Shown one piece after another: positions 1-64,000 of a DNA stretch of 64,000 nucleotides. Numbering within the stretch: position 1 is the first letter of the stretch; every line of letters begins with the position of its first letter. Source of the stretch: a virus. Lineage: Duplodnaviria; Caudoviricetes. Where the stretch lies: the IMG/VR virus record IMGVR_UViG_3300028581_000010. One strand, given 5' to 3'. Under the pieces are notes generated by a model. That model was not told where the DNA came from. It did no database searches and saw only the letters and a program-made list of their open reading frames with translations. The position numbers were made by a program, and so were the translations under genes.

Positions 1-549
1 CATGTTTGCGGCGATATGGTAGCACACGATGCCCTCAGGGTTCATGAAGCCTGGTGCGGCTGCGCTGCCGTTTTCCTTTAGCTTGGCTAGCGTATCGTCA
101 CATGCTTCTGTTGTAAATGGTCCCCTGTATAACACAGGCGCCAAGTGGCAGCAGGCAGGCAGCACTTCCTGGAGCTTGCTACCAACCAAAGCGGGCTCTG
201 TGCCGTGAGCGCACCATCTGGAGACGTTGAATAGGCTCCAGCGCTTTTCCTTCATGTTGTATTTTCTCTGAATACCCAAGCCCCACCATTCTCCAAAGTG
301 GCGGCCAGGCCCAAGAGTAATGAGCTCGTCACGGTGCTCTGTTACCCAGCGGGCAAACCCAGCATTATCATCCTGAGGTGTAATCCACCTCGTACGGGAG
401 CCGATCAACAGCTTGCCCTCGTCAGTGATGTACACACAGGCGTTGGTCCCATCGATTTTTTCACTAATTATTACTTCTCTTGACAATCTCGCCATCTTTG
501 GGAAAGCAAGAAACTCGTCATTTATTGTTGTTTGATTTGTGTTTTCCAT
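1..549 (-). CDS. RNA ligase, Rnl2/phage family (3' end runs off the window)
   Basis: Not in the ORF track because it is truncated by the window edge. Manual translation: MENTNQTTINDEFLAFPKMARLSREVIISEKIDGTNACVYI...HFGEWWGLGIQRKY...FMNPEGIVCYH. It has nucleotidyltransferase motif I (KIDG), FGEW and EGIV. Confidence 0.85.
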   Translation of the reverse strand, partial: MENTNQTTINDEFLAFPKMARLSREVIISEKIDGTNACVYITDEGKLLIGSRTRWITPQDDNAGFARWVTEHRDELITLGPGRHFGEWWGLGIQRKYNMKEKRWSLFNVSRWCAHGTEPALVGSKLQEVLPACCHLAPVLYRGPFTTEACDDTLAKLKENGSAAAPGFMNPEGIVCYHIAANM

Positions 550-991
550 GTCCTGTTTTACGATCTCGTGTTCTTATTCTATGGCAGTTGGCGCAAACTA
601 AGTCACACTTGTCTAGTTCCATCTGGATTAGCTCTCGGCTATAATGGTGTGCAAACATAGTACCAACATTGTACTTTTTCTTTGCACCGCGGCAGTGATC
701 AAAGTCCATGCAGCATGTTGGGAACTTTCCGCCGCAGTCTATGCACACCTTAGATTTTAGCTCTATCATCCACGTTTTGAGTGCCTTAGCCTTATCCCCC
801 TCCTCTCGCCAGTTCCCCTCTGCAGCGTAACGCCTTGCACGATATTTTCGTACTGCTTCATTAAGCTTATCTCTATTGTTTTTCCTCCAATACTTGTGTC
901 GGCAACGTGCAGAGCAGAATTTTGGCGGATGACTACGATATTTGCGTACTGACTTATTTAAGCATTCGGGGCATATTAGCGTTATTTCCAT
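518..991 (-). CDS. HNH homing endonuclease
   Basis: CIDCGG..DFDH..CDLVCANCHRIRT HNH/Zn signature plus an N-terminal CxxC/FCS-CR motif. The start is placed at MEITL (991), just downstream of a promoter. Confidence 0.85.
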   Translation of the reverse strand: MEITLICPECLNKSVRKYRSHPPKFCSARCRHKYWRKNNRDKLNEAVRKYRARRYAAEGNWREEGDKAKALKTWMIELKSKVCIDCGGKFPTCCMDFDHCRGAKKKYNVGTMFAHHYSRELIQMELDKCDLVCANCHRIRTRDRKTGHGKHKSNNNK

Positions 992-997
992 ATATGC

Positions 998-1026
998 ATT
1001 ATGGTTCAAACGCTAAATTATGTCAA
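998..1026 (-). promoter_or_regulatory. sigma70-like promoter TTGACA-N17-CATAAT for the HNH gene
   Basis: -35 at 1026-1021 and -10 at 1003-998. The ATG at 991 lies 6 nt further downstream. Confidence 0.7.
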
Positions 1027-1043
1027 TAAGTATTTGGGCTTAA

Positions 1044-1775
1044 CTAGACTAGTAGTTTTTTGTAGGCCCTCTTACAGATGTCGACTGCGACATCAGTGTC
1101 GAAGGTCATTACAACACCTGGGGCTTTTCTAGCCTCGTCGAATTCGTTCATGGCTCCTGTCGCCCAGACCTGCAGCTCCTCCACACTGAATAGCTCAGGG
1201 TTTGTTCTTATCTTAAGTAGTTGGTCCGCCAATGCAGGCTTCCACTTGCGCACATGCACAGGATAGACACCGGTTCTTAGAAACTCAGCGCTGCATAGCA
1301 ATATGCGTATAGCGTGCGCTACGTTCTTCGGAGAGAAGCCGTATTTGGCTAGGAGCTCTTTTCTACTCGCGCCTAGGTCACCAGCCTTCTGGCCGAAGCC
1401 CACCATGATCTCGTTTGAGGCATACCCCATCGAGGCATGGCCGTAGTGGTTGGTGTCTATGAGCTGCGACCTGTGTTGGAGTATGTCCTTCAGCACGTCG
1501 CTGCTATAGAGCCACGTATCGTTGAACATCAGCTCGACGGTCTTGACCGTTGATCTGCGACACAGATGTAGAAAGTGGCGCAGTTCCCAGTACGACTCGT
1601 TCTCCGTTGTAGTGTTGTGCACCCAGCTATCGTCTGTGGCTAGGCCGAACAGTGCGCCTGGTTTGTCTGTGAGGTATATACCAGCATAGTCATGATCGCT
1701 GTCCTCGGTATTGATCCCATACATTCGAGATCCGTTTAGGTAAAGTCCTACGTAATTAAGTTTTTCATTTGGCAT
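1044..1775 (-). CDS. Pol-beta-like nucleotidyltransferase, RlaP/YcgL-like
   Basis: GSRMYGINTEDSDHDY (GS..YG....SD.D) and a C-terminal K...HA.R.L helix. Confidence 0.85.
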   Translation of the reverse strand: MPNEKLNYVGLYLNGSRMYGINTEDSDHDYAGIYLTDKPGALFGLATDDSWVHNTTTENESYWELRHFLHLCRRSTVKTVELMFNDTWLYSSDVLKDILQHRSQLIDTNHYGHASMGYASNEIMVGFGQKAGDLGASRKELLAKYGFSPKNVAHAIRILLCSAEFLRTGVYPVHVRKWKPALADQLLKIRTNPELFSVEELQVWATGAMNEFDEARKAPGVVMTFDTDVAVDICKRAYKKLLV

Positions 1776-1817
1776 ATTGTCAATAGCTAAGACTTGCTCG
1801 GTGCAGACTACAATGCT

Positions 1818-2321
1818 TTATGGCTCTTGTAGTAAATACTGCGTCATCTCTTCGATCGAGTAGCAAATCACACCGTTGTAACCAAAACAGGCAGCTCGAA
1901 CGATAACTTCTTGCCCGTATTGGTAGGTCATAGGAAAGCCGACCACCAGCTTCTGCTTTACAGCGTCCACTTCATGGGACTCGCTGACACACTCCTGCCT
2001 TTGTAAAATAGCACCTAGCTCAAACATAGCCAGGTCTTTACAAAAGTCATCCTCGAACCACAGCACTACAGTAGATGCGCTCTTGCATCTCTTGTGCTGC
2101 CATTCTATATCCGTGTACTGCTCCTCCGCGGTCTGACGATGCAGAACCTGCCAAGTGGGTTTGGGTACATAGATTGTTGTTGCGGTGTGTTGCAACCCTC
2201 CGTTGACTAGCCTGTCTCTCCAGTTGTCTTCCACATACTGTGAGGGGCTGCCGCCTAGGTATATTGTCTTAGGAAATCTCGCCTTCTCGTAGTTCGGGCT
2301 TACTATTATCTGTGCTATCAT
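1818..2321 (-). CDS. nucleoside 2-deoxyribosyltransferase-like protein
   Basis: IYLGGS..NWRDRL..EWQ..VVLWF..FELG pattern. Confidence 0.7.
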   Translation of the reverse strand: MIAQIIVSPNYEKARFPKTIYLGGSPSQYVEDNWRDRLVNGGLQHTATTIYVPKPTWQVLHRQTAEEQYTDIEWQHKRCKSASTVVLWFEDDFCKDLAMFELGAILQRQECVSESHEVDAVKQKLVVGFPMTYQYGQEVIVRAACFGYNGVICYSIEEMTQYLLQEP

Positions 2322-2709
2322 GATTGAATATTATGCGCATGTGATTGTCGAGTATATTTGAGGCCTCTTCCTTGGTTACCCATAGAAAGCTGTCCAGCTC
2401 GGGCTCGCCGTTAGGGCACAAGGCTATGCACCTTATATCCTCGGGGACCTCCTGCAGCTCTGCAGCAAATACGACAATCTCCTTCTTGTGGCGCTTGGTT
2501 GTGTAGCGCATTATCGGCGTTACACCAATGTCGCCAGGCTGGAGAGTTATGTTCGTCTCCTCCTTGAGCTCACGCAGGGCAGTCTCGGCCTCTGTCTCGC
2601 CTTCCTCTTGCTTACCTTTAGGTATGCTGTAGCTCTTGAAAGTACCGCTGGCTCTACCCAGCAGGTACTTGTCCTTCACCTTCAGCAGAACCCCACACGA
2701 CTTTATCAT
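2269..2709 (-). CDS. NUDIX hydrolase
   Basis: Full Nudix box: PKGKQEEGETEAETALRELKEETNI. Confidence 0.95.
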   Translation of the reverse strand: MIKSCGVLLKVKDKYLLGRASGTFKSYSIPKGKQEEGETEAETALRELKEETNITLQPGDIGVTPIMRYTTKRHKKEIVVFAAELQEVPEDIRCIALCPNGEPELDSFLWVTKEEASNILDNHMRIIFNHDSTDNSKPELREGEIS

Positions 2710-3499
2710 TTTTGTATTTGATTATGTTGATGGTACCGTTTTCGATTGTCAGATACTCCTCACCCAGAGTATCTATGAAGTAGCCGTTAGCGATGCTATC
2801 CTTCTTGTTTGGAAACCAGCTCTGTACCACGTGCCTGTTCGGCGTATGGCCCATGATCTGGTCAATGCCGCGGATTGGTGTGAACTGTGTCATGTGTAGC
2901 CAGTACGGCCCGCCATGACCAGGTTCTCCGCACCTGTAGCCTTGATACATGAAGTGATGGTAGCCGCTCTTCTCCGCCGCTTCGCGCCACCTCGGCTCCT
3001 GCTTCTTCATCTCAAAGAGATGCTCGTCCACAGTGAGGTCCATCAGGTGCCTAAACTTGCCACCCTTCTTCACGTACTCCATGTGGCGGAATCCGTATAG
3101 GTTGGCTAGCGTGAAGCCTGCGTGGCTTATGACTATGGGCCGCTCGTCTCTACCGCGTTGAATCTCGTAGTAGAGCCTCAGCTGCCGGAAGTCCAGCTCG
3201 TTTATAATGCTTCGTATGGCCCTGTTCTTCTCTGGGCTGTATCCTGGACACCACAACGCACTATTATGACAGAAGGCGTAGGCTGCGTCGTGGTTGCCTA
3301 GGAGATGTATGCGGTTTGGCCTGGTAAGAGACCTCTTGAGCCAGTTGGCCGTCTTTCTTGCTATGTGCTCGTCATCTCCCCAGCCGTCGAAGTAGTCACC
3401 ACAAAATATGATCTTGTGAGTGTCCTCGTACTTGGAAGCAACGTGCTCAGCCGCATCTATTCTGTTGTGTATGTCTCCGTATACGAGGTACTTATCCAT
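2654..3499 (-). CDS. calcineurin-like metallophosphoesterase
   Basis: GDIHN, GDYFD, GNHD, SHAG and GHT motifs in canonical order. Confidence 0.92.
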   Translation of the reverse strand: MDKYLVYGDIHNRIDAAEHVASKYEDTHKIIFCGDYFDGWGDDEHIARKTANWLKRSLTRPNRIHLLGNHDAAYAFCHNSALWCPGYSPEKNRAIRSIINELDFRQLRLYYEIQRGRDERPIVISHAGFTLANLYGFRHMEYVKKGGKFRHLMDLTVDEHLFEMKKQEPRWREAAEKSGYHHFMYQGYRCGEPGHGGPYWLHMTQFTPIRGIDQIMGHTPNRHVVQSWFPNKKDSIANGYFIDTLGEEYLTIENGTINIIKYKNDKVVWGSAEGEGQVPAG

Positions 3500-3705
3500 T
3501 ATGTGGCCATTGCTGCCCGCCGCTCCTTGTTTCTTCTGCGCAGCTTGATCGTATCCTTGCGGTCGCGCTTGCCTCTGTATGGGCGCGGAGGGTCAACTCT
3601 AATGAGAGAGCCGTCTACCATGCGCTCGTACGAGCTGTTGGAGAATGTCACGGTCTCTACGGCCGTATTCTTGTCAATGTAGTCAAAAGGGAATTGTCTT
3701 TTCAT
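3499..3705 (-). CDS. hypothetical protein (basic C-terminus)
   Basis: Abuts its neighbours in a tightly packed minus-strand run. Confidence 0.55.
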   Translation of the reverse strand: MKRQFPFDYIDKNTAVETVTFSNSSYERMVDGSLIRVDPPRPYRGKRDRKDTIKLRRRNKERRAAMAT

Positions 3706-3706
3706 G

Positions 3707-3940
3707 TTATCTTGGTCCTTTCGGGCTGTATAGCTCGCTATGTATTTCGGAGTCTTTTAGCAGTGCAGCTATCTCCACGTATGGCTGCTTGGCTAGAAAA
3801 GAGCCGTTGGTTGTAAAGATCCACGTGTGGTTCTCAAACGTGTCAGAGGCCGTGGCGGACACGATTGAATCTAGGTTCAGGCATACGCGTTCGTCTGTCT
3901 GTGTGACTATCTCAATAAATCTTGGTCGTCTTATGCTCAT
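3707..3940 (-). CDS. hypothetical protein
   Basis: 1-2 nt spacing to its neighbours. Small beta-rich phage-like ORF. Confidence 0.6.
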   Translation of the reverse strand: MSIRRPRFIEIVTQTDERVCLNLDSIVSATASDTFENHTWIFTTNGSFLAKQPYVEIAALLKDSEIHSELYSPKGPR

Positions 3941-3941
3941 G

Positions 3942-4163
3942 TTAGTCTCCTATGTAAGGAAAGGCTCGCTGGAGCATACGCAAGGCGTATTCGCCCTCGT
4001 TCAGTATTTCTCCGTCAGTTCCCTCAGCTTGGTCATAGTCCGTGCGCTGCATAAATAGCGCAACCACGGAGTTAGAGATTACTTGTAAGTTGTGGGCGAT
4101 TTCATCGGGAGTTAGCTCCAGCCCTGCATCAATTTCTGCATCAGTTCTTATGATTGCTTTCAT
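3942..4163 (-). CDS. hypothetical protein
   Basis: Tight packing in the operon. Confidence 0.55.
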   Translation of the reverse strand: MKAIIRTDAEIDAGLELTPDEIAHNLQVISNSVVALFMQRTDYDQAEGTDGEILNEGEYALRMLQRAFPYIGD

Positions 4164-4608
4164 TTATGAATGTTTTGTTGTTGAATACCGTTATGTGCGT
4201 GCCGTCCCAGTCCGGATAGTCTGGGTGCTGGTAGCTGTCTTCCACTACTCCTACGAGCTGTTTTATATCATTGATCAATTGGCAATGAACAGGTAGGTAA
4301 AAATTTAGAAAGCCTCTTGACCTTCCCCCGTATACGCCGTCGGGGTAGTAATGAAAGGTTACCTGCATATCATGTAGGTGTAGAATAGGTGTTGTATCTA
4401 TTCCTGGATGCAGCCGCTCATTGATTATCGTTATGTGCCCGTCATGGGCAGGAGACCCCACCTTAATCGTGTTAAAGGAGGCCTTCCTGAATAACCATAT
4501 GTAGTACTTGCAGAAGTCTACACCCACATAGATGCGTATGTCTCCGGTTGTTACCCGGAGTGTGCCGGTCGCTTCTATCCAGCTGCCGTCTATAGGAAAA
4601 GGCGCCAT
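4141..4608 (-). CDS. 2H phosphoesterase family protein
   Basis: Two HxT-hydrophobic motifs (DGHITII and GTHITVF) about 80 aa apart in a 155-aa protein. Confidence 0.7.
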   Translation of the reverse strand: MAPFPIDGSWIEATGTLRVTTGDIRIYVGVDFCKYYIWLFRKASFNTIKVGSPAHDGHITIINERLHPGIDTTPILHLHDMQVTFHYYPDGVYGGRSRGFLNFYLPVHCQLINDIKQLVGVVEDSYQHPDYPDWDGTHITVFNNKTFINESNHKN

Positions 4609-4697
4609 ACCATGAACGTCAGATACTCAGCCAGATACATGGTTGTCACCATTATCGGTACAACTACTGTCAAATATAGCTTTGTTAGAATTCGCAT
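4590..4697 (-). CDS. 35-aa single-transmembrane peptide (not in the ORF track)
   Basis: MRILTKLYLTVVVPIMVTTMYLAEYLTFMVWRLFL. Its ATG overlaps the upstream TAA and it fills the gap between two ORFs. Confidence 0.45.
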   Translation of the reverse strand: MRILTKLYLTVVVPIMVTTMYLAEYLTFMVWRLFL

Positions 4698-4927
4698 TAT
4701 TGTTCCTCTCTGAAGCCGAACATTATGCGGGCCATCTCTCTCATCTTCTGTTCGGCGTAGTACATGCCTCCCTCGGTGAGTTTGTACCCATGCGGAGCAT
4801 CAGCATCCTCCTCGATGAAGCCCTCCGCTAGGAGGTACTTCTTCTTGGTCTCAAAGTAGGCCTTTGCCTGTTCGAGTTGCTGGTCCTCTGAGCCACCCTG
4901 CGACGCTTGTTCCTCCGGATCTTCCAT
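4697..4927 (-). CDS. hypothetical protein, possible winged-helix
   Basis: LLAEGFIEE..GYKLTEGG resembles a wHTH wing. The start is taken at MEDPEE. Confidence 0.45.
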   Translation of the reverse strand: MEDPEEQASQGGSEDQQLEQAKAYFETKKKYLLAEGFIEEDADAPHGYKLTEGGMYYAEQKMREMARIMFGFREEQ

Positions 4928-5051
4928 TTTTAAGTGCTTTCTTTCCAGCTGCGGTGATTTTGTAGCTGAGCTCGCCGCCCTTCTCGCAGACGGCGACGTG
5001 GCCGGCAATGATAAGGTTGCTGAGTGCTGTTTTTATTTCCTTGATGTTCAT
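4851..5051 (-). CDS. hypothetical small winged-helix-like protein
   Basis: ALSNLIIAGHV..SYKITAAGKKAL is a PadR/ArsR-like wing pattern. Confidence 0.45.
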   Translation of the reverse strand: MNIKEIKTALSNLIIAGHVAVCEKGGELSYKITAAGKKALKNGRSGGTSVAGWLRGPATRTGKGLL

Positions 5052-5359
5052 GTGGTTGTTCCTGTCTTGAGTTGTAGCAGTGCTTTAGCCCGCCTTTTTG
5101 CAGGTGCGAACCATAGCCATACCAGGCTTGTGCGCCCCACTATGTCGTTGTACTTCATACGCTCGTCATAGGTGAGTGCGGCTTCTTCCTCGCAGATCGC
5201 ATCAAGGTCCGTGCAGAAGTTCTTCACTTCCTTCAGCCCTAATGCAGCGGATAGCTCTTTGTTGATCTGTGCTTCTTCCTGCTTGTTTGTTTGTTTAGGT
5301 TTTTTGTTTTTCGAAAACATGGCTCCAATATTGGCTGCTGTTTTGTCCTTGCTTTGCAT
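5048..5359 (-). CDS. hypothetical protein
   Basis: ATGA-type overlap with the downstream ORF. Confidence 0.5.
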   Translation of the reverse strand: MQSKDKTAANIGAMFSKNKKPKQTNKQEEAQINKELSAALGLKEVKNFCTDLDAICEEEAALTYDERMKYNDIVGRTSLVWLWFAPAKRRAKALLQLKTGTTT

Positions 5360-6083
5360 CCCAGTACAGGCATCTAGCGATATATGGAGGGATATTCCAC
5401 ATCTTGGACATCTCTACCCAGTGGCGTTCCAGATCTGCGTACTGCCTGGCATGCTTGGTTTGATCCAAACCATAGGCCTGAAACATGTGCGTGTCCAGGC
5501 AAACTACATTTGTTTCGTTAGGGTAGCACATCTCTATGGCAAAGCTCGTCTTAGCCTTGCCTAGCCCTAGAGTGACGCGCTCAAGTCTATCGCGGTATTG
5601 CACCCACGTTTCATTGTCACCCTTGCTATAAAATTTTGGGTTCTTCCAAAAGCTTGTAGCAAAGGTGTTCAGATACTTGGCCCGATTATTCTGCATGCCC
5701 ACTCTGGAGTCAACCAGGCGGTCCTGCAGCTCGGTTGCGTTGTTAATCCACTCCCACCAGTTCTCTATCGCTTTATAGCCCGTTACGTTTGCCTTCCATG
5801 ACGTGTGTACGCTCATAAAGGCAAACAGAAAGCGCTTAAAGACCTCAGACAGATCCTTTGGTGATATGTGTGTCCAGTAGCCTGTGTAATCTCCTACAAG
5901 GCTTGGGTTTATGTTGACGAAGAACGGCTCCACTCCTGTGTAATCAGGCTTGGCGCTATAGTCAACGACGGACAGAAGCCCGTCAAAGATTTCATACTGC
6001 TCCTCTACTCTGGGGGGTAGGTAACCCCCCAGAAAGTCGAGTTGAGGAATGCTATTCCGTTGGTCCTCTATATATTTTTCCAT
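5295..6083 (-). CDS. HhH-GPD-type DNA glycosylase (Ogg/endonuclease III-like)
   Basis: Helix-hairpin-helix LGLGKAKTSFAI followed by VVCLDTHM, which contains the catalytic Asp. Confidence 0.7.
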   Translation of the reverse strand: MEKYIEDQRNSIPQLDFLGGYLPPRVEEQYEIFDGLLSVVDYSAKPDYTGVEPFFVNINPSLVGDYTGYWTHISPKDLSEVFKRFLFAFMSVHTSWKANVTGYKAIENWWEWINNATELQDRLVDSRVGMQNNRAKYLNTFATSFWKNPKFYSKGDNETWVQYRDRLERVTLGLGKAKTSFAIEMCYPNETNVVCLDTHMFQAYGLDQTKHARQYADLERHWVEMSKMWNIPPYIARCLYWDAKQGQNSSQYWSHVFEKQKT

Positions 6084-6450
6084 ACTTTTTTCTGAATGCT
6101 TTCTTCTTCATCGTGAGCAGCGCTTCCTTTAGCTCGGTCTCTAGTTTGCCGTGCTGCTCCATCATGCGCTTCTCGATTAGTTCGTCTGACCACTCCACGG
6201 TGGCTACTATCTCGTACTTTGTACTCCATGAGCCTCCGTGGTTTACCGTCACGCTTATGATATTCTCCGCATCATCGCGCTTGTCTATTTCATGCAGTAG
6301 CTCCTGGAGCTTCTCCGTAAGTACTTTGTTCTTGGCGATTTCGTTGTTGATAACGTCGCTGGGCCGTGAGAATAGTGTTGAGGTAGGCCAGGCTGCTGCT
6401 GTGATCCATGTGTTCTCTTTCTGTACGTAACGGGGTTTCCGTGCGGCCAT
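6052..6450 (-). CDS. hypothetical coiled-coil protein
   Basis: ORF track. Charged helical composition. Confidence 0.5.
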   Translation of the reverse strand: MAARKPRYVQKENTWITAAAWPTSTLFSRPSDVINNEIAKNKVLTEKLQELLHEIDKRDDAENIISVTVNHGGSWSTKYEIVATVEWSDELIEKRMMEQHGKLETELKEALLTMKKKAFRKKYGKIYRGPTE

Positions 6451-6591
6451 TCGGCTAGCCTCTTGTTCGTAGTTGGCCTGTTCTTGTAGAAGTATGCGCG
6501 CTCCTTCTCCAGGCGCTCCATACCTCTCTGGCGCTTCTTGTCAAGCGCCTGATAGTCAGTCAGCCTGAGCTCTATGTTGTCGAACAGTATT

Positions 6592-7290
6592 TTAGCGTCT
6601 AATTCGTTCATTTATAAGCTCGCTTATGTTGATGAAGTCCTTCAGCTGAGGCACGTTCCAGTAGTCGTAGTCGACTTCCGCCACATATGCCACTTTGTTC
6701 TTTTGTTTGTACAGCGCAGCTAGTTCCTTACGCAGCTCGTGTCGAATGAGCTTATCGAACGAGATGGCCATCTTCTCTATTCTTGCACGAAACTTATCCG
6801 CGGACTCCTTGTTGGCTACAGCCCTGGTTTCATACTCGATAAAGATATTGATGTCGCGGTCGTTGTCTTCGTAAGTTAAAGCCGCGTCGACCATATCCTT
6901 ATCATCGAGATCCTTGAACTTATCGTTGATCGCTTTGATGAGCCCTGCAGCGCGCTCCTTGGTCTTAGCTACGGTGAGCATGACGCCGGACTCGAGAAAT
7001 GGGCGAATGTTAAGCTCCATGCGCTTGGTTCCTCTAGTAGTGGTCTGGCCTGCCTCGATAGCCTTCTTAAGCTTGGACACGTAGTTCTCTATGTACTTGG
7101 CTAGCTTCTGGTGCAGCTCGGCATGAATCACCGTCTGCTTCACCAGCATGGCTTGCTGTACCTTAGCCGCGTCCTCGATGAGCTTGCTCAACTTTTTTAT
7201 CGACCCTGGCTTACCAGCCCAGGCACCTCCTACAACCTTGGCGTCGATCATCTGCCGCAGGAGCTTGTCTACATCTAGTTGTTCGTTCAT
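6592..7290 (-). CDS. hypothetical protein
   Basis: 232-aa ORF with an A-rich leader and phage-like codon usage. Confidence 0.65.
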   Translation of the reverse strand: MNEQLDVDKLLRQMIDAKVVGGAWAGKPGSIKKLSKLIEDAAKVQQAMLVKQTVIHAELHQKLAKYIENYVSKLKKAIEAGQTTTRGTKRMELNIRPFLESGVMLTVAKTKERAAGLIKAINDKFKDLDDKDMVDAALTYEDNDRDINIFIEYETRAVANKESADKFRARIEKMAISFDKLIRHELRKELAALYKQKNKVAYVAEVDYDYWNVPQLKDFINISELINERIRR

Positions 7291-7396
7291 AGTTTACGAT
7301 TTTGTTGCTTTCGCATAAACTCAGCCAGCAGTAAGCCGTCTGCGTCTCCTGTTAGTTTCAGTTTCTTGTTTTCATTTTTGATTGTTGAATTAATAC

Positions 7397-7424
7397 TTGA
7401 CAGTTCTTGGGGTTCAGCTATTCT
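7397..7424 (+). promoter_or_regulatory. sigma70-like promoter TTGACA-N16-TATTCT
   Basis: -35 at 7397-7402 and -10 at 7419-7424. The ATG at 7433 lies 8 nt further downstream. Confidence 0.55.
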
Positions 7425-7432
7425 AAGCTAAT

Positions 7433-8002
7433 ATGAAACCTATGCAAAAAGTTAAACTACACCACAATTGCAAAGATCTTACCGGCAAGCGCTTTGGTAA
7501 ACTGTGGGTGGTAGCATACACTCCACAAAGGAATAGAACACACTCAGTGCTATGGAGGTGTATGTGTGGATGCGGCAATGAAAAGCTTTTATCTTCAGCA
7601 GCATTACTGCACGACAAAACGCGCTCTTGCGGATGTGTGCGCAAAGCTGTAGGCCGAAACAGTATAAAATGGCAAGGTTGGGGCGAGATCAGTTTATCGT
7701 ATTTCAATAAGATTAAACGCGAAGCTACTACCCGTGGGCATGTCTGGAGCCTAGATATAAAGTATGTCTGGAGGTTGTTCCTAAAGCAGGGAGGAAGGTG
7801 CCGGTTTTCGCGTCAGCCGTTAACATTCGACGTTAGCCAAAGCGCACACGGACGCACGGCCTCATTGGACAGAATTGACTCAATGGGCGGCTATACCAAG
7901 GGAAACGTACAGTGGTGCCATACTAAATTAAATATGATGAAAGGTGCATTATCTGACCAAGAATTTATTGACCTTTGCAAAGCAGTGGCGAATAATAACT
8001 AA
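7433..8002 (+). CDS. homing endonuclease-like protein (DLTG.RFG N-terminal domain plus HNH-like C-terminus)
   Basis: DLTGKRFGKLWVV..WRCMCGCG..SCGC and SLDRIDSMGGYTKGNVQWCHTKLNMMKG. Confidence 0.8.
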   Translation: MKPMQKVKLHHNCKDLTGKRFGKLWVVAYTPQRNRTHSVLWRCMCGCGNEKLLSSAALLHDKTRSCGCVRKAVGRNSIKWQGWGEISLSYFNKIKREATTRGHVWSLDIKYVWRLFLKQGGRCRFSRQPLTFDVSQSAHGRTASLDRIDSMGGYTKGNVQWCHTKLNMMKGALSDQEFIDLCKAVANNN

Positions 8003-8003
8003 C

Positions 8004-8507
8004 ATGAAAACTATATTTATTGGTGTCGATAATGGTGTTTCAGGTGGGGTAGGCATACTCACACCAACTGAGTCTTTTTATTATCGCACTCCGACAATAA
8101 AGCAGCGCAGCTACACTAAAGAGAAAAAGTTTATCAGCAGGCTGGATGTAGAGAAATTCAAAGATCTATTAAAGGCACATGTGCAAGACCCGCGTGATGT
8201 GCTTCTCATGTTTGAGAGGCCTATGGTCAACCCTAGAAGATTTGCGGCCACAATGTCGGCAGTTAGATGTGCGGAAGCTGCGCTCATAGTGGTTGAGGCT
8301 TTGGGGTATACCTACGAGTGGATAGACTCGCGCAAATGGCAGCATGCGCTTTTACCGGATGGAATAACCGGGTCATCTGCGTTGAAAGCAGCTAGTTTAG
8401 CTTTTGGAAAGAAAACATTTCCACAACTAGCTGAGGAGCTTAAAAAAGACGCCGACCCCCTGGCTATAGCATGGTATTTGAAAAAGATGGAGCACCGTAC
8501 ATTATAG
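8004..8507 (+). CDS. ruvC: RuvC-like Holliday junction resolvase
   Basis: IFIGVDNGVSGG, FERP, KWQ and DADPLAIA supply the D-E-D-D catalytic pattern. Confidence 0.85.
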   Translation: MKTIFIGVDNGVSGGVGILTPTESFYYRTPTIKQRSYTKEKKFISRLDVEKFKDLLKAHVQDPRDVLLMFERPMVNPRRFAATMSAVRCAEAALIVVEALGYTYEWIDSRKWQHALLPDGITGSSALKAASLAFGKKTFPQLAEELKKDADPLAIAWYLKKMEHRTL

Positions 8508-8583
8508 CTTTCAATCGCTAAGAATAACATGTGTTAAAATGGATCCCGGAGAGCAGCCGTAGCCACTCTCCGGGACGATTGGG

Positions 8584-9084
8584 TTACACGTTCGAGACGA
8601 GCTCGGTGAGCTCATCCTTCGTGAGGTGTTCGAGAGCCTGCCGCACGCCCTCCTTGTAGCAGTAGTTGTCCTGCGCGGAGCATTCGGCAGACACGAAGTA
8701 CACCTTACCGGTGGTCTTGTGTTTGATCTGGATATGCGTGTACCCGCCGAACGGGTCCAGGTCATAGTCCATACTCTTCTTGAAGCCGGCGGGAAGAACG
8801 ACGCTGTGGCGCCCGTCCTCGTGCATCGCGAATCCATGGCCGTATTGCAGGCCCTGGCGCAGATACACACCCCACCGCTGGTGCATCACTCGGACCTTGT
8901 GGCCGAGCTCGAGCAACCGCTTCATTGATACCCCGTGTGAGGGTACGTAGTTGCGACGGGTGGTCTGGGGGTCCTTTGCAGGCCAGATCCACTGACGTCC
9001 TGTTCCAACTTCCGTGCGGACGAACTGTTTGTTAACAGAGTCCAGCACCGTTTCATACCCTTCCGATTTACTTGTTTGTGTCAT
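8584..9084 (-). CDS. hypothetical protein
   Basis: 166-aa ORF directly downstream of recA. Confidence 0.6.
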   Translation of the reverse strand: MTQTSKSEGYETVLDSVNKQFVRTEVGTGRQWIWPAKDPQTTRRNYVPSHGVSMKRLLELGHKVRVMHQRWGVYLRQGLQYGHGFAMHEDGRHSVVLPAGFKKSMDYDLDPFGGYTHIQIKHKTTGKVYFVSAECSAQDNYCYKEGVRQALEHLTKDELTELVSNV

Positions 9085-9099
9085 TTGTAGTGTGAAACG

Positions 9100-10323
9100 C
9101 TAGGAGCCGTCGAGATCCTCCTCTAGATTCGACTTCTTCTTGCGCTTCTTTTTGTTTGTTTGTTCGATTTCTCGCCTAGCGGCCTCACTAGGCATGTCGG
9201 GTAGCCCGAAGGCTTGCCGGCATATTTCCTTGGCCTGAGGACTGTTCTGGATGAGGAAACCCAGTTCGCCCTCCCTATATTTTTTGATCTTCTCTTCACC
9301 ACCCACGACGTGCTTAGTCTGGATGACACCTACCGCACCTGTTTCTGGGTCGATATACTCCGTTCCTTCTGTCTTCCAAGAGTAGTATCCACCTGCGTGC
9401 GAGCCCACGATATGTGGGTAATTAGGAGCCAGTGTGGCTCTTACGAGTGGGGAGTACCAATCTATGCCTCCCTCGATGTGGATGTCGAACTCGATCTTCT
9501 GGCTGTTGCCTTCTCTACCGAGCTTATTCCGCTTGACGGTCAATGTATGTATCGACCCTGACTTTCTCTGGACGCCGTTGCTATCCGGTGAAGTAACGTC
9601 CTTAATTCGAGCGACCTTGAATTGATAGGTCGAATTAAAGCGTTGAGCCTCACCACCGATGAGCGCCTCGGGCTTCTCTGTGCCGAACCCCTGCATGCCA
9701 CCAATCTGCTCGCGCAGCTGGTTCGTGGCTACAAAGATGACCTTTTCTGTTTCCAGGTATGGAATGACGTTCCTGTAGAAGTTAGCCATAAGCTTGGCAT
9801 GTTCGCCAACCTTTGTCTCACCAACCATGTCCTTGTCGCGTTCGTACTCTGTGCAAGTACCGGCGATGGAGTCAAGCGCCACCATAATGGGAGTGGTCTG
9901 CTCAGGATCGAACTTGGGCACGTTCATGATGATATTCTTACATAATGTCAGTGCCTGCTCTAGCGTGCGCGGATTGTGGTAGTGCACACGCTCATCATCT
10001 ACACCCTGCTTACGCATATAGTCGAAGTCTGGGGCCGACTCCGTCTCAATCCAGAACATCATGCCACCAGCCTTCTGGAATATCTTAGCCAGATCGAACA
10101 GAAGCGTCGTCTTAGAGCAACCCTTCTTGCCATAGATCAGGTAGCACCGACCGTAGGCCATAAACCTACGGTCAAATGCATACTCCAATAGAGGGTTGTC
10201 CAGCACTATACCAGTAGCTGGTGGCTCCTTCGATACCGGATTGAGGTCCATCTTCTCGTCAAACTTCTTATTGAACGAGGTCTTAATGGTCTCCAGGTAT
10301 TTCTTGAAGTTGTCTGGGTCCAT
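9100..10323 (-). CDS. recA: RecA/UvsX-like recombinase
   Basis: P-loop GKKGCSKTT, IETE, LDSIAG, FVATNQLR, GGEA.RF and VKRNKL. Confidence 0.9.
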   Translation of the reverse strand: MDPDNFKKYLETIKTSFNKKFDEKMDLNPVSKEPPATGIVLDNPLLEYAFDRRFMAYGRCYLIYGKKGCSKTTLLFDLAKIFQKAGGMMFWIETESAPDFDYMRKQGVDDERVHYHNPRTLEQALTLCKNIIMNVPKFDPEQTTPIMVALDSIAGTCTEYERDKDMVGETKVGEHAKLMANFYRNVIPYLETEKVIFVATNQLREQIGGMQGFGTEKPEALIGGEAQRFNSTYQFKVARIKDVTSPDSNGVQRKSGSIHTLTVKRNKLGREGNSQKIEFDIHIEGGIDWYSPLVRATLAPNYPHIVGSHAGGYYSWKTEGTEYIDPETGAVGVIQTKHVVGGEEKIKKYREGELGFLIQNSPQAKEICRQAFGLPDMPSEAARREIEQTNKKKRKKKSNLEEDLDGS

Positions 10324-10324
10324 C

Positions 10325-11383
10325 TTATTCCTCTGGTGTCTCTAGCAGTCTACGTGCCTGTTCCCGTGACAACCCTGCTATGGGGTTGGCTGGCAGCTTA
10401 GAAGCCTTTTTAGGGGCAACTGGGGCCGCAGGCTTGGGTGCTGAGAATGTGGGCTTCGCGACCTCGAAGTCGTCTTCCTCCTTAACTTCTTCCTCCACTA
10501 CACGCACAGGAGGGCTGACGTAGTCAACTTCTTGCTCTTCCTCGTATTCAGGTTCCGGCGGTCTAGCCAGAGGTTTCCTCGCAGGTGCCTTAGGGGCTAC
10601 CTTGATGACCTCTCTGGGCAAACCATCATAACCATCCATGCACTCGTTAAATACCTCACGCGAGTACATTTTGCGCAATCCTGCAATGATCTCTTCCGTG
10701 CTCTTGAACTGGAGTACGTCGTCCAAGTTATACAGATAGTCCGCATCTGCGAGCTTATCTGGTAGCTTGATCGCTTGACTTGGATCAGGTGCGATCGACC
10801 ACGGGTTGGAGCTATTCTCTTTCAGCTTCACGTGTACCGCTAGACAGCGCTCGGGATCATTGATGAGCGGGCGGTCATTACCATGCAGATCTTTCTCTGC
10901 CAGCCAGTTATGGAGCGAGTCCGCACCATTCTTTAGCGGTAGGTCGAGGACGTGGGCCCCTGCCTTTAGGTTGTTTGCGAACGCGACATTATATAGCACG
11001 CGCTGCGTGATTCTCCCGAAGTTGGGATACTTCTTGAACTTCTTACCATTCACATCTACCTCGCCTACAGCGGCTTCATCTGGATAGAGTAGCTTGAAGT
11101 TATTTGCAAAGTACTCGGCTGGATCTTCCGCCTTGTTGAGTACGATATATTTCTCTTTGTAGTTGTCGCCGAAGTTATCACGAATCGTGATCACCTTGAA
11201 CCACACACCGTTGCCGGCACCGTCATCTGTATAGCCGGGCAGGAAGTAAAGATATGCACCTTCCTGGTTTGTTGTCTTATTGAATACCGCGCGGCGCACA
11301 CCCTCGCGGATATACTGCGCACTATTGGAGCCTAACTGCATTTCCGACCCCTGGAATGTTTTCGATGGTTTTATAATCGCCAT
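10325..11383 (-). CDS. putative single-stranded DNA-binding protein (gp32-like)
   Basis: Directly upstream of recA. It has an aromatic-rich N-terminal domain and an acidic/Pro-rich low-complexity tail. The assignment is largely positional. Confidence 0.45.
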   Translation of the reverse strand: MAIIKPSKTFQGSEMQLGSNSAQYIREGVRRAVFNKTTNQEGAYLYFLPGYTDDGAGNGVWFKVITIRDNFGDNYKEKYIVLNKAEDPAEYFANNFKLLYPDEAAVGEVDVNGKKFKKYPNFGRITQRVLYNVAFANNLKAGAHVLDLPLKNGADSLHNWLAEKDLHGNDRPLINDPERCLAVHVKLKENSSNPWSIAPDPSQAIKLPDKLADADYLYNLDDVLQFKSTEEIIAGLRKMYSREVFNECMDGYDGLPREVIKVAPKAPARKPLARPPEPEYEEEQEVDYVSPPVRVVEEEVKEEDDFEVAKPTFSAPKPAAPVAPKKASKLPANPIAGLSREQARRLLETPEE

Positions 11384-11536
11384 TTTGTATTACTGTCGTC
11401 TGTCACTGTCTTTTTGCTTGTTTGCTATGTTTGCTATGTGCACTATTCCCGATAGCAAGCGGGATGTCAACCACATTATTTGCCCCTGGCCCGGCTCTGT
11501 TTTTCACAGAGCCGTAAGCCGGGCAGCATCAATGTA

Positions 11537-12142
11537 TTATACCATCAGAATCTTTTTATCTGTGCGTTGACCACGCAGATAATTCAGGAAGGTTTGTAGC
11601 ATCATACCTGAGATGATGATGGGCAATGCATGCGAGATGTTCTCCTCTTTCTCCCATGCGAGCAGGCAGCCGCCTGTCTCCTTCGAGTCGTCGATGTACG
11701 GCTCCAGCTGGTTCTTAGGCAGTTCCGAGTTGAACAGCGCACCGGTACGTGACGTACAGCGGCCGTCGATCCAGAACGGAGCATCCTTGCCATGCTTCCA
11801 GCCATAGTTGTAGAGCATCTTGCGGAACTCCATGGAGTCCACACACGAGAACACAACATCATATTTCTTCAAGTCCTTCTCAGTCATGAATTTGGTGATA
11901 CCATTGACCACGAACTTCTCCTCGAGCACCTTCACCTTATGCTTGCCGACATCGTCGAGCGTAAAGCGCTGGTGCAGCAGGTTGGATGTATCCACAACGT
12001 CGTCGTCATAGATGTCAACCTCCATGCCGGAGTAGTCAAACTGCTTTCTGTTGTAGCCGTAGTCGAACAGGACCGCAAGCAAATTGCTTCCAATCCCTCC
12101 CGCTCCAGCAATGCCGATTTTCTTGATTTTCTTAATGTCCAT
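11537..12142 (-). CDS. ThiF/MoeB/E1-like activating enzyme
   Basis: KIGIAGAGGIGS, DDDVVDTSNLLHQ, SCVDSMEFRK, WIDGR and a candidate catalytic Cys in TGGCL. The start is at MDIKK. Confidence 0.93.
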   Translation of the reverse strand: MDIKKIKKIGIAGAGGIGSNLLAVLFDYGYNRKQFDYSGMEVDIYDDDVVDTSNLLHQRFTLDDVGKHKVKVLEEKFVVNGITKFMTEKDLKKYDVVFSCVDSMEFRKMLYNYGWKHGKDAPFWIDGRCTSRTGALFNSELPKNQLEPYIDDSKETGGCLLAWEKEENISHALPIIISGMMLQTFLNYLRGQRTDKKILMV

Positions 12143-12581
12143 TTGATAGGAGAGCCTCCATGGAGCTCTTGGGTAGATAGTAAATGTACAGGTCCTCGTA
12201 GGCCTCACCCATCCACTCGGAAGCAGAATAGTATCCGCGCTCCGTAGCATAGATGTAGTTGTACTTGAACCCCATAAACAGTTTGTTTAGGTCCAGCGAG
12301 CTTGGAGACGGGCTGAACGACGGGTGAGTGTGAAAGCTGCCGTGCAACTTCCATCCTTCCTGCACACGCGGTACGATCAGCTCACCGAAGTCTCCCTCGT
12401 GGGCCTCATATAGCCCAAGCGCTGTGGTCGAACCTGTGTATATGTTACGCAACTTGACAAACTCGAAGTCTTCGTCGCGATGCAGGAGTAATCCGCCCTC
12501 TTCTTCCGAGGACTTGCTGCACAGAGCAGCTGCTCTGTATAATTCTTGGGCTAGGTTGTAACTGATTCTTTCTCTAAGCAT
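12132..12581 (-). CDS. JAB/MPN+ (JAMM) metallo-isopeptidase
   Basis: EEEGG plus an exact H-x-H-x7-S-x2-D motif (HTHPSFSPSPSSLD). Confidence 0.92.
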   Translation of the reverse strand: MLRERISYNLAQELYRAAALCSKSSEEEGGLLLHRDEDFEFVKLRNIYTGSTTALGLYEAHEGDFGELIVPRVQEGWKLHGSFHTHPSFSPSPSSLDLNKLFMGFKYNYIYATERGYYSASEWMGEAYEDLYIYYLPKSSMEALLSNGH

Positions 12582-12643
12582 TATAGGTTTGGTTGTTGGT
12601 TATGCTGGGCCGCGGAGTCTCACCACGGCCCAGCCTGTCTCGT

Positions 12644-13021
12644 TTAGTACGCAGGGTATTCCTGCTTCTTGTGAACACCCATCTCTCCAAGGTGCTCATC
12701 GCCCAGTCCTTCCGGGTCAAACTCCTCGTCGTCGAATGCTGTGTCCCGTATTGGGTCGAACAGCAAGGCTTCGATGTCAGGATCGTCCATAATCTCCTTG
12801 TCAGCATTCTCGAGCTCCACAGCCACCGGCTGCAGTACGCTGGCATCTTCTTCTGCCGCGTAGATGCGATCCAACGCCTTCTCGAGGAACAACGCCAAGG
12901 CGTTCTCCACTTCGACTGGGTTGGTCTGCAGCCGCTCAAGCGCCTGTGTTATGGTTAGGGTTTCATCCAAGGCTGCTGTAAGCACCTCGGCCAATAGGTC
13001 GTCTTGTATTTCGATTTGCAT
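12644..13021 (-). CDS. highly acidic hypothetical protein
   Basis: D/E-rich 125-aa ORF between the 730-aa gene and JAB. Confidence 0.65.
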   Translation of the reverse strand: MQIEIQDDLLAEVLTAALDETLTITQALERLQTNPVEVENALALFLEKALDRIYAAEEDASVLQPVAVELENADKEIMDDPDIEALLFDPIRDTAFDDEEFDPEGLGDEHLGEMGVHKKQEYPAY

Positions 13022-15213
13022 TATGCTGGAATTAGGTTGTCTTTAATCTTAGCGATGTCTTCGATAACTGCGTCATCCGGCAGGGCAGCGAGAGCTGCAA
13101 GGCCGTTGTCACGTTCAGGGTGATAGTCATCGTGGGCGTTCTCAGCACCTGGCTGAGCATGACCCTTGAGCGTACCGATCTTGTTCTGAACTGCAGAATC
13201 ATTCTTTAGGGCGAGTAGCCGAGAAGCGATGTCATCGTAGCCAGCACCTTTGTAGTGATAGTCATTGACGATACATCTGTATTGCTGAGTGTCATAGTCA
13301 TACACCTTAGCATTCTCAACCACAACTGCATACTTGCGCAGCTTGCCTTGGACGATATACGCGTCCTTGCCCTTGAACTTCTCCATCACGGCACCAGTCA
13401 TCTTGATCGCAGCGTTCAAGAACTCCTTCGAGCGCTCGATAGCCTTGCTCTTGTTCTCGATAACCAGACCAACCACTTTCTCAATGTCCTTGAGTGTGAT
13501 CTTTGCCTTAACGACTTTGTTGCCGTCCTCATCCTTGGTAGTCTCGGACGTGGTATCGATCAGTGCCTGAGCGGTCTCCTTCCTGGCCCACTCGAAGTCA
13601 CGACGTTTGTAATCGTAGCCCTGGCGGCCGTACTGATTGTTCGTGCGCTTGTTGACGCTGTTGACCTTGGCAATGAGCGAGCGCAGCGATACACGCAGGC
13701 TACGTTCCTTATCAACCTCCAGCATGATGTGATGCTTCTCCGCATCGAAGTAGAACTTGAGCGCAGGTGCATTCAGCCCTGGTATCTCGTCGTTGTACTC
13801 ATCGTTCGTGATGTTCTTGTGAATCTTCACCGGCAGCCCGTTAGCGATGACGTCATGCCACTTGATGGACATGCGACTGGTCGCCTTGAGGAACAGCTTG
13901 TAGTCCTCTGCACTGCGGTAGCAGGACGCACGATGGATAACCTGCCCAATCTCGTCCTTGTTGATGCGCGTTCCGTTAACCTTGCGCTGGTGATCCTTCG
14001 TAATGGAGGCCTCGATGTCGATGCCGTTGATCTTGATTGCCGGTAGCTTGTACTCCTTGGGAGCCTCTTCGCCGGCTTTCTTCGCGGTAAACGCGTCAGC
14101 AGGGAGTGCTCCGTTGGCGAGCTTCGCCGTCAGCTCTCCACCAACCAGGTCGACGATCGTGTAGATGTCGAACTCGCCGTTGAAGTTCAGCTTGTTGTAG
14201 AGCACGTCGATCAGGTTTGGATACTCGACCGATACGTTCTCATATGTAGCTGTATCTTGCTTGATGGTGATGTCGTTGATCTTGATCTGCTGGATCTCAC
14301 CTGCCTTGAGCTTACCCACGACCACGAGGTTGGAGCTTCTGCGGTAGTCGTTCTCCATCTTTACATGGGCAGCGGCATACGCCTCCTTAACCTTCTTGGT
14401 CAGCTTCTTTTCCATACGCAGGCGTAGAATATCTCCGTCGTGCGAGTTGATGAAGCACTTCTTAACAAGCAGCTTGGTCAGCGCAGGCTGCAGCAAGCAC
14501 ATCAGCATGATGTGGGCTGTGTTGATGTCGTAGTTGTTCGTGACAATATACGACGGCTTGCCTAGCCGTGTTGCCGATGGCGCCTTCATGAGGAAGAAGC
14601 CCTTGTCTAGGTAGTCGTACAGCGGCTCAGTCTCCTTCACCATCATACACAGCATCGGAGAGTCACCGGAGTAGCTCACCTCAGTCCTGTTTGTGTCGAA
14701 GTGCTGACCTGTCAGAATACGATATGTATTTCCCTTGGACAGATGCTCAATAGGCTCGTGCTGAATCAGCGTCGGCGTATAGGCGATGTCCAGCTCCTGT
14801 GGCACCAGCTTGATGCTCTTGTGCAGGGCCGGTAGATCTTTCCGAATGTGCGTCAGCGTGAGGTTCTTCTGCGGAGCAGGGTAGTTCGTATTGGTGTTCT
14901 CATAGAACCCGCGTACGCCATACTCCACACCTCCGCCACCAGCGCTCTTGCGAATCTTGTCAGGAAGCTCCCTGTCGGCGGTTGTGAGCTTTAAATTGTG
15001 CAGAAACAGCGGTGAGCCGCCTGCTGCGAAGTATGCATGCATCTTGTGCGCGTCGGCAAAAGAGGCAGCCTCGAGATACAACACGTGAGATAGCCCGCCC
15101 TGCACTGTGTTGTTGTACTTAAAGTCAAAAACTACAGCGCCGTCAGACAACGCCCCTGAGGACTTGCTGAACGAGCTGATTAGCTTTTTAAATTCTGGTA
15201 ATGTTAATTTCAT
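13021..15213 (-). CDS. 730-aa hypothetical protein of the Ubl operon (candidate E2/E3-like or substrate)
   Basis: Long ORF between the Ubl and JAB genes. The C-terminal domain contains YRCIV...DDIASRLLALKND. Confidence 0.8.
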   Translation of the reverse strand: MKLTLPEFKKLISSFSKSSGALSDGAVVFDFKYNNTVQGGLSHVLYLEAASFADAHKMHAYFAAGGSPLFLHNLKLTTADRELPDKIRKSAGGGGVEYGVRGFYENTNTNYPAPQKNLTLTHIRKDLPALHKSIKLVPQELDIAYTPTLIQHEPIEHLSKGNTYRILTGQHFDTNRTEVSYSGDSPMLCMMVKETEPLYDYLDKGFFLMKAPSATRLGKPSYIVTNNYDINTAHIMLMCLLQPALTKLLVKKCFINSHDGDILRLRMEKKLTKKVKEAYAAAHVKMENDYRRSSNLVVVGKLKAGEIQQIKINDITIKQDTATYENVSVEYPNLIDVLYNKLNFNGEFDIYTIVDLVGGELTAKLANGALPADAFTAKKAGEEAPKEYKLPAIKINGIDIEASITKDHQRKVNGTRINKDEIGQVIHRASCYRSAEDYKLFLKATSRMSIKWHDVIANGLPVKIHKNITNDEYNDEIPGLNAPALKFYFDAEKHHIMLEVDKERSLRVSLRSLIAKVNSVNKRTNNQYGRQGYDYKRRDFEWARKETAQALIDTTSETTKDEDGNKVVKAKITLKDIEKVVGLVIENKSKAIERSKEFLNAAIKMTGAVMEKFKGKDAYIVQGKLRKYAVVVENAKVYDYDTQQYRCIVNDYHYKGAGYDDIASRLLALKNDSAVQNKIGTLKGHAQPGAENAHDDYHPERDNGLAALAALPDDAVIEDIAKIKDNLIPA

Positions 15214-15244
15214 TGGTTAGGTTGGTCTCCATGCCTCGGCATGA

Positions 15245-15279
15245 TAAAACAAAAAGGGTGGGGAAGTTATCCCCACCCT
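15245..15279 (-). terminator. intrinsic terminator downstream of the Ubl gene
   Basis: 10-bp stem AGGGTGGGGA/TCCCCACCCT with a 5-nt loop, followed by TTTTGTTTT on the minus strand. Confidence 0.8.
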
Positions 15280-15370
15280 CTTGTTCAAAAACTCACCCCC
15301 GATTACGCATAGCTGCTTGATACAGCCAGAGGCGGGGGGTGACGTAGTCAGTGGCCCTTAGGGCCGTACA

Positions 15371-15667
15371 TTAGAGCTTGTACAGAGCTGTGTAGAAGTC
15401 GTACGCCTCCTGGGCAGTACCACCAACCAGCACACCAGTCAGAAGGATCATCGGATCATTCTCGGCAGCGAGCTTGTTGCGGAGCTTATTGACGTTTGCG
15501 TTGTCGCGCACGTCAGCGCCCTCGAACTCGAACTTCTCACCGTTGATGAAGACCCAGCGTTGGTTCTTCTCGGCGTTATCGCAGATTGTGTCGACGGCGG
15601 CGTCGAGTTCTAGATCTGCTACTGTGGTGTGACCAGTGCGGTCAGCGATGTCGATTTTGTATGTCAT
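15371..15667 (-). CDS. ubiquitin-like (ThiS/MoaD beta-grasp) protein with a GG motif and a 15-aa C-terminal extension
   Basis: 98 aa from MTYKID. WVFINGEKF and a final strand DPMILLTGVLVGG are followed by TAQEAYDFYTALYKL. Confidence 0.78.
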   Translation of the reverse strand: MTYKIDIADRTGHTTVADLELDAAVDTICDNAEKNQRWVFINGEKFEFEGADVRDNANVNKLRNKLAAENDPMILLTGVLVGGTAQEAYDFYTALYKL

Positions 15668-15723
15668 ATTACTTTTCTCTTTGGTTTGGTTTGTCTTTAT
15701 ACTAACGCTTAAGTTCGTTGAAC

Positions 15724-16464
15724 TCAAGATTTAAATAGCACAATCGCGAGGTTGTGCAGGTCACTCAAAAGCCCAGCTTTTGCCACTAGATTCACGTATG
15801 CTTCCGTGCTATCTGTTTGGTGAAAGCCAAGGTTGAGCTTGTTAATGCTGTGCCCGGTTTTTGCAAGCTTCCGCGTTAGCAACCGGTCGAACTCTCTATA
15901 TAGAATGTAATAGGGTTCTCTGTAGGCCCACTTGTCCGTCTTCTCGATGTAGGCCTTAGTCATTGGGTGAGCTGCAAGCTGCTTCTTTGTGTAAGCAGTG
16001 CATATGCGTTTGATATCCGCCTTTAGTACAGCCTCTTGAACACGACTGAACCGCTCGCCAGGATATTTTGTGGCCCTGACAACCACCTTTTTCTTCTTAG
16101 CCTTTCGCGCTACTTTCTTGGGGCGTTTCTTCAACTTTCCCTTTGCAGCTACGATGTGCGGCAGCTTGGCCCAGGCAGGAAGCCGCTCTCTAACTCCGGC
16201 TACCGTCTTCTTCTCCGCGGCGTGAATCTTCGGGTAGGTCTTCAGCTGCCGTGTGTTCAGGTGCAACGGGCTTGCGATGACCACATTTCTAACTACGTTT
16301 GGCCTACGCAGCGCGCCGTTCTTGCTCTTGTCATACAGGTTGTTAGTGGATAGCACCCCTTTCACCGCCTTTGTTACGGACGGGTTGGTGTAATCGGCCC
16401 TAAGGTCGCTGATGACATAGCACCTAACTCCATTCATAAGATAGTAAGGTTTTGTCTTTATCAT
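15724..16464 (-). CDS. hypothetical basic protein
   Basis: 246-aa Lys/Arg-rich ORF in the same strand run. Confidence 0.6.
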   Translation of the reverse strand: MIKTKPYYLMNGVRCYVISDLRADYTNPSVTKAVKGVLSTNNLYDKSKNGALRRPNVVRNVVIASPLHLNTRQLKTYPKIHAAEKKTVAGVRERLPAWAKLPHIVAAKGKLKKRPKKVARKAKKKKVVVRATKYPGERFSRVQEAVLKADIKRICTAYTKKQLAAHPMTKAYIEKTDKWAYREPYYILYREFDRLLTRKLAKTGHSINKLNLGFHQTDSTEAYVNLVAKAGLLSDLHNLAIVLFKS

Positions 16465-17196
16465 TTATTTGTGGATAGGGAATCTTATATGCCGTATGGA
16501 CCCATCTTTCAGAGTTCTGTCTACGCAGGCACGGCATCTCAAACACGCACCACTATCCTTTGTGTTCTTCATCTTGCCTGTAATTTCCGGACAGACCAAC
16601 ACAGGCCTGTCGTTGAGTTGGGCAGGAAACTCGTCGCCCATGAACGCCACAGATATGTTCTTACAATCCTTATACTTCTCGTTATACTCAGCCAGCACCT
16701 CAGCTTGATTCACAGGGTCGCAGCTCAGCAGTATTGTAAGGTGCTCGCAGTCCTTCAGGGCATGGACAGCAAAAAGACTTCTGGTATACAGCCAAAACCG
16801 TATATCAGAATTCTTTTTGATGACCCTGCTCCAGGCGTGCGCATATGCGTCGTTGAATAGGTCTCCAGATGTGTGCAGCCTGAAATATGGTGAGCGGTCG
16901 CCGCCGTTTAAACGCCACTTTGTTACAGTGTTGTCCAGTATCTCAAACAGCTCCTCTGCCGTTTTATCTTGCAGTAGTGCAGTATTCTCGTCTTCAACCG
17001 CAGCGTAGCCCTTGTAGCGCTTTCGTAGAGAGGCTGCGTAGCATACCTTGAGGCAGCCACCTTTACCTTCTGTAGCACATGGACAGCTTCCTCCATCTTC
17101 TGGCTTGCCAGAACGTAAGCTGAACGTATTGAAGTGTCCGTCGTAACTTCTTACTTTTGAATTATTTGTTAATTTTAATGACTTGTATTTTTCCAT
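16465..17196 (-). CDS. GP88-like phage protein (Cys-rich, radical-SAM-related)
   Basis: TFSL..SCP....C...CYA, YFRLHTSGD, WLYTRS and C-terminal CP..C..C..C. Confidence 0.75.
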   Translation of the reverse strand: MEKYKSLKLTNNSKVRSYDGHFNTFSLRSGKPEDGGSCPCATEGKGGCLKVCYAASLRKRYKGYAAVEDENTALLQDKTAEELFEILDNTVTKWRLNGGDRSPYFRLHTSGDLFNDAYAHAWSRVIKKNSDIRFWLYTRSLFAVHALKDCEHLTILLSCDPVNQAEVLAEYNEKYKDCKNISVAFMGDEFPAQLNDRPVLVCPEITGKMKNTKDSGACLRCRACVDRTLKDGSIRHIRFPIHK

Positions 17197-17296
17197 AAGC
17201 TATTTTAATAAGCCCATTTTTATTGTGTTTAAATCAATATCGTGTACAATGTTTATATGGTCTCTATTTATAGTTTAAAGCACCCATGGCGGGGAA

Positions 17297-17737
17297 ATGA
17301 TAGACCCCCTCTTTGCTAGGCTTGGAGGCTATAATGCGCGAGGCATAAAGCCCACCACGCGACAATTTACATCTAAGTTTGTTGGAGTGCGCTGGCACAC
17401 ACAAAGAAAAAAGTGGCAAGCATATATTAGCTTAGGGAAGAAGCAGCTGCACCTCGGTATGTACGCCACAGAGGATGAAGCCGCCCGCGCATATGATAAA
17501 GCTACATTGCTTTTTGTGAAAACCGGCGTCATTAACCTTAACTTCAGTAAAAAGGACTATGCCGCGCTTGATCTAGCGGCATGGTACGCCTCCATTCAGC
17601 GTACATATACCTCCAAGCATAAACACGTTAGTTTCTGCCACACTCATAAGCGCTGGCTTGTAAAATACCCTCCAACGAAGGTGCGCCGCTTCAAAACGGA
17701 GGCTGAGGCAGTTAGCTATGCCTCTACCCTAGCTTAA
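17297..17737 (+). CDS. AP2-domain DNA-binding protein (homing endonuclease-associated type)
   Basis: SKFVGVRWH..KKWQAYI..LHLGMY.TEDEAARAYDKA, plus a partial second AP2 repeat. Confidence 0.85.
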   Translation: MIDPLFARLGGYNARGIKPTTRQFTSKFVGVRWHTQRKKWQAYISLGKKQLHLGMYATEDEAARAYDKATLLFVKTGVINLNFSKKDYAALDLAAWYASIQRTYTSKHKHVSFCHTHKRWLVKYPPTKVRRFKTEAEAVSYASTLA

Positions 17738-20460
17738 TCATCCCACACCCATAGCCCGTTCTTAAAATCCCACTTGGTAGCTTTGTCGAATACCGCATCT
17801 TTCCCTTTCCAAGCGTTCGCAGCTACTATCTCGCAGCCAAGCGCGTCGCCGGTGACCAGCCGCACTTTATCGCAAAACATATACTTTAAAACCTCCGGAA
17901 AGTAGTTGTCTTTAAACAGAGCTTTGTGCACTATCCATATTGCTGCGTCATGAATAGTGTTAACTGGATACACGTATTTCATCCAGAGCCCTTCTTTTTT
18001 TAAAAAGGTCCTTAACTGCACTAAAGCATCCCATAGGTAGCAGGCGAGCTCTGATGCTATAGGAAATGCAAGAGATTCATTCAGCCAACCGGCTTTGATG
18101 CCGAAGTTGTCTGTATCCTCGTACAGCAAGCGCATTCCTCGCGCATTGGTTATACGGTTGTGTGCCTCCACTTCATGTGTACACTCCTCACGGTACGCCA
18201 TGTAGCGCTCATACCTTCTCCAGGTACCTAGCGCATATTTGATTGTTTCGATGTCCACCATCAGCCCGTTCTCGGCATAGATGTCTGCCTTGATAGGCTC
18301 GGCAGCAAAGTCTAGTCCTGCTGTGTAGGACACGCGGAATGTAATCCCCTTCGAGATAACATACTTGGCGATATCCTTCTTTGTCAGCTCCGGATCGTTG
18401 AAGTACTCCCGCATCTTTGTTTGGTGGAAGTTGCCCGCACGTATGTCTGCAATGAACAGCGGGTCTTGTGAGATAAACGCCATGATAGCAAGGTCTGCTC
18501 CTGCTATGTCTAGCTCCACCCAGTGAAAGTCAGGGTCTCCTGGGTAGAAGATCTGCCTGATGTTGTTGGGTAGGAACTTCTCCGCGGCCTTTAACTCTGA
18601 GCCGGAGAGCTTCGATATGCCTGGCACAAATATCTCTGGTATATACGACAAAACCTTCGAAGCAGGATTCTGTACGTTAGGCGAGCTCGACGACCTAAAG
18701 TTTTTCAAGAGCTCGAAGAACGAGGCATGTATTCTACCATCTTTTGCGATCGCTGCCCAGTAACTTTGCTTTAAAGGAACCTCCAGATTAGCTAGCTCCT
18801 CCTCGTCGTCCTCTTCCTCTTCCTGCTCAACATCTAGTACCAAACCCTTCTTGGATAAGAACTTAGTGGCAAAGACGCTTACTCGGTTGAAGTTAAGCAT
18901 CAACGAGATGAGATCTAATTTATCTTGTAGGTCTCTATTATGTGGCATGAATTCCAGTTGTTCAGCCAGATTAAACTTGATCGTCGCCAGTGACTTACCG
19001 TTCGACGACGGCGCAAATTGCGCCTGTATGTTTTTCTTCTGCTTGTTGTACCAAGCAGCAGATTTCGGGGATTTGCCGGCCTTAGTGTAATACGCAGGCT
19101 CTAATTCCAAGGTTTTGAACAGAAGCTCTCTTTTCTGTATCGACGAGTTCGGGTTGAACTCCTCTATACCGTAGCGCTCCTTGAGCAATCCCGCGAGCTG
19201 CATCTTCAGCTCCATGTACTTCTCCATGTACTTGTTAGTGACGTCATCGAGAAGTTCCTTATCCACTGGTATGCCGGTATACTCCATGTCTGTGAAGTAA
19301 CTCGTCAGCGGAAGATATACGTTGAAATAGTAATCCTGTAAATGCTCGGGAAAGGCACGCATCATCTTGAGGCAGGCCCTGCGGTGAGATACTGCGTCAC
19401 CAGCACAATAATCATAGTAGACTTCTGGCTCGAGAAATTTCATCTTGGCCATCTCTTTCTTATTGATCTTATGCTCCTTCATCTTTCTAGCAAACTCGAC
19501 GTAGTAGGGCTTGTAGCTGGTGAACAGCCTAATGCCGGTCTCCAACCCTTTACCTAGTCGTGAGTCAAAGAAGGCCACTGCCTTCATGCCGTCGAACGCC
19601 AGCGTTTCATCTGGAAGCTTGAAGCCTCTATGCATGAGCCGCAGGTCGTCAGCGCGGATGTTCCATCCAAGCCTCTCTGCCTGTGGGTGCTCCAATATCA
19701 TCTTCATCGTATCGAGCAGCTCTCTGTTCTCGGTCTTACCGTCTGGAGAGATGTTCAGTATGACGGCGACGTGATCTTCACAGCTATACTGGAACTCATA
19801 CATCACTTCATCGTCAGCCCACTTCTCACCACACCACTCAGCGTCATACCCAATCTTAAACGCACCCTTGTCGATGTAGTCTTGAAGAATCTTCTTGTTC
19901 TCCTCTGGGTCGTTGATGATCCTGTACGTGTAGGGCACGAAGTGCAGGTCGTCGTCGAGCAGTCGTGTGACCATCTCGAAGCTTCTCCGGAACGCGGGTC
20001 TCTTTGTCGGGTCCTGTGCAACAATGAATCCTGGGGCATAGGTAGGCATGAGCTTACCGTAGGGTGAGTCAACAAACTCACCTATGTAGTCGCCCATCTT
20101 GATGTTGGTCTTCATCATTCGCTTGAATACCTCTGCCCCTAGAGTAATGATCACTTTTGGGTTTACATCCTTGACCTCCTGGTCGAACTCCTCTGCAAAG
20201 AACTCTATGTCCTCTGCTGTGGGTTTCTTACCTGCTCCCAACCCACATTTAACCATTCCAGTGAAGTAGACCTTCTCCTGTGGAATGCCAGCCAGATCCA
20301 GTGCTTGGTGCACCTCTGCTGCTGCAAACCCTGCCACACCAAATGCACGCTCTGTTAGGTCATCTGGACTAGGGTGTGAGAAGACTACCATTACCTCAGC
20401 CTCCTCAGGGTCGCCGTTAGGCTCCACTCTTACTTTATCCTCTATAGGTATTCCTGCCAT
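17734..20460 (-). CDS. polA: family A DNA polymerase with an N-terminal UDG-like domain and a 3'-5' exonuclease
   Basis: UDG family-4-like N-terminus (VNPKVIITLG), ExoI YDAE, ExoII WNIRADD, ExoIII YCAGDA, motif A ELDIAGADL, motif B SKGITF..SY and motif C IHDA. Confidence 0.92.
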   Translation of the reverse strand: MAGIPIEDKVRVEPNGDPEEAEVMVVFSHPSPDDLTERAFGVAGFAAAEVHQALDLAGIPQEKVYFTGMVKCGLGAGKKPTAEDIEFFAEEFDQEVKDVNPKVIITLGAEVFKRMMKTNIKMGDYIGEFVDSPYGKLMPTYAPGFIVAQDPTKRPAFRRSFEMVTRLLDDDLHFVPYTYRIINDPEENKKILQDYIDKGAFKIGYDAEWCGEKWADDEVMYEFQYSCEDHVAVILNISPDGKTENRELLDTMKMILEHPQAERLGWNIRADDLRLMHRGFKLPDETLAFDGMKAVAFFDSRLGKGLETGIRLFTSYKPYYVEFARKMKEHKINKKEMAKMKFLEPEVYYDYCAGDAVSHRRACLKMMRAFPEHLQDYYFNVYLPLTSYFTDMEYTGIPVDKELLDDVTNKYMEKYMELKMQLAGLLKERYGIEEFNPNSSIQKRELLFKTLELEPAYYTKAGKSPKSAAWYNKQKKNIQAQFAPSSNGKSLATIKFNLAEQLEFMPHNRDLQDKLDLISLMLNFNRVSVFATKFLSKKGLVLDVEQEEEEDDEEELANLEVPLKQSYWAAIAKDGRIHASFFELLKNFRSSSSPNVQNPASKVLSYIPEIFVPGISKLSGSELKAAEKFLPNNIRQIFYPGDPDFHWVELDIAGADLAIMAFISQDPLFIADIRAGNFHQTKMREYFNDPELTKKDIAKYVISKGITFRVSYTAGLDFAAEPIKADIYAENGLMVDIETIKYALGTWRRYERYMAYREECTHEVEAHNRITNARGMRLLYEDTDNFGIKAGWLNESLAFPIASELACYLWDALVQLRTFLKKEGLWMKYVYPVNTIHDAAIWIVHKALFKDNYFPEVLKYMFCDKVRLVTGDALGCEIVAANAWKGKDAVFDKATKWDFKNGLWVWDD

Positions 20461-20463
20461 ATG

Positions 20464-21975
20464 TTATTTCTTCTTTCCTTTTTTCTTAGTTTCCCAGCCG
20501 TCTGCCTCTGGAAGATTACCAACCTTCTCCCTTCCGGGAATGTTGGCGAATAGCCCGTCTGCTCCTGCAGCGGCCTTGCGCTTTCGTTCTTTAATAGCGG
20601 TGTTGATGCGCTCGTCGGCAGCCTTGTCGTATGGCTCAAAGCACATGAACTCCAGCTCAGCGCGGTAGTCCTTGGCGAAGGCCGCTCCGTGACGTACCTT
20701 CAACGAGAAGATGTTTACAATCTTGTCGGTAGGGGCGTCCTTGCCTATACCTATCATGTAGTCAGCTGGTTTCAGAATTCCCTTGAAGCCTGATATCTCG
20801 TTATTGCTGAATGTTCTACGCATCTTACCAGTAGCCTGGTGTACAAGCCATACCGCAATAGGATGCTCTCCACCTGTCTTATGTTGGCGTGCCATCTGTT
20901 GCACCTCATTAGACAAGCTCTCGTAGTTCTGCCATCTATCATCTACAGGATTTGCAGCTTCGAGAAAGTCCATCTGGTCAATATATACAAGGTCTGGATA
21001 CCAGCCCGTAGCTTGATACTCCTCCTCAATGGCATCCCTAAGCGTGTCCACTCGGATAGGAGCGGCCATGCTTAGGTCCTTCAAACGAAAGTTATCACCG
21101 AGGGCTTCTATCAACTTAGGGTCGGCAAACTCCATGGCCTGCTTCAGCTCTTCCTGTACTGCGAAGTTGCCTTTGTGCAACTCTGTGTACGGCAGCTTAA
21201 ATATATGAGCGTATGCTCTGTTGTTTAGGTTCTCGCCAGGTTCCTCAATAGAGAAGTAGAGCACCTTGGTACCCTGCATAGCTCTGCGGACCGCAGAGAA
21301 TACAGCCAGCGCAGTCTTACCTGTGCCTGAGTAACCGATCATGATTCCAAACTCGGAGTACTTGAGCCCGTAGGAGACTTCATCAATGGTAGGTAGCCCA
21401 AGCCCCATAGTCTGTTCTAGCTTCTTGAACGTTAGTTTTTTAAATGGCTCGAAGCTACGCATCTGCGCCCACTTGTCCACTCCAGCTAAATCCTTGTCAA
21501 GCTGAATAGCCTTCATGGCCACCTCCTTGGCGGTCGAGGAAGACTCGCGGATAATGTCGAAGCGCCTTACTTCTAGAAACGGCTTTATCTGCTTCAACAT
21601 GTAATCCTCGTTGTTCAGCTCATCGGAATACATGAAGGATAGCAGCTCTGCTACTTCATCTATCTGCTCCCGCAGTATCTCGCCGCTCTTAATCGCCTCT
21701 TTGATCTGCATGGCGAGTAGCTCCTGATCCACAGGGGCTGCGCCTATATCCAGAATGAGTTTGGTCAGCACTCGGTATACGTTAACGCTACCAACGTCTG
21801 CTGGTGCTAGCTTGGAGGCTCTGGCTAACTCAAATACCTTGGGGCTGCGAGCTATGTACTTGAGCAATAGCTCGATGAAATCTGCTGAATTGTATGTTGC
21901 TTCTATCATTTGAAGAATAACCTTTCTGTGTCGTAACCTTTGCTGTCCAGGAACTTTTTTAACTCGGGAGTACAT
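20464..21975 (-). CDS. dnaB: DnaB-like replicative helicase
   Basis: GYSGTGKT, YFSIEE, YIDQMD, VHQ and KVRHG. Confidence 0.9.
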   Translation of the reverse strand: MYSRVKKVPGQQRLRHRKVILQMIEATYNSADFIELLLKYIARSPKVFELARASKLAPADVGSVNVYRVLTKLILDIGAAPVDQELLAMQIKEAIKSGEILREQIDEVAELLSFMYSDELNNEDYMLKQIKPFLEVRRFDIIRESSSTAKEVAMKAIQLDKDLAGVDKWAQMRSFEPFKKLTFKKLEQTMGLGLPTIDEVSYGLKYSEFGIMIGYSGTGKTALAVFSAVRRAMQGTKVLYFSIEEPGENLNNRAYAHIFKLPYTELHKGNFAVQEELKQAMEFADPKLIEALGDNFRLKDLSMAAPIRVDTLRDAIEEEYQATGWYPDLVYIDQMDFLEAANPVDDRWQNYESLSNEVQQMARQHKTGGEHPIAVWLVHQATGKMRRTFSNNEISGFKGILKPADYMIGIGKDAPTDKIVNIFSLKVRHGAAFAKDYRAELEFMCFEPYDKAADERINTAIKERKRKAAAGADGLFANIPGREKVGNLPEADGWETKKKGKKK

Positions 21976-22442
21976 TCAAGCCTGGCTATCTCCCTATATT
22001 TATCCAGAATCTCCTGATCGTTCTTGTTCGATGCTATGATTCTGAACCAGCCGTACAGGCCGTTTTCCGGATATAGCAAGACTTCTCGCTCGCTCCAACC
22101 ACTCTTAATTACGTAGTTGCTTACTATCTCTAGCTGGTTGGCTATCATTCCAGCGAAGCTCTCCTCATCCACGGTCGCCATCTTATTGGCCGGGTTCTTG
22201 CCGTGAGCTACCAGCGTGATGTTGTCCGGAGAGAACTTCATCTTGTTAGGTGCATCATTCCACGCAGCCTGTATGTAACCATCAGCTGGTAGGTCGTTAT
22301 CGATACAGATCTTAGCCATCTTCTCAAACAGCTTATCGTATCGCGGAGAGCTTACATATTGGTATTGTGGGTTGGCTATGCGCTTCTTCTCCACGTAGTA
22401 CTCGATTAACTCTGTTTTGACTTGTTCGATATCTCTTTCCAT
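21906..22442 (-). CDS. hypothetical protein between primase and helicase
   Basis: Its position suggests a replisome accessory factor. No motif was recognised. Confidence 0.6.
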   Translation of the reverse strand: MERDIEQVKTELIEYYVEKKRIANPQYQYVSSPRYDKLFEKMAKICIDNDLPADGYIQAAWNDAPNKMKFSPDNITLVAHGKNPANKMATVDEESFAGMIANQLEIVSNYVIKSGWSEREVLLYPENGLYGWFRIIASNKNDQEILDKYREIARLECTPELKKFLDSKGYDTERLFFK

Positions 22443-23347
22443 TCTTCCTCGATCATGAACTGCAGTTGTTCTGTTGTGGCTTCATCCGGAGATGGGAAGC
22501 CGTATTCCATCGGATTTACGTTGACACAGGTGCGCCCACTGAACGTGAACTCTCGCTGCAGTTGTCTTGCGAGTAGCTGCGTCTTATCGTCTCCATCTAG
22601 AATCAACGTAATCTTTTTCCATCCTAGAATCAACTGTTTTTGTGTGTCTGCTATTCCCTTACCGAGCGTTGCAACCGCATTGGGTAGTTTAAGAGCCTTC
22701 TTAACTCCCTCCACCACAACAACGTTATCGTGCTTCTTGGCCTCATCATAGTTGAATAAATAATTTCCCTTTGGAAACAGGTGCATGTATCTCATGAACT
22801 GAAATCTATCACCGTTCCATGTTCCAGGAATAAACCTAAGCTGCCAGCCTACGAACTCGCCCATGTGGTACACGGGAAAGAACAAGCTCTCTGACGTATT
22901 AAGCGTAAACCCTGAGTCGAATTGAATATTCTCACCGCCGCCACACGGTATGTAGCCTATACCCAGGCTCGAGTAATATTTCATCTTGTACAGCCAGTCT
23001 TTTGTAAGGAACTGGATCACGGGCTCGTCGAAGTCTAGCTCGTGGAGCTGCACAATGTTCTTGTACGGAAGCTTTCTTGCAAAAGGGTGTTCCGTTACCT
23101 CCTTGTCCTCCGCGGATACCTCGAAGCGGAGGGCGAGCTGATCATCGCTCAGCAGTTCCCGTATAGGAACCACCTTGTTGCAGATGAAGCAGTTGCTCAC
23201 AGTCCAGGCTGGAGATAAATATCTTTTCATCTTCTTTGCGTCATGTGCCGTGCAAGTGGGACACACAATGCGGTAACCGCCTCCGGTCACCATCTTTGCC
23301 TTACCAAATTTATCCCGTAGGGATTTTAGTACTGTTGTGTTTCCCAT
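22406..23347 (-). CDS. dnaG: DNA primase (Zn-ribbon + TOPRIM)
   Basis: CPTC..CFIC, GWQLR, VVVEG and LDGD. Confidence 0.88.
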   Translation of the reverse strand: MGNTTVLKSLRDKFGKAKMVTGGGYRIVCPTCTAHDAKKMKRYLSPAWTVSNCFICNKVVPIRELLSDDQLALRFEVSAEDKEVTEHPFARKLPYKNIVQLHELDFDEPVIQFLTKDWLYKMKYYSSLGIGYIPCGGGENIQFDSGFTLNTSESLFFPVYHMGEFVGWQLRFIPGTWNGDRFQFMRYMHLFPKGNYLFNYDEAKKHDNVVVVEGVKKALKLPNAVATLGKGIADTQKQLILGWKKITLILDGDDKTQLLARQLQREFTFSGRTCVNVNPMEYGFPSPDEATTEQLQFMIEEEWKEISNKSKQS

Positions 23348-23370
23348 TTGTTATTAGCGTTGTCCTCGGC

Positions 23371-24840
23371 TTATAGCAGCCTTTGCTCAAATGAATGCCA
23401 GTCTATTTCATCTGGTGTATTCACTATCTTAATCGTCCACCCCTGCTGCTTGTAGTATTCCATGCGCTTCTTGGCCATAGACTCGAGGACCGTATCATGG
23501 TTATCCATGAAGTCCACAAGCACGAAGTGTGTTTTTTCTGGAAGGTCGAACTTCTCTCTTTGCTCGGTTGTTAGTATGCGGCTGCCTCTGTAGGCCTCCT
23601 GCAGCACCTCAACCTTGGAGGAACCTCCCGATGCCTGTATCACTACACGGCAGTTAGGAATGTCCACACCTGCTCGGAAAGCGTCTGACGCCACCAGAGT
23701 CTCAAACCTATTGTTCGAAAAGTCGTCAATGGTTTGGTTTTGTTCCTTCGGACTCAGCGCAAACGTACCAACATTCTTCTTGCTCGTCTCCCTGTGCAAA
23801 TACCTGGCCCCTTTGGGTAGATACTTGAACAGAGGTACAAGATGATCTTTCACATGATCTATGAATACGATTGCCTGCCATTTATCAGGTATCTTGCTGC
23901 ATACCTTGCCGATGAGCTCGTTGCGTGTGGCGTTTCTCTTAATGCCGTTGCGCAGCCTCGTCTCTATGCTCATCTGGCTGTCTGGTAGGAATATGTTTGG
24001 CATACGCACCATGTATACCACGCCTGGCACTACAGCACCGGCATCTTCCGCCTCGTCGTAGGGAAAGTAGATTAAGTCATCGCCGAAAATACCCTTCAGC
24101 AACTTATCTGTATTGTTGAACATGCCTTCAGTCGTCGCAGAGTAACCGAATATTCTATACGGCTTTATCTGGTTGAGACACGACTGGAACGTAGGCTGCC
24201 CTGCCGACTGCATCTCGTCTACTAGGAGCAGTTCGCACTTCTCGAGGGCGCAGTTCTTTAGTGACCTAAACGTTGCGATGGTTATGTCGCTGCTTATGTC
24301 ATTTTTACCGTCACCAACTATACCGATGTGCTTGTCGGGAAATAGCTGCTTAAACTTCTCGTAGGTCTGTATGACCACCTGCTTAAGCGGAATGGTGAGG
24401 ATTGTGTTCAGGTTGTTCCAGGCTGCATATGTAATGGCCTGTAGATATGTCTTGCCCGAGCCTCCTGTGGCGTTGACCACGCCACTGTCTGCCTGCCCTT
24501 TGAAGAGCATGTCGAGCACCATATCCACCTGGTAGTCGCGCAGTTTGATCTGTTTGACCCGTGCCCAGTCCGGTGCCGGCATGGGAGTGCGCAGGTCTAT
24601 CATCTTGCACGTATCTAGATTCTTCTCGATGAGCGCCTGTATAGCATGCGCAAATCCTGGAAACGTGTACAGGTCATTCTCGCTGCCGACAGTATAAAGT
24701 AACCGTTGCTCGAAGACACATTGCCGCTTCCAATTAACCGTCTTCATCTCACGATGCTGATACTTCAGAAACTTCTGTATGTATGGTGGGCCGGGCTTGA
24801 TCCGCAGCCCACCGTCGAACCTGGTTACCTCAATGTTCAT
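23371..24840 (-). CDS. uvsW: SF2 helicase, UvsW/XPB-like
   Basis: LRDYQ, ATGGSGKT, VDEMQ, SAT and GVDIP. Confidence 0.85.
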   Translation of the reverse strand: MNIEVTRFDGGLRIKPGPPYIQKFLKYQHREMKTVNWKRQCVFEQRLLYTVGSENDLYTFPGFAHAIQALIEKNLDTCKMIDLRTPMPAPDWARVKQIKLRDYQVDMVLDMLFKGQADSGVVNATGGSGKTYLQAITYAAWNNLNTILTIPLKQVVIQTYEKFKQLFPDKHIGIVGDGKNDISSDITIATFRSLKNCALEKCELLLVDEMQSAGQPTFQSCLNQIKPYRIFGYSATTEGMFNNTDKLLKGIFGDDLIYFPYDEAEDAGAVVPGVVYMVRMPNIFLPDSQMSIETRLRNGIKRNATRNELIGKVCSKIPDKWQAIVFIDHVKDHLVPLFKYLPKGARYLHRETSKKNVGTFALSPKEQNQTIDDFSNNRFETLVASDAFRAGVDIPNCRVVIQASGGSSKVEVLQEAYRGSRILTTEQREKFDLPEKTHFVLVDFMDNHDTVLESMAKKRMEYYKQQGWTIKIVNTPDEIDWHSFEQRLL

Positions 24841-25046
24841 CTAGGTGCCCGTTGCTTTGCTTTCTTTTTCTTCTTAGGCGGACGGTTTTGCTGCTGCTTA
24901 GGCGCGCGTTGACCAGTCTCCTGATCAACAACGCGCCCAACAGCAATCTTAGCTAGGTCCGCCAGGCTATTGCCTTGCCGCTTGATACCGAAGTATACTG
25001 CGGCCCCAGTCAGTAGTGCTGGAATTATGGGTGTTTCGTCTGGCAT
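24837..25046 (-). CDS. small membrane-anchored basic protein
   Basis: Hydrophobic N-terminus IIPALLTGAAVYFGI and a Lys-rich tail. Confidence 0.5.
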   Translation of the reverse strand: MPDETPIIPALLTGAAVYFGIKRQGNSLADLAKIAVGRVVDQETGQRAPKQQQNRPPKKKKKAKQRAPR

Positions 25047-25189
25047 ATTTCATATGTGGTATGTATGTGGTCGAAGTGTTGCAGCTTTCTGTCGAGCGCG
25101 GCTATAGCATCCTGTTCGGTGTAAGCCTGCCCAAAGATCTGGAACTTGTTAACTCCGTCCTCTGATACGGTGCATCCTGCTCTAAACAT
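25025..25189 (-). CDS. 54-aa hypothetical protein (not in the ORF track)
   Basis: MFRAGCTVSEDGVNKFQIFGQAYTEQDAIAALDRKL... fills the gap directly after sbcC. Confidence 0.45.
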   Translation of the reverse strand: MFRAGCTVSEDGVNKFQIFGQAYTEQDAIAALDRKLQHFDHIHTTYEICQTKHP

Positions 25190-25191
25190 AC

Positions 25192-27255
25192 CTATAGACG
25201 CAGGACGTTGTCAACAGCATCTTCCAATGCTGGATCGTGGTCAATTACTATGATCTGTTTCAACTTGCTCATGTTTTTGAGGTTACGTATGATGTCAAAG
25301 TATTGTTTTTTTGCTGAAGGAGCCAGCCCGTCGGAGCCCTCGTCTACAATCATAAACGGAAAGGATCCACCGAACAGCTCGTGAACGGCTAGCCGCATAC
25401 TCATGCCGACCATAACTTCCTGTCCCCCTGATACAGAGGGCAGTTTGTTACCGGACGAGTCGAATACGTCTATACCGAAGTTATCATTGACTTCCACCGT
25501 ATAAGGGAAGTCGAACGCCGTTAGTATGTTACTCATGCCGACAGACACGTTATTGGCGTATGTCTGAATGAGTAGCCTGGGCAACTTAGATGTGTGGAGC
25601 ACATCGTAGATCTCCTCAAGTACCTTAGCGTAGCGCTGTCTGCGCGCATTGATCTTCACGTCTGTGGCGTGCTTCTCTATCAGGCTGTCGAGCTTATCCA
25701 GCTCTCTCAGTGTCACAGACTCCTGTACCACAAGCTCGGAGCGCTGCTTGTTTTGCTCCTTATACCTAGCTAGCCGTGCCTCGACGCTGAGCAGCTCCGC
25801 ATGCGCGGTGGTGTCTCTGTTGTCGTACGCTGTCGTGCCTGCCAGCTCCACAGTAATGTTCACCTTATGGTTCTCTTCGTTGCGCAACTCAGCCTCAAGC
25901 CTATTCTTCTTCTCTAGCAGCTTGTCGAACACGCCTAGAGTATCGGCGTATTCCTTGTGCGTGTCTGCGTCATACTCGAGGTCTTCAAGAGCATCTAGAG
26001 ATGATTGCTTCTCGCGCCACGAGTTCTGCAGCTGATCCAGTATAGTCAGGTTACGCTTCATTATCTCCAAAGCACGCTTATCGTTCTCAAGCTGCGCTCT
26101 TAGCTCGGAGCCATGGGCCTGCTGCTTAGCAAGGTCCTCCTGTATGTGCGCGATCACGGTTTTGAGATCGTGTATCTCGCTACCACAAGTAGGGCAGGAT
26201 TCAACTTCTGCGCTAAGCCCTTTGCTAGCGTAGCCAGCGAGTCTATCCTTGTCCTTGTTGTACTGCGCCCGAAGTGCAGTTAATATAGCCTCGTCGCCAC
26301 GGATCTTCTGGTCCAAGACAGCGTACTCATCGCGCGTCTGTTCTGTAGCTTCGCATTCAGCCAATCCGCGCTCAATGTTACGCATCGACGCCTGCAAGGC
26401 CTCTTTCTTAGCTACTCTAGGCTTCAGTAGGTCCAGCGTGTAGACCTCCTTCTTGATCAGCTCGTGCTGCTCGGCGTTGTAATAAGCGGACACGGCGGTG
26501 ACCTCCGCCTGCAGCTGCGCAATGGTTTCCTCTAAGCGCGCCAAGCTAGCTTCATGAATGGCTACTGTGAATTCCGACCCAAGGCACTTTTGCAGATAGG
26601 CCTGGCGCACCAACGCCTCCTCCATATCTACTGTGTTATCAGGTGTTGCGGCGAGCTGCGCACGTATAGCAGTCAATGAGGCGGTTGTCTGTGTCTTGGT
26701 CTGCTCCAACGAGCCTGTGGGATGCACTGGTATAAGCGGCGGGGCATTCTTGATGTAATCCTTCCAGACTATATCCCTGAGCCTGGTTGTGTTGGGGACC
26801 ATGAAGATCTTCTGAAAGAGCTTCTCTCTTACAGCAGCATCTCCTGAGAACAGTAGCGCGATGTCTTTCTGCTTGGAGATAACCACGTTCTTCATGATGT
26901 GCTTGTCTATCTGAAACAAGCTATCCCAGAGATCGTTGACCTCGCCGGACTTCTTCAACACCTTGCCATCGTACTTCAAGCTAACCTTGGATGTGTCCAG
27001 GTGTCGCTCGAGAATAGCCAGCTTGCCGTTGATCTTGAAGTGGCCAATGGCGTAGCCGGTGACCTCACCTGTGGTGATGACCGACTGCTTGCTCTCTCCG
27101 TAGTAATCCCCTGTGAGCAGGAACAGAATAGCTTCTACGATACTAGACTTTCCTGCTCCGTTTGTTCCGGAAATACCGGTAACACCGCTTGAGAAATTAA
27201 ACTCCGCCTTGCGATGGTTGCGGAAGTTTCTAAGTATCAGTTTCAGCAGTTCCAT
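25192..27255 (-). CDS. sbcC: SbcC/Rad50/gp46 SMC-like ATPase
   Basis: GTNGAGKSS, coiled coils, a CPTC zinc hook, signature SGGQ, and VDEG and DH motifs. Confidence 0.95.
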   Translation of the reverse strand: MELLKLILRNFRNHRKAEFNFSSGVTGISGTNGAGKSSIVEAILFLLTGDYYGESKQSVITTGEVTGYAIGHFKINGKLAILERHLDTSKVSLKYDGKVLKKSGEVNDLWDSLFQIDKHIMKNVVISKQKDIALLFSGDAAVREKLFQKIFMVPNTTRLRDIVWKDYIKNAPPLIPVHPTGSLEQTKTQTTASLTAIRAQLAATPDNTVDMEEALVRQAYLQKCLGSEFTVAIHEASLARLEETIAQLQAEVTAVSAYYNAEQHELIKKEVYTLDLLKPRVAKKEALQASMRNIERGLAECEATEQTRDEYAVLDQKIRGDEAILTALRAQYNKDKDRLAGYASKGLSAEVESCPTCGSEIHDLKTVIAHIQEDLAKQQAHGSELRAQLENDKRALEIMKRNLTILDQLQNSWREKQSSLDALEDLEYDADTHKEYADTLGVFDKLLEKKNRLEAELRNEENHKVNITVELAGTTAYDNRDTTAHAELLSVEARLARYKEQNKQRSELVVQESVTLRELDKLDSLIEKHATDVKINARRQRYAKVLEEIYDVLHTSKLPRLLIQTYANNVSVGMSNILTAFDFPYTVEVNDNFGIDVFDSSGNKLPSVSGGQEVMVGMSMRLAVHELFGGSFPFMIVDEGSDGLAPSAKKQYFDIIRNLKNMSKLKQIIVIDHDPALEDAVDNVLRL

Positions 27256-27396
27256 TTATTTATCCAAGTATAGAATGACACCCTTCTCAGTGATGTCTGC
27301 GGGCAGCGCAGGCCCAGGCTTCTTAGCCGTGTGTGAACATGCTGTGCCCAACAACAGCAAGCCTACTAGCGCGATTATATTTCTTGTTCTGTGCAT
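27256..27396 (-). CDS. 46-aa putative lipoprotein (not in the ORF track)
   Basis: MHRTRNIIALVGLLLLGTAC-SHTAKK...: basic N-region, hydrophobic h-region and a Cys lipobox. It ends 1 nt before the sbcC ATG. Confidence 0.65.
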   Translation of the reverse strand: MHRTRNIIALVGLLLLGTACSHTAKKPGPALPADITEKGVILYLDK

Positions 27397-28496
27397 GGTT
27401 CTAACAGTTTATGTTTCAGTTCGTCGAGTACGGATTTGGGGTCCTCGGTGCCAAGCATTCTGTGCAGGGCATCGTAGAGCATATCCGGCTCGCTCGTGGG
27501 TTTAACCAACTCTTTCAGCACCGCGGTAATGCGGTCACCTGTCTTGAGCTCGGAGCGTATGTTGATTAGCTCCGCACCCAGTGCGCTGTCGTCCTTTATG
27601 CGACTCATCTTTACAAAGCCGTATTCATACAGGAAGTCCAGGCGCCCTGCTACGTTGACTCCGTGCAGCAGGCATAGAAAGACCGGTCTATTGGCCTCTC
27701 CAGTATACTCTGCAAAGTCTTGCTCTGTAACCTTTTGCAGATACTCTTCAGTCACGTCTATGCGGACAAACTTTCTAGGCAGCTCGTAGTCAATCAGGTT
27801 CAGCGTCTCGCCGTTCCAGTAATACAAACCCTCCTTGTTAGTCTCGTTCGAGGCTGTTACGCCAAGCGAGCCGCAGTAGCCTGCAAATATCTGCTTGTCG
27901 CAGTTTGTGTCGAAGAACTTCGTCTCCTTGCGAATGTGTATGTCCCCCAACATCAGCCCTACCAGTGACTCACAATGATTGGAAAAGTCCATGTCTTTCA
28001 TGGAGATCTTCTTCTTGTCGTCACAGAAGGGCCAAAGCTCGGGAAGCTGTGCGTGCAGAAATACAAACCTTACTGTGTTGTTAGGTCTGCTGTTCAAAGT
28101 GTTGTTGAGCTCCTCTAGAACAACGGCTGGATTGTCGTTGTAGTTTACACCGACGAAGCTCTGGTGCCCATCGGAGATATTCTCGAAGCCGCAGATCTTC
28201 TCCCAGGTGACGCCGTGCACCGCCTTGGAGTGGTCTCCGCAGATGGCCAGCGGTTTAATACCGGCCTGCTTCAAGCGTACTAGCTCTGAGCGCACGAAGT
28301 CCACGAGCTCGGAGGTAGGCTCGTTGTCGTCGAACAGATCTCCAACGGAGATCAAATAGTCTACCTTAAGTTCTATCGCAGTGTCCACCACTTGAGAGAA
28401 AAGCGACCTGTTATCCTGCTCCAGCTCAGGAATGTTGTACAGCTTTGCTCCCAGATGCTCGTCTGCGAACGCTATGAAGCGTGGGTTGTCTGTCAT
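27375..28496 (-). CDS. sbcD: SbcD/Mre11/gp47 nuclease
   Basis: ADEHLG, GDLFD, GDH, LHA and GDIH motifs. Confidence 0.92.
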   Translation of the reverse strand: MTDNPRFIAFADEHLGAKLYNIPELEQDNRSLFSQVVDTAIELKVDYLISVGDLFDDNEPTSELVDFVRSELVRLKQAGIKPLAICGDHSKAVHGVTWEKICGFENISDGHQSFVGVNYNDNPAVVLEELNNTLNSRPNNTVRFVFLHAQLPELWPFCDDKKKISMKDMDFSNHCESLVGLMLGDIHIRKETKFFDTNCDKQIFAGYCGSLGVTASNETNKEGLYYWNGETLNLIDYELPRKFVRIDVTEEYLQKVTEQDFAEYTGEANRPVFLCLLHGVNVAGRLDFLYEYGFVKMSRIKDDSALGAELINIRSELKTGDRITAVLKELVKPTSEPDMLYDALHRMLGTEDPKSVLDELKHKLLEPCTEQEI

Positions 28497-29044
28497 TATA
28501 TTGGTAATTTGCGGTGTTCCGCCTCGTGCTCGAGTTTGCTAGCTTTCTCCTGTGCTTTCTTGGCGACCATAAGCTCCTCTGTTGCTCTGCTTAGCATATC
28601 TTCGAGCTCCTCGATTTTTCTCTGTTCCGGTGAGCGTATGTCCAGCACACCGGAGTATACCCGCAGCCCATTGGTGGCTGTTGTTACCATACCTGTGGTA
28701 ACCCCAAATCCGTCATACTGACCTGGCTCCGACCACTGCACAAACCTATCTCCGTTGGCGTTGATATACGTTACCTCATTGGTCTGCATCCAGTTCATAG
28801 GAGCCGGAATAGTAACGTTCGCTGTTACCACATTATTCACCACGTTCATCATGGACTGATCTATCTCCACACCAGTGACCTCGGTCATGGCTTCTGCTGT
28901 TTGTGCGCGCACGTCGACCGTATTCGGCTGGCCTATATAAGGGCGCAATCGTTCTTGTAGTGCCTCTTCTATCACTTGCAGATAACCCTGCGGTTGCTCT
29001 TCGTTCATATCCGCTGATACTATACACAGCCCGACGGCTGTCAA
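28496..29044 (-). CDS. hypothetical protein
   Basis: Abuts sbcD. Confidence 0.55.
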   Translation of the reverse strand: MTAVGLCIVSADMNEEQPQGYLQVIEEALQERLRPYIGQPNTVDVRAQTAEAMTEVTGVEIDQSMMNVVNNVVTANVTIPAPMNWMQTNEVTYINANGDRFVQWSEPGQYDGFGVTTGMVTTATNGLRVYSGVLDIRSPEQRKIEELEDMLSRATEELMVAKKAQEKASKLEHEAEHRKLPI

Positions 29045-29046
29045 GA

Positions 29047-29430
29047 TTAAACAGGCAGTCTTCTGACTGTTTCCTCTGCTCCGGCAGGAGAATCTTCTAC
29101 GTTCTTCTTGCCAGCTTGTTTCATACGTCTTTCGCTATCCTTGGCCGCAGCCAGAATAGCGGGAAAGCCAGGTATGTCTAACGCGGCTCCTTGTCTGACC
29201 TGATCGTAGCCTTCCCGCGTCTTGGAGGCCACGATGCTGTTGAACTCTGCCAATGCAGCAGCATATGAACTCGTCGTAAGCTTAAGCTGCTTGATGAGGT
29301 TCTTCATAGCACGCTTGCCGTAGTTGGCATAGACGTAGTACGCGTCGTCCACCTGCAGCAATTCGACGATATAAACTTTATCGCTACTACCTGCCTTGTA
29401 ATGCAGTATTTCTAGTTTCTTGTGTTTCAT
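29047..29430 (-). CDS. WGR-domain protein
   Basis: SSDKVY..V...YGKR....A..EFN....K.REGY. Confidence 0.85.
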   Translation of the reverse strand: MKHKKLEILHYKAGSSDKVYIVELLQVDDAYYVYANYGKRAMKNLIKQLKLTTSSYAAALAEFNSIVASKTREGYDQVRQGAALDIPGFPAILAAAKDSERRMKQAGKKNVEDSPAGAEETVRRLPV

Positions 29431-29671
29431 CCGCTTCGAGTTGCTTGTTTAGGTAATTGCGCTCGATAAGAATCAGGGAGGCACGATCTGTGTGCCTCCC
29501 GATTTCCACACCATCCTTCGTGGTAGCCACCCATTCCTGGGCGACCTCATCGAACTCTATATCTGACACGCGGCGCACTTCTCTGCGCCCTAGAACACCA
29601 AGCTTGTCGAAAAGCTCGTCTGACAGTCCAGTAATGTTCCCCTCGGTGTCGATGTAGAGAGTCGACTCCAT
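29387..29671 (-). CDS. conserved small protein of the Ycf46-associated module
   Basis: LYID.EG.I.GL..E....LG...VRRVS.IEFD...QEW pattern, recalled from neighbourhoods of this module. Confidence 0.55.
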   Translation of the reverse strand: MESTLYIDTEGNITGLSDELFDKLGVLGRREVRRVSDIEFDEVAQEWVATTKDGVEIGRHTDRASLILIERNYLNKQLEADETQETRNTALQGR

Positions 29672-29871
29672 TAGATTCTTATGCCGTCCGGCTTAACCTC
29701 TACAGGCTCGTTGTATTCCTCTGTGAACTTCCTCGAGGATTCGTCTGGTATGCCCATACGCTTCTCGAGCGGGGCTGTAAAGTCAGCGCAGCCCTCGCCA
29801 AAGCCTTCCAGCTTATCAATCGACAGGTTGCCTTCCTTGTCGATTGTGAACTCACCGTATTTATCAGACAT
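29671..29871 (-). CDS. DUF2997 family protein
   Basis: FTIDKEGNL..EGF.G.GC...T..LE..MG. Confidence 0.8.
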   Translation of the reverse strand: MSDKYGEFTIDKEGNLSIDKLEGFGEGCADFTAPLEKRMGIPDESSRKFTEEYNEPVEVKPDGIRI

Positions 29872-30133
29872 AGGTCATGGTGCTGCGCAAGAACTTGCCC
29901 GAGGGATTCTCGTACTTGAACTTGATGTTCACGGTGTGCACCTTCCGCCCTGGGCAGTTCACGACATACGTGACGCGTGCTGTGGCTGTGTCCTCTTCGT
30001 CCGGGACCGGATGAATTGCCGCATACGGAATGCGGAGCTCATCAGGCGGAGGATTGTTCTCCCGATACAGTGTGTTGTACAAAGACCGGGCCATTACTGA
30101 TTTGATTTGATCAAACGTTAGCGTTTTTTTCAT
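29864..30133 (-). CDS. hypothetical protein
   Basis: Packed in the operon. Confidence 0.55.
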   Translation of the reverse strand: MKKTLTFDQIKSVMARSLYNTLYRENNPPPDELRIPYAAIHPVPDEEDTATARVTYVVNCPGRKVHTVNIKFKYENPSGKFLRSTMTYV

Positions 30134-30773
30134 GATGTTCTGCTGTTGCGTTTAAGGTTACTCTGTCGATGCCCCATCTCTGGGCAATATCCGTCTTCTC
30201 CGGAATATAATTCAGCTGCAGGCAGGCCTCCTTACACAGCGTCCTGCGCCAGCCGTGGCCTGTGCCGTCGTTGGGTAGGCACAGGGCAGTATTTGATGCG
30301 CCTGTGACCTCGCAGGTAAATGAGGCTTTGCGCTCATAATGGTCTAAGACTGCCCGAAAGATCGGATATATCTCCTTTGGTAGATGGTGGTTTCCCTGCC
30401 ACACCATACTCCCGAACTTCTCCTTGAAGATGAACCCGTGAATGTAGTATTCCTGCGGGGAGGTCGCAGAAGGCAACCCACAGGCGGGCTGACCGCGTAC
30501 AAGCTCTATAAGCGTAGATAGTTGTTCGGAGAGGTCGGCTGCTATGGGAAGCCAACCCGCACCAAACTCAAAGCCATATCTCAGGTTGACGTAGCTGCCA
30601 TCCTGCTGCATCTTTGCAGCCACTGCCGCACCGAGAATGGTCTCTATCTGCGTGTCCATCTCGGTGTAGATCAATGGGTTGTCCTCTACAATCTTGCGCC
30701 CTGCCTCGGCCAGGTGTATCTTGTCAAACTCAATCATACGGCTAAGCCCGCGCGATAACTTTAAGCTTTCCAT
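30111..30773 (-). CDS. phage hypothetical protein (GW...KEKFG...CE.TG...GW.RTLC type)
   Basis: Motif pattern common in phage hypothetical proteins. Confidence 0.6.
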   Translation of the reverse strand: MESLKLSRGLSRMIEFDKIHLAEAGRKIVEDNPLIYTEMDTQIETILGAAVAAKMQQDGSYVNLRYGFEFGAGWLPIAADLSEQLSTLIELVRGQPACGLPSATSPQEYYIHGFIFKEKFGSMVWQGNHHLPKEIYPIFRAVLDHYERKASFTCEVTGASNTALCLPNDGTGHGWRRTLCKEACLQLNYIPEKTDIAQRWGIDRVTLNATAEHHEKNANV

Positions 30774-31128
30774 TTGGAAGCTCCTGTATCTCGCAGCTCA
30801 TCTCCTGCTCTCGCAGGAACTTCTTGAGCTCGAGCTTTGTGTAACCCTGCTTGACCTTGCTGAGACCGTTGCCCAGCTGACGCTCGATGGAGGCATCCCA
30901 CGGATCGTACTTGAACGATGCGCAGCCGTCCTCCATGTTAACACCTATGTCGAACTTGCCCGCAGGGTTAATTGCGACCAGGTCATAGGTCAGTGTGCCG
31001 GCTACGTCCGAGGAATACATTCTTGCCTTGGAGTTAACCGCAAACTTTGTCCATCCGCTCTCGGCGAATGCCTTCTTAAGCACTTCTATATTTTTGAATT
31101 GTGTCTTTACTGCTACAGCGTGACTCAT
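30742..31128 (-). CDS. DUF1257/Ycf35 family protein
   Basis: MSHAVAVKTQFKNIEVLKKA..D..W..Q.Y..G pattern. Confidence 0.82.
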   Translation of the reverse strand: MSHAVAVKTQFKNIEVLKKAFAESGWTKFAVNSKARMYSSDVAGTLTYDLVAINPAGKFDIGVNMEDGCASFKYDPWDASIERQLGNGLSKVKQGYTKLELKKFLREQEMSCEIQELPNGKLKVIARA

Positions 31129-31436
31129 AGTATTTTGATCTGGTCGTATGTTTGTTTGACCTGAACACTCAGCTTGATTATGTCTTTTGTGGCGAAGCTC
31201 TTCTCGATCAACGCCGTGAACTCCGCGCAAGATAGCTTGATCGGAGGTACATCTTGATTGGCGGACTTGATGCAGATCTCGTCCAACTCGGCGTTTACAG
31301 AGAAGATGTCTCCGTTAGCCACTTCACAATATGGTAGTATCGTCGGCGTTGTGTCGCCCCTGAACCACACGTATAACATGTCGTTCTGGGGCGTATCGGC
31401 CAACGTATCACCTGATTCGAATTCGTTCATTTCCAT
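31125..31436 (-). CDS. hypothetical protein
   Basis: Packed in the operon. Confidence 0.5.
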   Translation of the reverse strand: MEMNEFESGDTLADTPQNDMLYVWFRGDTTPTILPYCEVANGDIFSVNAELDEICIKSANQDVPPIKLSCAEFTALIEKSFATKDIIKLSVQVKQTYDQIKIL

Positions 31437-31439
31437 GGT

Positions 31440-32447
31440 TTAAACCGCAAGTCTTCTGAAGTACTCACCAGAGATGTCTCTGACATCCGACAAGTCCTCG
31501 GCTTCTTTGATCAGGTCTTCAAGGTGAGTGCGCAGTACAACTGCTGCTTCCTTGTCGTCCTGTACCGCACTGTCCTTGGTCAACAGCGTCTCAATCTCGT
31601 TGAGCTTGTTGTTGATCTTTGTGTCCTCCACAAAGTTGAGAGTGCGAAACTCGGATATGTGCTGTAGCAGCGTCTTTACGCTGGCCTCGGAGGCTACCTC
31701 CTTTTTCTTTAGCTTGTCTACAACAACCGTGCAGTGCTCGACTACCTTGCCGCGCAGTTCTGCAACAACGTCCGCAACGAACGTATTGATCTTGCCCAGG
31801 TGGTTATCCAGCTGCTCCTGGTAGATGTCGGCGTACTTAGCCTGCTCCTCCTGCTTGGCCTGGTCGGCTGCGCGCTCTCTGTCGATCTCCTTGTGGACAT
31901 CAACAGCAGCGAACTCCGTAGGCATTGCAATCTCGTAGGAGATGATCTCGAAGTAGAACTTGGTCCGGACGTCTTCCTTGGAAGGATAGAGTGTGTCCAG
32001 TGCGCCTACGTCGACGAGCTTGGAGTTGTTCTTGTAGAAGTCGATCGCCTCTTTCTTGTAGTCTTCGTACTTCTCAACGAACTCATCTACAAGGGCGTAG
32101 AACTCATTCTTGTATTTCTCCAGCTCCTTATACACTGCAAGGAACATCTTCTTGGATACGAAGTGCGACTGAGGTACCGTAGGCAACCTGTGAGAGTTGC
32201 CATATAGGTAGTTGCGCGCCCGTCCCTGAAGGCTCTTGAACTTGTTGTATACTTCCGGCTTGATCAGCATCTTCTTACCTAGCTTGATCACATCCGGAAG
32301 CTTGTTGTCCAGCTTGATATCACCCTCTGTGAGGGAGTAACTCATCCCCCACATACCGATGCTGACGCAGACCAGCTTTCCATCCTGGAATAGGCGGTCG
32401 TAATACTTCTGTAATGTCTTAGTCGTATCCTGTTGGATATCTATCAT
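31440..32447 (-). CDS. DUF3150-like protein
   Basis: ..FYALVDEFVEKYEDY...YPSKEDVRTKFYFEI pattern. Confidence 0.6.
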   Translation of the reverse strand: MIDIQQDTTKTLQKYYDRLFQDGKLVCVSIGMWGMSYSLTEGDIKLDNKLPDVIKLGKKMLIKPEVYNKFKSLQGRARNYLYGNSHRLPTVPQSHFVSKKMFLAVYKELEKYKNEFYALVDEFVEKYEDYKKEAIDFYKNNSKLVDVGALDTLYPSKEDVRTKFYFEIISYEIAMPTEFAAVDVHKEIDRERAADQAKQEEQAKYADIYQEQLDNHLGKINTFVADVVAELRGKVVEHCTVVVDKLKKKEVASEASVKTLLQHISEFRTLNFVEDTKINNKLNEIETLLTKDSAVQDDKEAAVVLRTHLEDLIKEAEDLSDVRDISGEYFRRLAV

Positions 32448-32947
32448 GATATGTCTATTTTGAGTTGGCGCATGGTTTCCTCGAAGCTCTCTGCTTGCCC
32501 CTCGGTTGTGACCATGACGAGCTTGCCTCTGGCGCGCTTGCGCATGACGTCGAGATCCTCGGCGTGTGAGGCTGCGAATGGAATGAACGACCCCAGCGTA
32601 TTGATGATGTGCTCATCTTTAACTTCTTTGCCCTCGGAGAAGGCATTGAACATGGAGTCCTTGAATACTTCCTCGATCTCCGCACCTGTGAAGGTGTCTG
32701 TGGAGCGGACGAACTTCTTAATTGAGAAGTCAGCCGGAGAGCGACCATACTTGTTAACGACCACGTCCCAGATCTCCTTGCGGTCCTCGGCAGACGGTAG
32801 ATCCATCCAGAACAGCTGGTCGAATCTTCCCTTACGGATTAGCGCCGGAGGCAGGATTGTGTGGTTGTTGGATGTGGCTACGATGAAGGCCGGGTTATTG
32901 CGGTCGTTGAGCCAGGTCAGAAATGTACCAAATATACGGGAGCTTAC
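32444..32947 (-). CDS. ycf46: Ycf46-like AAA+ ATPase, exon 2
   Basis: VSSRIFGTFLTWL..FIVATSN..LPPALIRKGRFDQLFW.DLP. Confidence 0.9.
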   Translation of the reverse strand, partial: VSSRIFGTFLTWLNDRNNPAFIVATSNNHTILPPALIRKGRFDQLFWMDLPSAEDRKEIWDVVVNKYGRSPADFSIKKFVRSTDTFTGAEIEEVFKDSMFNAFSEGKEVKDEHIINTLGSFIPFAASHAEDLDVMRKRARGKLVMVTTEGQAESFEETMRQLKIDIS

Positions 32948-33081
32948 CAATTATGTTATCTTGCAGGCTTTTTATCCCACAAATCTGCAGCTTGTATTCG
33001 CTGCAGTTCAGCATATCTTTTCAACCCATAAGGTTGCCGAGGACTCGTGGCTAAGTTATATTCCTTCACAGGGTTCATTAG

Positions 33082-33990
33082 CTATGCGTTGCGCGTGTCC
33101 AGCCTTTTATGTCTAGACTTCCGCTCTGATTCCCGTTGCAGGGTTCCAGATTTTTTCCTCAGTTTTACAACAGGAATCTCTTCCTGAAGCGGCCAATATT
33201 GGCAATAACGTTCAAATTTTCTATCTAACCATACGCGAGCATCCTTATACATAAAGTCCATGACGGCCTTGGCTGCTTTTCTTCCACCTTTTGCATAAGT
33301 TTTTACCGCTCCGCATGTAGCAAGTTTTGTTCTAGTGTAGCCCTCGACATGTTGTTCGAAGACATCTTGAAGCATATTTAGGAATTGTTCCGTTCCAATA
33401 ATTGTAAGTCCTGGAGTCTTAGTTGCTGTATTGTACTTCAAACTACCGTCACCGTCAAAGTAACCTCGAATGAAATGCTTGAGTAACTTTGTTGGAACAA
33501 TTTCTGTGCTTGGAAAAACAACTTTCTCTGATTTAGCTGGTATACAGCCTAGTTTGATAAGTTGGTCGGACAGCCCTCTGTGGCATACCCGGAGTCTGCA
33601 ATACTCTTTATACTCGAATTTACGTTTCTTTTTGCAAAACGTAATTCTAGCATCCGGAGCGATCGCTTTCTTAAACTTTTCCAAGTGGTTAAGATCCTTA
33701 CTGTTAAGCTCTATTGAGATTTGTCCGCCACAATTCGAGCCATCTGCATATAAAAATCCTAACCAGTATGCTTTCTCTTCAGAGTCTATTACATCGAAGA
33801 AGTCTTCTACGTATTTATGTGTGGCGTACGCCGTGCATGTTCGTATAGGAATTCCTCTTGAAGTTATGACTCTAGACACCACATTACTGTCGTGCCTGAA
33901 CTTTTTTGCTATTTTTTTGATAGATAACTTGTCTACGTTGTATGCATGCAAGATCTTTTCTTCGTCTATGTTATTACTGTATTGGTTCAT
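33082..33990 (-). CDS. intron-encoded double-motif LAGLIDADG homing endonuclease
   Basis: AYWLGFLYADGS and FIRGYFDGDGS. The 3' end of the ORF runs into the intron core. Confidence 0.95.
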   Translation of the reverse strand: MNQYSNNIDEEKILHAYNVDKLSIKKIAKKFRHDSNVVSRVITSRGIPIRTCTAYATHKYVEDFFDVIDSEEKAYWLGFLYADGSNCGGQISIELNSKDLNHLEKFKKAIAPDARITFCKKKRKFEYKEYCRLRVCHRGLSDQLIKLGCIPAKSEKVVFPSTEIVPTKLLKHFIRGYFDGDGSLKYNTATKTPGLTIIGTEQFLNMLQDVFEQHVEGYTRTKLATCGAVKTYAKGGRKAAKAVMDFMYKDARVWLDRKFERYCQYWPLQEEIPVVKLRKKSGTLQRESERKSRHKRLDTRNA

Positions 33991-33996
33991 ACAGCA

Positions 33997-34024
33997 AACA
34001 TAGCAGATCTTACGCGCTTGTCAA
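33997..34024 (-). promoter_or_regulatory. intron-internal promoter TTGACA-N16-TATGTT (extended TGn)
   Basis: Lies in the first 40 nt of the intron. The LAGLIDADG ATG is 6 nt after the -10. Confidence 0.65.
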
Positions 34025-34035
34025 TACTTTTATCA

Positions 34036-35103
34036 ACCGGTGTCTCCCCTGCCCGATGTAGCGTCTGTGCTAAGGCTTTTCTCTACCTCATCCAGCAGAA
34101 TAACGCACTTGCCAATAGACTCGATGGTCTTGATGAGCTCACGCATGTTGCGCTCGGAGTCACCTACGAGGGACCCGAAGACCTTGCCGATGTCCAGATA
34201 GAACAGCGGGCAGTCGAACTCTTTGGCAATTGCTTTAGCCAACAGCGTCTTACCTGTGCCCGGAACCGAGGCGAGCAGAATGCCCTTCGGTAGAGGTAGC
34301 TTGTAGGCTCGGGCTGCTTTCGAGAATGCTTTCTTACGGGACTCGATCCATTTCTTGAGCCCGCTGAGCCCTCCAACCTGCTTGAAGCTGACGTCTGTCT
34401 CGATGTAGTCCAGCAGTTCTGTCTTCTTGAGCTGTGCGATCTTCTCTGTAAACACTGATGCAACAAACTTGTTGTCGAAGGCCATGTTCTCTACGTAGGC
34501 CATACTGAAGGCGTTCTCTACCTCAACGTGGGTCATGCCCTTGGCGGCCTCCACGGCAGCCTCGCGCACCTCGTTTGTGATGACCAGCTTGTCTTTCTTG
34601 GCGTCTTCCTTGGCTTTATTGACCGACTCCAGAATGAAGTTGAGCCGCTCGTTGATGGCCTCCTCAGTGGGAAGCGCGTAGTCTACGAGCTGTATCTCCT
34701 TCTCGAGCTCGGGAGGTATCGCAAACGTATGGCCAACGAATATGACCATGTTGCTGCGCGCCTTGAGGTTGTTCCAGGCGTTTCTGAACAGCCGAGTGAT
34801 GATAGGCTTGTCGAAGTGCTTGTGAAAGTCCTTCAGAATGAACACACAGTCCGTAGCCTTGTAGCTCTGGAGGTAGCGCAGCAGGTCCGCTGGCACGATA
34901 GTCTCCTCAGGATGCTCGTCGCGGGCACCCTCTGAAATCTCTTGTAGTCCTGTCTGGCAGTCCCATTCATGTATGCGCAGTTGTTTATCCTGCTTCATGA
35001 GGGAGATGATGTCCAGTCGAGCCCGCTGCTCTTCATGCGTCATTACCCATACGGCGGAATATGATGCATTCTTGTAGTTCTTAATCTTTGTTACGAAGTC
35101 CAT
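34036..35103 (-). CDS. ycf46: Ycf46-like AAA+ ATPase, exon 1
   Basis: FKQVGGLSGLKKWI, PKGILLASVPGTGKTL and LLDEVEK. Confidence 0.9.
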
Positions 35104-35548
35104 TAGAGGTGTTGATGATTGATTTGTTACGTTTTATGTTCTCGCAGATATCCGCATTCTGGACGTTAAAGAAACCCAGCATGTCTGATATGACTGCATT
35201 GACTAGCGGCACGTTTTTCTGACGTGCCAGTTTGCGATAGTATGCTACTTCGCTTGCGTACATCCACTTGATAAGCCACAGCGCTGCTGCGTATAGTGGG
35301 TGCTTGGCCAAGGTTTTATCCGGAATCCCGGTTTCTTCAACCGGGAGTTCCAGATCCTTTAGTTCTTCCGCAAACGCTGTTGCGGTTGATAGCCGTCTAC
35401 TGAGCGCCTTGTCCAGGAGCGGCGTTGTCAGTTTTGCCTTAGCGACTCTCTTCTTCGGAGTCTTCTTGATACCTGGCTCAGGCTTTTTCTTGGCCTGGCG
35501 CTTCTTCCGTTCTTTCGAGGTTACTCGTTTTGACGACTTTTCTGTCAT
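35081..35548 (-). CDS. hypothetical protein
   Basis: Overlaps the ycf46 start. Its own start is uncertain. Confidence 0.5.
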   Translation of the reverse strand: MTEKSSKRVTSKERKKRQAKKKPEPGIKKTPKKRVAKAKLTTPLLDKALSRRLSTATAFAEELKDLELPVEETGIPDKTLAKHPLYAAALWLIKWMYASEVAYYRKLARQKNVPLVNAVISDMLGFFNVQNADICENIKRNKSIINTSNGLRNKD

Positions 35549-35853
35549 GTGACTTGCTGACCTGCGTATAGTATTTGTCCTGCAGCTCGTGAGCTGGGAC
35601 GCGGCTATACCGTCTGTTTGAATCTCGCACGACGTAATACTTGACAGTGTTTTCCATAAACCTATTGTAACAGGTCCACAGAAGAGTTCAAATATTATGT
35701 CCTACGAGCTTATAGGTTTGTGAATACTTTGAGCTCCGCCCGCTTTTTCTTCTTGCGTTTGGGCTTAGGATGTAAAATAATGGTGTAGGCTTTAAATGAA
35801 TCACTTACGTAAGTCAGAATTGATTCCGCCACCATGTCCTTAGTTACTAATAT

Positions 35854-37557
35854 ATGTTTGACCATGCTGATATTGAAAAGGCTGCAGCCCAGCTGTTTTC
35901 AAAGAAAACTGCCAAAGCTACATTCCTGGCGCGGCAGCTGATGTTGTCTACGCTGCCTGCGTCGTATTTTGTTGAGAATTATTTGTATGACAACGAGGGG
36001 CGTCTCCAGAGTCTGGAAGCGTTCCCTATGCTGAAGCAGGTTTATGACAACATGCCCCAGAAGTTGGTGCTGAAGTGCAGTCGTAAAACACTTAAGTCTA
36101 CGCTGATCAGCAATTTGATTTGTCTCAATTTGGTCAGATGGAACTATTATAAAATGATGTACGTGGGCCCCCAGGAGCTTACTGTGAAATATTTCTCGAG
36201 TAACTATTTACCCCCACGATTTGAAAGCCCGCGAGTCAAGAGACTGCTGGTTCAAGGGTGGGAAAAGAATGATGTCTTTGAAAAGATTCTCGGCGATACT
36301 AGGAGCAGCGTACTTTTTAGATACGTGAAAGATGATGCGACACGAACTCGTGGCCCCGCCATTGACTGTGTTGTGTACGATGAGGTTCAGGACATATTCT
36401 ATGACCAGATACAGATCGTACAGGAAACCATGGCGATGTCTCCGTTTAAACGTGAAATATTTGCAGGTACTCCGCTCGATACTACTAACACACTCACAAG
36501 GATCTGGAAACAGTCCAATCAGCTTGAGTGGATGATGCGGTGCAGTTGCAAACACTGGAACTCCCTCACCGAGGGAAATGAGCCGCTGCTGATGATTCAG
36601 CCCCACGGGCTTAGCTGCTCTAAATGTCTAAAGAAATTGAACTCCAGAGAGGGTGAGTGGGTTGCCACCAACCCCTCGGGCCACCTTCTGACAGGCTACC
36701 ATTTGGCACAGCCTATTCTACCACACTACAATGAGAGTGAGAAGGAATGGAAGGAAATCTACGATAAGGTGCATAGCGGTAGCAAGGATCTCAAGACAAT
36801 CATGAATGAGACCTTCGGGTTGACCTACGACATAGGCACCAAGCCGATTACCGAAGAAGAATTGCGCAAGCTATGTGTGCTTGGGCCTGTAGAGACCGGC
36901 ACAGACAAGCTTGCCATATGGACCAAGAACAAATCTAAATATAAGATCTACACTCTTGGTGTCGACTGGGGCGTATCTATGCACCAGTCAAGAACTGTCG
37001 TAACGGCAGGGGCGTTGCGCAATGACGGCGTCTACGAGGTCTACTTCTCTAAAATTTTCAAGGGATTTGATCATGAGGCGCATATTAAACAGATAGCTGA
37101 GTTGGCCAACAAGACAAAGTCTTATTGTGTTGCTGACTCGGGTCCCGACCCTATTCGGGGCATTAGTTTGTGCGAGCAGACCAGTCCGACAAGGTCTCAG
37201 CTCGCAGCGTATCGCAGGTCCAAGGTGATTCAATACACGGACCTGGGTGATTATGACTGGAGGCAGAACCGCTGGGTGCTGCACAGGTCGGACGTAATCT
37301 CTCTGGTTATGCGGCAACTTAAAGCCGGCAAGATTATCTTTCCTCAGTGGGACGACATGTCTGAATACATGCAGGACGTCCTCAACATCTATATCGAGGT
37401 CAAGGATGGCCTGTATGGGCAGGAACTAGTGTATGACCATCACGCCAAGCAGCCAGACGACGCTATGCACAGTCTTGTGTTCGCAGTCTGTGCGGCTTAT
37501 ATGGCTGCTGGTGATGCCTGCCTACTAGGGTCCAGCTCGTCCGCCAAGGAATTCTAA
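35854..37557 (+). CDS. terL: terminase large subunit (GpA-like)
   Basis: CSRKTLKST, YDEVQD, HLAQ, TFGL, GVDWG, DSGPD and PDDAMHS. Confidence 0.88.
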   Translation: MFDHADIEKAAAQLFSKKTAKATFLARQLMLSTLPASYFVENYLYDNEGRLQSLEAFPMLKQVYDNMPQKLVLKCSRKTLKSTLISNLICLNLVRWNYYKMMYVGPQELTVKYFSSNYLPPRFESPRVKRLLVQGWEKNDVFEKILGDTRSSVLFRYVKDDATRTRGPAIDCVVYDEVQDIFYDQIQIVQETMAMSPFKREIFAGTPLDTTNTLTRIWKQSNQLEWMMRCSCKHWNSLTEGNEPLLMIQPHGLSCSKCLKKLNSREGEWVATNPSGHLLTGYHLAQPILPHYNESEKEWKEIYDKVHSGSKDLKTIMNETFGLTYDIGTKPITEEELRKLCVLGPVETGTDKLAIWTKNKSKYKIYTLGVDWGVSMHQSRTVVTAGALRNDGVYEVYFSKIFKGFDHEAHIKQIAELANKTKSYCVADSGPDPIRGISLCEQTSPTRSQLAAYRRSKVIQYTDLGDYDWRQNRWVLHRSDVISLVMRQLKAGKIIFPQWDDMSEYMQDVLNIYIEVKDGLYGQELVYDHHAKQPDDAMHSLVFAVCAAYMAAGDACLLGSSSSAKEF

Positions 37558-37874
37558 TCCGCCACCAGAGGGGGATAGAGCAACAGACCGGCGGTCTCGT
37601 GCTGCCTTATCAGCTCCGCTACTTCTTTCGCGGATAGTATTCTATGTGGAGCTACCGAGGAGAAGAACACTCCGGCGCAGTGGCACAGTGTGCGTTTTAG
37701 GTAGGAGCGTGCTGTGGCCGCGGAGGTCCACGTCATTTCTCCTTTTTTACCGTAGACACGGATGCCTAACCACACTATGCCAACGCGCTTCTTATCCGTG
37801 GCGTTGTTCTGCTGGAGCTCCTTTACAAGCATTGCCAGCCTGTCCACCAACTTTTGCGAGATGTAGTCTTCCAT
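37554..37874 (-). CDS. hypothetical protein, paralogue of 37876-38184
   Basis: Shares VWLG.R......W...A......TL.H and EL...HE.AGLLLY with its neighbour. Confidence 0.7.
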   Translation of the reverse strand: MEDYISQKLVDRLAMLVKELQQNNATDKKRVGIVWLGIRVYGKKGEMTWTSAATARSYLKRTLCHCAGVFFSSVAPHRILSAKEVAELIRQHETAGLLLYPPLVAD

Positions 37875-37875
37875 A

Positions 37876-38184
37876 CTAAGGGTTGAGCTCTATGTACAGC
37901 AGCAGCCCAGCCGCCTCGTGGGCGTTCATAAGCTCACGGATATCGGACCGACGCAGTCGTCTAGGCGGCATCTGCTGCGGGTCCAATAGGCTGCGGTGCA
38001 GTAACGTCTTTACAATAGCCTCTTTAGCCCTGCCTATATGCGACCAGAAGCACTGTCCTGAGCCGCTAACGAACCTGTGCCCCAACCAAATCACCTGATA
38101 ACATTTGGCTAGAGGAGTAGGCAGAGTCTCCAGTATGCGTGCTACACTATACGTATAGCCTGGTGCGAGATAATCTTCAGCCAT
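37876..38184 (-). CDS. hypothetical protein, paralogue of 37554-37874
   Basis: Shares the same motifs with the 37554-37874 ORF. Confidence 0.7.
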   Translation of the reverse strand: MAEDYLAPGYTYSVARILETLPTPLAKCYQVIWLGHRFVSGSGQCFWSHIGRAKEAIVKTLLHRSLLDPQQMPPRRLRRSDIRELMNAHEAAGLLLYIELNP

Positions 38185-38186
38185 GA

Positions 38187-39359
38187 CTATGCCTTTCCAA
38201 AGCCCACGATTACCTTGTCCTCGTTCTGAATGCCGTGTTTGGGAGCATCCAGGTTATAGATCTCTGCCAGAGACATTGGGTCAGTGGCGGTGAACTGCTT
38301 GCCGAGGTGGTCGATCAACTTCTGGGCGTTCTCCTTGGAGAGTAGCTCGAACTCATGGCTGGCTTTGAGCCGACCCTGGCGCAGAAGCGCAGCGTCTATC
38401 TTCTCTCTGTCGGTGTTGAAGGTGGCTATTACAGATACCCCCAATGCCGAGCCTATAAAGCCGTCTGTGAGGTTTAGCACAGCCGACACTAGGGACGAGT
38501 TACCCTGGTCGTGATTACGGGCAAGGAGAGCCTTTTCCGCGTCTTCAATGACTAGTATGAGCCCCTTGTTGCCCATCAGCAACGGAAGCATCTCTGGGCT
38601 TGTCAGCGAATCGATCAGCCCTACTGGAACGTAGGCGATCTTGCGCTTGATATCACCGTTGAGGAGCTTCCTTATATAGGTGCTCTTGCCTGTGCCTGGT
38701 GCCCCGTAGAACAGATACAACCCGGAGTTGATCTTGTTGAGGCAGTCCACGATGTATTCGTCTTTCTCAACGAAGTCCTCACCGTAGTTCAGGGCGATAT
38801 CCAGCCCCTCCGTGCCTTGCATATCAATAGGCTGCAGCACCAACTCACCGTAGCTCTGCACGAGCATATACAGCAAGTTAGGCTTCTCCACGATGCGCCC
38901 ACCTACAAGGTCGATCAGCGTCGTCATGTCGAAGTTGAGCGGCACTGCGAAGTGTATGTTGGTATCGAAGTTACCCATATCCAGGTCGACCTCTTGGCTG
39001 GGAGGTAGCTCAGGAGCGTCCTCTTCCCCATAGAAGGCCGCCATACCTGCTTGAAAGCCTGTGCGGCTCTCCAGGTGTACACCAAGAATGCAGCGCTCGA
39101 AGGGTGTTCCCTCCTTGCCGACATACATGCCTTGGTCGATATAGATGTTTTCTACCTTTGTCACCTTTCTACCACATCCTCCATATATGGCAGAGACTAA
39201 CTCGAAGTGCGGAAGAAGCTTCTCCAGCACGTTCGTTTCTCGCCCAGGAAACCGGATCGTCTTGGGCAGTTCACCGAATAGTTTGTTAAAGAGGAAGTCG
39301 GGCGATACATGTCGTAACGCAGCTGCATTTTCGATACAATTTGCTAGGTTATAGCCCAT
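38187..39359 (-). CDS. AAA+ ATPase
   Basis: GAPGTGKS, VIEDAE, ATFN and ALLRQGRL. Confidence 0.9.
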   Translation of the reverse strand: MGYNLANCIENAAALRHVSPDFLFNKLFGELPKTIRFPGRETNVLEKLLPHFELVSAIYGGCGRKVTKVENIYIDQGMYVGKEGTPFERCILGVHLESRTGFQAGMAAFYGEEDAPELPPSQEVDLDMGNFDTNIHFAVPLNFDMTTLIDLVGGRIVEKPNLLYMLVQSYGELVLQPIDMQGTEGLDIALNYGEDFVEKDEYIVDCLNKINSGLYLFYGAPGTGKSTYIRKLLNGDIKRKIAYVPVGLIDSLTSPEMLPLLMGNKGLILVIEDAEKALLARNHDQGNSSLVSAVLNLTDGFIGSALGVSVIATFNTDREKIDAALLRQGRLKASHEFELLSKENAQKLIDHLGKQFTATDPMSLAEIYNLDAPKHGIQNEDKVIVGFGKA

Positions 39360-39913
39360 TAGTCTATTTTGTCTAAGTATTGTTTAACATGTTCAACACG
39401 AGCAGCAAAGAGCTCATTCAAGCTCGCGTTCTTCTCGTCGTTGTTGCACTCCACCTTCTCAGCCACGGCTGGAAGAATGGCATCCGGACACATGTCCGGC
39501 GGAGCACTGAAGCCGTAATCATAGAACAGCCGGCCTGCATATGCGCGCACCTCGGGAGAGAATTCTATCTTCTCGTGGCGTGTGAGATATGCGTCAGCCA
39601 TTCCAGAGACCATTTCCTCTACCTCCAGCGGCTCCAACGCATCAAACGTGGCGTGCTTGCCGTTGAAGAGATGCGTCATTGTTTCAAACGCATTAGGATT
39701 GTTCTCGTATTTGTCTGTCGTGAGCAGCAGTATCGCGGCCTGTATGCGGTCGGATTGCTGCTCTGTGAGCTCCATGTCGAACTCTTCGTTTAGTTGAAAG
39801 CGCAACATCTCGGGCTCCCAGTGGTAGCTTTCTACGCCGAGTTGGTGTGTCACCACCAGCAAAAGAGCCACGATTGGAGCGGATTGATCTTCTAGTACTT
39901 GTTTGTAGGTCAT
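39359..39913 (-). CDS. hypothetical protein
   Basis: Packed in the operon. Confidence 0.65.
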   Translation of the reverse strand: MTYKQVLEDQSAPIVALLLVVTHQLGVESYHWEPEMLRFQLNEEFDMELTEQQSDRIQAAILLLTTDKYENNPNAFETMTHLFNGKHATFDALEPLEVEEMVSGMADAYLTRHEKIEFSPEVRAYAGRLFYDYGFSAPPDMCPDAILPAVAEKVECNNDEKNASLNELFAARVEHVKQYLDKID

Positions 39914-39914
39914 G

Positions 39915-40520
39915 TTATTTCTTTGCGTAAGTTAGGTTTTTTACTACCTCGTACACGTCCAATGCTATGGCGTGTATTGTGGGCATGGCGAAGAGAGGTA
40001 TTGAGACGCTCGAGTATTTACCCTCCTCTGCCAGAATAGGTTCGGAGGTAACCGCCGAAGGATACCAGTCTGTCTGATAGCAGGCGTATCTGCCTACGCT
40101 TGGTTTGTTGCCGTCTCTCGGTAAGCGCAGCTCCAGTACACACCGCATATTTTGTTGCGGGCGTAGATGGTTGTGCTCGTCTTGAGCCTTAGCAAGATAG
40201 GCCTCCGCTTGCTTTCTGTGCTTATCCGGAGCTTTATCGTTGGCCACTGTTTCCTCGGCCGCTTTGACACGGGCTATCCAAGCGCGCTCCATATCCTCTG
40301 GCGACTGTTGGCCTAACACGGAGATGACGGGGCATATATGCTTGCCGTCCTCGATCTTTGCATGCACCTGAGCGATGATGCTTACGCCGGGATTTTTCTC
40401 CCACATCTGGTGCGGGCCCCATGAGTAGTTATCCCTAACGATAGGGTACACCACATTCTGCTTCTTTGCGATTTGTTCGATGGCTGTTGAATGCAGCCAG
40501 CATATGCTATAGTTTTCCAT
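39915..40520 (-). CDS. hypothetical protein
   Basis: Packed in the operon. Confidence 0.6.
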   Translation of the reverse strand: MENYSICWLHSTAIEQIAKKQNVVYPIVRDNYSWGPHQMWEKNPGVSIIAQVHAKIEDGKHICPVISVLGQQSPEDMERAWIARVKAAEETVANDKAPDKHRKQAEAYLAKAQDEHNHLRPQQNMRCVLELRLPRDGNKPSVGRYACYQTDWYPSAVTSEPILAEEGKYSSVSIPLFAMPTIHAIALDVYEVVKNLTYAKK

Positions 40521-41148
40521 TGTTGTTTGTAATCATCTCCAGATACTCGATGGTGGGCGCAAGAATATTACGCAGATACGTAATGTCTTCCTGAGTCACC
40601 TCCGTGCAATCTATCTTAGTTATTCCCTTGCCAGGTGTTAGTCCTGTGGGAAGATACGGGCGTACGCGAAAAATAGCTCCGTTTCCTGTATATTTGTGCA
40701 TGAGCACAGCAGCCGGACAGTAACGCACCCAGGCAAGGTTATACATGGCTTTCGCAGCAAAGCTGGCTATTGCTCGGTCGAATACATCGTTGTAATAACG
40801 ATCACCAGCTTCCGCCGCGGCATCTCTACGGTCTCCTATGAGTTTCAGCTGTGCGTCTATGCGCTCAACTTGCTCTGCTTGAGAAGGTAGAAACAAGGCC
40901 TGTGCGGACATAGTCGCGGTGTGTAACTGCCCTGACAACGTGACGCATACAAGTAGCTCCAAGCCTGCTTGCGCGGCATATTGAGCCTTAGCGGACAGTG
41001 TGTACTTCGAGGACAGATAGTTCTCAGCGTTGACACCCGCCACACCCATACTCTTCATGGGTACAACCATCTGATGTGGTATGAAATTATTAGCTTTGAC
41101 AAGCTTCTTAACTAAAGGAGTCTCTGCGTAGTATAGTAGGCTGTTCAT
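40507..41148 (-). CDS. hypothetical protein
   Basis: The start is taken at MNSLLYY. The upstream part of the track ORF overlaps a terminator and a tRNA-like sequence. Confidence 0.6.
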   Translation of the reverse strand: MNSLLYYAETPLVKKLVKANNFIPHQMVVPMKSMGVAGVNAENYLSSKYTLSAKAQYAAQAGLELLVCVTLSGQLHTATMSAQALFLPSQAEQVERIDAQLKLIGDRRDAAAEAGDRYYNDVFDRAIASFAAKAMYNLAWVRYCPAAVLMHKYTGNGAIFRVRPYLPTGLTPGKGITKIDCTEVTQEDITYLRNILAPTIEYLEMITNNNGKL

Positions 41149-41175
41149 AAAAGAAAACCCACCATTGCGGTGGGT
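41149..41175 (-). terminator. intrinsic terminator closing the tRNA cluster
   Basis: ACCCACC-GCAAT-GGTGGGT followed by TTTCTTTT. Confidence 0.75.
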
Positions 41176-41185
41176 GTTGTTGAAA

Positions 41186-41257
41186 TGGAGGCGTCCGTGG
41201 CTTGCGAGCACACAACTCCAACCGCAAAGTTGGTATTTTTCCTTAAACTATCGCGCC
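41186..41257 (-). pseudogene. degenerate tRNA-like sequence ending in CCA (isotype unclear)
   Basis: GGCGCGA..TAGTTTAAGGAAAAATA..CCAAC-TTTGCG-GTTGG..GACGCC-T-CCA. Only 4 bp of the acceptor stem pair, the anticodon loop is 6 nt and the T-arm is broken. Confidence 0.4.
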
Positions 41258-41317
41258 ATGTTGAGATTAATTTGGTTCAAGCTTTACAGAGAGTCGAACT
41301 CCTGTTAAATTGTTGAA

Positions 41318-41710
41318 ATGGACACATTACAACAAAAAATAACGCTCTTGCGTAAGGCAGGTAAGTCTTATAATGCAATAAGCGCGGAGCTAGGCTGCAG
41401 TAAGGGGACAGTATCCTATCATGTCGGCAAAGATGTTAAGCCTAAGCAGTACCGACGGATGCAGGAGCGTAGGGTATCGAACATAACAAAAGTAAAGCAA
41501 GCGCATGGAGGGAAATGTAGTGTTTGCGGCTACGCGCGTTGTCTAGCTGCCTTAGATTTCCACCACATAGATCCTTCTGTCAAAAAACATGAAGTGAGCT
41601 ACTCTCGGTATAGCGTCGAAAGGATGGCTACCGAGGCAGCTAAATGCGTACTGTTGTGCTCCAACTGTCACAGAGAGCTACACGCTGGGTTTATAGCATT
41701 ACCCAAATAA
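41318..41710 (+). CDS. HTH + HNH endonuclease inserted antisense in the tRNA cluster
   Basis: KSYNAISAELGCSKGTVSYH, CSVCGY..LDFHHIDP and CVLLCSNCHRELH. Confidence 0.9.
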   Translation: MDTLQQKITLLRKAGKSYNAISAELGCSKGTVSYHVGKDVKPKQYRRMQERRVSNITKVKQAHGGKCSVCGYARCLAALDFHHIDPSVKKHEVSYSRYSVERMATEAAKCVLLCSNCHRELHAGFIALPK

Positions 41711-41713
41711 GGT

Positions 41714-41786
41714 TGGTGTCGGGGCGTGGAATCGAACCACGAAAAGCGAGCTTATGAAACTCGCTGGGGTGCCAACCCTCCCCGAC
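41714..41786 (-). tRNA. tRNA with CAU anticodon (elongator Met or Ile2), reduced D-arm
   Basis: Acceptor GTCGGGG/CCCCGAC-A-CCA, anticodon loop TT-CAT-AA and T-arm CGTGG-TTCGATT-CCACG. Confidence 0.85.
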
Positions 41787-41792
41787 ATAAAT

Positions 41793-41868
41793 TGGCTGTT
41801 CGTCTTGGACTCGAACCAAGAACCTTCGTCTTAACAGGACGAGACTCTGCCAATTGAGTTAACGAACA
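41793..41868 (-). tRNA. tRNA-Asn(GUU)
   Basis: Canonical 76-nt cloverleaf, loop CT-GTT-AA, G73 and encoded CCA. Confidence 0.95.
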
Positions 41869-41871
41869 GTG

Positions 41872-41991
41872 TTTACGGCTCAGGTCGTTAAGTACTTGCG
41901 TTAGGTGCGGTTTAAGCCCTCTGCTTTGGGCGCGCGCCCGTCCGAGAGCTGTTACGCTGGCCTCCGCTTTCCTCCCCTCAATGACCGTAAA
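41872..41991 (-). ncRNA. unassigned 120-nt rod-like structured RNA
   Basis: Nested helices TTTACGG/CCGTAAA, TCA/TGA, AGG/CCT, GCGG/CCGC, AGGCC/GGCTT and CTC/GAG. Confidence 0.55.
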
Positions 41992-42004
41992 GTTTTTGAA
42001 AGTC

Positions 42005-43051
42005 TTAGATGGGTCTAACGCCGGACAACTCTTCGAAGAGTTTGACGTCGGATCTTGGCATCGTGGGAAGCACGTCGGCCAGTTTATTGAAGTCGTTCGG
42101 ATCAAGTTCCATACCAAAGGCTTCCTCGTATGTATCCTTGCCAACCTTGCACAGGTCGTCGAACTTGTATTTATTGCCGCTCATCTCGATGTAGTTCAGC
42201 TCGGAAGCTGTCTTCTCGATAGAGAGCGTGAAGATTTTATCAACAGGGTCGCCTAGCAGCGATGCCACCTTGACGTTGTCGTAAGCTCCCTCCATGTTCT
42301 CGACATGGTAGAGCACCTCAGCAAGCTTCATAACCTCATCCATGCTGGTCATGTTGGACAGATCAGCGCGAATGTCGTTATACAGCTTCACGTTGGCTTG
42401 TTTCTTAAGCTTCGTGGATCTACGCCAAATCTCTGCGTCTAGCCCGCCGAGGTCAGGGTAAAACATGCCCGCATACTTACACACCAAGTCAGGCAGGTCA
42501 TCCACGTTGAGATCCTCTGCCGCCTTAACCATGTTTTTACAGGTGTCGACGCGGGTCTCAAAAGGGAAGTTTCTGATGTTACTGACAAAGTCTTCTGCTG
42601 CTTTCTCCAGGTCGGAGGCGGTCTTAACCACGTACAAGTCAAAGGATTGGTCTCCAACCTTGAAGTTGCACATTGTTTTGGGTTCGTAATCTGCTGCTGT
42701 TTTCTGGTTGCGCTCGGCGCTGTAGGCCTCCAGGTCTTCGGTAATTCCGAAGATGTCTGCGGCCTCTTTTATACGATTTTCGAGCTTGCAAACGTAGGCT
42801 TCTCCGTATATCTTCTTAATATCCGCCTGCTTGTCCAGAAAGTAGGCGTTAGAAACAAATACTCTAGATGGACTGTTTAATGGATAGATACGACGCTCTG
42901 AATCCGCAAAGGCCTCTTTTGGGAGCCCGCCGAGGGTCAGCATGTCGTCCACTTCTGCAGTCTTTACATACTCCGGAAGCTCTGCGTCCGCAAGGAACGA
43001 GTACAGCTGCTTGCTGGAATAGTCTGTTTGTTGGTCAAATGATAGTCGCAT
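42005..43051 (-). CDS. hypothetical protein (possible virion protein)
   Basis: Starts at MRLSFDQ, 7 nt after a TGTG-TATAAT element at 43068-43059. Confidence 0.7.
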   Translation of the reverse strand: MRLSFDQQTDYSSKQLYSFLADAELPEYVKTAEVDDMLTLGGLPKEAFADSERRIYPLNSPSRVFVSNAYFLDKQADIKKIYGEAYVCKLENRIKEAADIFGITEDLEAYSAERNQKTAADYEPKTMCNFKVGDQSFDLYVVKTASDLEKAAEDFVSNIRNFPFETRVDTCKNMVKAAEDLNVDDLPDLVCKYAGMFYPDLGGLDAEIWRRSTKLKKQANVKLYNDIRADLSNMTSMDEVMKLAEVLYHVENMEGAYDNVKVASLLGDPVDKIFTLSIEKTASELNYIEMSGNKYKFDDLCKVGKDTYEEAFGMELDPNDFNKLADVLPTMPRSDVKLFEELSGVRPI

Positions 43052-43067
43052 ATCCATAATTATACAC

Positions 43068-44357
43068 ATGAGTCCTAACGTCTTCAACTCCAAAATCAAC
43101 CTTCCGAGCGTAGTTTCCAAGCTAGGTTTCTCTACCTCAGACTACGAATTTATCCGTATGCCTGTCTTCGGGTGGTTCGCCAAGTCCAAAAACTCCGACT
43201 TCATAGGCAATATCTTCAACTTCTTCGAGCCCGAGCAGTGGCCCAGGCTGTTCAGAATCATCAGCAAGGACTTCTCCGACTGCTACGACTTCAAGCTGCC
43301 CTACTCAGAGTATGCCGAGAGAAAGCTCTACAAGGAGCAGCTGACGCTCATGGAGTACCAGTCTGCCTGGCTGCTATCCAAGCACGAGGCCCGGACGCAT
43401 AGAATACGCCACAAGGGCGACGTCTGGTACGTGGAGGACGTCCTCAAGGATGTAGGCCTTCCTGCTCTACTGGAGAACGAGATAGGCTACCTGAGCGACA
43501 CGGTCATAAAGACCTTTCCTAAGCTGGACCTTACTACCAAGCAGCGCTACCAGAAGGTTATGGTTGTGCCCACGTTCTGCACGCCCAAGCATATAGCGTC
43601 TCTGGAGGTCTGCCGCATCAAGTCCATGGACGAGAGGGAGCTGGTCATAGAGAACGCCGAGAAGGGCTGGTACGGTAAGCACAACGTCGAAATCGTCAAG
43701 AATATGGACGAGCTCAAGATCAAGGTGGGTAACACCTGGGATTACAAGTGTGATTACTGGAACACCAAGCCTATAGAGATCTCGGATTCCATTGAAACAC
43801 ACCAACTTATAAAGATCTGGAGCGAAGCCAACCATACAGCCTTCACAAGAAGTCCGATCGATCTTTTAGTGGGCAAGGAAGGCACGGGCGATATAAAGCA
43901 CCATGTCGCACTCCTCAGCCATGCTCAAATACAGGAGCTAGAAAAAAAGACCGACCAGAAGTTGCTGGACTTCTGGGTGAAGTCCAAGGAGCAGCAGTTT
44001 GTTGTACACGACAATACGTTCATCAAGAGAGGAACAGCGTATTACATCATCAAAAAGAACAAGGATGAGGAGCAAATCTCCAACTTCTGCCTGGATATAG
44101 ACAAGATCAAGAAAAAGACGGATGCGGATGGCGAGGAGACATTCTACTGGTGCGGCAACATTCTGCACAACCAGGACGTTATTCCGTTCGAGATGAGCGA
44201 TCGCTACTTCACGTCGTGCTATCTCTTCGCCAAGGGCATGCGCAAGCAGTTCATGTCACTAGGCATAGGCATCCCGTTCATCAACGAGAAGTACATTAGG
44301 CAGCTGCTCAGTCTTATACAGCTGACGTGCTTCAACGTCAAGATAGAGAACGATTAG
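43068..44357 (+). CDS. hypothetical protein (weak primase/DUF927-like resemblance)
   Basis: 429-aa ORF with good coding character. The family call is tentative. Confidence 0.7.
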   Translation: MSPNVFNSKINLPSVVSKLGFSTSDYEFIRMPVFGWFAKSKNSDFIGNIFNFFEPEQWPRLFRIISKDFSDCYDFKLPYSEYAERKLYKEQLTLMEYQSAWLLSKHEARTHRIRHKGDVWYVEDVLKDVGLPALLENEIGYLSDTVIKTFPKLDLTTKQRYQKVMVVPTFCTPKHIASLEVCRIKSMDERELVIENAEKGWYGKHNVEIVKNMDELKIKVGNTWDYKCDYWNTKPIEISDSIETHQLIKIWSEANHTAFTRSPIDLLVGKEGTGDIKHHVALLSHAQIQELEKKTDQKLLDFWVKSKEQQFVVHDNTFIKRGTAYYIIKKNKDEEQISNFCLDIDKIKKKTDADGEETFYWCGNILHNQDVIPFEMSDRYFTSCYLFAKGMRKQFMSLGIGIPFINEKYIRQLLSLIQLTCFNVKIEND

Positions 44358-44438
44358 GCGCAGCAGGACTCGAACCTGCACGTCCTGATGGACAAGGGAT
44401 TTTAAGTCCCTTGCGTCTGCCAATTTCGCCATGCGCCC
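44355..44438 (-). tRNA. tRNA-Leu(UAA)
   Basis: GGGCGCA/TGCGCCT-A, loop CT-TAA-AA, long variable arm. No encoded CCA. Confidence 0.95.
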
Positions 44439-44447
44439 GAGTTATTG

Positions 44448-44954
44448 CTAGCCTGGAGCTACCCACCAGTAAGGTGTGTTATTGATCTTTGCCCATTTCG
44501 CAAAGCGCCACTTCTCACCGATGTAGTAGTTTCTGTAGGCCTCGACTACGTCATCGGCGTTTTTGTACTGGGCTGGCATAGCCTGATGGAATGGCGTTAG
44601 CTCGCCTTCCGGAAGCATATGAATCATTTTCCGCAGGTGGTCAATACCAGCCTCACAGAAATGCGCCCTGTCGTATCTGGCGGTATACTCCCAGCATAGA
44701 CCGAGTGCGTGCTCCGAGGCCCACTTGAAGTTAGCCTGGTTAGTACCCACCCATAGCGTGCAAGGATGATGAGGATAGCTCTCCTTGAGAGGCGCTCCTT
44801 TAGCTGTCAGCGGCATCTGCGCCGGAGTGGCTCCGTACCGTATTACGGCCGAGCCGAGCTGCTGGTATAGCTCGACACACATCTTGACCACGTGCTTATC
44901 ACAGTGATAGTGCGCGGCCAGAATAGGGTCTTTGTCTAAGACGAATATGTTCAA
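44448..44954 (-). CDS. denV: pyrimidine-dimer DNA glycosylase (DenV/endonuclease V-like)
   Basis: TTG start gives (M)NIFVLDKDP..AA..HCDKHVVKM..E..Q, HHPCTLWV, and YR.YY..EK. Confidence 0.82.
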   Translation of the reverse strand: MNIFVLDKDPILAAHYHCDKHVVKMCVELYQQLGSAVIRYGATPAQMPLTAKGAPLKESYPHHPCTLWVGTNQANFKWASEHALGLCWEYTARYDRAHFCEAGIDHLRKMIHMLPEGELTPFHQAMPAQYKNADDVVEAYRNYYIGEKWRFAKWAKINNTPYWWVAPG

Positions 44955-45295
44955 CGCGGTGAGTATCCCTTGCAGCGAGCACACTGATCCATACGCAGCC
45001 CTCCATCCAGCACGCTCCTCTGTTCACCAACGAAGCCGCAATGAGGGCATACAGGACCTAGTGGTCCTACATCATTGCGACAATCCATGCAGAGTTCTGC
45101 TACGTCAAGTATCATTTTAGCGTTATAGACGGTGTCGCGGACGGTACCATCCTCAAGAACATCGTGGCGAGTAAACGTATACTCGGGAAATCGGTGAGCG
45201 ATCTCCACCATAGCTTCAAAGTTTGACGTTCTGCCGCAGGAGAGCGCATGCTCTATATGTTTTTCTAAGTTTATTGGGTCGATAATTATGTTCAT
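44951..45295 (-). CDS. hypothetical Zn-ribbon protein
   Basis: Three CxxC pairs. Begins 5 nt after tRNA-Ser. Confidence 0.55.
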   Translation of the reverse strand: MNIIIDPINLEKHIEHALSCGRTSNFEAMVEIAHRFPEYTFTRHDVLEDGTVRDTVYNAKMILDVAELCMDCRNDVGPLGPVCPHCGFVGEQRSVLDGGLRMDQCARCKGYSPR

Positions 45296-45300
45296 AGTTT

Positions 45301-45390
45301 TGGCGGAGACAAAGAGCGTTGAACTCTTAGTAGTCTTTAGCTACGGCGCTTTAGCAAAGCGCTACGAAAAACCGATATTCGTGTCGTCTC
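45301..45390 (-). tRNA. tRNA-Ser(GCU)
   Basis: GGAGACG/TGTCTCC-G-CCA, loop TT-GCT-AA and a long variable arm. Confidence 0.92.
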
Positions 45391-45413
45391 CAAGTTATTT
45401 GATACTGGAAAAA

Positions 45414-45488
45414 TACCCCAATCGAGGCTCGAACTCGAAGTCTCCAGGTTGAAAACCTAGCGTGTTAGACCAGTTACACTATTGGGGC
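45414..45488 (-). tRNA. tRNA-Glu(UUC)
   Basis: GCCCCAA/TTGGGGT-A and loop TT-TTC-AA. No encoded CCA. Confidence 0.92.
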
Positions 45489-45496
45489 AAAAGCTT

Positions 45497-45613
45497 CCTA
45501 CCGATTACTACGAAGGCGCCGATCAAGTTTGGACCTCTCTCGACATTGCCTTCCTGTTATTGTATTGGGCGAGCTACACATACTCAGTGTAACGGCCACA
45601 GGCGGATGGTAGG
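45497..45613 (-). ncRNA. unassigned ~117-nt structured RNA
   Basis: Closing stem CCTACC/GGTAGG, CGCC/GGCG and hairpin GTTACAC/GTGTAGC. Confidence 0.45.
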
Positions 45614-45640
45614 TTTACAACCGTGAACCAAAGTGTAGTA

Positions 45641-45762
45641 TGAGCGCGGCAGGATTTGAACCTGCATGACTAGCGACTGTTAGTGAATCCCAATATATAG
45701 CTAATACTATATACCCGTCTTTGTCTTATTATTTAGCGTCTTTACATTCCGCCACGCCGCTC
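45641..45762 (-). ncRNA. tRNA-like RNA with Leu-type D- and T-arms but an expanded non-canonical anticodon region
   Basis: TGGCGGAATGTAAAGACGC D-arm, GCAGG-TTCAAAT-CCTGC T-arm, GAGCG/CGCTC-A acceptor and a ~65-nt insert. Confidence 0.7.
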
Positions 45763-45786
45763 AAACTAACCACAGCAAAAATGTTT

Positions 45787-45892
45787 TGGCGGGGCTTCCG
45801 GTAGGGGCTTGGTAATCTCTAGCAACTTAAACCAATGATCCCCGCTTTACCGATGCTACGACCCGAAGCACTCGTGCTGGCCATGCCACGCC
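45787..45892 (-). ncRNA. unassigned ~106-nt rod-like RNA ending in CCA
   Basis: GGCG/CGCC, GCTTC/GAAGC, CGGTA/TACCG, GGGG/CCCC and TGGT/ACCA nested helices. Confidence 0.5.
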
Positions 45893-45909
45893 ACCAAATA
45901 ACTAAAAAG

Positions 45910-46430
45910 TTGTTGACCAAGATTAAAAGGTCCTGTTTACCCACGACAGGACAGGCTTCGGCTCCTTTCGGATAATGGCGCTATTTCCGCCTTACGCCTT
46001 GTCAGCAGGAGCCTAGGCTCCTGAGATTCTTACAAACATAAACTGATGAAACACCTCGATTTGACATACCTATACACCCGGAAGCGCCATAAGAGATTAC
46101 TCCGACCACTGGTGGCCGGTTGTATAACTCACACCTGCGTACAGGTGTACTTTGCAACTGGCGCAGTGTTACCTACGCCAGCTCTTTAAGCTTAGCTATG
46201 GACTTTAAATGAGCCTTCCTTACTTATACCTTGCAACCATAACGGATATGAGCCTTACTACCTTGCGAACTTGAGCCTTCAGCCTTGAGACATAGCACTC
46301 TGATGAGTGATATACCATAGGTTTGATACACGCTGAGAAAGCATGTTAGGTTTACAATTCCATGTAAGTTTCATATTGTCGATTATGAGTTCGCCAGATG
46401 AAAGCCACAAGGGCCTCCTCTAGTCTTTTC
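45910..46430 (-). ncRNA. candidate large (~500 nt) multi-hairpin ncRNA
   Basis: No ORF of 60 aa or more. It has at least five clean hairpins, an 8-bp long-range helix and repeated AAGG motifs. Boundaries are approximate. Confidence 0.55.
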
Positions 46431-46433
46431 TCT

Positions 46434-46605
46434 AACTGATTACGGATATGTCAAATCGAACTGTTTCAAATTGTGCAGGGCTATGTCCCTGCTGGGAGGT
46501 CTGTCGGCCTCATCCAAGGGGTTCTCTCCCCCTGTCAACTCTGGTATTAGCAGGTCTTGAGTTTTCCCTGTTTTAAACTGAGAACGACTACATGCCTGAT
46601 CAGTT
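46434..46605 (-). ncRNA. 6S-RNA-like 172-nt rod with a central bubble
   Basis: AACTGAT/ATCAGTT, ATGT/ACAT, AGTCG/CGATT, CAGGG/CCCTG, then a bubble, then CCTGCT/AGCAGG and an apical AGGGG/CCCCT. Confidence 0.55.
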
Positions 46606-46613
46606 TGAAAGTC

Positions 46614-46701
46614 TGCGCGAGGCGGGACTCGAACCCGCATGCTACTGTTATTTCGCGTCCGCCTCTAAAACGGAATTGTCTACCAATTTCAACACCCGCG
46701 C
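46614..46701 (-). tRNA. tRNA-Leu(UAG)
   Basis: GCGCGGG/CTCGCGC-A, loop TT-TAG-AG and a long variable arm. No encoded CCA. Confidence 0.92.
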
Positions 46702-47385
46702 GTTTAAACTTATACCATAACTCCTACACCATTTTCTAACTGCGTTATCAGAAACTCCGAAGGTTTTCCCTATCTGCACAAAAGATGCCGTACGTATGAG
46801 CCGTTGCAATTCGTCTTTCTCCGGGCGCACAACTTTGCGAAAGCTTGGTTTTGGTTTAGTTCTCCAGTGCGGATCTCCTTTTATTTTCTCCTTTTTAGTC
46901 CTTGTCGGCTTGGGAGGCATTTTCTGTTCGCGTCTGTCAACCAGCCTACGCCTAGTCTCCATAGCATGACAGTTAGGGCAAAGAAGCTGTAAGTTCTCTA
47001 GTCGGTTATCGAAGTGGTCAGAATTTATATGATCCAACTCCAAAATAGCGGGAGCACCTTGCCAGTCAGTTAAGCCGCATAGTTCGCATTCTTGCTTTTT
47101 GAACCCTTCCTTAATAAGCCTCTTTTTAATGTAGTTGCTATTGCATGGTGAGTTGGCCACCAGATATTTCTCTATAGGCTGCTTAGGTGGGAAAGTTTTA
47201 CCCTTATTCCAAGCTTTGCCAGTAAAGTGAGTGGTCGGCAAGTCATAAGCTTTAGCAACTTTTGCAATATAGCTTTGGGCGCCTGTCCGAGAAGATACTT
47301 CTAATTTTCGACATACCTCTGCCCACGAGCGGCACTGTTCGACAATAGGCCCCAATAATTGCTTTGTGTATTTGGTTCTTAGCAT
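46648..47385 (-). CDS. HNH endonuclease within the tRNA/ncRNA island
   Basis: CELCG..LELDHINSDHFDNRLENLQLLCPNCH and a C-terminal HTH (IGKTFGVSDNAVRKW). Confidence 0.9.
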   Translation of the reverse strand: MLRTKYTKQLLGPIVEQCRSWAEVCRKLEVSSRTGAQSYIAKVAKAYDLPTTHFTGKAWNKGKTFPPKQPIEKYLVANSPCNSNYIKKRLIKEGFKKQECELCGLTDWQGAPAILELDHINSDHFDNRLENLQLLCPNCHAMETRRRLVDRREQKMPPKPTRTKKEKIKGDPHWRTKPKPSFRKVVRPEKDELQRLIRTASFVQIGKTFGVSDNAVRKWCRSYGISLNARVLKLVDNSVLEADAK

Positions 47386-47393
47386 ACGCATAT

Positions 47394-47423
47394 ATCTTAA
47401 GGCAAGTGCGTATGCCAAGTCAA
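47394..47423 (-). promoter_or_regulatory. sigma70-like promoter TTGACT-N18-TAAGAT for the HNH gene
   Basis: The ATG at 47385 lies 8 nt after the -10. Confidence 0.5.
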
Positions 47424-47437
47424 CTAGATATGTAAAG

Positions 47438-47613
47438 TTTTCCTACGAGTGGGATATGATCCCACACTCCGCGCATGTACCGGTGAACGCGGGTGCTATT
47501 TATCGGACTCGACCACTTCGGAAGCGATCCGTCGTGCGCCCAATGCCTCGCCCTGTGTGTCTAGAAACACAGCAGTTGCCCATATTAATTTTGGGTTACA
47601 CTATCGTAGAAAA
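47438..47613 (-). ncRNA. unassigned ~175-nt multi-stem junction RNA
   Basis: Closing stem TTTTCTACGA/TCGTAG(G)AAAA enclosing about five hairpins, e.g. GTGGGATCATATCCCAC and CCGCG/CGCGG. Confidence 0.5.
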
Positions 47614-47621
47614 GTTAAAGA

Positions 47622-47655
47622 GATGGGGACGCCGTGGTTTTGCGGCGCCCCCATC
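47622..47655 (-). terminator. strong GC hairpin (terminator or processing stem)
   Basis: GATGGGGGCGCCG-CAAAACCA-CGGCGTCCCCATC followed by TCTTTAACTTTT. Confidence 0.55.
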
Positions 47656-47851
47656 CTGATGTTACCAGGCCAACTTTTTGTGGACAGGATGCCAAGCCTG
47701 CTTTACGAGATTCATCGAACAAGGTGATTTAGGCCTGTTCGATGCACTCACCACCCCCGCAGAAAAACGGCCCACACCCTCAAGCGCCACTCAACCTCCA
47801 GGCCTAGGAAGGAGGTATGGTTGTGACTCTGTTTTGTAATGTGGGACCAAA

Positions 47852-48271
47852 TGGTGGAGGTAGCGGGAGTCGAACCCGCGTGTTCAATACTTCTCTAACA
47901 CCTCTACGTGCGTAGTTTGATATTATTTTCGACTGTGGTCTGCTATCAAACAAACGGTGCCACAGCTTAGGCAGACCCGTCTGCCAGGGTGCGGATTACC
48001 GCCATCTTTTACCACGATTGACGCCGAGCGCTTTTCTTCACTCAGCCAGGTTACGTGACATCCTGAGTTCGATGACTGTTACAGTCCGCTTACGCGGCGA
48101 GCAGTTCGCGATCAACGCTCCCGAAGGAGGCGATCATCGCGTCAGCTTCTGCAACCGTCATTGCTTGATCCATAGGATTAGCATTTAGTTTTTGTTAGCT
48201 TTCAAGGTGCCCCGCTAACGAACCCACACGCAGTGCTTCAATACATATTGAGTCGAAGCCAGTATACCCCC
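47852..48271 (-). ncRNA. ssrA: tmRNA (420 nt), tag ANPMDQAMTVAEADAMIASFGSVDRELLAA*
   Basis: 5' GGGGGTA..GGCTTCGAC and 3' GCGGGTTCGACTCCCGC-TACCTCC-A-CCA with G3.U70. Resume codon GCT at 48182 follows AAAAACTAAAT, and the tag ORF ends in AA*. Confidence 0.95.
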
Positions 48272-48322
48272 GAAAATGTGTGCGTGGTGCACTGTTTTAA
48301 TTGTACACCACGCACGAAAACG

Positions 48323-48868
48323 CTACAACTCCAAAAGTGGCGTGGTCGCATTGACCGTCTCGAGGATCGAGTCGATCAGGTGTGGCTCGCGCCGGAAGTT
48401 TGTGACTTTTTGATCCCGGACTTGCGGATCAAAGTAGCGACGAACCTTCACGGTTGCAGACCCTCCAGTCGATGTGGGCACGGTCTTGTCTTTCAGGTTC
48501 CTGTCGTTCAGGAGACCCCAAGCGAGCTGCTCATGGTTGGCAAGATCCCGCCGGCGCAACACCCAAGCGGCGATCGTCTTCTCGACTGTTCGTGATGGCT
48601 CGATTTCAATCGTAACCTTTGTCTCCAGATTTGTCTTTTGGATACGCAAGGACAGCTCTTCGATCTTTGAGAGCTTGTCATGGATGGCTTGGAGCCAGCC
48701 TTCCACGGTTTTGCGCTGAGTCACCTCATCTGTGTAAACAGGTGCCTCGTTGTCCAGATCAGCCGCATGCGCGTTGATCTTTGCTTTGAGCTCCTCGATG
48801 TCTGCAAGGAGCAACTTCCGCTGCTTCATTGCCTGAATTAACGTCAGGCTCGCTTTGTTCTCGGTCAT
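48323..48868 (-). CDS. DIP1984/DUF6847-like coiled-coil protein
   Basis: L.QA...R..L...IEEL..KI...LS.RIQKTN..T..ID..L...N pattern. Confidence 0.55.
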   Translation of the reverse strand: MTENKASLTLIQAMKQRKLLLADIEELKAKINAHAADLDNEAPVYTDEVTQRKTVEGWLQAIHDKLSKIEELSLRIQKTNLETKVTIEIEPSRTVEKTIAAWVLRRRDLANHEQLAWGLLNDRNLKDKTVPTSTGGSATVKVRRYFDPQVRDQKVTNFRREPHLIDSILETVNATTPLLEL

Positions 48869-49144
48869 AAACCTTTAGTGGGTTTGTCTTAAAGGGTGTG
48901 GAGGGAATTCCCGGAAAAGGGCCGGGTGCCAGCCTTACGGTACTGGCCCTCCACATTTTACGCACTGCAACAGAAGAGTCTCTCCTACAGTACTCGCCTG
49001 AGCCTAGGGTCAAATTTTACTCATCCGGCTCCAGCTAGAAAGGGTGGACGCTGAATCTGGGGCGACAAGGGTCAGGAATCAGCCGGCACTTGCCGACAGT
49101 GAACAACGTCCATATGTGTGAACGCGAAAGCGCTCTATCAATGT

Positions 49145-49153
49145 ATTATACCA
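49145..49153 (-). promoter_or_regulatory. extended -10 promoter TGGTATAAT
   Basis: Perfect TGnTATAAT upstream of a ~270-nt ORF-free leader. An identical 9-mer occurs at 49870-49878. Confidence 0.65.
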
Positions 49154-49171
49154 AAAAAGGCACCTTTAAGC

Positions 49172-49618
49172 TCACTGTGGAAGCTGTTTTTGTACCTCTT
49201 TGGAAAGGAGCTGGCCTGGTATATTTCCACCGGACATTTCCTTGGCGAGCTTCATCACATCGCCCATCTGTTTGCGTGAAGTAGCCTCGAGCTTCGATAT
49301 TGCCTGAGAGACGATTGTCTCGATCTCTCCCTCGGTTGGGACCGGAGGCATGTAGGCAGCGAGCATAACCTTCTCCATTCCCTCCTTGGCGGCCCGTGCC
49401 GTTTCTCCGACTTTTACATAGGAGTCGATGGAGTCCTGTCTCTTCTTGCACTCCTTGGCGACCACCTGTAAAAACTCGGTCTGGTCGAGCTCGTGGCGCA
49501 GTTCGATAGCCTTGTTTACCATCGCGCTCTTGAGCATGCGCAATACGTCGCGCTTCATACGGTCGCCAGTCATCATGGCAACCTTGATATCCTCGTCGAT
49601 TTTTTGTGAGGGTAGCAT
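49172..49618 (-). CDS. yqeY: GatB/YqeY domain protein
   Basis: D.K.AM..GD....VLRMLKSA..KE.KKR.DSI..Y..E...L..YMP..Q..G.VMK. Confidence 0.88.
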   Translation of the reverse strand: MLPSQKIDEDIKVAMMTGDRMKRDVLRMLKSAMVNKAIELRHELDQTEFLQVVAKECKKRQDSIDSYVKVGETARAAKEGMEKVMLAAYMPPVPTEGEIETIVSQAISKLEATSRKQMGDVMKLAKEMSGGNIPGQLLSKEVQKQLPQ

Positions 49619-49622
49619 ATTG

Positions 49623-49820
49623 TTAGCAGGGTTGAACAATCAGCTGGTTGTGGTTGAATTCAGGGCAAGTTGCTTCCGCAGCAGTTTGCTCCAGTGGTTT
49701 GTCCGAAGGCTGCCCAGCTAGCCTTCTCGTCTCTGAGCGCTCGCACTCGATCATACACCCACATTGGGGGCATTCGCCGCGCATCTTCTGTCGTGTGTTT
49801 CCGTTTTTTAAGATTTGCAT
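49623..49820 (-). CDS. small Zn-ribbon protein
   Basis: ECPQCGCMIEC...TCPE. Confidence 0.55.
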   Translation of the reverse strand: MQILKNGNTRQKMRGECPQCGCMIECERSETRRLAGQPSDKPLEQTAAEATCPEFNHNQLIVQPC

Positions 49821-49869
49821 GTTGGTTGTATTTAGTTAAAGAAAAGGCTATGAACACCTTCTTCATAGT

Positions 49870-49878
49870 ATTATACCA
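49870..49878 (-). promoter_or_regulatory. extended -10 promoter TGGTATAAT
   Basis: Upstream of the 49820 ORF. Confidence 0.6.
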
Positions 49879-49989
49879 ATTTTACAGAGTGGCTGCTGGC
49901 TAAGAAAAAGTGGCCGTCCAGGATCCTTGTGCAGGCCGAGTTACCATCATTTTCTTCCAACCGTATACAGCGGCTGGTCTGGTTAATTG

Positions 49990-50298
49990 TTAGAGCTCCT
50001 CGTCCGCCAGGAAGGTGTCGAGTGTGGCCGCCATGCGGCCGGTGGCGTTAGCCGAGCACTGGAGATAGTGCTGGGCTGCACGGAGCACATTGTTGACAAT
50101 GCGGCGGTGGCGCGCCAGAAGGGCGAGAAACCGCGGAGCCAGTTCCATGACGAGGGCGTGCACGTCCTCGCGGAGTGCCTTATCCTCTTCGATGGTTGGC
50201 TCGAGTGGTTTGGTAACCGCCTCGAACCGTTCCACTTCCTCGACAATAATGCCTTTGCAGCTTTCGAGAAGGCCAATGACCTTTTGATTTGTTGACAT
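49990..50298 (-). CDS. hypothetical helical protein
   Basis: ORF track. A-rich leader. Confidence 0.55.
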   Translation of the reverse strand: MSTNQKVIGLLESCKGIIVEEVERFEAVTKPLEPTIEEDKALREDVHALVMELAPRFLALLARHRRIVNNVLRAAQHYLQCSANATGRMAATLDTFLADEEL

Positions 50299-50361
50299 GG
50301 TATTTGTATTTTCTTTGCCAAGAGCACAACGCCCTCAGCAATAGATTATACCTCAAATACC

Positions 50362-51039
50362 TTAAATCGTGGCAGGGGGTTCCTGCTCTAGAGAAGGATG
50401 ACGAGAAACAGTGCTTGCTCGGTTGGGCCAAGTGCGTTCGATATCTGAACGGCTTAGACCACCAGTACCCGAAGCCTGCGTCTCGGGGTGAGAAGAATAC
50501 ACGGAGTATTCTACGGAAAATGGAACGGTCTTTAGCACCGTCGTATAGGTTCTGCGACCCATGTTGGCTCCAAACTTACTGCGAGCAACAATATCCATAT
50601 AATATGTGCCCGCTGGCCATGTTGCAGTAGCGTCGGCCGGAATCCAGATCTCGTAGTAGCCTGGGCGCCCTGGCTGCACATATAGCCCCACGTTGAGCTC
50701 AGCCGACCATGTCTTGGTCAGACTACGTACGCTAGGCTTGACGACTACCACAATCTCAAAATCTTCTGTAGTAATAGGAGCGCCGAAGTCATACAGAAAG
50801 GCCTCGAATACGAAGTCTTCACCCTGGTAGAACAATGGTGGCTCCTCCGGGCCTGATTCGAATGGCGAGCCGGGAATACCAAACTTGGTAAGCGGATTGT
50901 CTCCTATTATTGCTCTACCGCTGTGCTTGGCAACGACCATAGTCTGAAGCGTCTGCATATTGCCATTTACCAAAATCTCGGGTAAAGGGGCAGACTCTCC
51001 GCTTTGTGTCAGGCTATGGATATTAATGTCGTTGCTCAT
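50362..51039 (-). CDS. putative virion protein (BppU-N/Ig-like beta-sandwich)
   Basis: QGEDFVFEAFL..GYYEIWIP..T...GTYYMDI. Sits at the end of the tail-gene run. Confidence 0.5.
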   Translation of the reverse strand: MSNDINIHSLTQSGESAPLPEILVNGNMQTLQTMVVAKHSGRAIIGDNPLTKFGIPGSPFESGPEEPPLFYQGEDFVFEAFLYDFGAPITTEDFEIVVVVKPSVRSLTKTWSAELNVGLYVQPGRPGYYEIWIPADATATWPAGTYYMDIVARSKFGANMGRRTYTTVLKTVPFSVEYSVYSSHPETQASGTGGLSRSDIERTWPNRASTVSRHPSLEQEPPATI

Positions 51040-51059
51040 CTTTCTATTGTATCAAGCCG

Positions 51060-51383
51060 TTACGTACAAACCAATTCTAATTTATTGCCAGGCTTGCGTA
51101 CATAGTAGCAGAGCTCGTCGAGCCCAAGCACGCGTTTCATATCTAGAAAGTCCTGGTTGCTGAGCGAGGACAGAATGTTCTCGATCACTTGCTTGTTGGC
51201 GTCTGTGACCGCAAAGTTGTACTTCGACCCACAGTTGCAGTTCTTCTTGGGGGCAGCACTCGTGCCCATGTCTCTAAGCGGGGCGAATCTTGGAAGCCCC
51301 ATCAATGCATCATTTCCTTTAGCCACGTTGATCACTTGATTAACGCTGGTCAATACTAGTCTTTTTTTAGGTGTCTCAGGCAT
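51060..51383 (-). CDS. hypothetical protein with a CNCG motif
   Basis: Packed in the structural run. Confidence 0.55.
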   Translation of the reverse strand: MPETPKKRLVLTSVNQVINVAKGNDALMGLPRFAPLRDMGTSAAPKKNCNCGSKYNFAVTDANKQVIENILSSLSNQDFLDMKRVLGLDELCYYVRKPGNKLELVCT

Positions 51384-52260
51384 TTACTTCTGGTGTTAGG
51401 TTTACAGGTGAGCATAAATCAGTCTGCAGGAATGTCAAGCCTACAAACAGCGTATGCAGATTGGAGTTCTCCAAACTGGCCCCTGCGTCGTATTGATCGT
51501 ATTGTGCAGGTTCCACTGTTATACCGTCAATTATATTAATATTCGTGCCGGCTACAAGCGAAAACTTGTTGTCAGCGGCAGGAGGTATGCCGTTAATGTA
51601 GGATACGATCTGGGCACAGTCCTTTAGCGCGTCTGCTATGAACGAGGTAGTACAACTTAGCTTCAAACCCAAGCCGGCTGCAGCCTGTAGGTCTATAAGG
51701 TTGCCAGATATACCTATTCTGAAGTTATAACCTGCGCGCACACGCACATTTCCAGTCAGCGGTGGTGTATCAGTAGTTTGTAGCCCCAACATGCTCAATG
51801 TCTTAGGGGCATAACCAACAGAGTCGTACGTTGCGATTGCGGGGGATATATCTATCGAGCTGACGCCCAGCCACTCGTTACAAAACTCAAATACCGTGCA
51901 GGGCTCTACCGGAATAGCGTATGTATAAGTCCCAGCCGTAAACGCCTTGGCCCCCTCTCCGATTACAGCCAGGCTACCGGACTCCAAGCGTATATAGGCA
52001 GGATAGGCCTCCGCGGCGGTATCTGCTATGTGGAACTGGTCTCCGGTAGAAAAGGTCACCACGAGGCTCCTAGGAGCCATAACGGCCACTTCTGTAAGCG
52101 TGGTTGCCTGCGTTAGTGGTGAGGAGCTCACCAGAACCAGGTCTAGTAGGAAATTATCCGGCAGGGCGGTAGCGGGGCTGCTGGTCGACCACTTGCTTGC
52201 CTCCTCTAACAGGGGGTAGCCACGCAGCGCGTTCTCGTTAAGCCATTCTAGTACTTCCAT
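51376..52260 (-). CDS. tail/baseplate-associated paralogue 5
   Basis: N-terminal EWLNENALRGYPL and later INGIPPAADNKFSL. Confidence 0.7.
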   Translation of the reverse strand: MEVLEWLNENALRGYPLLEEASKWSTSSPATALPDNFLLDLVLVSSSPLTQATTLTEVAVMAPRSLVVTFSTGDQFHIADTAAEAYPAYIRLESGSLAVIGEGAKAFTAGTYTYAIPVEPCTVFEFCNEWLGVSSIDISPAIATYDSVGYAPKTLSMLGLQTTDTPPLTGNVRVRAGYNFRIGISGNLIDLQAAAGLGLKLSCTTSFIADALKDCAQIVSYINGIPPAADNKFSLVAGTNINIIDGITVEPAQYDQYDAGASLENSNLHTLFVGLTFLQTDLCSPVNLTPEVNA

Positions 52261-52261
52261 A

Positions 52262-52954
52262 TTATGCAGCCAGTGTAGTCGGCAGTAGGTTCGTTGTGGG
52301 GGTTGTTCCACCAACCAAGGACAGCATCAAACCCGCATTGCTGGTGTTGATCACCTTGACTACGTCGTTATCGGCAATAAAGATGTTGTTTTTAACTGGT
52401 TTTACCAAGTTTATCTGTTTTAGCGCATTTACTGCTCTGGAGGCATCGTACCTGTGATTGGATACTGCGTTAAAAGTTATTGAGTTCAGCTCGGTGTTAA
52501 CATTGTAGAACACGCATGTGTCATCCACTGTTCTCGACAGTAGTACATTTCCAAACAACCCGTCAAATGTGTAAACTGCGTCGCCAGATGGTATACTTTT
52601 CACCAGCGTTGGTACGAACGCCGCGTTTACCGGTAGCTGGCGGCCCTGGTATTCATTAAACAGCTGTTGCTTGCTTCCACCAAACACAACGCGCCCCAGA
52701 TAGCGCGTGCCATCATAAAATGTTACATACTTATCTTCTGCGGAGGCTGTGACGATCTGGTCACCTGTATCGAAGGTGATGCACACATCCGCAGAGTCGT
52801 CATACAACGCAAGATAACGTAGCTTGGGTATAAAACCATCAAACTGTATGAACGAAGCGTCGACGATAACACCTGACAAGCCGGTGTCGGAGCTGAATGG
52901 GTAGTTTCTAAGCAGATTCTCATTCTGCCAGGCTAGCGTGGTAAAGGTGGCCAT
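52262..52954 (-). CDS. tail/baseplate-associated paralogue 4
   Basis: AWQNENLLRNYPF and INLVKPVKNNIFI. Confidence 0.7.
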   Translation of the reverse strand: MATFTTLAWQNENLLRNYPFSSDTGLSGVIVDASFIQFDGFIPKLRYLALYDDSADVCITFDTGDQIVTASAEDKYVTFYDGTRYLGRVVFGGSKQQLFNEYQGRQLPVNAAFVPTLVKSIPSGDAVYTFDGLFGNVLLSRTVDDTCVFYNVNTELNSITFNAVSNHRYDASRAVNALKQINLVKPVKNNIFIADNDVVKVINTSNAGLMLSLVGGTTPTTNLLPTTLAA

Positions 52955-52955
52955 A

Positions 52956-53903
52956 TTATGGTTTAAATTGGTCCCATAGATTAAACTCAGGAGAGTTAAC
53001 TCCTATGAGAGAGGATGGTGGCGTTGCGGACCTTGAGTAGTATAGCTGTACCTTATCTGCCGACAAGTACGTAGGATTAATTGGAGGTATCAGCTTGCTG
53101 CGTGCGGTGCACAGCGAGTCTAATGTTAAATTCTGCGAAGAGTCGTCCCAACCTACCGTTGAGATGGCCATAACTCCATCGTCCTCGGAGATTCCGCTGA
53201 CGTTTCCTATAAACGTAACCGGTGTAGCGCCGACCAGATAGATATTACCCTCATTCTCCGGAGTTGCATCTGCCGGATATGGTGCCGTGAGGTTGATGGT
53301 CTCGATGATAGGTGTGAGACAGTTGCCGAAGAAGGTAGCGCGATCAGCGTTATTCTCCAAGCCAGAGGTAGAATCAACCTCCAATGCCACTGTGTTTGTA
53401 CTTATGGACTTAAACAGGTTTGTCAACAACCCGTAGCCTGTGAAACCGCGCACAGCGTCGCGTCCATCGGTTATGCTCAAAACGCCAGGTACGGTATAGC
53501 AAAATATACGGCTCTCCTCGACTGGTGTAGATGCGGGGCTAAAGATATATCCGCCCGGCGGAAACAAATCCAATATCGATGCTTTATTGCCAAAGGCTAT
53601 GGCACCATACACATACTTTGTGTAACGCGTCATACCTACGGACCAATTCTCCGCGGAGAAGTCTGTCTGAAATTTACCAAGGCACTGCGTTGCTGAGCTA
53701 ACGGTGACAGCCAACTCCTCGCCGTTATGCCAGAGCTGGCTTACATAAATGCCTAAATTATCGACAGTTGTTGTAATGGATAAGTCTACGATGAAGTCGT
53801 TGGGTAGAACAGTTCCCATGTCTGCTGCAAGGGTCGTGCCTGCCTTAAACGGAAAGCGTCTATACTGGTTCTTGTTGAAAAACTCTAAGGATGTAATGCC
53901 CAT
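52956..53903 (-). CDS. tail/baseplate-associated paralogue 3
   Basis: LEFFNKNQYRRFPF and INLTAP..EGNIYL. Confidence 0.7.
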   Translation of the reverse strand: MGITSLEFFNKNQYRRFPFKAGTTLAADMGTVLPNDFIVDLSITTTVDNLGIYVSQLWHNGEELAVTVSSATQCLGKFQTDFSAENWSVGMTRYTKYVYGAIAFGNKASILDLFPPGGYIFSPASTPVEESRIFCYTVPGVLSITDGRDAVRGFTGYGLLTNLFKSISTNTVALEVDSTSGLENNADRATFFGNCLTPIIETINLTAPYPADATPENEGNIYLVGATPVTFIGNVSGISEDDGVMAISTVGWDDSSQNLTLDSLCTARSKLIPPINPTYLSADKVQLYYSRSATPPSSLIGVNSPEFNLWDQFKP

Positions 53904-53904
53904 G

Positions 53905-56900
53905 TTACGCTGCCTCAAAAGTTAGTTTACATACACATGAGTCTGATGCTCCTCGTGTATTGATGGCTCTGATTATGAAGGTGAATGACGTTTCCGCTGT
54001 AGTAACCGTTGACCAAGTGCCGGACAACACTCCATCCGCGCTTATCGTTATGCCTGGAGGAGGAGTGCCGATTAGCCCGTATGAAGTAGGGTAGAACGCG
54101 GCTGAAACCCTGCCTATAGTGGCGTACGCGTGGTTCCTTATCAACTCACTTATGACATAAGTTGAACCGCTTTTCGTAGCATTTGTTATGCTTGTTACAA
54201 CCGGTATACCTCCATCCTTAGGGCGCAGCTTGAAGCTGACGGGTGCGGATGCTCCTGCAGAGTTAGAGGCTACCACTACAATGTCGGCCTGCAGTGCGTA
54301 GATGGTCGTCCCATATATTTCACCAGACGGCGCCAGTTTTAAACCTGTAGGCAGTTGTTCACCGGAATCGTCGATTGCAAACGTGGTAGCTGTATCGGCA
54401 GCCTTGCAGGTATCCAATGGTTGAGCAAGGCTGTATTCAGCGCCACGATAGAAGTCGATGTAGACTCCTTCGCCAGGCGAAAGAATTGTCGGCACAACCG
54501 CCTCGACATTTAAAAAGAATAACTGCGAAGAGCTTCCGACAGAGTTTGTTGCGGTAACCACAACGCTATATGTGCCTGCCGAAGCAGTGCTGCCTGTGAT
54601 CCTGCCGTAGGAGTCTATAGTCAAGCCTGTTGGAAGTCCTTCCGCTGTGTAGGCTGCCGCGAACGTGGAGGAGAGTACGGCACAGACAGGCTCGCTTTCA
54701 GGGTACTCTTGAAATGCGGCCAGCGTGATATATAACCCAACCGTAGGATATGTTATGTTAGGCGCCACACCTGCCACAGTCTGTATTGCTGTGGTGTGCT
54801 GGTCCGTGCCTGTATCGTTACTAGCAATGAACGTGCACATATAGGAAGTTAGCTCCTTCACAGTTACAGCGCCAGTTACAGCGCCAGTTACACTGTCGAG
54901 GAGCAGCCCTGGAGGCAGGTTAAGGGCGGTGTAAGCGCTCACATGCGTGCCAGTTACACGCAGCAATGGCTCAGCTTCCGTATAAGTTATATCCAGCAGC
55001 GCAGCCTGGGTCATAGGTGCCTCGATAGTTGGCGGAGTAGCGTGGGCGTAGCGTAGCAACACGTGCACCGTGTCTGAGCGCCAAGGAGACCCATCGTCAA
55101 GCATGGAAGTCGCGGTTAATGTGACAGGTGTATCTTGAATGGGTGCGGTCAGTTTACCCTTGATCCTACCTTCAGTGCTGAGCGTTAGCCCGCAGCTAGG
55201 GTCTAGTGATATGCTGACTTGCGCTTGTGGGTCACTGACGGAGATCGTCAACAATGGGTTTTCGTCGGTGTACTCACGCCCTCCGAATACGGTGATTTCT
55301 TGCCCGTCGACGGGGTTGGTAATTACCGGAGCCGCCATAAAGACTAATTTGTATCTTTTAGGGCGAGAGCTAACATAGCGCGTCTCCTCAAACCGCACCG
55401 AACGGACATCAATGAACATATAGGAAGTGCTTGCCCCAGACACCGCCGTATACCGTCCAGATAGTGTGAGCGATACAGGATTCACATCTGCTGTTTTGGT
55501 TATGAAAGAGGGCATGGCGTTCCCAGCATGTATCTCGATGAGCCCCAGATCGAACGCTTGCCCTGATGCGTCCTTTCCGTCGAACCGATGCCGGGCGTAT
55601 ACGCCATCACGAAATATTAACGCAGGAGGCTCGCCGTCAGGATCTACTGGTTGGTCGTTGAGGTAGACGCTGCCGGGCTTTGGTGCGGTCGGCACAGCTA
55701 GTACTCTTGTAAAGGTCTCAGTACCAAGCTGCACCTCTAAAGACGCTCCGAGTGGCTCCCCGGTTGCCTGCGCCTCCAAAACTATTTCTGAAAATGCGTA
55801 ATCTCGACAACCAAGAATACCGCTTGCCACGTTGTATTGTACTTGCGGGCGGGTGCTGTTGGCATCTGCAAAACGCAACTTAACAGATCCAGGCGTGAAC
55901 GAAGTCCCGCTTGCTGGTGTATATGCTACTACGAACGCAACTGGCGTTCTTCCTGGGTTGTATAATCCGACGGACACCCCCATGAAAGTCGTGTACGCCC
56001 CGCTTTGCGACCATGCCTCACTTGTGTTCGCGACTACCTCAATGTAGGGCTTAGAATTTGCCTCGACCGATAATGTGTTGTACTCGCTGATGGTATGCGC
56101 AAAAGTCGCTCCCACGCCAAAGTCTTCTACTCGGAAGTAGAATGGTCCATCTGCAGTTGTTGCGGCAGGAATACCGTCCAGTATAACTGTTGTAGACTCA
56201 AGCTGTTCCGGAGTATCCGTTACAACTTCCACAATTTTATGCTTTCTAACATCACCTGCAGCGTAGCGTATGAGTAAGTTGCGCCCTTCATGAAAATACT
56301 TGGAAAAGCTCCCATTACATTTTATACCGGAGCGCGCCCAGTCTGCGGGTAGTGTGGCACAAAATGAACTAGCTACAAAGGTAGTTGTTGTGGGAATCGC
56401 TGTGATTAGTCCTCTGGTTTCACTAGCATTCTTAACAAAGTCCACGATATCCTGCAACCCATCTGCAAGCCGGTTCATGTAACCCGCTGTAGCGTTCACA
56501 GCTTCTGGCGGGCACTTCGGCTTACAATTGTTCGAAATTAGTATCGTATTGCTGATGTCCGTAGCGCCTGCGAAGGTATCACCGTTATAAAGAGGAAATA
56601 GATAGTATGGACGCAGCGGGCTTGGATCGGAGCTGTCGTACTCCAGCTTCTTACTATACGTCAGCAACGATAGCGAGTAACAACTGCTGGTGGCCAGATA
56701 TATATGCCCCCGGTCATCAGGGGCCAACTTGTTTATAGAGTATATACCAGTTCTATTAGAGCAGGGGTCGTACAGGCCCAGCCCAAGACCCCGGCCAACA
56801 TACATGCCGATTCCGGCTGAAGGCTCACCTAAAAACTTAGTGTTTGTGCCTCTCGCGATATAGGGGGCGAGAGTATCAGTGCTGGCGTAACTGTGAGCTG

Positions 56901-57378
56901 CCGCATATGTATTATCGGCTTGTACGTTTGAAAATGTAAGGCTTTTTACAACAGGCGCGTAAAGTGCAATAGCTCCCGAGGAGACCTCTGCTTCTTCCTT
57001 AGTATACGTATAATCGAAGGCTGCGCCAGCGCATAGCGTAACTAAACCTGCACCAAAAACGAGCTTAGCACTCAACGCTTCGTTAGAGAACGCGTAGAAC
57101 GCCACATCTTTATTGTTCAGGTGGTCGACGACGTCGGCATGGTTCACCTCGATTGTTGCCAGCGTTGCTGCAGCTAGGCAGTCCTTGAAAGTGATATGCA
57201 ACAGACCGCCGTCGGTGCGTATGCGCTGCATGTAGATGCGCTTTACACTCTTGCTCTTGGGGGCAAGAAGCATGTCTAGAAACCAGCTCTCTTGAATCGG
57301 GTTGGCAGCAACGGCGACAGCATCCTTAAACGGATATGCTATCAAACTGTTGTTCGTAAGATACTCAAGGGCAGCCAT
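53905..57378 (-). CDS. tail/baseplate-associated paralogue 2 with C-terminal putative Ig (He_PIG-like) repeats
   Basis: LEYLTNNSLIAYPF and SINKLAPDDRGHIYL, plus about five (L)PxGL.l...G.i.G repeats. Confidence 0.75.
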   Translation of the reverse strand: MAALEYLTNNSLIAYPFKDAVAVAANPIQESWFLDMLLAPKSKSVKRIYMQRIRTDGGLLHITFKDCLAAATLATIEVNHADVVDHLNNKDVAFYAFSNEALSAKLVFGAGLVTLCAGAAFDYTYTKEEAEVSSGAIALYAPVVKSLTFSNVQADNTYAAAHSYASTDTLAPYIARGTNTKFLGEPSAGIGMYVGRGLGLGLYDPCSNRTGIYSINKLAPDDRGHIYLATSSCYSLSLLTYSKKLEYDSSDPSPLRPYYLFPLYNGDTFAGATDISNTILISNNCKPKCPPEAVNATAGYMNRLADGLQDIVDFVKNASETRGLITAIPTTTTFVASSFCATLPADWARSGIKCNGSFSKYFHEGRNLLIRYAAGDVRKHKIVEVVTDTPEQLESTTVILDGIPAATTADGPFYFRVEDFGVGATFAHTISEYNTLSVEANSKPYIEVVANTSEAWSQSGAYTTFMGVSVGLYNPGRTPVAFVVAYTPASGTSFTPGSVKLRFADANSTRPQVQYNVASGILGCRDYAFSEIVLEAQATGEPLGASLEVQLGTETFTRVLAVPTAPKPGSVYLNDQPVDPDGEPPALIFRDGVYARHRFDGKDASGQAFDLGLIEIHAGNAMPSFITKTADVNPVSLTLSGRYTAVSGASTSYMFIDVRSVRFEETRYVSSRPKRYKLVFMAAPVITNPVDGQEITVFGGREYTDENPLLTISVSDPQAQVSISLDPSCGLTLSTEGRIKGKLTAPIQDTPVTLTATSMLDDGSPWRSDTVHVLLRYAHATPPTIEAPMTQAALLDITYTEAEPLLRVTGTHVSAYTALNLPPGLLLDSVTGAVTGAVTVKELTSYMCTFIASNDTGTDQHTTAIQTVAGVAPNITYPTVGLYITLAAFQEYPESEPVCAVLSSTFAAAYTAEGLPTGLTIDSYGRITGSTASAGTYSVVVTATNSVGSSSQLFFLNVEAVVPTILSPGEGVYIDFYRGAEYSLAQPLDTCKAADTATTFAIDDSGEQLPTGLKLAPSGEIYGTTIYALQADIVVVASNSAGASAPVSFKLRPKDGGIPVVTSITNATKSGSTYVISELIRNHAYATIGRVSAAFYPTSYGLIGTPPPGITISADGVLSGTWSTVTTAETSFTFIIRAINTRGASDSCVCKLTFEAA
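54861..54892 (+). repeat. 12-bp tandem repeat (CAGTTACAGCGC x ~2.7) encoding GAVT repeats
   Basis: Read directly. In frame within the Ig-repeat region. Confidence 0.8.
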
Positions 57379-57397
57379 AACACAATTCTACACCAAC

Positions 57398-58300
57398 TTA
57401 CGGTGTTGGGCAATTGCAATTGGCGTTTGTAGTGCTTAGATACGTGGTAAGCTGTACGTTGAGGTTATCGTAGTAGTTCTTGAGACTCAGGAAGTTATTC
57501 TCGAGGCTTACCAGCCTGCCTGTGAGGTCGGCTAGGTCGTCGCACCCAGAGCATGGTGTGCAGCAAGTGTCTGTAAAGCTCAGCGTGTAGGCAGCGGTAT
57601 TGGTGACACTTAAACAGTTCAATCCAAGTAGATTTATGTTCCCTTCGGCGTCTGGGCCTACACCGTCGATTGTCTTAACACATGTGTCGTAAACACATGC
57701 TTTATTAAGACCTAGCCCATCGCCAGCGTCCAGTATCACGTAGTTCTCAAGCTCGTCGAAGGTGAAGCGTAGGTTAGTTCTTGAGGCGAGCGTTACATTG
57801 CCAGTGATAGAGGTCTCTCCGTTCACGTCATCTGTAAAGCGTATGCGTGATATACCCTTCATGGAAGGTATCGCTGCACGCGCCTCAAACTCAGTAGCTG
57901 CTAATTCAAACGTAAACTCTCCTGTGGGTTGCTCTTGGAGGTCAGCTACGCGGCCAATAGTAATCTTACCGTTCGCTCCAGCGAAAGCAGCCGTCTCTTC
58001 AAGATAGTAGTCGTCGTTGATGGTATGCGTGTTTAAATCCACCTGCACGTAGCCAACTACAGAGGTAGTTCCTGCCAGATCTGCGGAGATCTCTAATACA
58101 AAGCTCGTGAGCTTGTTAAATAGGCTCGAGATGAAGTATCTCTCCTGAATATCTCCGCCCACTGCCAGGGTGGCATCTACCAACAAGGAGTCCGGTATGA
58201 CAAAGTTGCCGTCGGTGCTAGTTGCCGATGATCCCTCGCGCAAAGGATAGCGCCTTACCGAGTTAAGGTTAAGATAGTCGAGCGAATCAATGAAGGGCAT
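57398..58300 (-). CDS. tail/baseplate-associated paralogue 1
   Basis: LDYLNLNSVRRYPL and TIDGVGPDAEGNINL, with a Cys-rich C-terminus. Confidence 0.7.
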   Translation of the reverse strand: MPFIDSLDYLNLNSVRRYPLREGSSATSTDGNFVIPDSLLVDATLAVGGDIQERYFISSLFNKLTSFVLEISADLAGTTSVVGYVQVDLNTHTINDDYYLEETAAFAGANGKITIGRVADLQEQPTGEFTFELAATEFEARAAIPSMKGISRIRFTDDVNGETSITGNVTLASRTNLRFTFDELENYVILDAGDGLGLNKACVYDTCVKTIDGVGPDAEGNINLLGLNCLSVTNTAAYTLSFTDTCCTPCSGCDDLADLTGRLVSLENNFLSLKNYYDNLNVQLTTYLSTTNANCNCPTP

Positions 58301-58301
58301 G

Positions 58302-60221
58302 TTAGATGCTCCAATAGATACCAAGCAGGCCTATGTCTCCAGTATAATCTCCGCTTCCAAGTAATGCACGAGTAAGTTTGAAGTTAACTATGGCGTCAGC
58401 AGTCAGTGCCGCCTGCGGTACAACAAGTGTTGGACTGCTTACCTTGACAATAGTGTTCAGCGTGTAGCTGGTTGGCGTAGCTGTGAGCGGAAAGCTGGCG
58501 GTTACCGGTGAAGAGGCGGCGCTTGTAATAGCCACTCCCAGCTTGCTAACAGCATACTGAAAGGTGAGCGCTACGTTTCTAGTTGTCTCTGTTCCGTATG
58601 AGCGCGAACCGAACAAATGAAGCGTTAACTTAAGGTTAGATGTTATTGCGTAGCTGCTTGGCAGGATTATCTTACCGATCAGTGCATATGGTGTGCTGAT
58701 TGTGGCGAAGTATGGCAGCTTGATATAGGAGTTAAGCCCCATAAACTCCAGAGAAGCATTGACGGGTTCTATGGAGTCTACAAAGCCGGTTAGGCCTTCG
58801 TCCTTATAAGATACCTGGTATTTGCCTTCGCCAGATCCTACTTCTGTGACCTTGATGTCTCCTGCGCCTGTAAGCTGCGAGACCACAGGCGTCACCCCCT
58901 TGAGAAACTTACCCGTATTGTCGTCGAATGTCAGCGATGATACCGCGGTACCTGTGTTTGCCTCAGTCACGGTGAACTCAGGCACGATCTTCGCATACAG
59001 GTCGCCAGTGAAGGCCTCCTCTGTGGGATTGTCCTTGCTATAGAACCTAATCAAGGATGTGCCTCCATAGAAAGGTCTCAGTGAGCTAACCAGCTGCGTG
59101 CGCAGGGCTGGGTTAAACTTGGAAAAGCTTATGAATGTACGTGGACGTAGTTCGTCCGATCCTTTCGTGGTAGGCCAGTCGGTAGTCTCCCACACGCCGC
59201 TAGCTAAATCCGAAGCCCAGGGCTGTTTACCGTCCTCATCTGAGTACCACCACAACCCATACTGGTCCACGCTGTAGATACCGTCCGGCGTATAATCATC
59301 CATCAACCTCTGGGTGATACCGTTTACAGTTATCTGCACAAAATTAGAAGGAATTGGCGGTAAAGCTGCCTTGAGTTCACTAGCCTCAATCTTCTCATTA
59401 TCGGTCAAATTGTCATCGTACTGGTAGTCTCCACCAGGAATATAGTAAAAAAACTTAGCCCCTGCCGGAATAGCTACACCAGGTAGCACTGTTGCAGACG
59501 CTGTGACCCACCCCAGTTTACCGACAGCGCTAGCCGCAGTTGTATCAGGCAGCGTCCATGTGCCGGTTGTGAGCAATGGGGTGCCGGCCGGTCTATCTAG
59601 TACGTTGTAGCGATAGTTGATAAAGAACTGAGAGAACTCGTCTACGCTTGGCTGCAATAGAAAGGATGTTTTTGACAGCGCATAACCCACATATACAGGA
59701 ATACCTGCAGGGTTCTTGGTGATCTTGCCCGGATATCTGCGCGACAAGTAATACGGGCCCACCTCGAATGTTTCTGGCGAGGAAGCGTCCTGTTCTATCA
59801 GCCCATACACGGCATCATCCAGGTTGTAGCTTAGCTCGCAAAGCCCGTGAATGTATAAGTCGGCCTTCGTACCAGAGGCGTTGAGGCCGCGCACAATACC
59901 AAATGTAAAGTTTGAGTCAGTCGGAGCATACATCGAGCGCGCGTTAGAGGAAGAAAAGCCAGTAATAGCTTTGTCCAACCCAGTACCATTCACATCCTCT
60001 TTATAATAAGCCACGCTTAGCCCTACACCAAAAGTAGCGTCGGGATGTACTGGTTGGTCGAAAGCAAGCAGCACAGATTTACCGAGCAGCTCGTTGAACT
60101 TCTCGTAAAGATGTTGGTCGCGCTGAATAAGTTGATCCAGCGGCGGATTAACGGTAGACTGCTCTACAGTCTCACCGTCTTTAATTTTTCTTACAGCGGG
60201 TACCCATGGTGTAGCTGACAT
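58302..60221 (-). CDS. putative tail fibre/baseplate protein
   Basis: N-terminal NPPLDQLIQRDQHLYEK resembles tail-fibre attachment helices. Confidence 0.55.
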   Translation of the reverse strand: MSATPWVPAVRKIKDGETVEQSTVNPPLDQLIQRDQHLYEKFNELLGKSVLLAFDQPVHPDATFGVGLSVAYYKEDVNGTGLDKAITGFSSSNARSMYAPTDSNFTFGIVRGLNASGTKADLYIHGLCELSYNLDDAVYGLIEQDASSPETFEVGPYYLSRRYPGKITKNPAGIPVYVGYALSKTSFLLQPSVDEFSQFFINYRYNVLDRPAGTPLLTTGTWTLPDTTAASAVGKLGWVTASATVLPGVAIPAGAKFFYYIPGGDYQYDDNLTDNEKIEASELKAALPPIPSNFVQITVNGITQRLMDDYTPDGIYSVDQYGLWWYSDEDGKQPWASDLASGVWETTDWPTTKGSDELRPRTFISFSKFNPALRTQLVSSLRPFYGGTSLIRFYSKDNPTEEAFTGDLYAKIVPEFTVTEANTGTAVSSLTFDDNTGKFLKGVTPVVSQLTGAGDIKVTEVGSGEGKYQVSYKDEGLTGFVDSIEPVNASLEFMGLNSYIKLPYFATISTPYALIGKIILPSSYAITSNLKLTLHLFGSRSYGTETTRNVALTFQYAVSKLGVAITSAASSPVTASFPLTATPTSYTLNTIVKVSSPTLVVPQAALTADAIVNFKLTRALLGSGDYTGDIGLLGIYWSI

Positions 60222-60222
60222 A

Positions 60223-60777
60223 TTATAGATCGATCTTAATTCCCCAAACAATGTTCAAGTTGTAATTGGCATTGTAGACAATGCTGTTAAACTGCGTGCG
60301 CGAAAACACAAGGTCTTGAGCAGCTGTGGTTGGGTCCATAGCAGCCACCAACCCCACCTCAAACAGCTTACTCACATCAGTTTCAAGACTAGCACCTACT
60401 GTCTCATTAGCGGAGGTGACCATAGTTGAAAACAGCACTATGTTATCTTCGTAGCCGGCGTCTGATAAGTAGGTAGGCTCGAATGTGAGCGGCTCACGTA
60501 TGTAGCCGAAGTCTACAGATGACTTAAATGGATCAGAGTAGTTCTCGTCGATGTTCGGGGCAGTGAAGCTTCCGCTTGCATTATTGTAGCCTATGTACAT
60601 TCCCCAAATCTTAGCGTTCAACTTTCCAGCAAGAGCGTAGGCCATAATTTTTGCGCCAGCCTTGAGAATCATATTGGGCTGGTCTACGAGCAAGTGCTGA
60701 GCGCCGCTGGAGGGCTCCACCTCAAATATTTTAACAAAGCCGGACATGGTGTGCTTGGGCATAGATTCAAAATTCAT
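60223..60777 (-). CDS. putative baseplate/tail-fibre-attachment protein
   Basis: N.IL..G...A..EVGL..VFSR..F.......NIVWGI pattern. Confidence 0.55.
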   Translation of the reverse strand: MNFESMPKHTMSGFVKIFEVEPSSGAQHLLVDQPNMILKAGAKIMAYALAGKLNAKIWGMYIGYNNASGSFTAPNIDENYSDPFKSSVDFGYIREPLTFEPTYLSDAGYEDNIVLFSTMVTSANETVGASLETDVSKLFEVGLVAAMDPTTAAQDLVFSRTQFNSIVYNANYNLNIVWGIKIDL

Positions 60778-60798
60778 ACGATTATTTTATTATATAGC

Positions 60799-62823
60799 TT
60801 ACGAAAAGTCGATCAATAAGAGCGTGGATACCTCTTTAGTCGTCGCGCCGGTCGGAATGCTGCCGTACAGCGCCCCATCGCGCAGCTTGGTCCCAACGCT
60901 GCCCTTGAGTTTTATGTTGCTTGGTACCATGTGCAACGGTGTATCACCTGTACCAAATGTGAGATCAGGCGCTAGATCCGCGCTCCAGGTTGGGCACTGA
61001 GCCACGCAGAACAATCTACGCGTATAGTCGCGGTAATAGTCCGGGTCCACCTGCTGCGTGGGGCGGCCACCGGGCGCAAACGTGTCAAACCAGTATGTGC
61101 CTGTAGGTTGAGTTACGTCGGTATCAAGCGTAACCACCGACCCAACTATGTTAGAAATAGTGTATAGCGAGTTTGTACCCCTAAAACGCAGCTGCTGCCC
61201 CACCCGCAGCCCTGCCTCTTCTCCGCTGTTAGCTATGGTTATGTCCGCCTCACCCTCCGTAGCTGTGGCCTCCACATTATACGCCGATGGAACAGCTGCG
61301 TAGCTGGCAGTGCTGCCATCAGCAGCGAAGGTACCAGCAAGGCCCTCCACAGCTATTGAAGAATTTAACCTGTCTAGGTGCTCCTGCGGCATGCCAAGGT
61401 CAATCAGATATAAAAGGTAAACATGCGCGGGTAGATGCTTTCTAAGTAAGCTGTTAAGCCCAAAAAAGTATTCGAACTGGCTGATGTTCAGGAATTTAAG
61501 CTTTAGCAGCGTGGTATTATTTTTAAAAAAGTTGGCGAATAAAAAGTCAACAGGCTTGATAAAAGTCTTGGCCACACCTGTAAGCCCCAGCGCAGCCTTG
61601 GCCTTCTCCTTGTTTGCAGGTAGGTTCATATGCTTATGAAACTCGGCGACGTCTGGTCCACGCCCCTCTACAGGAAAAACGATGTCGCCGGCCGCATTCA
61701 CAGACACCGGTTCTAGCGCAGTAGAGAAAAATAGCTGGTACTTGTAGTTACCGACGAACATATGGTTGGGTAGGCCTAACTTAGGAACAGCCAGGTCTGA
61801 CGTCCACCACTCGCTGCGACGTGCAGCATCCACCATGAGAATAGCGTCTACCAGCTGATCTCCAGCATGCACCACAGTGCCGGGCGCCAGGCCCGAAGCC
61901 AACGTATAACCAACGTCGAATAGATATGCAGATTTATCTGTTATAACGTGCAGTCCCAGTGTGTCCGTATATGAGGATTCCAACGTCTCAGCTGCCATAC
62001 GCACCTGGTCTACACCCATTAAAGCTGAGAGGAGCTGCGCAACCTGCTTAACTGTAGGACCCGAGGCACAAAGTCCTACTGCGGCCTCCATAATCTTCTT
62101 ATAAGCGTCGCTGCTCTCCAGCTTAAGCTCGAAGATTGTGCCAAAATTGTTCTGAATGAGCTGTGTGTCTTCTCCTGCGTTGTACAACCATAGAATTATG
62201 AACTCGTCTGCTTGAACAACCCCAGATTTATCCACAAACGTAATTGGTGCACCAAAGTCAGAGATGAGCGCTGACTTAGCGAAGCCGGCGTTGTCAAATG
62301 GGTTGCTATTGAGGTAAAGTACGCCACGCTCCAGCACCGCGTCCACTCCGTTAAGATACATCACAGTTGGGTCTAATACTCTATCAGCGATAATGGAAAA
62401 TGACTTTAGCTCTGTTGGTAGACTTACACTAAAAATGCTGCCAGATGTGTCTTTTGGGTACCCAAACTGAAAGATTTTACCCGCATAAAAAACATCTAGC
62501 TCAGGCTGCGTACCAAACACAGCGCCGTCAGGTGCAAAGCGGAATGGAGCTAGATTAAGCTCGGACTTCTTCACTATAACAGGAAGCCAGCGCTCTCTAT
62601 GCAGAATCGGTATGTCGTGTACCGAGTACGAGGCTACGGTCTCCACAAGGTTGTAATAGCTTTGTATGAGTTCCTCAGCCATACCGATAGTGTAACCCTT
62701 GATAAACTCCTTGTCAGCAAAGATGCTGGTCCAAAAAGATCCTAACCCGCGAGTGAGCCGCCTATAGTTCGTCCTATAGTCTCCAACTCCGTAAGTTTCT
62801 GGAAGCGTTTGTGCGTAGTCCAT
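60799..62823 (-). CDS. putative baseplate wedge protein
   Basis: Follows the baseplate J-like gene. LGSFW N-terminus and ..LRKHLPAHV.. pattern. Confidence 0.5.
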   Translation of the reverse strand: MDYAQTLPETYGVGDYRTNYRRLTRGLGSFWTSIFADKEFIKGYTIGMAEELIQSYYNLVETVASYSVHDIPILHRERWLPVIVKKSELNLAPFRFAPDGAVFGTQPELDVFYAGKIFQFGYPKDTSGSIFSVSLPTELKSFSIIADRVLDPTVMYLNGVDAVLERGVLYLNSNPFDNAGFAKSALISDFGAPITFVDKSGVVQADEFIILWLYNAGEDTQLIQNNFGTIFELKLESSDAYKKIMEAAVGLCASGPTVKQVAQLLSALMGVDQVRMAAETLESSYTDTLGLHVITDKSAYLFDVGYTLASGLAPGTVVHAGDQLVDAILMVDAARRSEWWTSDLAVPKLGLPNHMFVGNYKYQLFFSTALEPVSVNAAGDIVFPVEGRGPDVAEFHKHMNLPANKEKAKAALGLTGVAKTFIKPVDFLFANFFKNNTTLLKLKFLNISQFEYFFGLNSLLRKHLPAHVYLLYLIDLGMPQEHLDRLNSSIAVEGLAGTFAADGSTASYAAVPSAYNVEATATEGEADITIANSGEEAGLRVGQQLRFRGTNSLYTISNIVGSVVTLDTDVTQPTGTYWFDTFAPGGRPTQQVDPDYYRDYTRRLFCVAQCPTWSADLAPDLTFGTGDTPLHMVPSNIKLKGSVGTKLRDGALYGSIPTGATTKEVSTLLLIDFS

Positions 62824-64000
62824 TACAGTAACGATATGCCTATACTATCGATAGTCTGTGCGCCTGCTGCGTCAGACTGATAGTAGTCTATGAAATATTG
62901 CGTTGTCTTTGGTGATATGCCTTTAGCTAAATTTGTCGGAATTATGAGCTCGTCATCACTATCAATATATAGGCTAGTGCCATCATTACACAAAATAGCC
63001 CCATGCATCTCAATAGGAAGGTCGACGCGCTTGATATTGTAATTGTGGCATATGTCTATAATTCTAGACGCCTCCAGCGTTTCACCAAACGGAATAGTAT
63101 TTACATAGTTAAAGATGCTTTGCTTTAAAGCGGACAGCCCGAGCGACTCGACAGTGTCACCTATATTCTTACGCACCAGTGATATGTTTAACGACACAAA
63201 ACAAGGCAGGGCTGCTTTAACAAGATAGTCTGCGCACAGTACGCGAGAGTCGTCGGCGAGGAACATGTCTTGTATATCACCTACATATGGCATGTGGCTG
63301 ACGAGCACGTTCAAGCTCTGATGTGCACCGACCAATGCCGTAGGTACCTCAGAGTAATTAAAGGTCACCTTAGCTGTCTGGTAGCGCGTAAAGCGCGCCT
63401 CTGTGGCGTTGTTGACCTCGTTGTTACGGGCAGTTGGAGTGAAGCTATACCCGTATTCTACGTTTGTAACTTCAAGTGACCCTCCCAGCAGAATACTTGT
63501 GTCAATTGGGAGTACGGACACTATCTTGTAAAAACCTGGCGCGTCAGTTGCATCTAGCTGCAGCTCCCAGGTACCGGGAGCCGTCTTAGTCGCTGTCTTC
63601 ACCAGCTCTAGAAGAGCTGCATTGACGTTGGTCCGGACATATATGTCGGCTTTACCAAGCGTGGCTATTCCGAGCGCATTCTGCTTGTCGCGCAAGAGTT
63701 CGCTGTCAGCTGCACCACAGGCTGATAATGTCTGGAAGGTTGGGTATATCTGCTTAAGTTTTGTTTGAATACCTGCCGGGGAATCTAGCCTATTCGAACC
63801 AAAGTCCACCTTGATCTTGTTCAGCAGGGCCAGATCATCGTCCTTTTCCAGCCCTCCAGTAAAATTACCATAAGCGACAGCCTTAACGAAATTTTGGATG
63901 TACCCAAAAGAGGACAGCTGTAGTACAGTGCCGGACGAAATTGCGTACTTACTGCCGACCTCAGCAGCGACCACATCTACAATGAAATAGCTGAGGCTTC
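62823..64000 (-). CDS. baseplate J/gp6-like wedge protein (5' end beyond the window)
   Basis: Frame open to the window edge. GGLEKDDD..L..I, S..G and ..L.RDK..G.ADIYVRT pattern. Confidence 0.55.
   Translation of the reverse strand, partial: SLSYFIVDVVAAEVGSKYAISSGTVLQLSSFGYIQNFVKAVAYGNFTGGLEKDDDLALLNKIKVDFGSNRLDSPAGIQTKLKQIYPTFQTLSACGAADSELLRDKQNALGIATLGKADIYVRTNVNAALLELVKTATKTAPGTWELQLDATDAPGFYKIVSVLPIDTSILLGGSLEVTNVEYGYSFTPTARNNEVNNATEARFTRYQTAKVTFNYSEVPTALVGAHQSLNVLVSHMPYVGDIQDMFLADDSRVLCADYLVKAALPCFVSLNISLVRKNIGDTVESLGLSALKQSIFNYVNTIPFGETLEASRIIDICHNYNIKRVDLPIEMHGAILCNDGTSLYIDSDDELIIPTNLAKGISPKTTQYFIDYYQSDAAGAQTIDSIGISLL

What the first reader, a model, noticed from the sequence alone, without database searches (positions are those of the whole stretch)
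11537..15667. Phage-encoded ubiquitin-like conjugation operon: Ubl(GG+propeptide), 730-aa unknown, acidic protein, JAB, E1
Seen: five co-oriented genes. They include a beta-grasp-like 98-aa protein with ...VLVGG, a JAB with a perfect E...HxHx7SxxD motif, and a ThiF/E1 with GAGGIG and SNL..Q, with the JAB stop overlapping the E1 start. Known: E1 + JAB + Ubl (usually + E2) is the core of prokaryotic protein-conjugation systems (PRTRC cassettes, Bil/ISG15-like defence, CBASS Cap2/Cap3). Those are mostly described as host or plasmid systems. No thiamine, molybdopterin or tRNA-thiolation enzyme lies in the window. Inference: the virus carries its own protein-tagging machinery, next to recA/SSB and upstream of the replisome. 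It may modify host or phage proteins, or counter host Ubl-based immunity by removing or decoying host tags.
Basis: partly seen in the sequence, partly recalled or inferred. Interest (0 to 1): 0.95.

Follow-up and report, generated by a model that had tools for sequence, protein, structure and literature searches.

The report
Phage-borne ubiquitin-like tagging cassette
A large uncultured lake-water phage carries its own ubiquitin-like protein, the enzyme that activates it and the protease that trims it, always next to an uncharacterised ~700-residue protein with two invariant cysteines; this four-gene set recurs in hundreds of phage lineages, is almost absent from cellular genomes, and its target is unknown.

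The parts
15371..15667 (-). Pro-ubiquitin-like protein, 98 aa: beta-grasp core 1-83 ending LTGVLVGG, then a 15-residue tail (predicted helix)
   Evidence: AF2 pLDDT 83 with beta-grasp topology. Foldseek, VIA and Atlas matches are Ub, SUMO, ThiS and MoaD. GG is invariant and the tail is 0-15 aa or a fused domain in 24 orthologues.
15252..15282 (-). Terminator-like hairpin (13 bp stem, 7 GC pairs, then a T-run) between the Ubl gene and the 730-aa gene
   Evidence: function not tested
13021..15213 (-). 730-aa conserved partner protein. C431 and C647 are invariant. The C-terminal ~110 aa (585-690) are DUF7737-like, with helix, four strands, Cys and helices.
12644..13021 (-). Acidic 125-aa ORF: lineage-specific filler, not a conserved component
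   Evidence: 0 jackhmmer hits in 31 loci. Singleton in the all-vs-all comparison of gap ORFs. No family hit.
12132..12581 (-). JAMM/JAB metalloprotease, 149 aa (E26/E27, H84xH86, S94, D97)
   Evidence: Prok-JAB 1.5e-7. Residues conserved in 27 orthologues. Nearest PDB sequences are MPN 2kcq, AfJAMM and JAMM1. Weak NCBIfam desampylase hit.
11537..12142 (-). Minimal E1-like adenylyltransferase, 201 aa. It has no rhodanese domain and no CxxC pairs. Conserved Cys159 lies 57 residues after the Mg-binding Asp102.
   Evidence: ThiF 1.7e-17. Best NCBIfam hit is PRTRC_ThiF, 59 bits against a cutoff of 145. All 12 plasmid tblastn hits are PRTRC ThiF. Motif conservation.

Best explanation
This is a self-contained, phage-encoded ubiquitin-like modifier system. 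The Ubl is made as a precursor. The JAMM protease cuts after the invariant Gly-Gly. The minimal E1 adenylates the freed C-terminal glycine, and may carry it as a thioester on Cys159. The activated Ubl then passes to the always-adjacent ~700-aa protein, which acts as an E2/E3-like carrier through its invariant Cys647 and/or Cys431, or is itself the obligatory first acceptor. From there the Ubl would go to protein targets, which the gene context suggests belong to the replication/recombination machinery. The JAMM protease would also remove the tag. Shown here: gene content, catalytic motifs, the predicted beta-grasp fold, GG plus variable tails and fusions, strict four-gene co-occurrence across distant phages, and restriction to phages. 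Inferred: every chemical step, the role of the 700-aa protein, and the targets.
For: E1 and JAB family assignments and conserved catalytic residues. A beta-grasp Ubl with invariant GG. Tails of 0-15 aa, and whole domains fused after GG in L001 (+105 aa) and L037 (+200 aa), as in eukaryotic ubiquitin fusion precursors. JAB is kept with an intact motif in lineages whose Ubl already ends at GG (L013, L020, L021, L039), so it does more than remove a propeptide. Ubl, JAB and E1 each occur in 30 of the 31 loci found through the 700-aa protein; the exceptions are cut by contig ends. The same set, with shuffled gene order, occurs in four distant lineages. The nearest E1 relatives are PRTRC ThiF proteins, which sit beside a Prok_Ub and a Prok-E2_D. 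There is no rhodanese on the E1. No PP-loop ATPase, rhodanese, cysteine desulfurase, MoaE, ThiG or MnmA was found in five relatives that are 93-100% complete. The 700-aa protein has two cysteines conserved at 100% in 122 diverse members. Its C-terminal domain has helix, 4-strand meander, Cys and helices, with repeated weak UBC/UEV matches including a bacterial E2. BRE aligns over 346-683; that BRE is built of tandem UEV domains is from my own knowledge.
Confidence: 0.55

Rival explanations
1. Sulfur-carrier system. The E1 adenylates the Ubl, host sulfurtransferases convert it to a thiocarboxylate, and the two-cysteine 700-aa protein is a new sulfur-inserting enzyme, for example acting on a nucleotide, DNA or tRNA in the replication module. 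JAB trims the precursor or releases a product adduct, as Mec+ does.
For: The E1 is a minimal ThiF/MoeB-like enzyme, with second-best NCBIfam hits to ThiF. JAB with tailed Ubls is known in the CysO and QbsE pathways (my own knowledge). No E2 is recognisable. Two invariant Cys could form a persulfide relay. The Cys-rich GP88 protein is a constant neighbour. ThiS and MoaD are among the structural matches.
Against: There is no rhodanese domain on the E1. No rhodanese, cysteine desulfurase, PP-loop ATPase, MoaE, ThiG or MnmA was found in five near-complete relatives. The nearest E1 relatives belong to the PRTRC cassette, which carries an E2. Large domains fused after GG resemble ubiquitin fusion precursors more than sulfur carriers. 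Foldseek ranks ubiquitin and SUMO above ThiS and MoaD.
Confidence: 0.2
2. Counter-defence module. The phage Ubl/E1/JAB set decoys or reverses host Ubl-based immunity (Bil, type II CBASS), or tags host defence proteins for inactivation.
For: Host Bil and CBASS systems use E1/E2/JAB chemistry. The JAB and E1 give weak PADLOC hits to CBASS JAB and E1-E2 models (best E 5.8e-5 and 6.5e-5).
Against: The cassette is a fixed core of the replication/recombination module in every relative, not a variable island. A deconjugase alone would be enough for reversal. The Ubl and the 700-aa protein hit no defence family. PADLOC matches cover only the generic motifs.
Confidence: 0.1
3. Not a modifier system. 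The E1-like enzyme modifies the C-terminus of the small protein in the manner of MccB or PaaA, making a nucleotide-peptide or cyclised product, and the 700-aa protein is a processing or export partner.
For: The nearest PDB sequence to the E1 is MccB (E 0.004).
Against: That match covers only the Rossmann nucleotide-binding motif (residues 5-79). The substrate is a folded 83-residue beta-grasp with GG, not a short peptide. The conserved JAMM protease and the fusions after GG fit Ubl processing.
Confidence: 0.05

Closest known systems
PRTRC cassette (ParB-related, ThiF-related cassette of plasmids and ICEs; probably Iyer, Burroughs and Aravind 2006 operon type 6d, an equation I infer and did not test)
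   Same: The nearest E1 relatives: all 12 plasmid hits are PRTRC ThiF, ~30% identity, and the best NCBIfam model is PRTRC_ThiF. The gene order is the same: small Ubl, large uncharacterised protein, a gene, then E1. Both sit on a mobile element beside DNA replication or partition genes. Function is unknown in both.
   Different: The PRTRC Ubl is Prok_Ub and ends in a single Gly. The gene before the E1 is a Prok-E2_D, not a JAB. Our Ubl, JAB and 700-aa protein hit no PRTRC model, and hhalign finds nothing. The E1 score is far below the PRTRC_ThiF cutoff. There is no ParB. The carrier is a phage rather than a plasmid.
Archaeal SAMP / UbaA / HvJAMM1 sampylation (and Thermus TtuB/TtuC)
   Same: A small GG-ended beta-grasp, a single MoeB-like E1, a JAMM protease and no E2. 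The JAB's best NCBIfam hit is the desampylase (E 0.0023), and the PDB neighbours are AfJAMM and JAMM1.
   Different: Those systems double as sulfur carriers and have no dedicated 700-aa partner. All sequence similarity is marginal. UbaA is larger and has CxxC zinc motifs (my own knowledge).
Bil (BilABCD) and type II CBASS Cap2/Cap3 antiphage conjugation systems; Bub operons
   Different: Those are host-encoded defence systems with a recognisable E2 (fused or separate). Here there is no recognisable E2, the system is phage-encoded, and the partner protein is different. Bub uses oxyester chemistry and a serine protease (PMC11601596).
Sulfur-carrier pathways with JAB: CysO/MoeZ/Mec+ and QbsE/QbsC/QbsD
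   Same: A Ubl with GG, sometimes tailed, plus a JAMM protease and an E1.
   Different: Those E1s carry or recruit rhodanese and sit beside the sulfur-accepting enzyme (CysM, quinolobactin genes). None of these was found in five related phage genomes.
Lambda/T1 tail assembly proteins TAPI (Ubl) and TAPK (JAB+NlpC)
   Same: The only phage-borne Ubl+JAB pair described in the papers I read (PMC1779556).
   Different: That pair has no E1, lies in the tail module, and its Ubl is fused to a tail-assembly domain. Ours lies in the replication module and has an E1.
DUF4132/DUF7737 proteins (MolR/YehI-like bacterial proteins of unknown function)
   Same: The only family resembling the 700-aa protein. 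DUF7737 hits occur in 30 of 30 close and 14 of 42 diverse members, with per-genome E 2e-5 to 5e-4. The top AFDB and Atlas fold matches are from this family.
   Different: All scores are below Pfam's cutoff and cover only profile positions 5-63 of 103. There is no DUF4132 hit. I know of no link between those bacterial proteins and Ubl systems.

Membership tests
E1-like adenylyltransferase superfamily (ThiF/MoeB/Uba) | Rossmann GxGxxG nucleotide loop, the Asp/Asn-Arg-Gln-type motif, catalytic Lys, Mg-binding Asp | tested here: met
   Pfam ThiF 1.7e-17. GAGGIGSNL, D43/D46, NLLHQ, K69 and C100-V-D102 are at least 90% conserved in 27 orthologues.
E1-like adenylyltransferase superfamily (ThiF/MoeB/Uba) | Cysteine on the crossover loop able to accept the acyl group | tested here: inconclusive
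   Cys159 is at least 90% conserved and lies 57 residues after the Mg-binding Asp. That is the spacing of ThiF D127/C184, recalled from memory. No structural alignment was made.
JAMM/MPN+ metalloproteases | E ... HxHx7Sx2D zinc motif | tested here: met
   Prok-JAB 1.5e-7. E26/E27, H84, H86, S94 and D97 are conserved.
Ubiquitin-like beta-grasp modifiers/carriers | Beta-grasp fold | tested here: met
Ubiquitin-like beta-grasp modifiers/carriers | C-terminal Gly-Gly exposed directly or after processing | tested here: met
   GG is invariant in 24 orthologues plus 3 distant ones. Tails are 0-15 aa, or fused domains follow GG. Cleavage itself was not tested.
PRTRC system (NCBIfam TIGR03735-03742 set) | PRTRC_ThiF above its cutoff | tested here: not met
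   59.3 bits against a cutoff of 144.75.
PRTRC system (NCBIfam TIGR03735-03742 set) | Prok_Ub protein C, Prok-E2_D protein B, proteins A/E/F and ParB alongside | tested here: not met
   No NCBIfam PRTRC hit for any neighbour. hhalign probabilities are at most 0.3%. Prok-E2_D is absent from five relatives.
E1-E2(-E3) conjugation cascades (Bil, CBASS type II, eukaryotic) | A UBC-fold E2 with a catalytic Cys | tested here: inconclusive
Sulfur-carrier Ubl pathways (ThiS, MoaD, CysO, QbsE, TtuB) | A sulfur donor (rhodanese or cysteine desulfurase) and a sulfur-accepting enzyme in the same element | tested here: not met
   PF00581, PF00266, PF01171, PF02391, PF05690 and PF03054 are all absent from five relatives that are 93-100% complete, while the control genomes were positive. 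Host enzymes could substitute.
DUF7737 (Pfam PF24879) | Score above the gathering threshold of 27 bits | tested here: not met
   17-22 bits, consistently.

The most novel reading that the evidence does not exclude
The ~700-aa protein is a previously unrecognised class of Ubl-transferring enzyme. It would be built from tandem UEV/UBC-like modules whose two invariant cysteines (C431, C647) form a thioester relay. With pro-Ubl, JAMM and a 200-aa E1 it would give tailed phages their own complete ubiquitination-like pathway, used to tag replication/recombination or host proteins during infection.
Probability: 0.25. Interest if true: 0.9.

Novelty: new variant of a known kind. Interest (0 to 1): 0.78.

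Why it matters
The bacterial Ubl conjugation systems characterised in the papers I read (type II CBASS, Bil, Bub) are host weapons against phages. Here the same chemistry appears to be a fixed, core part of many phage genomes, placed beside polymerase, SSB-like and RecA genes and paired with a protein family that has no annotation. If it conjugates proteins, it would show that viruses of bacteria use ubiquitin-like tagging for their own programme, as eukaryotic viruses exploit ubiquitin. It would also define a new E2/E3-type enzyme and might shed light on the uncharacterised PRTRC cassettes of plasmids and the DUF4132/DUF7737 proteins of bacteria. If it is instead a sulfur carrier, it points to an unknown thiolation step in phage nucleic-acid metabolism. 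Either way the system has four genes, is compact, and can be tested directly in E. coli.

Tried and rejected
- No DNA match (blastn), and no protein match (tblastn) for the 730-aa protein, in 50,697 GenBank phage records. PolA gave only a 4-kb fragment. The phage has no cultured relative.
- No whole genome is held for the window, so whole-genome questions were put to five near-complete IMG/VR relatives.
- Pfam, NCBIfam, PHROGs and PADLOC gave nothing for the Ubl, the 730-aa protein or the acidic protein beyond sub-threshold DUF7737 and DUF3605.
- Foldseek against PDB found nothing for the whole 730-aa model.
- Profile searches of the C-terminal domain against PDB sequences found nothing.
- The ESM Atlas feature search was empty, and the Atlas's own model is poor.
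- hhalign against the PRTRC E2_D, Prok_Ub and large protein was negative.
- The idea that the acidic protein is a component was rejected.
- The idea that the ORFs between the 700-aa gene and JAB belong to the system was rejected. The common insert is a ~215-aa exonuclease-like gene.
- FpV4-type Flavobacterium phages have a related ThiF next to a weak JAB-like protein, but no detectable Ubl or 700-aa homologue.
- The first scan of 185,579 species genomes found nothing. A subfamily profile then found one 9.9-kb MAG contig.
- No RNA run holds the locus.
Full report
**What is there.**
- Between 11537 and 15667, all on the minus strand, lie five ORFs:
  - a 98-aa ORF (15371-15667, ATG preceded by an AG-rich ribosome-binding site);
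  - a 730-aa ORF (13021-15213);
  - an acidic 125-aa ORF (12644-13021);
  - a 149-aa ORF (12132-12581);
  - a 201-aa ORF (11537-12142).
- The last two are a Prok-JAB protease (Pfam 1.5e-7) and a ThiF-family E1 (1.7e-17).
- The JAB stop codon lies inside the first codons of the E1 gene.
- The flanks are RecA (9100-10323) and a conserved 352-aa unknown downstream. Upstream are a 246-aa basic protein, a GP88-family Cys-rich protein and a UDG-fused PolA.
- The window also carries five tRNAs and a tmRNA.
- The DNA has no relative among 50,697 GenBank phage records. It occurs in ten lake-water metagenome runs, eight of them not flagged as possible sources of the assembly.

**The small protein is a ubiquitin-like protein made as a precursor.**
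- With an alignment of 24 distinct orthologues, AlphaFold2 gives pLDDT 83. The order is beta-beta-alpha-beta-beta-alpha-beta, then GG at 82-83, then a short helix in the tail.
- All 50 best Foldseek PDB hits are ubiquitin, SUMO or other Ubls (best E 5.7e-3, TM 0.34-0.47).
- The ESM Atlas search returns three phage clusters of 67-88-aa proteins (TM up to 0.78), then ThiS, RnfH and ubiquitin clusters.
- Each score is modest, but the lists are uniform.
- GG is invariant. What follows it varies: nothing in three lineages, 1-15 unrelated residues in most, a 105-aa domain in L001 and a ~200-aa domain in L037.
- This is the pattern of ubiquitin precursors that a protease cuts after GG.

**The enzymes look active.**
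- In 27 orthologues the JAB keeps E26/E27, H84-x-H86, S94 and D97.
- The E1 keeps GAGGIGSNL, D43/D46, NLLHQ, K69, C100-V-D102 and R107. It also keeps a cysteine (C159) 57 residues after the Mg-binding Asp. From memory, that is the spacing of the crossover-loop Cys184 of E. coli ThiF. This mapping is inferred, not aligned.
- The E1 has only ~200 residues, no rhodanese domain and no CxxC pairs.

**The conserved unit has four genes and belongs to phages.**
- The 730-aa protein has 92 close homologues, many on contigs of 170-220 kb.
- A profile search of 1.84 billion representatives finds 496 clusters at E of 1e-3 or better and 347 at 1e-10 or better.
- In 31 fetched loci (26 from IMG/VR), Ubl, JAB and E1 accompany it wherever the contig reaches. 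The order is PolA, GP88, (246-aa), Ubl, ~700-aa, (0-950 bp variable), JAB, E1, ~345-aa, RecA.
- The acidic ORF of this window has no homologue in any of these loci. The most frequent occupant of that gap is a ~215-aa exonuclease-like gene.
- Four distant lineages sit in other replication contexts (RNR, RecU, sigma factor, another PolA) and carry the same set with the order changed:
  - L036: GP88, a 370-aa ORF, large protein, JAB, E1; no stand-alone Ubl was found there.
  - L037: large protein, Ubl-GG fused to ~200 aa, 66-aa ORF, JAB, E1.
  - L038: large protein, a 69-aa Ubl ending ...LTGG-stop, E1.
  - L039: large protein, a 72-aa Ubl ending ...MGG-stop, JAB, E1.
- JAB therefore persists where no propeptide needs removing.
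- Two scans of 185,579 species genomes found one hit, a 9.9-kb contig binned with an archaeal MAG.

**Relation to known systems.**
- The E1's best curated model is PRTRC_ThiF, far below its cutoff.
- All 12 plasmid tblastn hits are annotated PRTRC ThiF.
- On those plasmids the order is ParB, protein E, protein C (Prok_Ub), a 437-475-aa unknown, protein B (Prok-E2_D), ThiF. This is collinear with our Ubl, large unknown, a gene, E1.
- However, our Ubl, large protein and JAB show no profile or profile-profile similarity to the PRTRC proteins.
- The gene before our E1 is a protease, not an E2.
- The PRTRC cassette is uncharacterised in the literature I could search.
- No paper found describes this phage cassette. 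Viral E1-like genes have been noted in Asgard viruses (10.1101/2021.07.29.454249) and Ubl+JAB in lambdoid tail modules (PMC1779556). The library excludes most subscription journals.

**The 700-aa protein.**
- The full-length model has pLDDT 78.
- Across 122 diverse members the invariant positions are R165, D203, C431, G459, G623, Y628, C647, D660, R665, N671, D672 and T681. The two cysteines and D203/D672 are at 100%.
- The only family signal is DUF7737, sub-threshold but consistent.
- The best AFDB and Atlas fold matches are DUF4132/DUF7737 proteins. BFVD holds three ~440-aa viral relatives.
- Residues 574-690 form a long helix, four strands, Cys647 eight residues later, then helices.
- Foldseek against Swiss-Prot aligns 346-683 to the whole of BRE (BRISC and BRCA1-A complex member 2; from memory, two tandem UEV domains) at E ~1e-2.
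- No E2 family hits by sequence anywhere in five near-complete relatives.
- I rate an E2-like function for this protein at about one in three.
- Another first-stage note on a different genome (e1-5377219) proposed the same idea. It is not independent evidence.

**Conjugation versus sulfur transfer.**
- Five relatives estimated 93-100% complete lack PP-loop ATPases, rhodanese, cysteine desulfurase, MoaE, ThiG and MnmA. The control genomes were positive.
- This finding, the PRTRC affinity of the E1, the domains fused after GG and the retention of JAB favour protein conjugation.
- It could be E1-only, like archaeal sampylation, or pass through the 700-aa protein.
- Host sulfurtransferases could still feed a thiocarboxylate route, and the two-cysteine protein could be a new sulfur-inserting enzyme.
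- I give conjugation 0.55, sulfur carrier 0.2, counter-defence 0.1 and an MccB-like reaction 0.05.

**Other anatomy.**
- A 13-bp GC-rich hairpin followed by a T-run lies between the Ubl stop and the 730-aa start.
- It may let the Ubl transcript outnumber the enzyme transcripts. This is untested.

**Verdict.**
- This is a new, phage-specific variant of the Ubl/E1/JAB theme, with an unannotated, widely conserved partner protein.

Noticed in passing
L032 (Flavobacterium phage FpV4, NC_041872.1) 3629-5561: FpV4-type Flavobacterium phages and a crAss-like Kolpuevirus also carry a ThiF-like gene in their replication module. Our E1 profile matches it at 3.7e-13 over nearly its full length. In FpV4 the 423-aa protein just upstream has a weak Prok-JAB hit (E 0.0076). 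No Ubl or 700-aa homologue was detected there.
   Followed up: partly
window 16465-17196 (-): A GP88-family (PF17338) Cys-rich protein lies upstream of the cassette in 27 of 31 close loci and again in the distant L036. It could be functionally linked (Fe-S or zinc?) or simply part of the replication module.
   Followed up: no
window 10325-11383 (-): A 352-aa protein with an acidic, Pro/Ala-rich tail lies between the E1 and RecA in 29 of 31 loci. It has no family hit in Pfam, NCBIfam, PHROGs or PADLOC. It may be an SSB-like or recombination mediator protein.
   Followed up: no
window 47852-48271 (-) and 41714-46701: ARAGORN calls a phage-borne tmRNA with a long, unusual tag peptide (ANPMDQAMTVAEADAMIASFGSVDRELLAA), next to five tRNA genes.
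   Followed up: no
L003 9649-10293; L004 9105-9746 and ten other loci: A ~215-aa DNA_pol_B_exo2/RNase_H-like exonuclease gene is inserted between the 700-aa gene and JAB in 12 related loci. It is absent from the window, where the acidic singleton ORF sits instead.
   Followed up: partly
L039 (PWNH01000053.1, 9.9 kb): The only cellular-genome hit for the cassette is a short contig binned as a Methanomassiliicoccaceae MAG. It also carries PolA and a sigma-like gene, so it looks like a mis-binned phage fragment.
   Followed up: partly
L037 5617-5982 and L038 5640-6020: In two distant lineages a related ~121-126-aa protein sits immediately upstream of the large protein (shared motif ...QGxWxST...STIGxL...). 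It may be a lineage-specific fifth component.
   Followed up: no
BFVD entries A0A516M0H5, A0A516MG04, A0A516LSW3: Three ~416-452-aa viral proteins match the 730-aa model at E 1e-7 to 1e-8. Their size is close to that of the uncharacterised 437-475-aa protein of PRTRC cassettes. A structural link between the two was not tested.
   Followed up: no

What the first reader, a model, noticed from the sequence alone, without database searches (positions are those of the whole stretch)
13021..15213. 730-aa orphan occupying the E2/E3 slot of the Ubl operon
Seen: no recognisable E2 gene elsewhere in the window, while this large protein sits between Ubl and JAB. Its C-terminal domain (YIVQGKLRKYAVV..VYDY..YRCIV..DDIASRLLALKND) has an isolated Cys in a beta-rich context followed by a helix. 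Inference: it could be a divergent E2-like thioester acceptor fused to targeting domains, or the dedicated substrate.
Basis: inference. Interest (0 to 1): 0.7.

Follow-up and report, generated by a model that had tools for sequence, protein, structure and literature searches.

The report
Phage ubiquitin-like system's candidate E2 giant
A 730-residue protein of an uncultured jumbo phage always travels with a ubiquitin-like protein, its activating enzyme and a trimming protease. It ends in a small domain with a never-changing cysteine that looks like a very divergent ubiquitin-conjugating (E2) domain, and the same domain ends a widespread, unstudied family of bacterial giants.

Summary
The ORF at 13021-15213 (minus strand, 730 aa) is real, but it is not an orphan. 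A profile search finds 493 clusters (at 50% identity) of about 650-790 aa relatives. All are on uncultured phage contigs; none is in cultured phages or in GTDB species-representative bacterial and archaeal genomes.

In every locus with enough flank, including very divergent phage lineages, it sits with a Gly-Gly ubiquitin-like protein (Ubl) and a minimal ThiF-type E1. A JAB peptidase is present in all but one lineage. Five near-complete related genomes hold one E1 each and no known E2 family.

The C-terminal ~110 residues are a remote but real homologue of Pfam DUF7737, the end domain of bacterial DUF4132/MolR-like giants. I checked those giants myself. In 9 of 9 loci with upstream sequence, the giant gene is directly preceded by a small ORF ending in Gly-Gly. 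Cys647 (YRCIV) is invariant in 229/229 phage and 12/12 bacterial domains.

The domain models confidently as helix, four-strand meander, Cys loop, helix. Its nearest solved folds are UEV/UBC/RWD, Cap2-E2 and BubB, but only at Z of 4.1 or less.

Best reading (about 0.5): an E2-like, possibly E2/E3-hybrid, Ubl acceptor. No thioester or target has been shown. This scan had already noted the bacterial Ubl-DUF4132/DUF7737 pair on other DNA.

The parts
13021..15213 (-). 730-aa protein, the conserved large partner of the phage Ubl/E1/JAB module
   Evidence: ORF. 92 relatives at 30-50% identity and 493 clusters by profile search. AlphaFold model pLDDT 84.
13114..13494 (-). C-terminal DUF7737-like domain (residues ~574-700): helix, four-strand meander, Cys loop, helix
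   Evidence: 68 of 71 family members hit PF24879, best E 9.7e-5. The phage-domain HMM hits bacterial DUF7737 at E 5.8e-7, and hhalign gives E 3.9e-4. Domain model pLDDT 88. ESM Atlas DUF4132/DUF7737 models match at TM 0.57-0.58. Nearest PDB folds are UEV/UBC/RWD at Z<=4.1.
13273..13275 (-). Codon of Cys647 (YRCIV), the candidate active-site cysteine
   Evidence: Invariant in 229/229 phage sequences and in 12/12 bacterial DUF7737 domains. Coordinates checked.
13921..13923 (-). Codon of Cys431 (RASC), a second invariant cysteine at the end of a helix in the middle region
   Evidence: Invariant in 224/224 aligned sequences. Coordinates checked. Role unknown.
15371..15667 (-). Ubl precursor: 83-aa core ending LLTGVLVGG, then a 15-aa extension (the GG codons are 15419-15424)
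   Evidence: 44 homologues share the core and end with GG plus 0 to about 40 variable residues. Sequence checked.
15252..15282 (-). Terminator-like hairpin (13 pairs plus a T run) between the Ubl gene and the 730-aa gene
   Evidence: This is a consensus match only.
12644..13021 (-). 125-aa acidic protein. Its ATG overlaps the stop of the 730-aa gene (TAATG). It is not conserved outside the close lineage.
   Evidence: L002 has an unrelated Cys-rich 71-aa protein in this position, and L004/L007 have the Ubl there.
12132..12581 (-). JAB/JAMM metallopeptidase with an intact HxH...S..D motif
   Evidence: Prok-JAB E 1.5e-7. Weak PADLOC JAB hits. Present in every locus with enough flank except the L007/L008 lineage.
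11537..12142 (-). Minimal (~200 aa) ThiF-type E1 with a GxGxxG motif and a Cys near the C-terminus (GGC/GSC) that is kept in the four divergent lineages shown
   Evidence: ThiF E 7.7e-18. Best NCBIfam match is PRTRC ThiF, E 3.5e-16. Alignment of 30 E1s. One copy per genome in 5 of 5 related phages.

Best explanation
The 730-aa protein is the obligatory fourth component of a phage-encoded ubiquitin-like (Ubl) system and most likely its conjugating enzyme.

Proposed path:
1. JAB trims the Ubl precursor to expose Gly-Gly.
2. The minimal ThiF-type E1 adenylates the Gly-Gly end.
3. The Ubl passes as a thioester to Cys647, either directly or via the conserved E1 cysteine. Cys647 sits in the C-terminal DUF7737 domain, a very divergent UBC/UEV/RWD-like sandwich.
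4. The Ubl is then transferred to a target chosen by the ~570-residue N-terminal part. That part holds a second invariant cysteine, Cys431, so the protein may work as an E2/E3 hybrid.

Shown here: the gene is real and conserved; it always co-occurs with the Ubl and E1; its end domain is homologous to DUF7737; both cysteines are invariant; and the domain topology places Cys647 between strand 4 and helix 2.

Inferred: the thioester, the direction of transfer, and the target. Gene context suggests a link to DNA replication or repair, but nothing more.
For: (1) Conserved quartet. In the window and 34 related loci, the Ubl, the large protein and the E1 are found wherever the flank allows, and JAB in all but one lineage. 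This includes lineages at E 1e-24 to 1e-33 from the query with otherwise different neighbourhoods and a different gene order.

(2) No other E2 candidate. UQ_con and Prok-E2_A to E are absent above cut-off from five related genomes, each of which has exactly one ThiF.

(3) Cys647 is invariant in 229/229 sequences, alongside G623, D672, N671 and R665. The same G...Y...C[IV][VI]...L..D signature occurs in bacterial DUF7737.

(4) Independent association. In 9 of 9 bacterial loci with upstream sequence, the DUF4132-DUF7737 gene is directly preceded by a small ORF ending ..L.PL.GG. So the domain travels with GG-ended Ubls in two unrelated settings.

(5) Fold. The domain model (pLDDT 88, pTM 0.79) has the order a1-b1-b2-b3-b4-loop(Cys)-a2. 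In the search of 48,161 PDB representatives, 29 of 50 listed entries, including 10 of the top 11, are UEV, UBC E2, RWD, FANCL, Cap2-E2 or BubB (best Z 4.1, rmsd 4.0, 85 residues aligned). The same picture appears.

(6) Complex prediction of the Ubl with the whole protein gave weak support. The score was 0.45 against 0.00 for the best of 3 controls. That mark was reached by 58 of 80 solved complexes and 2 of 110 mismatched pairs. At a score of 0.60 or under, however, only 7 of the 80 solved complexes passed, as did both mismatches that passed. The runs agree in at least 23% of contacts and the partner pLDDT is at least 79. No interface was given.

(7) Precedent for unusual E1-to-E2 hand-over: in Bub systems the E1 lacks a catalytic cysteine, and in Bil systems the E2 is proposed to pick its own targets (PMC11601596).
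Against: All structural matches are weak. Z is 4.1 or less, below the usual best chance score of 7-8 quoted by the tool. Foldseek finds nothing at E<=0.001, and its top rows are frataxin.

No E2 sequence model matches any of the 71 members even at E<=1, and none matches in PADLOC. There is no HPN motif before the Cys.

I could not get residue-level superposition, so the equivalence of Cys647 with the E2 cysteine rests on order along the chain only.

E2-free Ubl systems exist (SAMP/UbaA, TtuB/TtuC, Urm1), so an E2 is not strictly required. The complex prediction is only 'weak support'.

The N-terminal 570 residues have no assigned fold. No conjugate or target has been observed.
Confidence: 0.5

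Rival explanations
1. The protein is a non-catalytic Ubl partner. Either it is the dedicated substrate that receives the Ubl on a lysine (E1-only conjugation, as in SAMP/UbaA), or it is a UEV/RWD-like scaffold that binds the Ubl non-covalently and brings it to other proteins.
For: UEV and RWD domains, which lack catalysis, score as well as true E2s in the fold search. E1-only conjugation is known from established work on SAMP/UbaA and TtuB/TtuC. The predicted Ubl binding is only weakly supported and its site is not given. In bacteria the DUF7737 giants usually have no adjacent E1; I saw none in the three loci where I listed all the flanking ORFs.
Against: Absolute conservation of one cysteine in 229 phage and 12 bacterial domains is hard to explain for a pure binding domain or a lysine acceptor. 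No lysine reaches 90% conservation across the superfamily. UEV and RWD domains characteristically lack the cysteine.
Confidence: 0.2
2. The module is a sulfur-carrier system, not a protein-tagging system. The E1 activates the Ubl, which becomes a thiocarboxylate. The 730-aa protein uses its invariant cysteines in a persulfide or sulfur relay to thiolate a nucleic-acid or small-molecule substrate. JAB only exposes the Gly-Gly end, as in the CysO/Mec+ and QbsE/QbsD pathways.
For: The Ubl is of the ThiS/MoaD type and the E1 is closest to ThiF-type adenylyltransferases. Ubl+E1+JAB without an E2 is the classic sulfur-carrier layout (PMC1779556). There are two invariant cysteines. The module sits among nucleotide and DNA-metabolism genes. 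Foldseek's weak top rows are frataxin, a persulfide-transfer activator.
Against: None of the neighbourhoods listed contains a rhodanese, a cysteine desulfurase, a PP-loop ATPase, or a ThiG/MoaE/CysM-type partner. The family consensus shows no PP-loop or Fe-S cluster motif. The frataxin rows have probability 0.15 or less and rmsd around 10 A and do not appear in the exhaustive aligner's list.
Confidence: 0.15
3. The protein has a replication or recombination role of its own and is only a syntenic neighbour of the Ubl genes.
For: It lies between PolA/GP88 and the SSB-like/RecA genes. The N-terminal 570 residues have no link to Ubl biology.
Against: Adjacency to the Ubl and E1 survives in lineages where the rest of the neighbourhood and even the gene order differ. 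The same end domain pairs with GG-ended Ubls in bacteria.
Confidence: 0.05

Closest known systems
Bacterial GG-Ubl + DUF4132-DUF7737 giants (MolR/YehI-like family; D. radiodurans drA0165-drA0166 operon)
   Same: The C-terminal domain is homologous: G...Y...C[IV][VI]...L..D signature, HMM E 5.8e-7, hhalign E 3.9e-4, Atlas TM 0.57-0.58. In both settings the large protein is encoded next to a small Gly-Gly-ended protein. Both are linked to DNA metabolism: the Deinococcus operon is strongly induced on DdrO depletion (PMC8533742), and the phage genes sit in the replication module.
   Different: The phage protein has no detectable DUF4132, HEAT or WGR part, and its N-terminal 570 residues are unrelated by sequence. 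The phage module always carries an E1 and nearly always a JAB. The phage Ubl is often made with a C-terminal extension, whereas the bacterial ones I saw end exactly at GG. The bacterial family itself is uncharacterised. Phage and bacterial Ubls are not significantly similar.
Bil systems (BilA Ubl, BilB E2, BilC JAB, BilD E1)
   Same: The four-part logic is the same: Ubl, E1, JAB peptidase and one more protein that would conjugate. There is no separate E3, and the E2 is thought to pick its own targets (PMC11601596).
   Different: Bil is a bacterial anti-phage defence; this module is phage-encoded. BilB is a small, recognisable E2; here the candidate is a 730-aa protein with no E2 sequence match. 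BilD is a large E1 with tandem adenylation domains and a mobile Cys domain; here the E1 has about 200 residues.
Bub systems (6E/DUF6527 operons)
   Same: Both are divergent E1/E2/Ubl machinery with an unusual hand-over, in which the E1 lacks the canonical catalytic-cysteine domain. Both process a Ubl precursor with a JAB peptidase. BubB is among the structural neighbours of the domain (Z 3.4).
   Different: Bub works through oxyester (serine) intermediates and has a DUF6527 serine protease. Here the invariant residue is a cysteine and there is no DUF6527.
Type II CBASS Cap2 (E1-E2 fusion) and Cap3 (JAB)
   Same: The E1 and JAB give weak PADLOC hits to Cap2-type E1-E2 and to JAB models. The Cap2 E2 domain is a structural neighbour (Z 3.0).
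   Different: In CBASS there is no separate Ubl, because the CD-NTase C-terminus is conjugated. There the E2 is fused to the E1; here it would be fused to a large unknown region.
E2-free Ubl systems: SAMP/UbaA/HvJAMM1, TtuB/TtuC, Urm1/Uba4; sulfur carriers ThiS/ThiF, MoaD/MoeB, CysO/Mec+
   Same: A ThiS/MoaD-like GG Ubl, a MoeB/ThiF-like E1, and a JAB that can expose the Gly-Gly end (PMC1779556).
   Different: Those systems have no obligatory large Cys-bearing partner. Their E1s usually carry a rhodanese domain or work with sulfur-mobilising enzymes, and none is seen here.
Giant E2/E3 hybrid enzymes of eukaryotes (UBE2O, BIRC6); comparison from general knowledge, not tested
   Same: The layout is similar: a UBC-type domain at one end of a large protein whose remainder selects substrates.
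   Different: There is no sequence relationship. The eukaryotic UBC domains are canonical (HPN motif), and this one is not.

Membership tests
E2 / UBC superfamily (UQ_con, Prok-E2_A-E, Cap2, BilB, BubB E2 domains) | Significant match to an E2 sequence model | tested here: not met
   No E2, UEV or RWD family appears among the Pfam hits of 71 members, even at E<=1. The protein has no PADLOC or NCBIfam hit.
E2 / UBC superfamily | UBC fold: N-terminal helix, four-strand antiparallel meander, then helices | tested here: inconclusive
   The domain model has this order of elements. 29 of 50 listed PDB neighbours are UBC/UEV/RWD-type, but the best Z is 4.1, and Foldseek finds nothing at E<=0.001.
E2 / UBC superfamily | Conserved catalytic Cys in the loop between strand 4 and helix 2 | tested here: met
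   Cys647 lies 8 residues after strand 4 and 13 residues before the next helix. It is invariant in 229/229 sequences. Spatial equivalence could not be checked, because no residue-level superposition was available.
E2 / UBC superfamily | HPN motif upstream of the Cys | tested here: not met
   The sequence reads ..KVYDY.T.QYRCIV.. with no His-Pro-Asn. Whether the known prokaryotic E2s keep this motif was not checked here.
E2 / UBC superfamily | Forms a Ubl thioester charged by the E1 | not testable with these tools
   This needs biochemistry. Only a weakly supported predicted Ubl-protein interaction is available.
DUF7737 (PF24879) | Reaches the Pfam gathering score (27 bits) | tested here: not met
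   The window protein scores 13.6 bits. 68 of 71 members hit the model, but the best E is 9.7e-5, below cut-off.
DUF7737 (PF24879) | Shared core motifs and fold with bona fide members | tested here: met
   The phage-domain HMM hits bacterial DUF7737 at E 5.8e-7 and hhalign gives E 3.9e-4. Shared invariant residues are G, Y, C, V, L and D. Atlas DUF4132/DUF7737 models match at TM 0.57-0.58 over 110-112 residues.
DUF7737 (PF24879) | Preceded by DUF4132 in the same protein | tested here: not met
   Pfam finds no DUF4132. hhalign against YehI and against three DUF4132-DUF7737 proteins aligns only the DUF7737 core.
DUF7737 (PF24879) | Encoded next to a Gly-Gly-ended small protein | tested here: met
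   This holds in the phage and in 9 of 9 bacterial loci with upstream sequence.
Ubl conjugation operons (Bil / Bub / type II CBASS kind) | E1 adenylation domain, JAB peptidase and GG Ubl encoded together | tested here: met
Ubl conjugation operons (Bil / Bub / type II CBASS kind) | Isopeptide-linked Ubl-target conjugates | not testable with these tools
   No experimental data exist for this phage or its relatives.
ThiS/MoaD-type sulfur-carrier pathways | Sulfur-mobilising or sulfur-using partner (rhodanese, cysteine desulfurase, ThiG/MoaE/CysM, PP-loop thiolase) in the module | tested here: not met
   None appears among the Pfam families of genes around five loci from three lineages. Host enzymes could still supply sulfur.

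The most novel reading that the evidence does not exclude
DUF7737 is an unrecognised clade of E2-like (UBC-fold) Ubl-conjugating domains. Uncultured phages would then carry a complete, self-contained Ubl cascade: a precursor Ubl, a JAB maturase/deconjugase, a minimal E1, and a 700-aa E2/E3 hybrid. It would be expressed with the replication genes to tag host or phage proteins. This would be the first Ubl conjugation cascade encoded by a virus of bacteria, and it would give a mechanistic key to the widespread bacterial DUF4132/MolR giants, which are DNA-damage-induced in Deinococcus.
Probability: 0.35. Interest if true: 0.85.

Novelty: new variant of a known kind. Interest (0 to 1): 0.7.

Why it matters
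Ubl conjugation in prokaryotes is so far known as a bacterial defence against phages (Bil, type II CBASS, probably Bub). Here the machinery is on the phage side. It is conserved across hundreds of uncultured phage lineages and placed among early replication genes, so it could be a new way for phages to remodel host or viral proteins.

The protein also gives the first concrete, testable hypothesis for DUF7737: a cysteine-dependent, E2-like Ubl acceptor. Through DUF7737 this extends to the large and unexplained DUF4132/MolR family of bacteria. In the loci checked here those giants are paired with a Gly-Gly Ubl, and the Deinococcus member belongs to the radiation and desiccation response regulon.

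A single set of in vitro assays (Ubl, E1, ATP, wild-type versus C647A protein) would decide the matter.

Tried and rejected
- **Cultured phages.** tblastn of the protein and of two distant relatives against 50,697 phage records, and megablast of 16 kb of the window, found no match.
- **Cellular genomes.** A scan of GTDB species-representative genomes with the family alignment found no relative.
- **PDB by sequence.** Profiles of the whole family and of the domain found nothing significant.
- **Foldseek on the whole model.** Against PDB there was nothing at E<=0.001. Against BFVD there were only three unnamed ~440-aa viral proteins.
- **N-terminal 570 residues.** No solved fold stands out: all Z are under 4.3, and the language-model search scored 0.75, below the usable level. 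I had no fold jobs left to model these domains one by one, so their fold is untested rather than new.
- **Internal repeat.** Comparing the C-terminal domain with the rest of the protein gave hhalign E 0.32, so no repeat was shown.
- **DUF4132 in the phage protein.** Not detectable against YehI or three bacterial giants.
- **DUF3605.** One marginal hit (E 0.025) in 1 of 71 members; dismissed.
- **Prok-E2_C.** A sub-threshold hit (14.9 bits) in one related genome lies in a tail-fibre-like 324-aa protein; dismissed.
- **Phage versus bacterial Ubl homology.** Not significant: HMM E 0.001-0.3 on three sequences and hhalign E 0.18.
- **The C-terminal domain in other architectures.** None found. All longer hits are ~700-aa family members or fragments on short contigs.
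- **The window's own genome.** It is not held, so I could not search it.
Full report
**Observation.** The window is part of a ~215 kb contig of an uncultured jumbo phage.

On the minus strand the gene order is as follows:
- DnaB
- UDG-PolA
- a plus-strand AP2/HNH-type gene
- a GP88-family protein
- a basic 246-aa protein
- the Ubl
- the 730-aa ORF (13021-15213)
- an acidic 125-aa ORF
- JAB
- a ThiF-type E1
- a 352-aa protein
- a RecA/UvsX-like recombinase

The 730-aa ORF starts at the first ATG after a stop. Its N-terminus matches the family consensus. Its stop overlaps the next gene's ATG as TAATG. A 13-pair terminator-like hairpin lies between the Ubl gene and this ORF.

**Not an orphan.** Pfam, PHROGs, PADLOC and NCBIfam give no significant name. 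Nothing matches in 50,697 deposited phage genomes. The metagenome-scale searches tell a different story:
- They find 92 clusters of ~700-aa proteins at 30-50% identity, many on 170-220 kb contigs.
- A profile search of 1.84 billion representatives finds 493 clusters at E<=0.001, of which 349 are at E<=1e-10.
- IMG/VR holds 26 loci.
- The GTDB species-representative genomes hold none.
- The C-terminal domain was never found in another architecture.

**Conserved company.** I built small HMMs for the E1, JAB and Ubl and scanned all ORFs of the window and 34 related loci. Every locus with enough flank has the Ubl, the large protein and the E1. JAB is found in all but the L007/L008 lineage.

This holds for very distant members (E 1e-24 to 1e-33) from other phage lineages. 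Those lineages have a sigma factor, a T7-like PolA, RNR and RecU. There the Ubl lies after rather than before the large gene, and the other neighbours differ.

The Ubl core ends in ..LT.[VL].GG. It is followed by nothing, by 1 to about 40 variable residues, or by a 100-190 aa extension. This fits a role for JAB in maturation.

The E1 has only about 200 residues. It has the nucleotide-binding glycines, and a Cys near its C-terminus is kept in the four divergent lineages shown. Its best curated match is the PRTRC-system ThiF.

Five related phage genomes were searched, four of them at least 93% complete and one with terminal repeats. Each holds exactly one ThiF and no UQ_con or Prok-E2_A to E above cut-off. 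The single sub-threshold hit is in a tail-fibre-like protein. The large protein is therefore the only conserved candidate for a conjugating role.

**The protein itself.** AlphaFold with the 71-sequence alignment gives mean pLDDT 84 and pTM 0.54. Across the superfamily two cysteines are absolutely invariant:
- Cys431, 224/224, at the end of a helix in the motif RASC.
- Cys647, 229/229, in the motif YRCIV.

D203, G459, G623 and D672 are also invariant, and N671, R665, D660 and T681 nearly so. No lysine reaches 90% conservation.

**The C-terminal domain.** Folded alone (residues 565-705), it gives pLDDT 88 and pTM 0.79. It has a long helix, four antiparallel strands, a loop with Cys647 (confidence dips to about 72 there), then helices.
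- Foldseek finds nothing at E<=0.001. Its top rows are frataxin at probability 0.15 or less.
- The exhaustive aligner gives a best Z of only 4.1 (Vps23 UEV, rmsd 4.0, 85 residues aligned).
- Even so, 29 of the 50 listed entries and 10 of the top 11 are UEV, UBC E2 (Ubc9, UBE2S, UBE2F, Ubc8, Ube2W and others), RWD, FANCL, the E2 domain of Cap2, or BubB.
- A second look at Foldseek's candidates adds UFC1, the Bil E2 and Mediator/kinetochore RWD modules at Z 2-3.2.
- The whole-protein search had already put the same families on residues 583-689.

I read this as a UBC/UEV/RWD-like sandwich. The claim is suggestive, not established. The cysteine sits between strand 4 and helix 2, as in E2 enzymes. 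I could only check this by order along the chain, not in space.

**Link to DUF7737.** 68 of 71 family members give a sub-threshold hit to Pfam DUF7737 on exactly this domain, with best E 9.7e-5. ESM Atlas models of DUF4132/DUF7737 proteins are the best structural matches of the domain, at TM 0.57-0.58 over 110-112 residues.

Earlier notes of this scan say that bacterial DUF4132-DUF7737 giants are almost always encoded next to a Gly-Gly-ended Ubl, and sometimes next to a minimal E1. I tested this myself.
- DUF7737 was found in 4 of 401, 4 of 201 and 5 of 201 sampled Pseudomonadota genomes.
- In 9 of 9 loci with upstream sequence, the giant gene is directly preceded by a small ORF ending ..L.PL.GG.
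- Pfam confirms DUF4132 plus DUF7737 in the three giants I scanned.
- The phage-domain HMM hits these bacterial domains at E 5.8e-7, and hhalign gives E 3.9e-4.
- The cysteine is shared: phage QYRCIVND against bacterial QYLCIVPD or AYLCVIPD. It is present in 12 of 12 bacterial domains, and G, Y, V, L and D are also shared.

The rest of the phage protein is not detectably DUF4132. The phage and bacterial Ubls are not significantly similar.

The only published handle I found is in Deinococcus radiodurans. The drA0165-drA0166 operon, whose DRA0166 carries DUF4132, is strongly induced when the DdrO repressor is depleted (PMC8533742). DUF7737 also rings in D. radiodurans in the control genomes.

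**Binding test.** The mature Ubl was folded with the whole protein. The result was 'weak support', with a score of 0.45 against 0.00 for the best of three controls.
- That mark was reached by 58 of 80 solved complexes and 2 of 110 mismatched pairs.
- At a score of 0.60 or under, only 7 of the 80 solved complexes passed, as did both of the mismatches that passed.
- The runs agree in at least 23% of contacts, and the partner pLDDT is at least 79.
- No interface was reported.

**Interpretation.** The best-supported reading is that the protein is the Ubl-accepting, E2-like component of a phage Ubl cascade, possibly an E2/E3 hybrid because of its large N-terminal part and second invariant cysteine. 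I put this at about 0.5.
- Shown: conservation, obligatory co-occurrence, DUF7737 homology, the invariant cysteines, and the order of secondary-structure elements.
- Inferred: thioester chemistry, the direction of transfer, and the targets.

Precedents exist for unusual hand-over and for E2s that choose their own targets (Bub and Bil; PMC11601596).

The rivals are:
- a non-catalytic partner or dedicated substrate (0.2);
- a sulfur-relay enzyme fed by a thiocarboxylated Ubl (0.15);
- a mere syntenic neighbour (0.05).

The phage context (replication, recombination and nucleotide genes) and the DNA-damage induction of the Deinococcus relative both point towards DNA metabolism. That is an inference only.

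**Novelty.** I found no paper describing a phage-encoded Ubl/E1/JAB module with such a partner, nor any paper on DUF7737. The bacterial Ubl-DUF4132/DUF7737 pairing had been noted before by this scan on other DNA. What this report adds:
- the phage version, with its constant E1 and JAB;
- the invariant cysteine shared by phage and bacterial domains;
- the UBC/UEV/RWD-like model of the domain.

I class it as a new variant of a known kind (prokaryotic Ubl conjugation-like systems), with interest 0.7.

Noticed in passing
window 15252-15282 (-): A strong terminator-like hairpin (13 pairs, 7 G-C, T run) sits between the Ubl gene and the 730-aa gene. It could set a higher level of Ubl than of the enzymes by partial termination.
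   Followed up: partly
L005 9351-10169; L002 7396-7944: In other lineages the Ubl is fused after its Gly-Gly to a further ~190-aa or ~100-aa polypeptide, like ubiquitin fusion precursors. The released C-terminal parts have no known family.
   Followed up: partly
window 14695-14766 (-), residues 150-173 of the 730-aa protein: The invariant N-terminal motif (E..EG..TYR.LTG) weakly resembles the G.LRTYKIHIG hairpin of DUF7737 (hhalign E 0.23). This may be a degenerate second copy of the domain without the cysteine.
   Followed up: no
window 16465-17196 (-): A GP88-family protein (PF17338, E 2.9e-30) with a C.C...C...C cluster lies three genes upstream of the 730-aa gene. A GP88-family gene also lies a few genes upstream in L001 and L002, but not in the distant lineages. 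Its function is unknown.
   Followed up: no
window 10325-11383 (-): A 352-aa protein with no family sits between the E1 and RecA/UvsX and is conserved in L001 and L002 (340 and 335 aa). It has a proline/alanine-rich acidic tail, and its position suggests a single-strand DNA-binding protein.
   Followed up: no
L056 (G600:C142:18300-22657): Two DUF7737 giants lie in tandem on one bacterial contig. Both keep the YLCIV cysteine.
   Followed up: no
L004 6560-6988; L005 6617-6982; L007 6640-7020: In the distant phage lineages a conserved 121-142 aa protein always lies directly upstream of the large gene. It has no counterpart at that position in the window's lineage.
   Followed up: no
L001 10543-11172: Some close relatives carry an extra 209-aa gene between the acidic protein and JAB. 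The window lacks it.
   Followed up: no
G403:C1:23432-24073; G406:C1:124827-125432: In two related phage genomes the ThiF match is reported with one in-frame stop (TGA or TAG). This may just be the match running into the overlapping JAB gene end, but I did not look.
   Followed up: no

What the first reader, a model, noticed from the sequence alone, without database searches (positions are those of the whole stretch)
32948..34035. Group I intron in an unusual host gene (Ycf46-like ATPase) with a promoter inside its 5' end
Seen: removing 32948-34035 joins GDTG to VSSRIFGTFLTW, just after Walker B. A local hairpin (UGAUA-AAAG-UAUUG) could shift both splice sites by 1 nt, giving GL instead of GV with the same frame. 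Known: phage group I introns mostly sit in nrd, td, pol, terL, recA and lysin genes, and they favour conserved, important sites. Inference: this ATPase is conserved and important in this phage group, indirectly supporting a function for the module.
Basis: partly seen in the sequence, partly recalled or inferred. Interest (0 to 1): 0.65.

Follow-up and report, generated by a model that had tools for sequence, protein, structure and literature searches.

The report
Mobile group I intron splitting phage ATPase
A lake-water jumbo phage's AAA+ ATPase gene is interrupted just after its Walker B motif by a mobile group I intron that carries its own DNA-cutting enzyme gene; the call and its coordinates are right, but it is one more member of a large family of phage introns, not a new kind of element.

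Summary
Confirmed. Bases 34035-32948 (minus strand) are a group I intron of the phage IA type, related to the Twort introns. A covariance model built from 25 relatives without the window hits 33151-32948 (166 bits, E 3e-47). On a 30-sequence alignment, 92% of cells pair and 41 of 53 pairs show compensatory changes. The same model finds the Twort orf142 and SPbeta bnrdE introns. Rfam's own model misses this family.

Removing the intron gives GDTG|VSSRIF. Sixty-six of 67 uninterrupted homologs have V here and none has L, so the 1-nt shift is unlikely.

The better guide sequence is 33198-33190, just before P2 and P3. It pairs with CGGU|UGAUA in 9 bp and puts U34036·G33193 at the splice site. The LAGLIDADG gene therefore lies in the P1 loop, and its last 38 codons run into the ribozyme core.

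The promoter-like site is real but untested. It would start a leaderless mRNA at the endonuclease AUG.

Related phages carry other introns in this ATPase at Walker A and Walker B. Earlier scan reports describe Rfam-blind LAGLIDADG introns in phage ATPase genes. No splicing data could be obtained. Verdict: a new member of a known kind, of modest interest.

The parts
34036..35103 (-). Exon 1 of the AAA+ ATPase gene (356 codons; Walker A GTGKT, Walker B ILLDE; ends GDTG)
   Evidence: Pfam AAA positions 1-73, E 1.9e-18. 85% identical to the uninterrupted homolog P0002.
32948..34035 (-). Group I intron, 1088 nt; starts UGAUAA and ends ...GAUAACAUAAUUG with the terminal G (omega-G) at 32948
   Evidence: Family members L013 and L005 end with the identical GATAACATAATTG.
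34031..34039 (-). P1 5' strand: exon CGGU (34039-34036), splice site, then intron UGAUA (34035-34031)
   Evidence: 9-bp duplex with 33198-33190, -9.0 kcal/mol. U34036·G33193 is the wobble pair at the 5' splice site.
33190..33198 (-). Internal guide sequence (P1 3' strand), UAUUGGCCG
   Evidence: Same position and the same (U)UGCC motif as the guide sequence of ORF-less relatives L033, L038, L049, L059, L091, L099 and L117, and of L127. Conserved block with phiR1-37 and MT835481 in alignment A1.
34020..34037 (-).
   Evidence: -3.0 kcal/mol. Its 3' strand repeats the TATTG of the true guide sequence (34026-34022 and 33198-33194).
33997..34024 (-). Sigma-70-like promoter match: TTGACA, 16-nt spacer, extended -10 TGcTATGTT; the -10 ends 6 nt before the ORF's ATG
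   Evidence: 10 of 12 matches plus the TG. One of only two sites of this quality on either strand of the 64-kb window. Function not tested.
33944..34017 (-). Stable hairpin that buries the -10 box and the ORF's AUG when this stretch is part of the long pre-mRNA
   Evidence: For the 96-nt stretch 34020-33925 that holds it: -29.3 kcal/mol, z = -4.84, 0 of 200 shuffles fold as well.
33082..33990 (-). LAGLIDADG homing endonuclease ORF (302 codons) lying in the P1 loop; motifs LGFLYADGS (77-85) and IRGYFDGDGS (174-183); no Shine-Dalgarno sequence
   Evidence: phrog_4645 'endonuclease', E 1.7e-59 over residues 6-264. Pfam LAGLIDADG_3 24.6 bits against a cutoff of 22.5. Homologs annotated as intron-encoded endonucleases in Staphylococcus and Bacillus phages. 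Residues 265-302 (33198-33085) are translated ribozyme sequence, from the guide sequence to P7.
33171..33186 (-). P2: CAGGAA-GAGA-UUCCUG, with a GNRA tetraloop
   Evidence: -9.7 kcal/mol, and recovered in the MFE fold of the ORF-deleted construct. Relatives L002 and L117 have a GNRA-capped P2 in the same place.
32962..33162 (-). Ribozyme core: P3 33162-57/33042-37; P4 33149-46/33129-26; P5 33143-41/33134-32; P6 33124-22/33095-93; P6a 33118-13/33102-097; P7 33087-83/33015-11; P7.1 33082-78/33054-50; P7.1a 33072-70/33065-63; P8 33036-32/33026-22; P9 33006-00/32991-85; P9.1 32981-76/32967-62
   Evidence: Coordinates. Covariation. Leave-one-out model hit 33151-32948, 166.4 bits, E 2.9e-47.
32444..32947 (-). 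Exon 2 of the ATPase gene (167 codons plus stop; starts VSSRIFGTFLTW; sensor 1 and lid domain)
   Evidence: Pfam AAA positions 81-130 and AAA_lid_3. 89% identical to P0002 residues 359-524 without gaps.

Best explanation
Bases 34035-32948 (minus strand) are a mobile group I intron of the phage IA type, related to the Staphylococcus phage Twort introns. It lies in the coding sequence of a conserved phage AAA+ ATPase, 14 codons after Walker B.

Inferred from structure and homology: in the pre-mRNA, exon bases CGGU plus intron bases UGAUA pair with the guide sequence UAUUGGCCG (33198-33190) to form P1. U34036·G33193 marks the 5' splice site. The core P2-P9.1 (33186-32962) folds behind it. A free guanosine attacks after U34036. 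The freed exon then attacks after the terminal G at 32948. This joins GGU to GUA and restores GDTG-VSSRIF in a 523-residue ATPase.

The intron carries a two-motif LAGLIDADG homing endonuclease gene inside the P1 loop. Its reading frame runs on through the guide sequence and the 5' half of the core as far as the UAG in P7. Ribosomes on that frame would therefore unfold the ribozyme. Inferred: the endonuclease cuts intron-less copies of the gene around ACACCGGT|GTAAGCTCC in co-infecting relatives, and repair copies the intron in.

Shown here: the split gene, the conserved and covarying RNA fold, homology to introns known to self-splice, and exact restoration of the frame. Not shown: splicing itself, endonuclease activity, and promoter use.
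For: (1) Family. The motif pair GCAACGCATAG...GAAAAGATATGCT occurs in more than 117 IMG/VR contigs. Many are ORF-less units of about 250 nt inside genes, such as terL in MT835481 and topoisomerase II in phiR1-37.
(2) Covariation. On a 30-sequence MAFFT alignment, 92.0% of cells pair, against 30-44% when partners are slid. Forty-one of 53 pairs change on both sides. The covariation score is 0.53 against 0.16 in shuffles (0 of 500 reach it). The helices follow the group I order, with P3 and P7 crossing.
(3) Independent model. A covariance model built from 25 relatives without the window hits the window once, at 33151-32948: 166.4 bits, E 2.9e-47, full length, ending at 32948.
(4) Link to proven introns. 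The same model hits three sites in Twort (E 2e-13 to 4e-7). RF00028 calls group I introns at the same three places (63.6-100.9 bits). The model also hits inside SPbeta bnrdE, whose record notes an intron.
(5) Blind fold. The MFE fold of an ORF-deleted construct recovers P2, P3, P4, P5, P6, P6a, P7.1, P7.1a, P8, P9 and P9.1.
(6) Junction. Sixty-six of 67 full-length homologs have V after GD(S/T)G, one has T and none has L. Both exons are collinear with P0002.
(7) P1. The duplex with the distal guide sequence scores -9.0 kcal/mol, against -3.0 for the local hairpin. ORF-less relatives put U·G at the splice site using the G of the same UGCC motif. L127 uses GCCG on an identical ACCGGU| exon end.
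(8) The endonuclease homology ends at residue 264, exactly where the guide sequence begins at nt 33198.
(9) The intron is compositionally foreign: GC 0.405 against 0.53 in the exons.
(10) The same 2671 nt, intron included, are 100% identical in four other metagenome assemblies.
Against: Rfam RF00028 does not match the window even at E <= 10. It also misses the ORF-less relative L002 and 13 other family loci, although it finds the Twort introns.

P7 and the R and S elements were fixed by the search pattern, so they carry no covariation evidence (helix 6).

P1 rests on energy and on homology of position, not on a covariation test. The exon part has only 4 bp, and a second U·G (U34035·G33194) lies next to the first. 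P10 is weak: at most 3 bp by eye.

No empty-site allele close enough to show the exact insertion point was obtainable. P0002 has no DNA on file. The 72%-identical intron-less L122 reads GGG|GTC at the site.

Confidence: 0.88

Rival explanations
1. It is the same intron, but splicing uses the sites one base downstream: 5' site after U34035 and 3' site after G32947. This gives GGU-UUA-AGC, that is G-L-S. The local hairpin, or the second U·G pair of P1, would define the 5' site.
For: In the local hairpin the only U·G with U on the 5' strand is U34035·G34022. In the distal P1, U34035·G33194 is also a wobble pair. G32947 follows G32948, so either could serve as the terminal G, and the frame is kept.
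Against: None of 67 uninterrupted homologs has L at this position; 66 have V. Family members L013 and L005 end with exactly GATAACATAATTG, which places the terminal G at 32948. The model alignment also ends at 32948. In relatives, the wobble G is the G directly before CC (UGCC), which corresponds to G33193 and not G33194. The local hairpin is 6 kcal/mol weaker than the distal P1.
Confidence: 0.06
2. The intervening sequence is a decayed intron that no longer splices. The ATPase would then be a pseudogene or be made as two separate halves.
For: No splicing data. RF00028 is silent. A TTG at 32950 could formally start exon 2.
Against: The core scores 166 bits, inside the range of its family (104-203 bits), and every helix is intact. 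Both exons are free of stops and frameshifts and are 85-89% identical to an uninterrupted homolog. The break falls inside the AAA+ core, between Walker B and sensor 1 (Pfam AAA 1-73 and 81-130), where separate halves are unlikely to fold. The TTG lies in the intron tail and has no ribosome-binding site. The endonuclease ORF is intact.
Confidence: 0.04
3. The interruption is an intein, or a free-standing endonuclease gene inserted without any splicing element.
For: The ORF is in the same frame as exon 1 (34035 minus 33990 = 45 nt). LAGLIDADG domains also occur in inteins.
Against: Three stop codons separate exon 1 from the ORF (TGA 34035, TAA 34032, TGA 34023). Exon 2 is in a different frame from the ORF. 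No Hint or splicing blocks were found. About 250 nt of conserved, covarying ribozyme follow the endonuclease domain.
Confidence: 0.01

Closest known systems
Staphylococcus phage Twort orf142 group I introns (I1-I3). Classed as subgroup IA2, with self-splicing shown by Landthaler & Shub 1999 and the I2 ribozyme structure solved by Golden et al. 2005 (these three points from my own knowledge). PMC11878797 mentions orf142 exon skipping and says such phage introns were previously classed IA2.
   Same: The model built from this intron's family aligns end to end with all three, at the places RF00028 calls group I introns. The helix order is the same, including an extra helix between P7 and P3'. The 3' tail is nearly identical (Twort ...GUAACAUAAUUG, here ...GAUAACAUAAUUG). 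Both lie in a phage protein-coding gene.
   Different: The relation is distant: 24-46 bits against 104-203 bits within the family. RF00028 sees Twort but not this family. The aligned Twort introns are compact. This one holds a LAGLIDADG gene in the P1 loop. The host gene is different.
The intron in the Walker A codons of the same ATPase gene in a related lake phage (locus L127, ENA ERZ27313227)
   Same: Same RNA family (176.8 bits). Homologous LAGLIDADG ORF, also placed between the 5' splice site and the guide sequence (36% identity). Same guide sequence GCCG pairing with the same exon end ACCGGU|. The 3' exon starts nnAAGC in both.
   Different: Different site: VPGTG|KS, about 70 codons upstream. 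The cores are only about 70% identical, and other family members are closer (L029, 75%), so the two are probably independent invasions. The L127 ORF stops just after the guide sequence and does not read into the core.
T4 td intron and I-TevI. The review PMC3984707 lists Gibb & Edgell 2010, whose title reports that delayed translation of I-TevI is needed for efficient splicing. The late promoter and masked ribosome-binding site are from my own knowledge.
   Same: A phage group I intron with a homing endonuclease gene. The layout suggests the same solution to the clash between translating the ORF and folding the ribozyme: an internal promoter, and a hairpin that hides the translation start in the long transcript.
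   Different: I-TevI is a GIY-YIG enzyme and its gene lies in the P6 loop, with a ribosome-binding site. Here the enzyme is LAGLIDADG, the gene is in the P1 loop, there is no ribosome-binding site, and the putative start would give a leaderless mRNA. Regulation here is inferred only.
Group I introns in core genes of large gut phages: crAss-like Delta and Zeta groups (PMC7886860) and Jug phages (PMC12880540)
   Same: Many introns per genome, in core genes beyond the classical list. Endonucleases of several families, including LAGLIDADG. Conserved motifs are hit.
   Different: Those are gut phages with other host genes (MCP, PolB, primase, terL, nrdD). This is a freshwater jumbo phage and a COG0464-type AAA+ ATPase of unknown role.

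Membership tests
Group I intron (structural class) | Conserved helices P3-P4-P5-P6-P7-P3'-P8-P7'-P9 in this order, with P3 and P7 crossing (a pseudoknot) | tested here: met
   92% of cells paired against 30-44% when slid. P3 has 5 of 6 pairs with compensatory change, P4/P5 4 of 7, P6/P6a 9 of 9, P8 4 of 5. P7 is invariant because the search pattern fixed it. The blind MFE fold recovers the nested helices.
Group I intron (structural class) | P1 formed by the 5' exon end and an internal guide sequence, with a U·G wobble pair at the 5' splice site | tested here: met
   CGGU|UGAUA pairs with UAUUGGCCG (33198-33190), 9 bp, -9.0 kcal/mol, U34036·G33193. The guide sequence is homologous in position and motif to that of ORF-less relatives and of L127. 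No covariation test is possible because the exons differ. A generic search for P1 stems did not beat shuffles.
Group I intron (structural class) | A guanosine as the last intron base (omega-G) | tested here: met
   G32948 ends GAUAACAUAAUUG, the same tail as in L013, L005 and the best-scoring Twort intron hit.
Group I intron (structural class) | Excision restores an uninterrupted host reading frame at a conserved position | tested here: met
   GDTG|VSSRIF. V in 66 of 67 homologs. No gap against P0002.
Group I intron (structural class) | Guanosine-dependent self-splicing | not testable with these tools
   Needs an in vitro assay or RNA reads.
Group I intron, subgroup IA (phage type) | Extra helix or helices (P7.1/P7.2) between P7 and P3' | tested here: met
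   P7.1 (33082-78/33054-50): 4 of 5 pairs covary and 98.7% are paired. The optional inner hairpin P7.1a has a GNRA loop. The finer subgroup (IA2 or IA3) was not determined, because the subgroup models of PMC11835236 are not on hand.
Group I intron (structural class) | Detectable homology to introns shown to self-splice | tested here: met
   Model R1 hits the three Twort introns (45.8, 33.1 and 24.3 bits) and SPbeta bnrdE (23.4 bits). RF00028 confirms the Twort loci.
Rfam RF00028 Intron_gpI (the curated model) | Score at or above the gathering threshold of 50 bits | tested here: not met
   No hit in the window at gathering or at E <= 10. No hit for the ORF-less relative L002 or for 13 other family loci. 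This is a limit of that model, not a structural defect: it finds the Twort introns, and R1 bridges the two.
LAGLIDADG homing endonuclease | One or two LAGLIDADG motifs, each with the conserved acidic residue | tested here: met
   LGFLYADGS (77-85, D83) and IRGYFDGDGS (174-183, D181), read from the translation. Pfam LAGLIDADG_3 24.6 bits against a cutoff of 22.5.
LAGLIDADG homing endonuclease | The alpha-beta-beta-alpha-beta-beta-alpha fold, and cleavage of the intron-less allele | not tested
   No structure was predicted. No solved relative is detectable by sequence. A cleavage assay is needed.
Classical AAA+ ATPase (COG0464, 'SpoVK/Ycf46/Vps4') | Walker A, Walker B, sensor 1 and lid domain in one chain | tested here: met
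   Pfam AAA positions 1-73 in exon 1, and 81-130 plus AAA_lid_3 in exon 2. The full-length homolog P0002 matches CDC48, FtsH and PAN models over residues of about 200-476, all far below their cutoffs.
Ycf46 orthologs | Specific orthology to cyanobacterial or plastid Ycf46 | not tested
   Only the sources' own names say SpoVK/Ycf46/Vps4 family. No NCBIfam equivalog matched.

The most novel reading that the evidence does not exclude
The endonuclease may be expressed apart from the host gene. On this reading, an intron-internal sigma-70-type promoter (34024-33997) starts a leaderless mRNA at the AUG (33990). In the long ATPase pre-mRNA, the same AUG and the -10 box are locked in a -29 kcal/mol hairpin. 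Ribosomes would then never enter the frame that runs through the guide sequence and core, and splicing could proceed. The distantly related intron in L127 also has a -10-like box ending 5 nt before its ATG, no ribosome-binding site, and a small hairpin over the start. This suggests a shared design in these lake-phage introns.
Probability: 0.3. Interest if true: 0.45.

Novelty: new member of a known kind. Interest (0 to 1): 0.3.

Why it matters
For annotation: gene callers split this ATPase into two fragments plus an 'endonuclease', and the standard Rfam model does not flag the intron. The same holds for more than a hundred related viral contigs, and for the published records of phiR1-37 (topoisomerase II) and MT835481 (terL).

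For biology: it adds a conserved AAA+ ATPase of unknown role to the list of phage genes that introns colonise. The gene is hit at three nearly invariant motifs in different relatives, which fits a gene that the phages cannot afford to lose. The layout is also a compact case for studying how a ribozyme and its passenger gene avoid interfering with each other. The endonuclease gene sits in the P1 loop, its frame overlaps the core, a possible leaderless start lies at the AUG, and a hairpin masks that AUG.

None of this changes what is known about group I introns in principle.

Tried and rejected
- Rfam cmscan at the gathering threshold and at E <= 10 on the window, on the ORF-less relative L002, on 13 other family loci and on L001 found no RF00028 hit. 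The Twort control shows the model does work on other phage introns.
No whole genome is held for this window.
- No DNA is on file for the closest uninterrupted homolog P0002. The 72%-identical intron-less L122 reads GGG|GTC at the site and is too diverged to serve as an empty site.
- A generic script that looked for the best U·G-closed stem upstream of P3 in family members did no better than shuffles (6.9 against 6.5 bp). The P1 argument therefore rests on the recurrent UGCC guide motif seen in individual ORF-less members, not on that statistic.
- Folding the ORF-start regions of L127, phiR1-37 and PJN02 gave no significant stability (z -0.2 to -0.7). The strong hairpin is thus specific to the window's intron.
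- The idea that the window's intron and the L127 Walker A intron are sister copies that moved within the gene was rejected. Their cores are 70% identical and their endonucleases 36% identical, and other family members are closer.
- Sequence search of the endonuclease against solved structures found nothing meaningful. I judged structure prediction unnecessary for this verdict.
- The four other metagenome copies are 100% identical and add no variation.
Full report
WHAT IS THERE. The gene lies on the minus strand. An ORF at 35103-34033 encodes 356 residues that match Pfam AAA over profile positions 1-73. It ends ...ILLDEVEKSLSTDATSGRGDTG and is followed directly by TGA. An ORF whose conserved part starts at 32947 matches AAA positions 81-130 and the AAA lid domain. 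Between them lies a 302-codon ORF (33990-33082) with two LAGLIDADG motifs. Deleting 34035-32948 gives a single 523-codon frame. Metagenomes hold many uninterrupted homologs of about 525 residues; the closest is 85% identical over exon 1 and 89% over exon 2. They run through the junction without a gap as GD(S/T)G-VSSRIFG. An intein is excluded: three stop codons follow exon 1, and exon 2 is in another frame than the ORF. The interval has GC 0.405, against 0.53 in both exons.

IS IT A GROUP I INTRON? Rfam's Intron_gpI model gave nothing, even at E <= 10, so I looked for relatives. A blastn search of phage records matched the 150 nt after the endonuclease domain to two places. One is the gap between an 'endonuclease' and the second piece of a split topoisomerase II gene in Yersinia phage phiR1-37. 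The other is a 250-nt ORF-less gap in a split terminase gene in MT835481. Two invariant blocks from that alignment, GCAACGCATAG and GAAAAGATATGCT, were used as a pattern.

I wrote down a structure from the window's sequence: P3, P4, P5, P6, P6a, P7, P7.1, P7.1a, P8, P9 and P9.1, with P3 and P7 crossing as in group I introns. On a plain MAFFT alignment of 30 diverse members, 92.0% of cells pair under this structure, against 30-44% when partners are slid by 1-3 columns. Forty-one of 53 pairs show changes on both sides. The covariation score is 0.53 against 0.16 in shuffles, and none of 500 shuffles reach it. P7 is invariant because the search pattern fixed it.

A covariance model built from 25 members without the window finds the window exactly once. 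The score lies inside the family's own range of 104-203 bits. The minimum-energy fold of an ORF-deleted construct, computed without constraints, recovers all the nested helices.

The same model also aligns to three adjacent sites in Staphylococcus phage Twort and to a site inside SPbeta bnrdE, whose record notes an intron. RF00028 calls group I introns at those same three Twort sites, at 63.6-100.9 bits. The family is therefore tied to self-splicing introns that are already known, even though Rfam's model cannot see the family itself. The extra covarying helix between P7 and P3' is the mark of subgroup IA, the usual phage type (PMC11878797).

WHERE ARE THE SPLICE SITES? Three lines favour GV.
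- Among the uninterrupted homologs retrieved, 66 of 67 have V, one has T and none has L.
- The intron tail GAUAACAUAAUUG is identical in family members L013 and L005 and nearly identical in the best-scoring Twort intron hit. This puts the terminal G at 32948.
- The local hairpin is probably not P1. In ORF-less relatives the guide sequence lies a few bases before P3, or before a short GNRA-capped P2, and typically reads UGCC.... The G before CC pairs with the last exon U. Examples are GUCGGU|...GCCGAC in L049, AUCGGU|...GCCGAU in L038, CUGCGGU|...GCCGCAG in L099 and CUAGGU|...GCCUAG in L117.

The window has this element at 33198-33190, UAUUGGCCG. It is followed by P2 (CAGGAA-GAGA-UUCCUG, 33186-33171) and then P3. 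It pairs with CGGU|UGAUA (34039-34031) in nine base pairs at -9.0 kcal/mol, against -3.0 for the local hairpin. U34036·G33193 is the wobble pair at the splice site.

A caveat remains. The neighbouring U34035·G33194 is also a wobble pair, the exon part of P1 has only four pairs, and P10 is weak. I put the 1-nt shift at about 6%.

CONSEQUENCE FOR THE ANATOMY. The endonuclease gene lies in the loop of P1, not in a peripheral loop of the core. The match to the PHROG endonuclease family covers residues 6-264 (E 1.7e-59). Residue 265 begins at nt 33198, the first base of the guide sequence. The last 38 codons are therefore translated ribozyme, running from the guide sequence through P2-P6 to the UAG inside P7. 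Translating the ORF and folding the ribozyme cannot happen together on one RNA molecule. A TATTG repeat flanks the inserted block (34026-34022 and 33198-33194). Without the block, P1 would be a simple hairpin, CGGUUGAUA-AAAG-UAUUGGCCG. This fits an endonuclease gene that invaded an ORF-less intron. It is a 5-nt observation and nothing more.

THE PROMOTER. TTGACA, a 16-nt spacer and TGcTATGTT at 34024-33997 match 10 of 12 consensus positions and carry the extended -10 TG. Only two sites of this quality occur on either strand of the whole 64-kb window. The -10 box ends 6 nt before the ATG, and there is no ribosome-binding site. A start at the usual distance would therefore give a leaderless mRNA beginning at the AUG. 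In the long transcript the -10 box and the AUG sit in a hairpin at 34017-33944. The 96-nt stretch 34020-33925 that holds it folds at -29.3 kcal/mol, z = -4.84, and none of 200 shuffles fold as well. This recalls the arrangement known for T4 I-TevI. In the review's reference list, the title of Gibb & Edgell 2010 reports that delayed translation is needed for efficient splicing (PMC3984707). The L127 intron also has a -10-like TATACT ending 5 nt before its ATG and no ribosome-binding site. Its start region is not unusually stable, however, and the phiR1-37 and Bacillus phage homologs have ordinary ribosome-binding sites. I rate the promoter reading at about 0.3. It is not testable here.

IS THE HOST GENE UNUSUAL? 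It is not on the classical list of nrd, td, pol and terL (PMC11878797). However, large phages are now known to carry introns in many core genes (PMC7886860; PMC12880540, about 18 per genome). Within this ATPase family the gene is a frequent target.
- Of the 120 best homologs, 16 end at ...CV(I/V)L(I/V)D inside Walker B, 5 end at ...VPGTG inside Walker A, and one, the window's, ends at GDTG.
- In L120 and L121 the Walker B break holds a different intervening sequence. It has an HNH ORF and sub-threshold RF00028 matches at both ends.
- In L127 the gene has two interruptions. The Walker A one belongs to the same RNA family as the window's intron (176.8 bits) and has a homologous LAGLIDADG gene in the same place.
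- Both R1-family ATPase introns follow ACCGGT, precede nnAAGC and use the guide sequence GCCG.
- Their cores are only 70% identical and their endonucleases 36% identical, and other family members are closer. They look like independent arrivals from a pool that favours ...GGU| sites, not one copy that moved within the gene.

The synteny terL / small ORF / ATPase / DUF3150 is shared by all these contigs. It does not tell us what the module does.

WHAT THE SCAN ALREADY KNEW. Earlier follow-ups on other genomes describe LAGLIDADG-bearing group I introns in the P-loops of phage phoH, Sak4-like, terminase and AAA+ genes. One notes a widespread phage intron family that Rfam does not detect. My results agree with these. 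They place this case as a further member at a new site, after Walker B, in a new host gene.

VERDICT. It is a new member of a known kind. Interest is modest (0.3). Its value lies mainly in correct annotation and in the tidy anatomy: the ORF in the P1 loop, its frame overlapping the core, a masked start and a possible leaderless transcript. Splicing, endonuclease activity and promoter use all remain to be shown experimentally.

Noticed in passing
L127:862-4397 (ENA ERZ27313227 contig, related lake phage): The homologous ATPase gene carries two interruptions. One is an R1-family intron with a LAGLIDADG ORF between the G and K codons of Walker A (VPGTG|KS; 5' splice site 1746|1747, 3' splice site 2824|2825). 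The other lies in Walker B (ILID|E) and has an HNH ORF. The Walker A intron and the window's intron both sit in ACCGGT|nnAAGC and use the guide sequence GCCG.
   Followed up: partly
L120:6018-6848 and L121 (related ~190-kb phage contigs): The same ATPase is split 18 codons upstream of the window's site (ILVD|EIEK). The intervening sequence is a different one of 831 nt, with an HNH ORF and P/Q/R/S-like elements. RF00028 matches both ends only below threshold (20.4 and 17.9 bits).
   Followed up: partly
Proteins P0041-P0118: Of the 120 best ATPase homologs, 16 stop inside Walker B and 5 stop inside Walker A. About one in six genes of this family is therefore called as fragments in public data.
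   Followed up: partly
L003-L119 (IMG/VR contigs): The intron family defined here occurs in more than 117 viral contigs and is not detected by RF00028. Many copies follow a GGT glycine codon in P-loops (TGVG|KSRTG in L049, L103 and L114; TGVG|K(T/S)R in L030 and L057). Others sit in what looks like the dUTPase (I/V)DSDYRG motif (L020, L083, L106, L027). Several loci hold three to four model hits close together (L013, L029, L030, L052, L098).
   Followed up: partly
L001:1927-3250 (Yersinia phage phiR1-37) and L002:2950-3213 (MT835481): Published phage records hold R1-family introns that are not annotated. In phiR1-37, topoisomerase II is listed as two CDSs (g327, g329) around an 'endonuclease' (g328). 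In MT835481, terL is split by an ORF-less copy. Bacillus phage PJN02 (L129) has one between an 'exonuclease V' CDS and a 'Dda-like helicase' CDS.
   Followed up: partly
window 34026-34022 and 33198-33194: A TATTG direct repeat flanks the block that holds the endonuclease gene inside the P1 loop (7 of 9 bases match in the wider context A(G/A)TATTG(A/G)C). It may be a trace of how the gene entered an ORF-less intron, or it may be chance.
   Followed up: no
window 30742-32447 and 35854-37557: The neighbours are conserved with the ATPase across related contigs: a DUF3150 protein directly downstream, and a terminase large subunit (phrog_675) on the other strand upstream.
   Followed up: no
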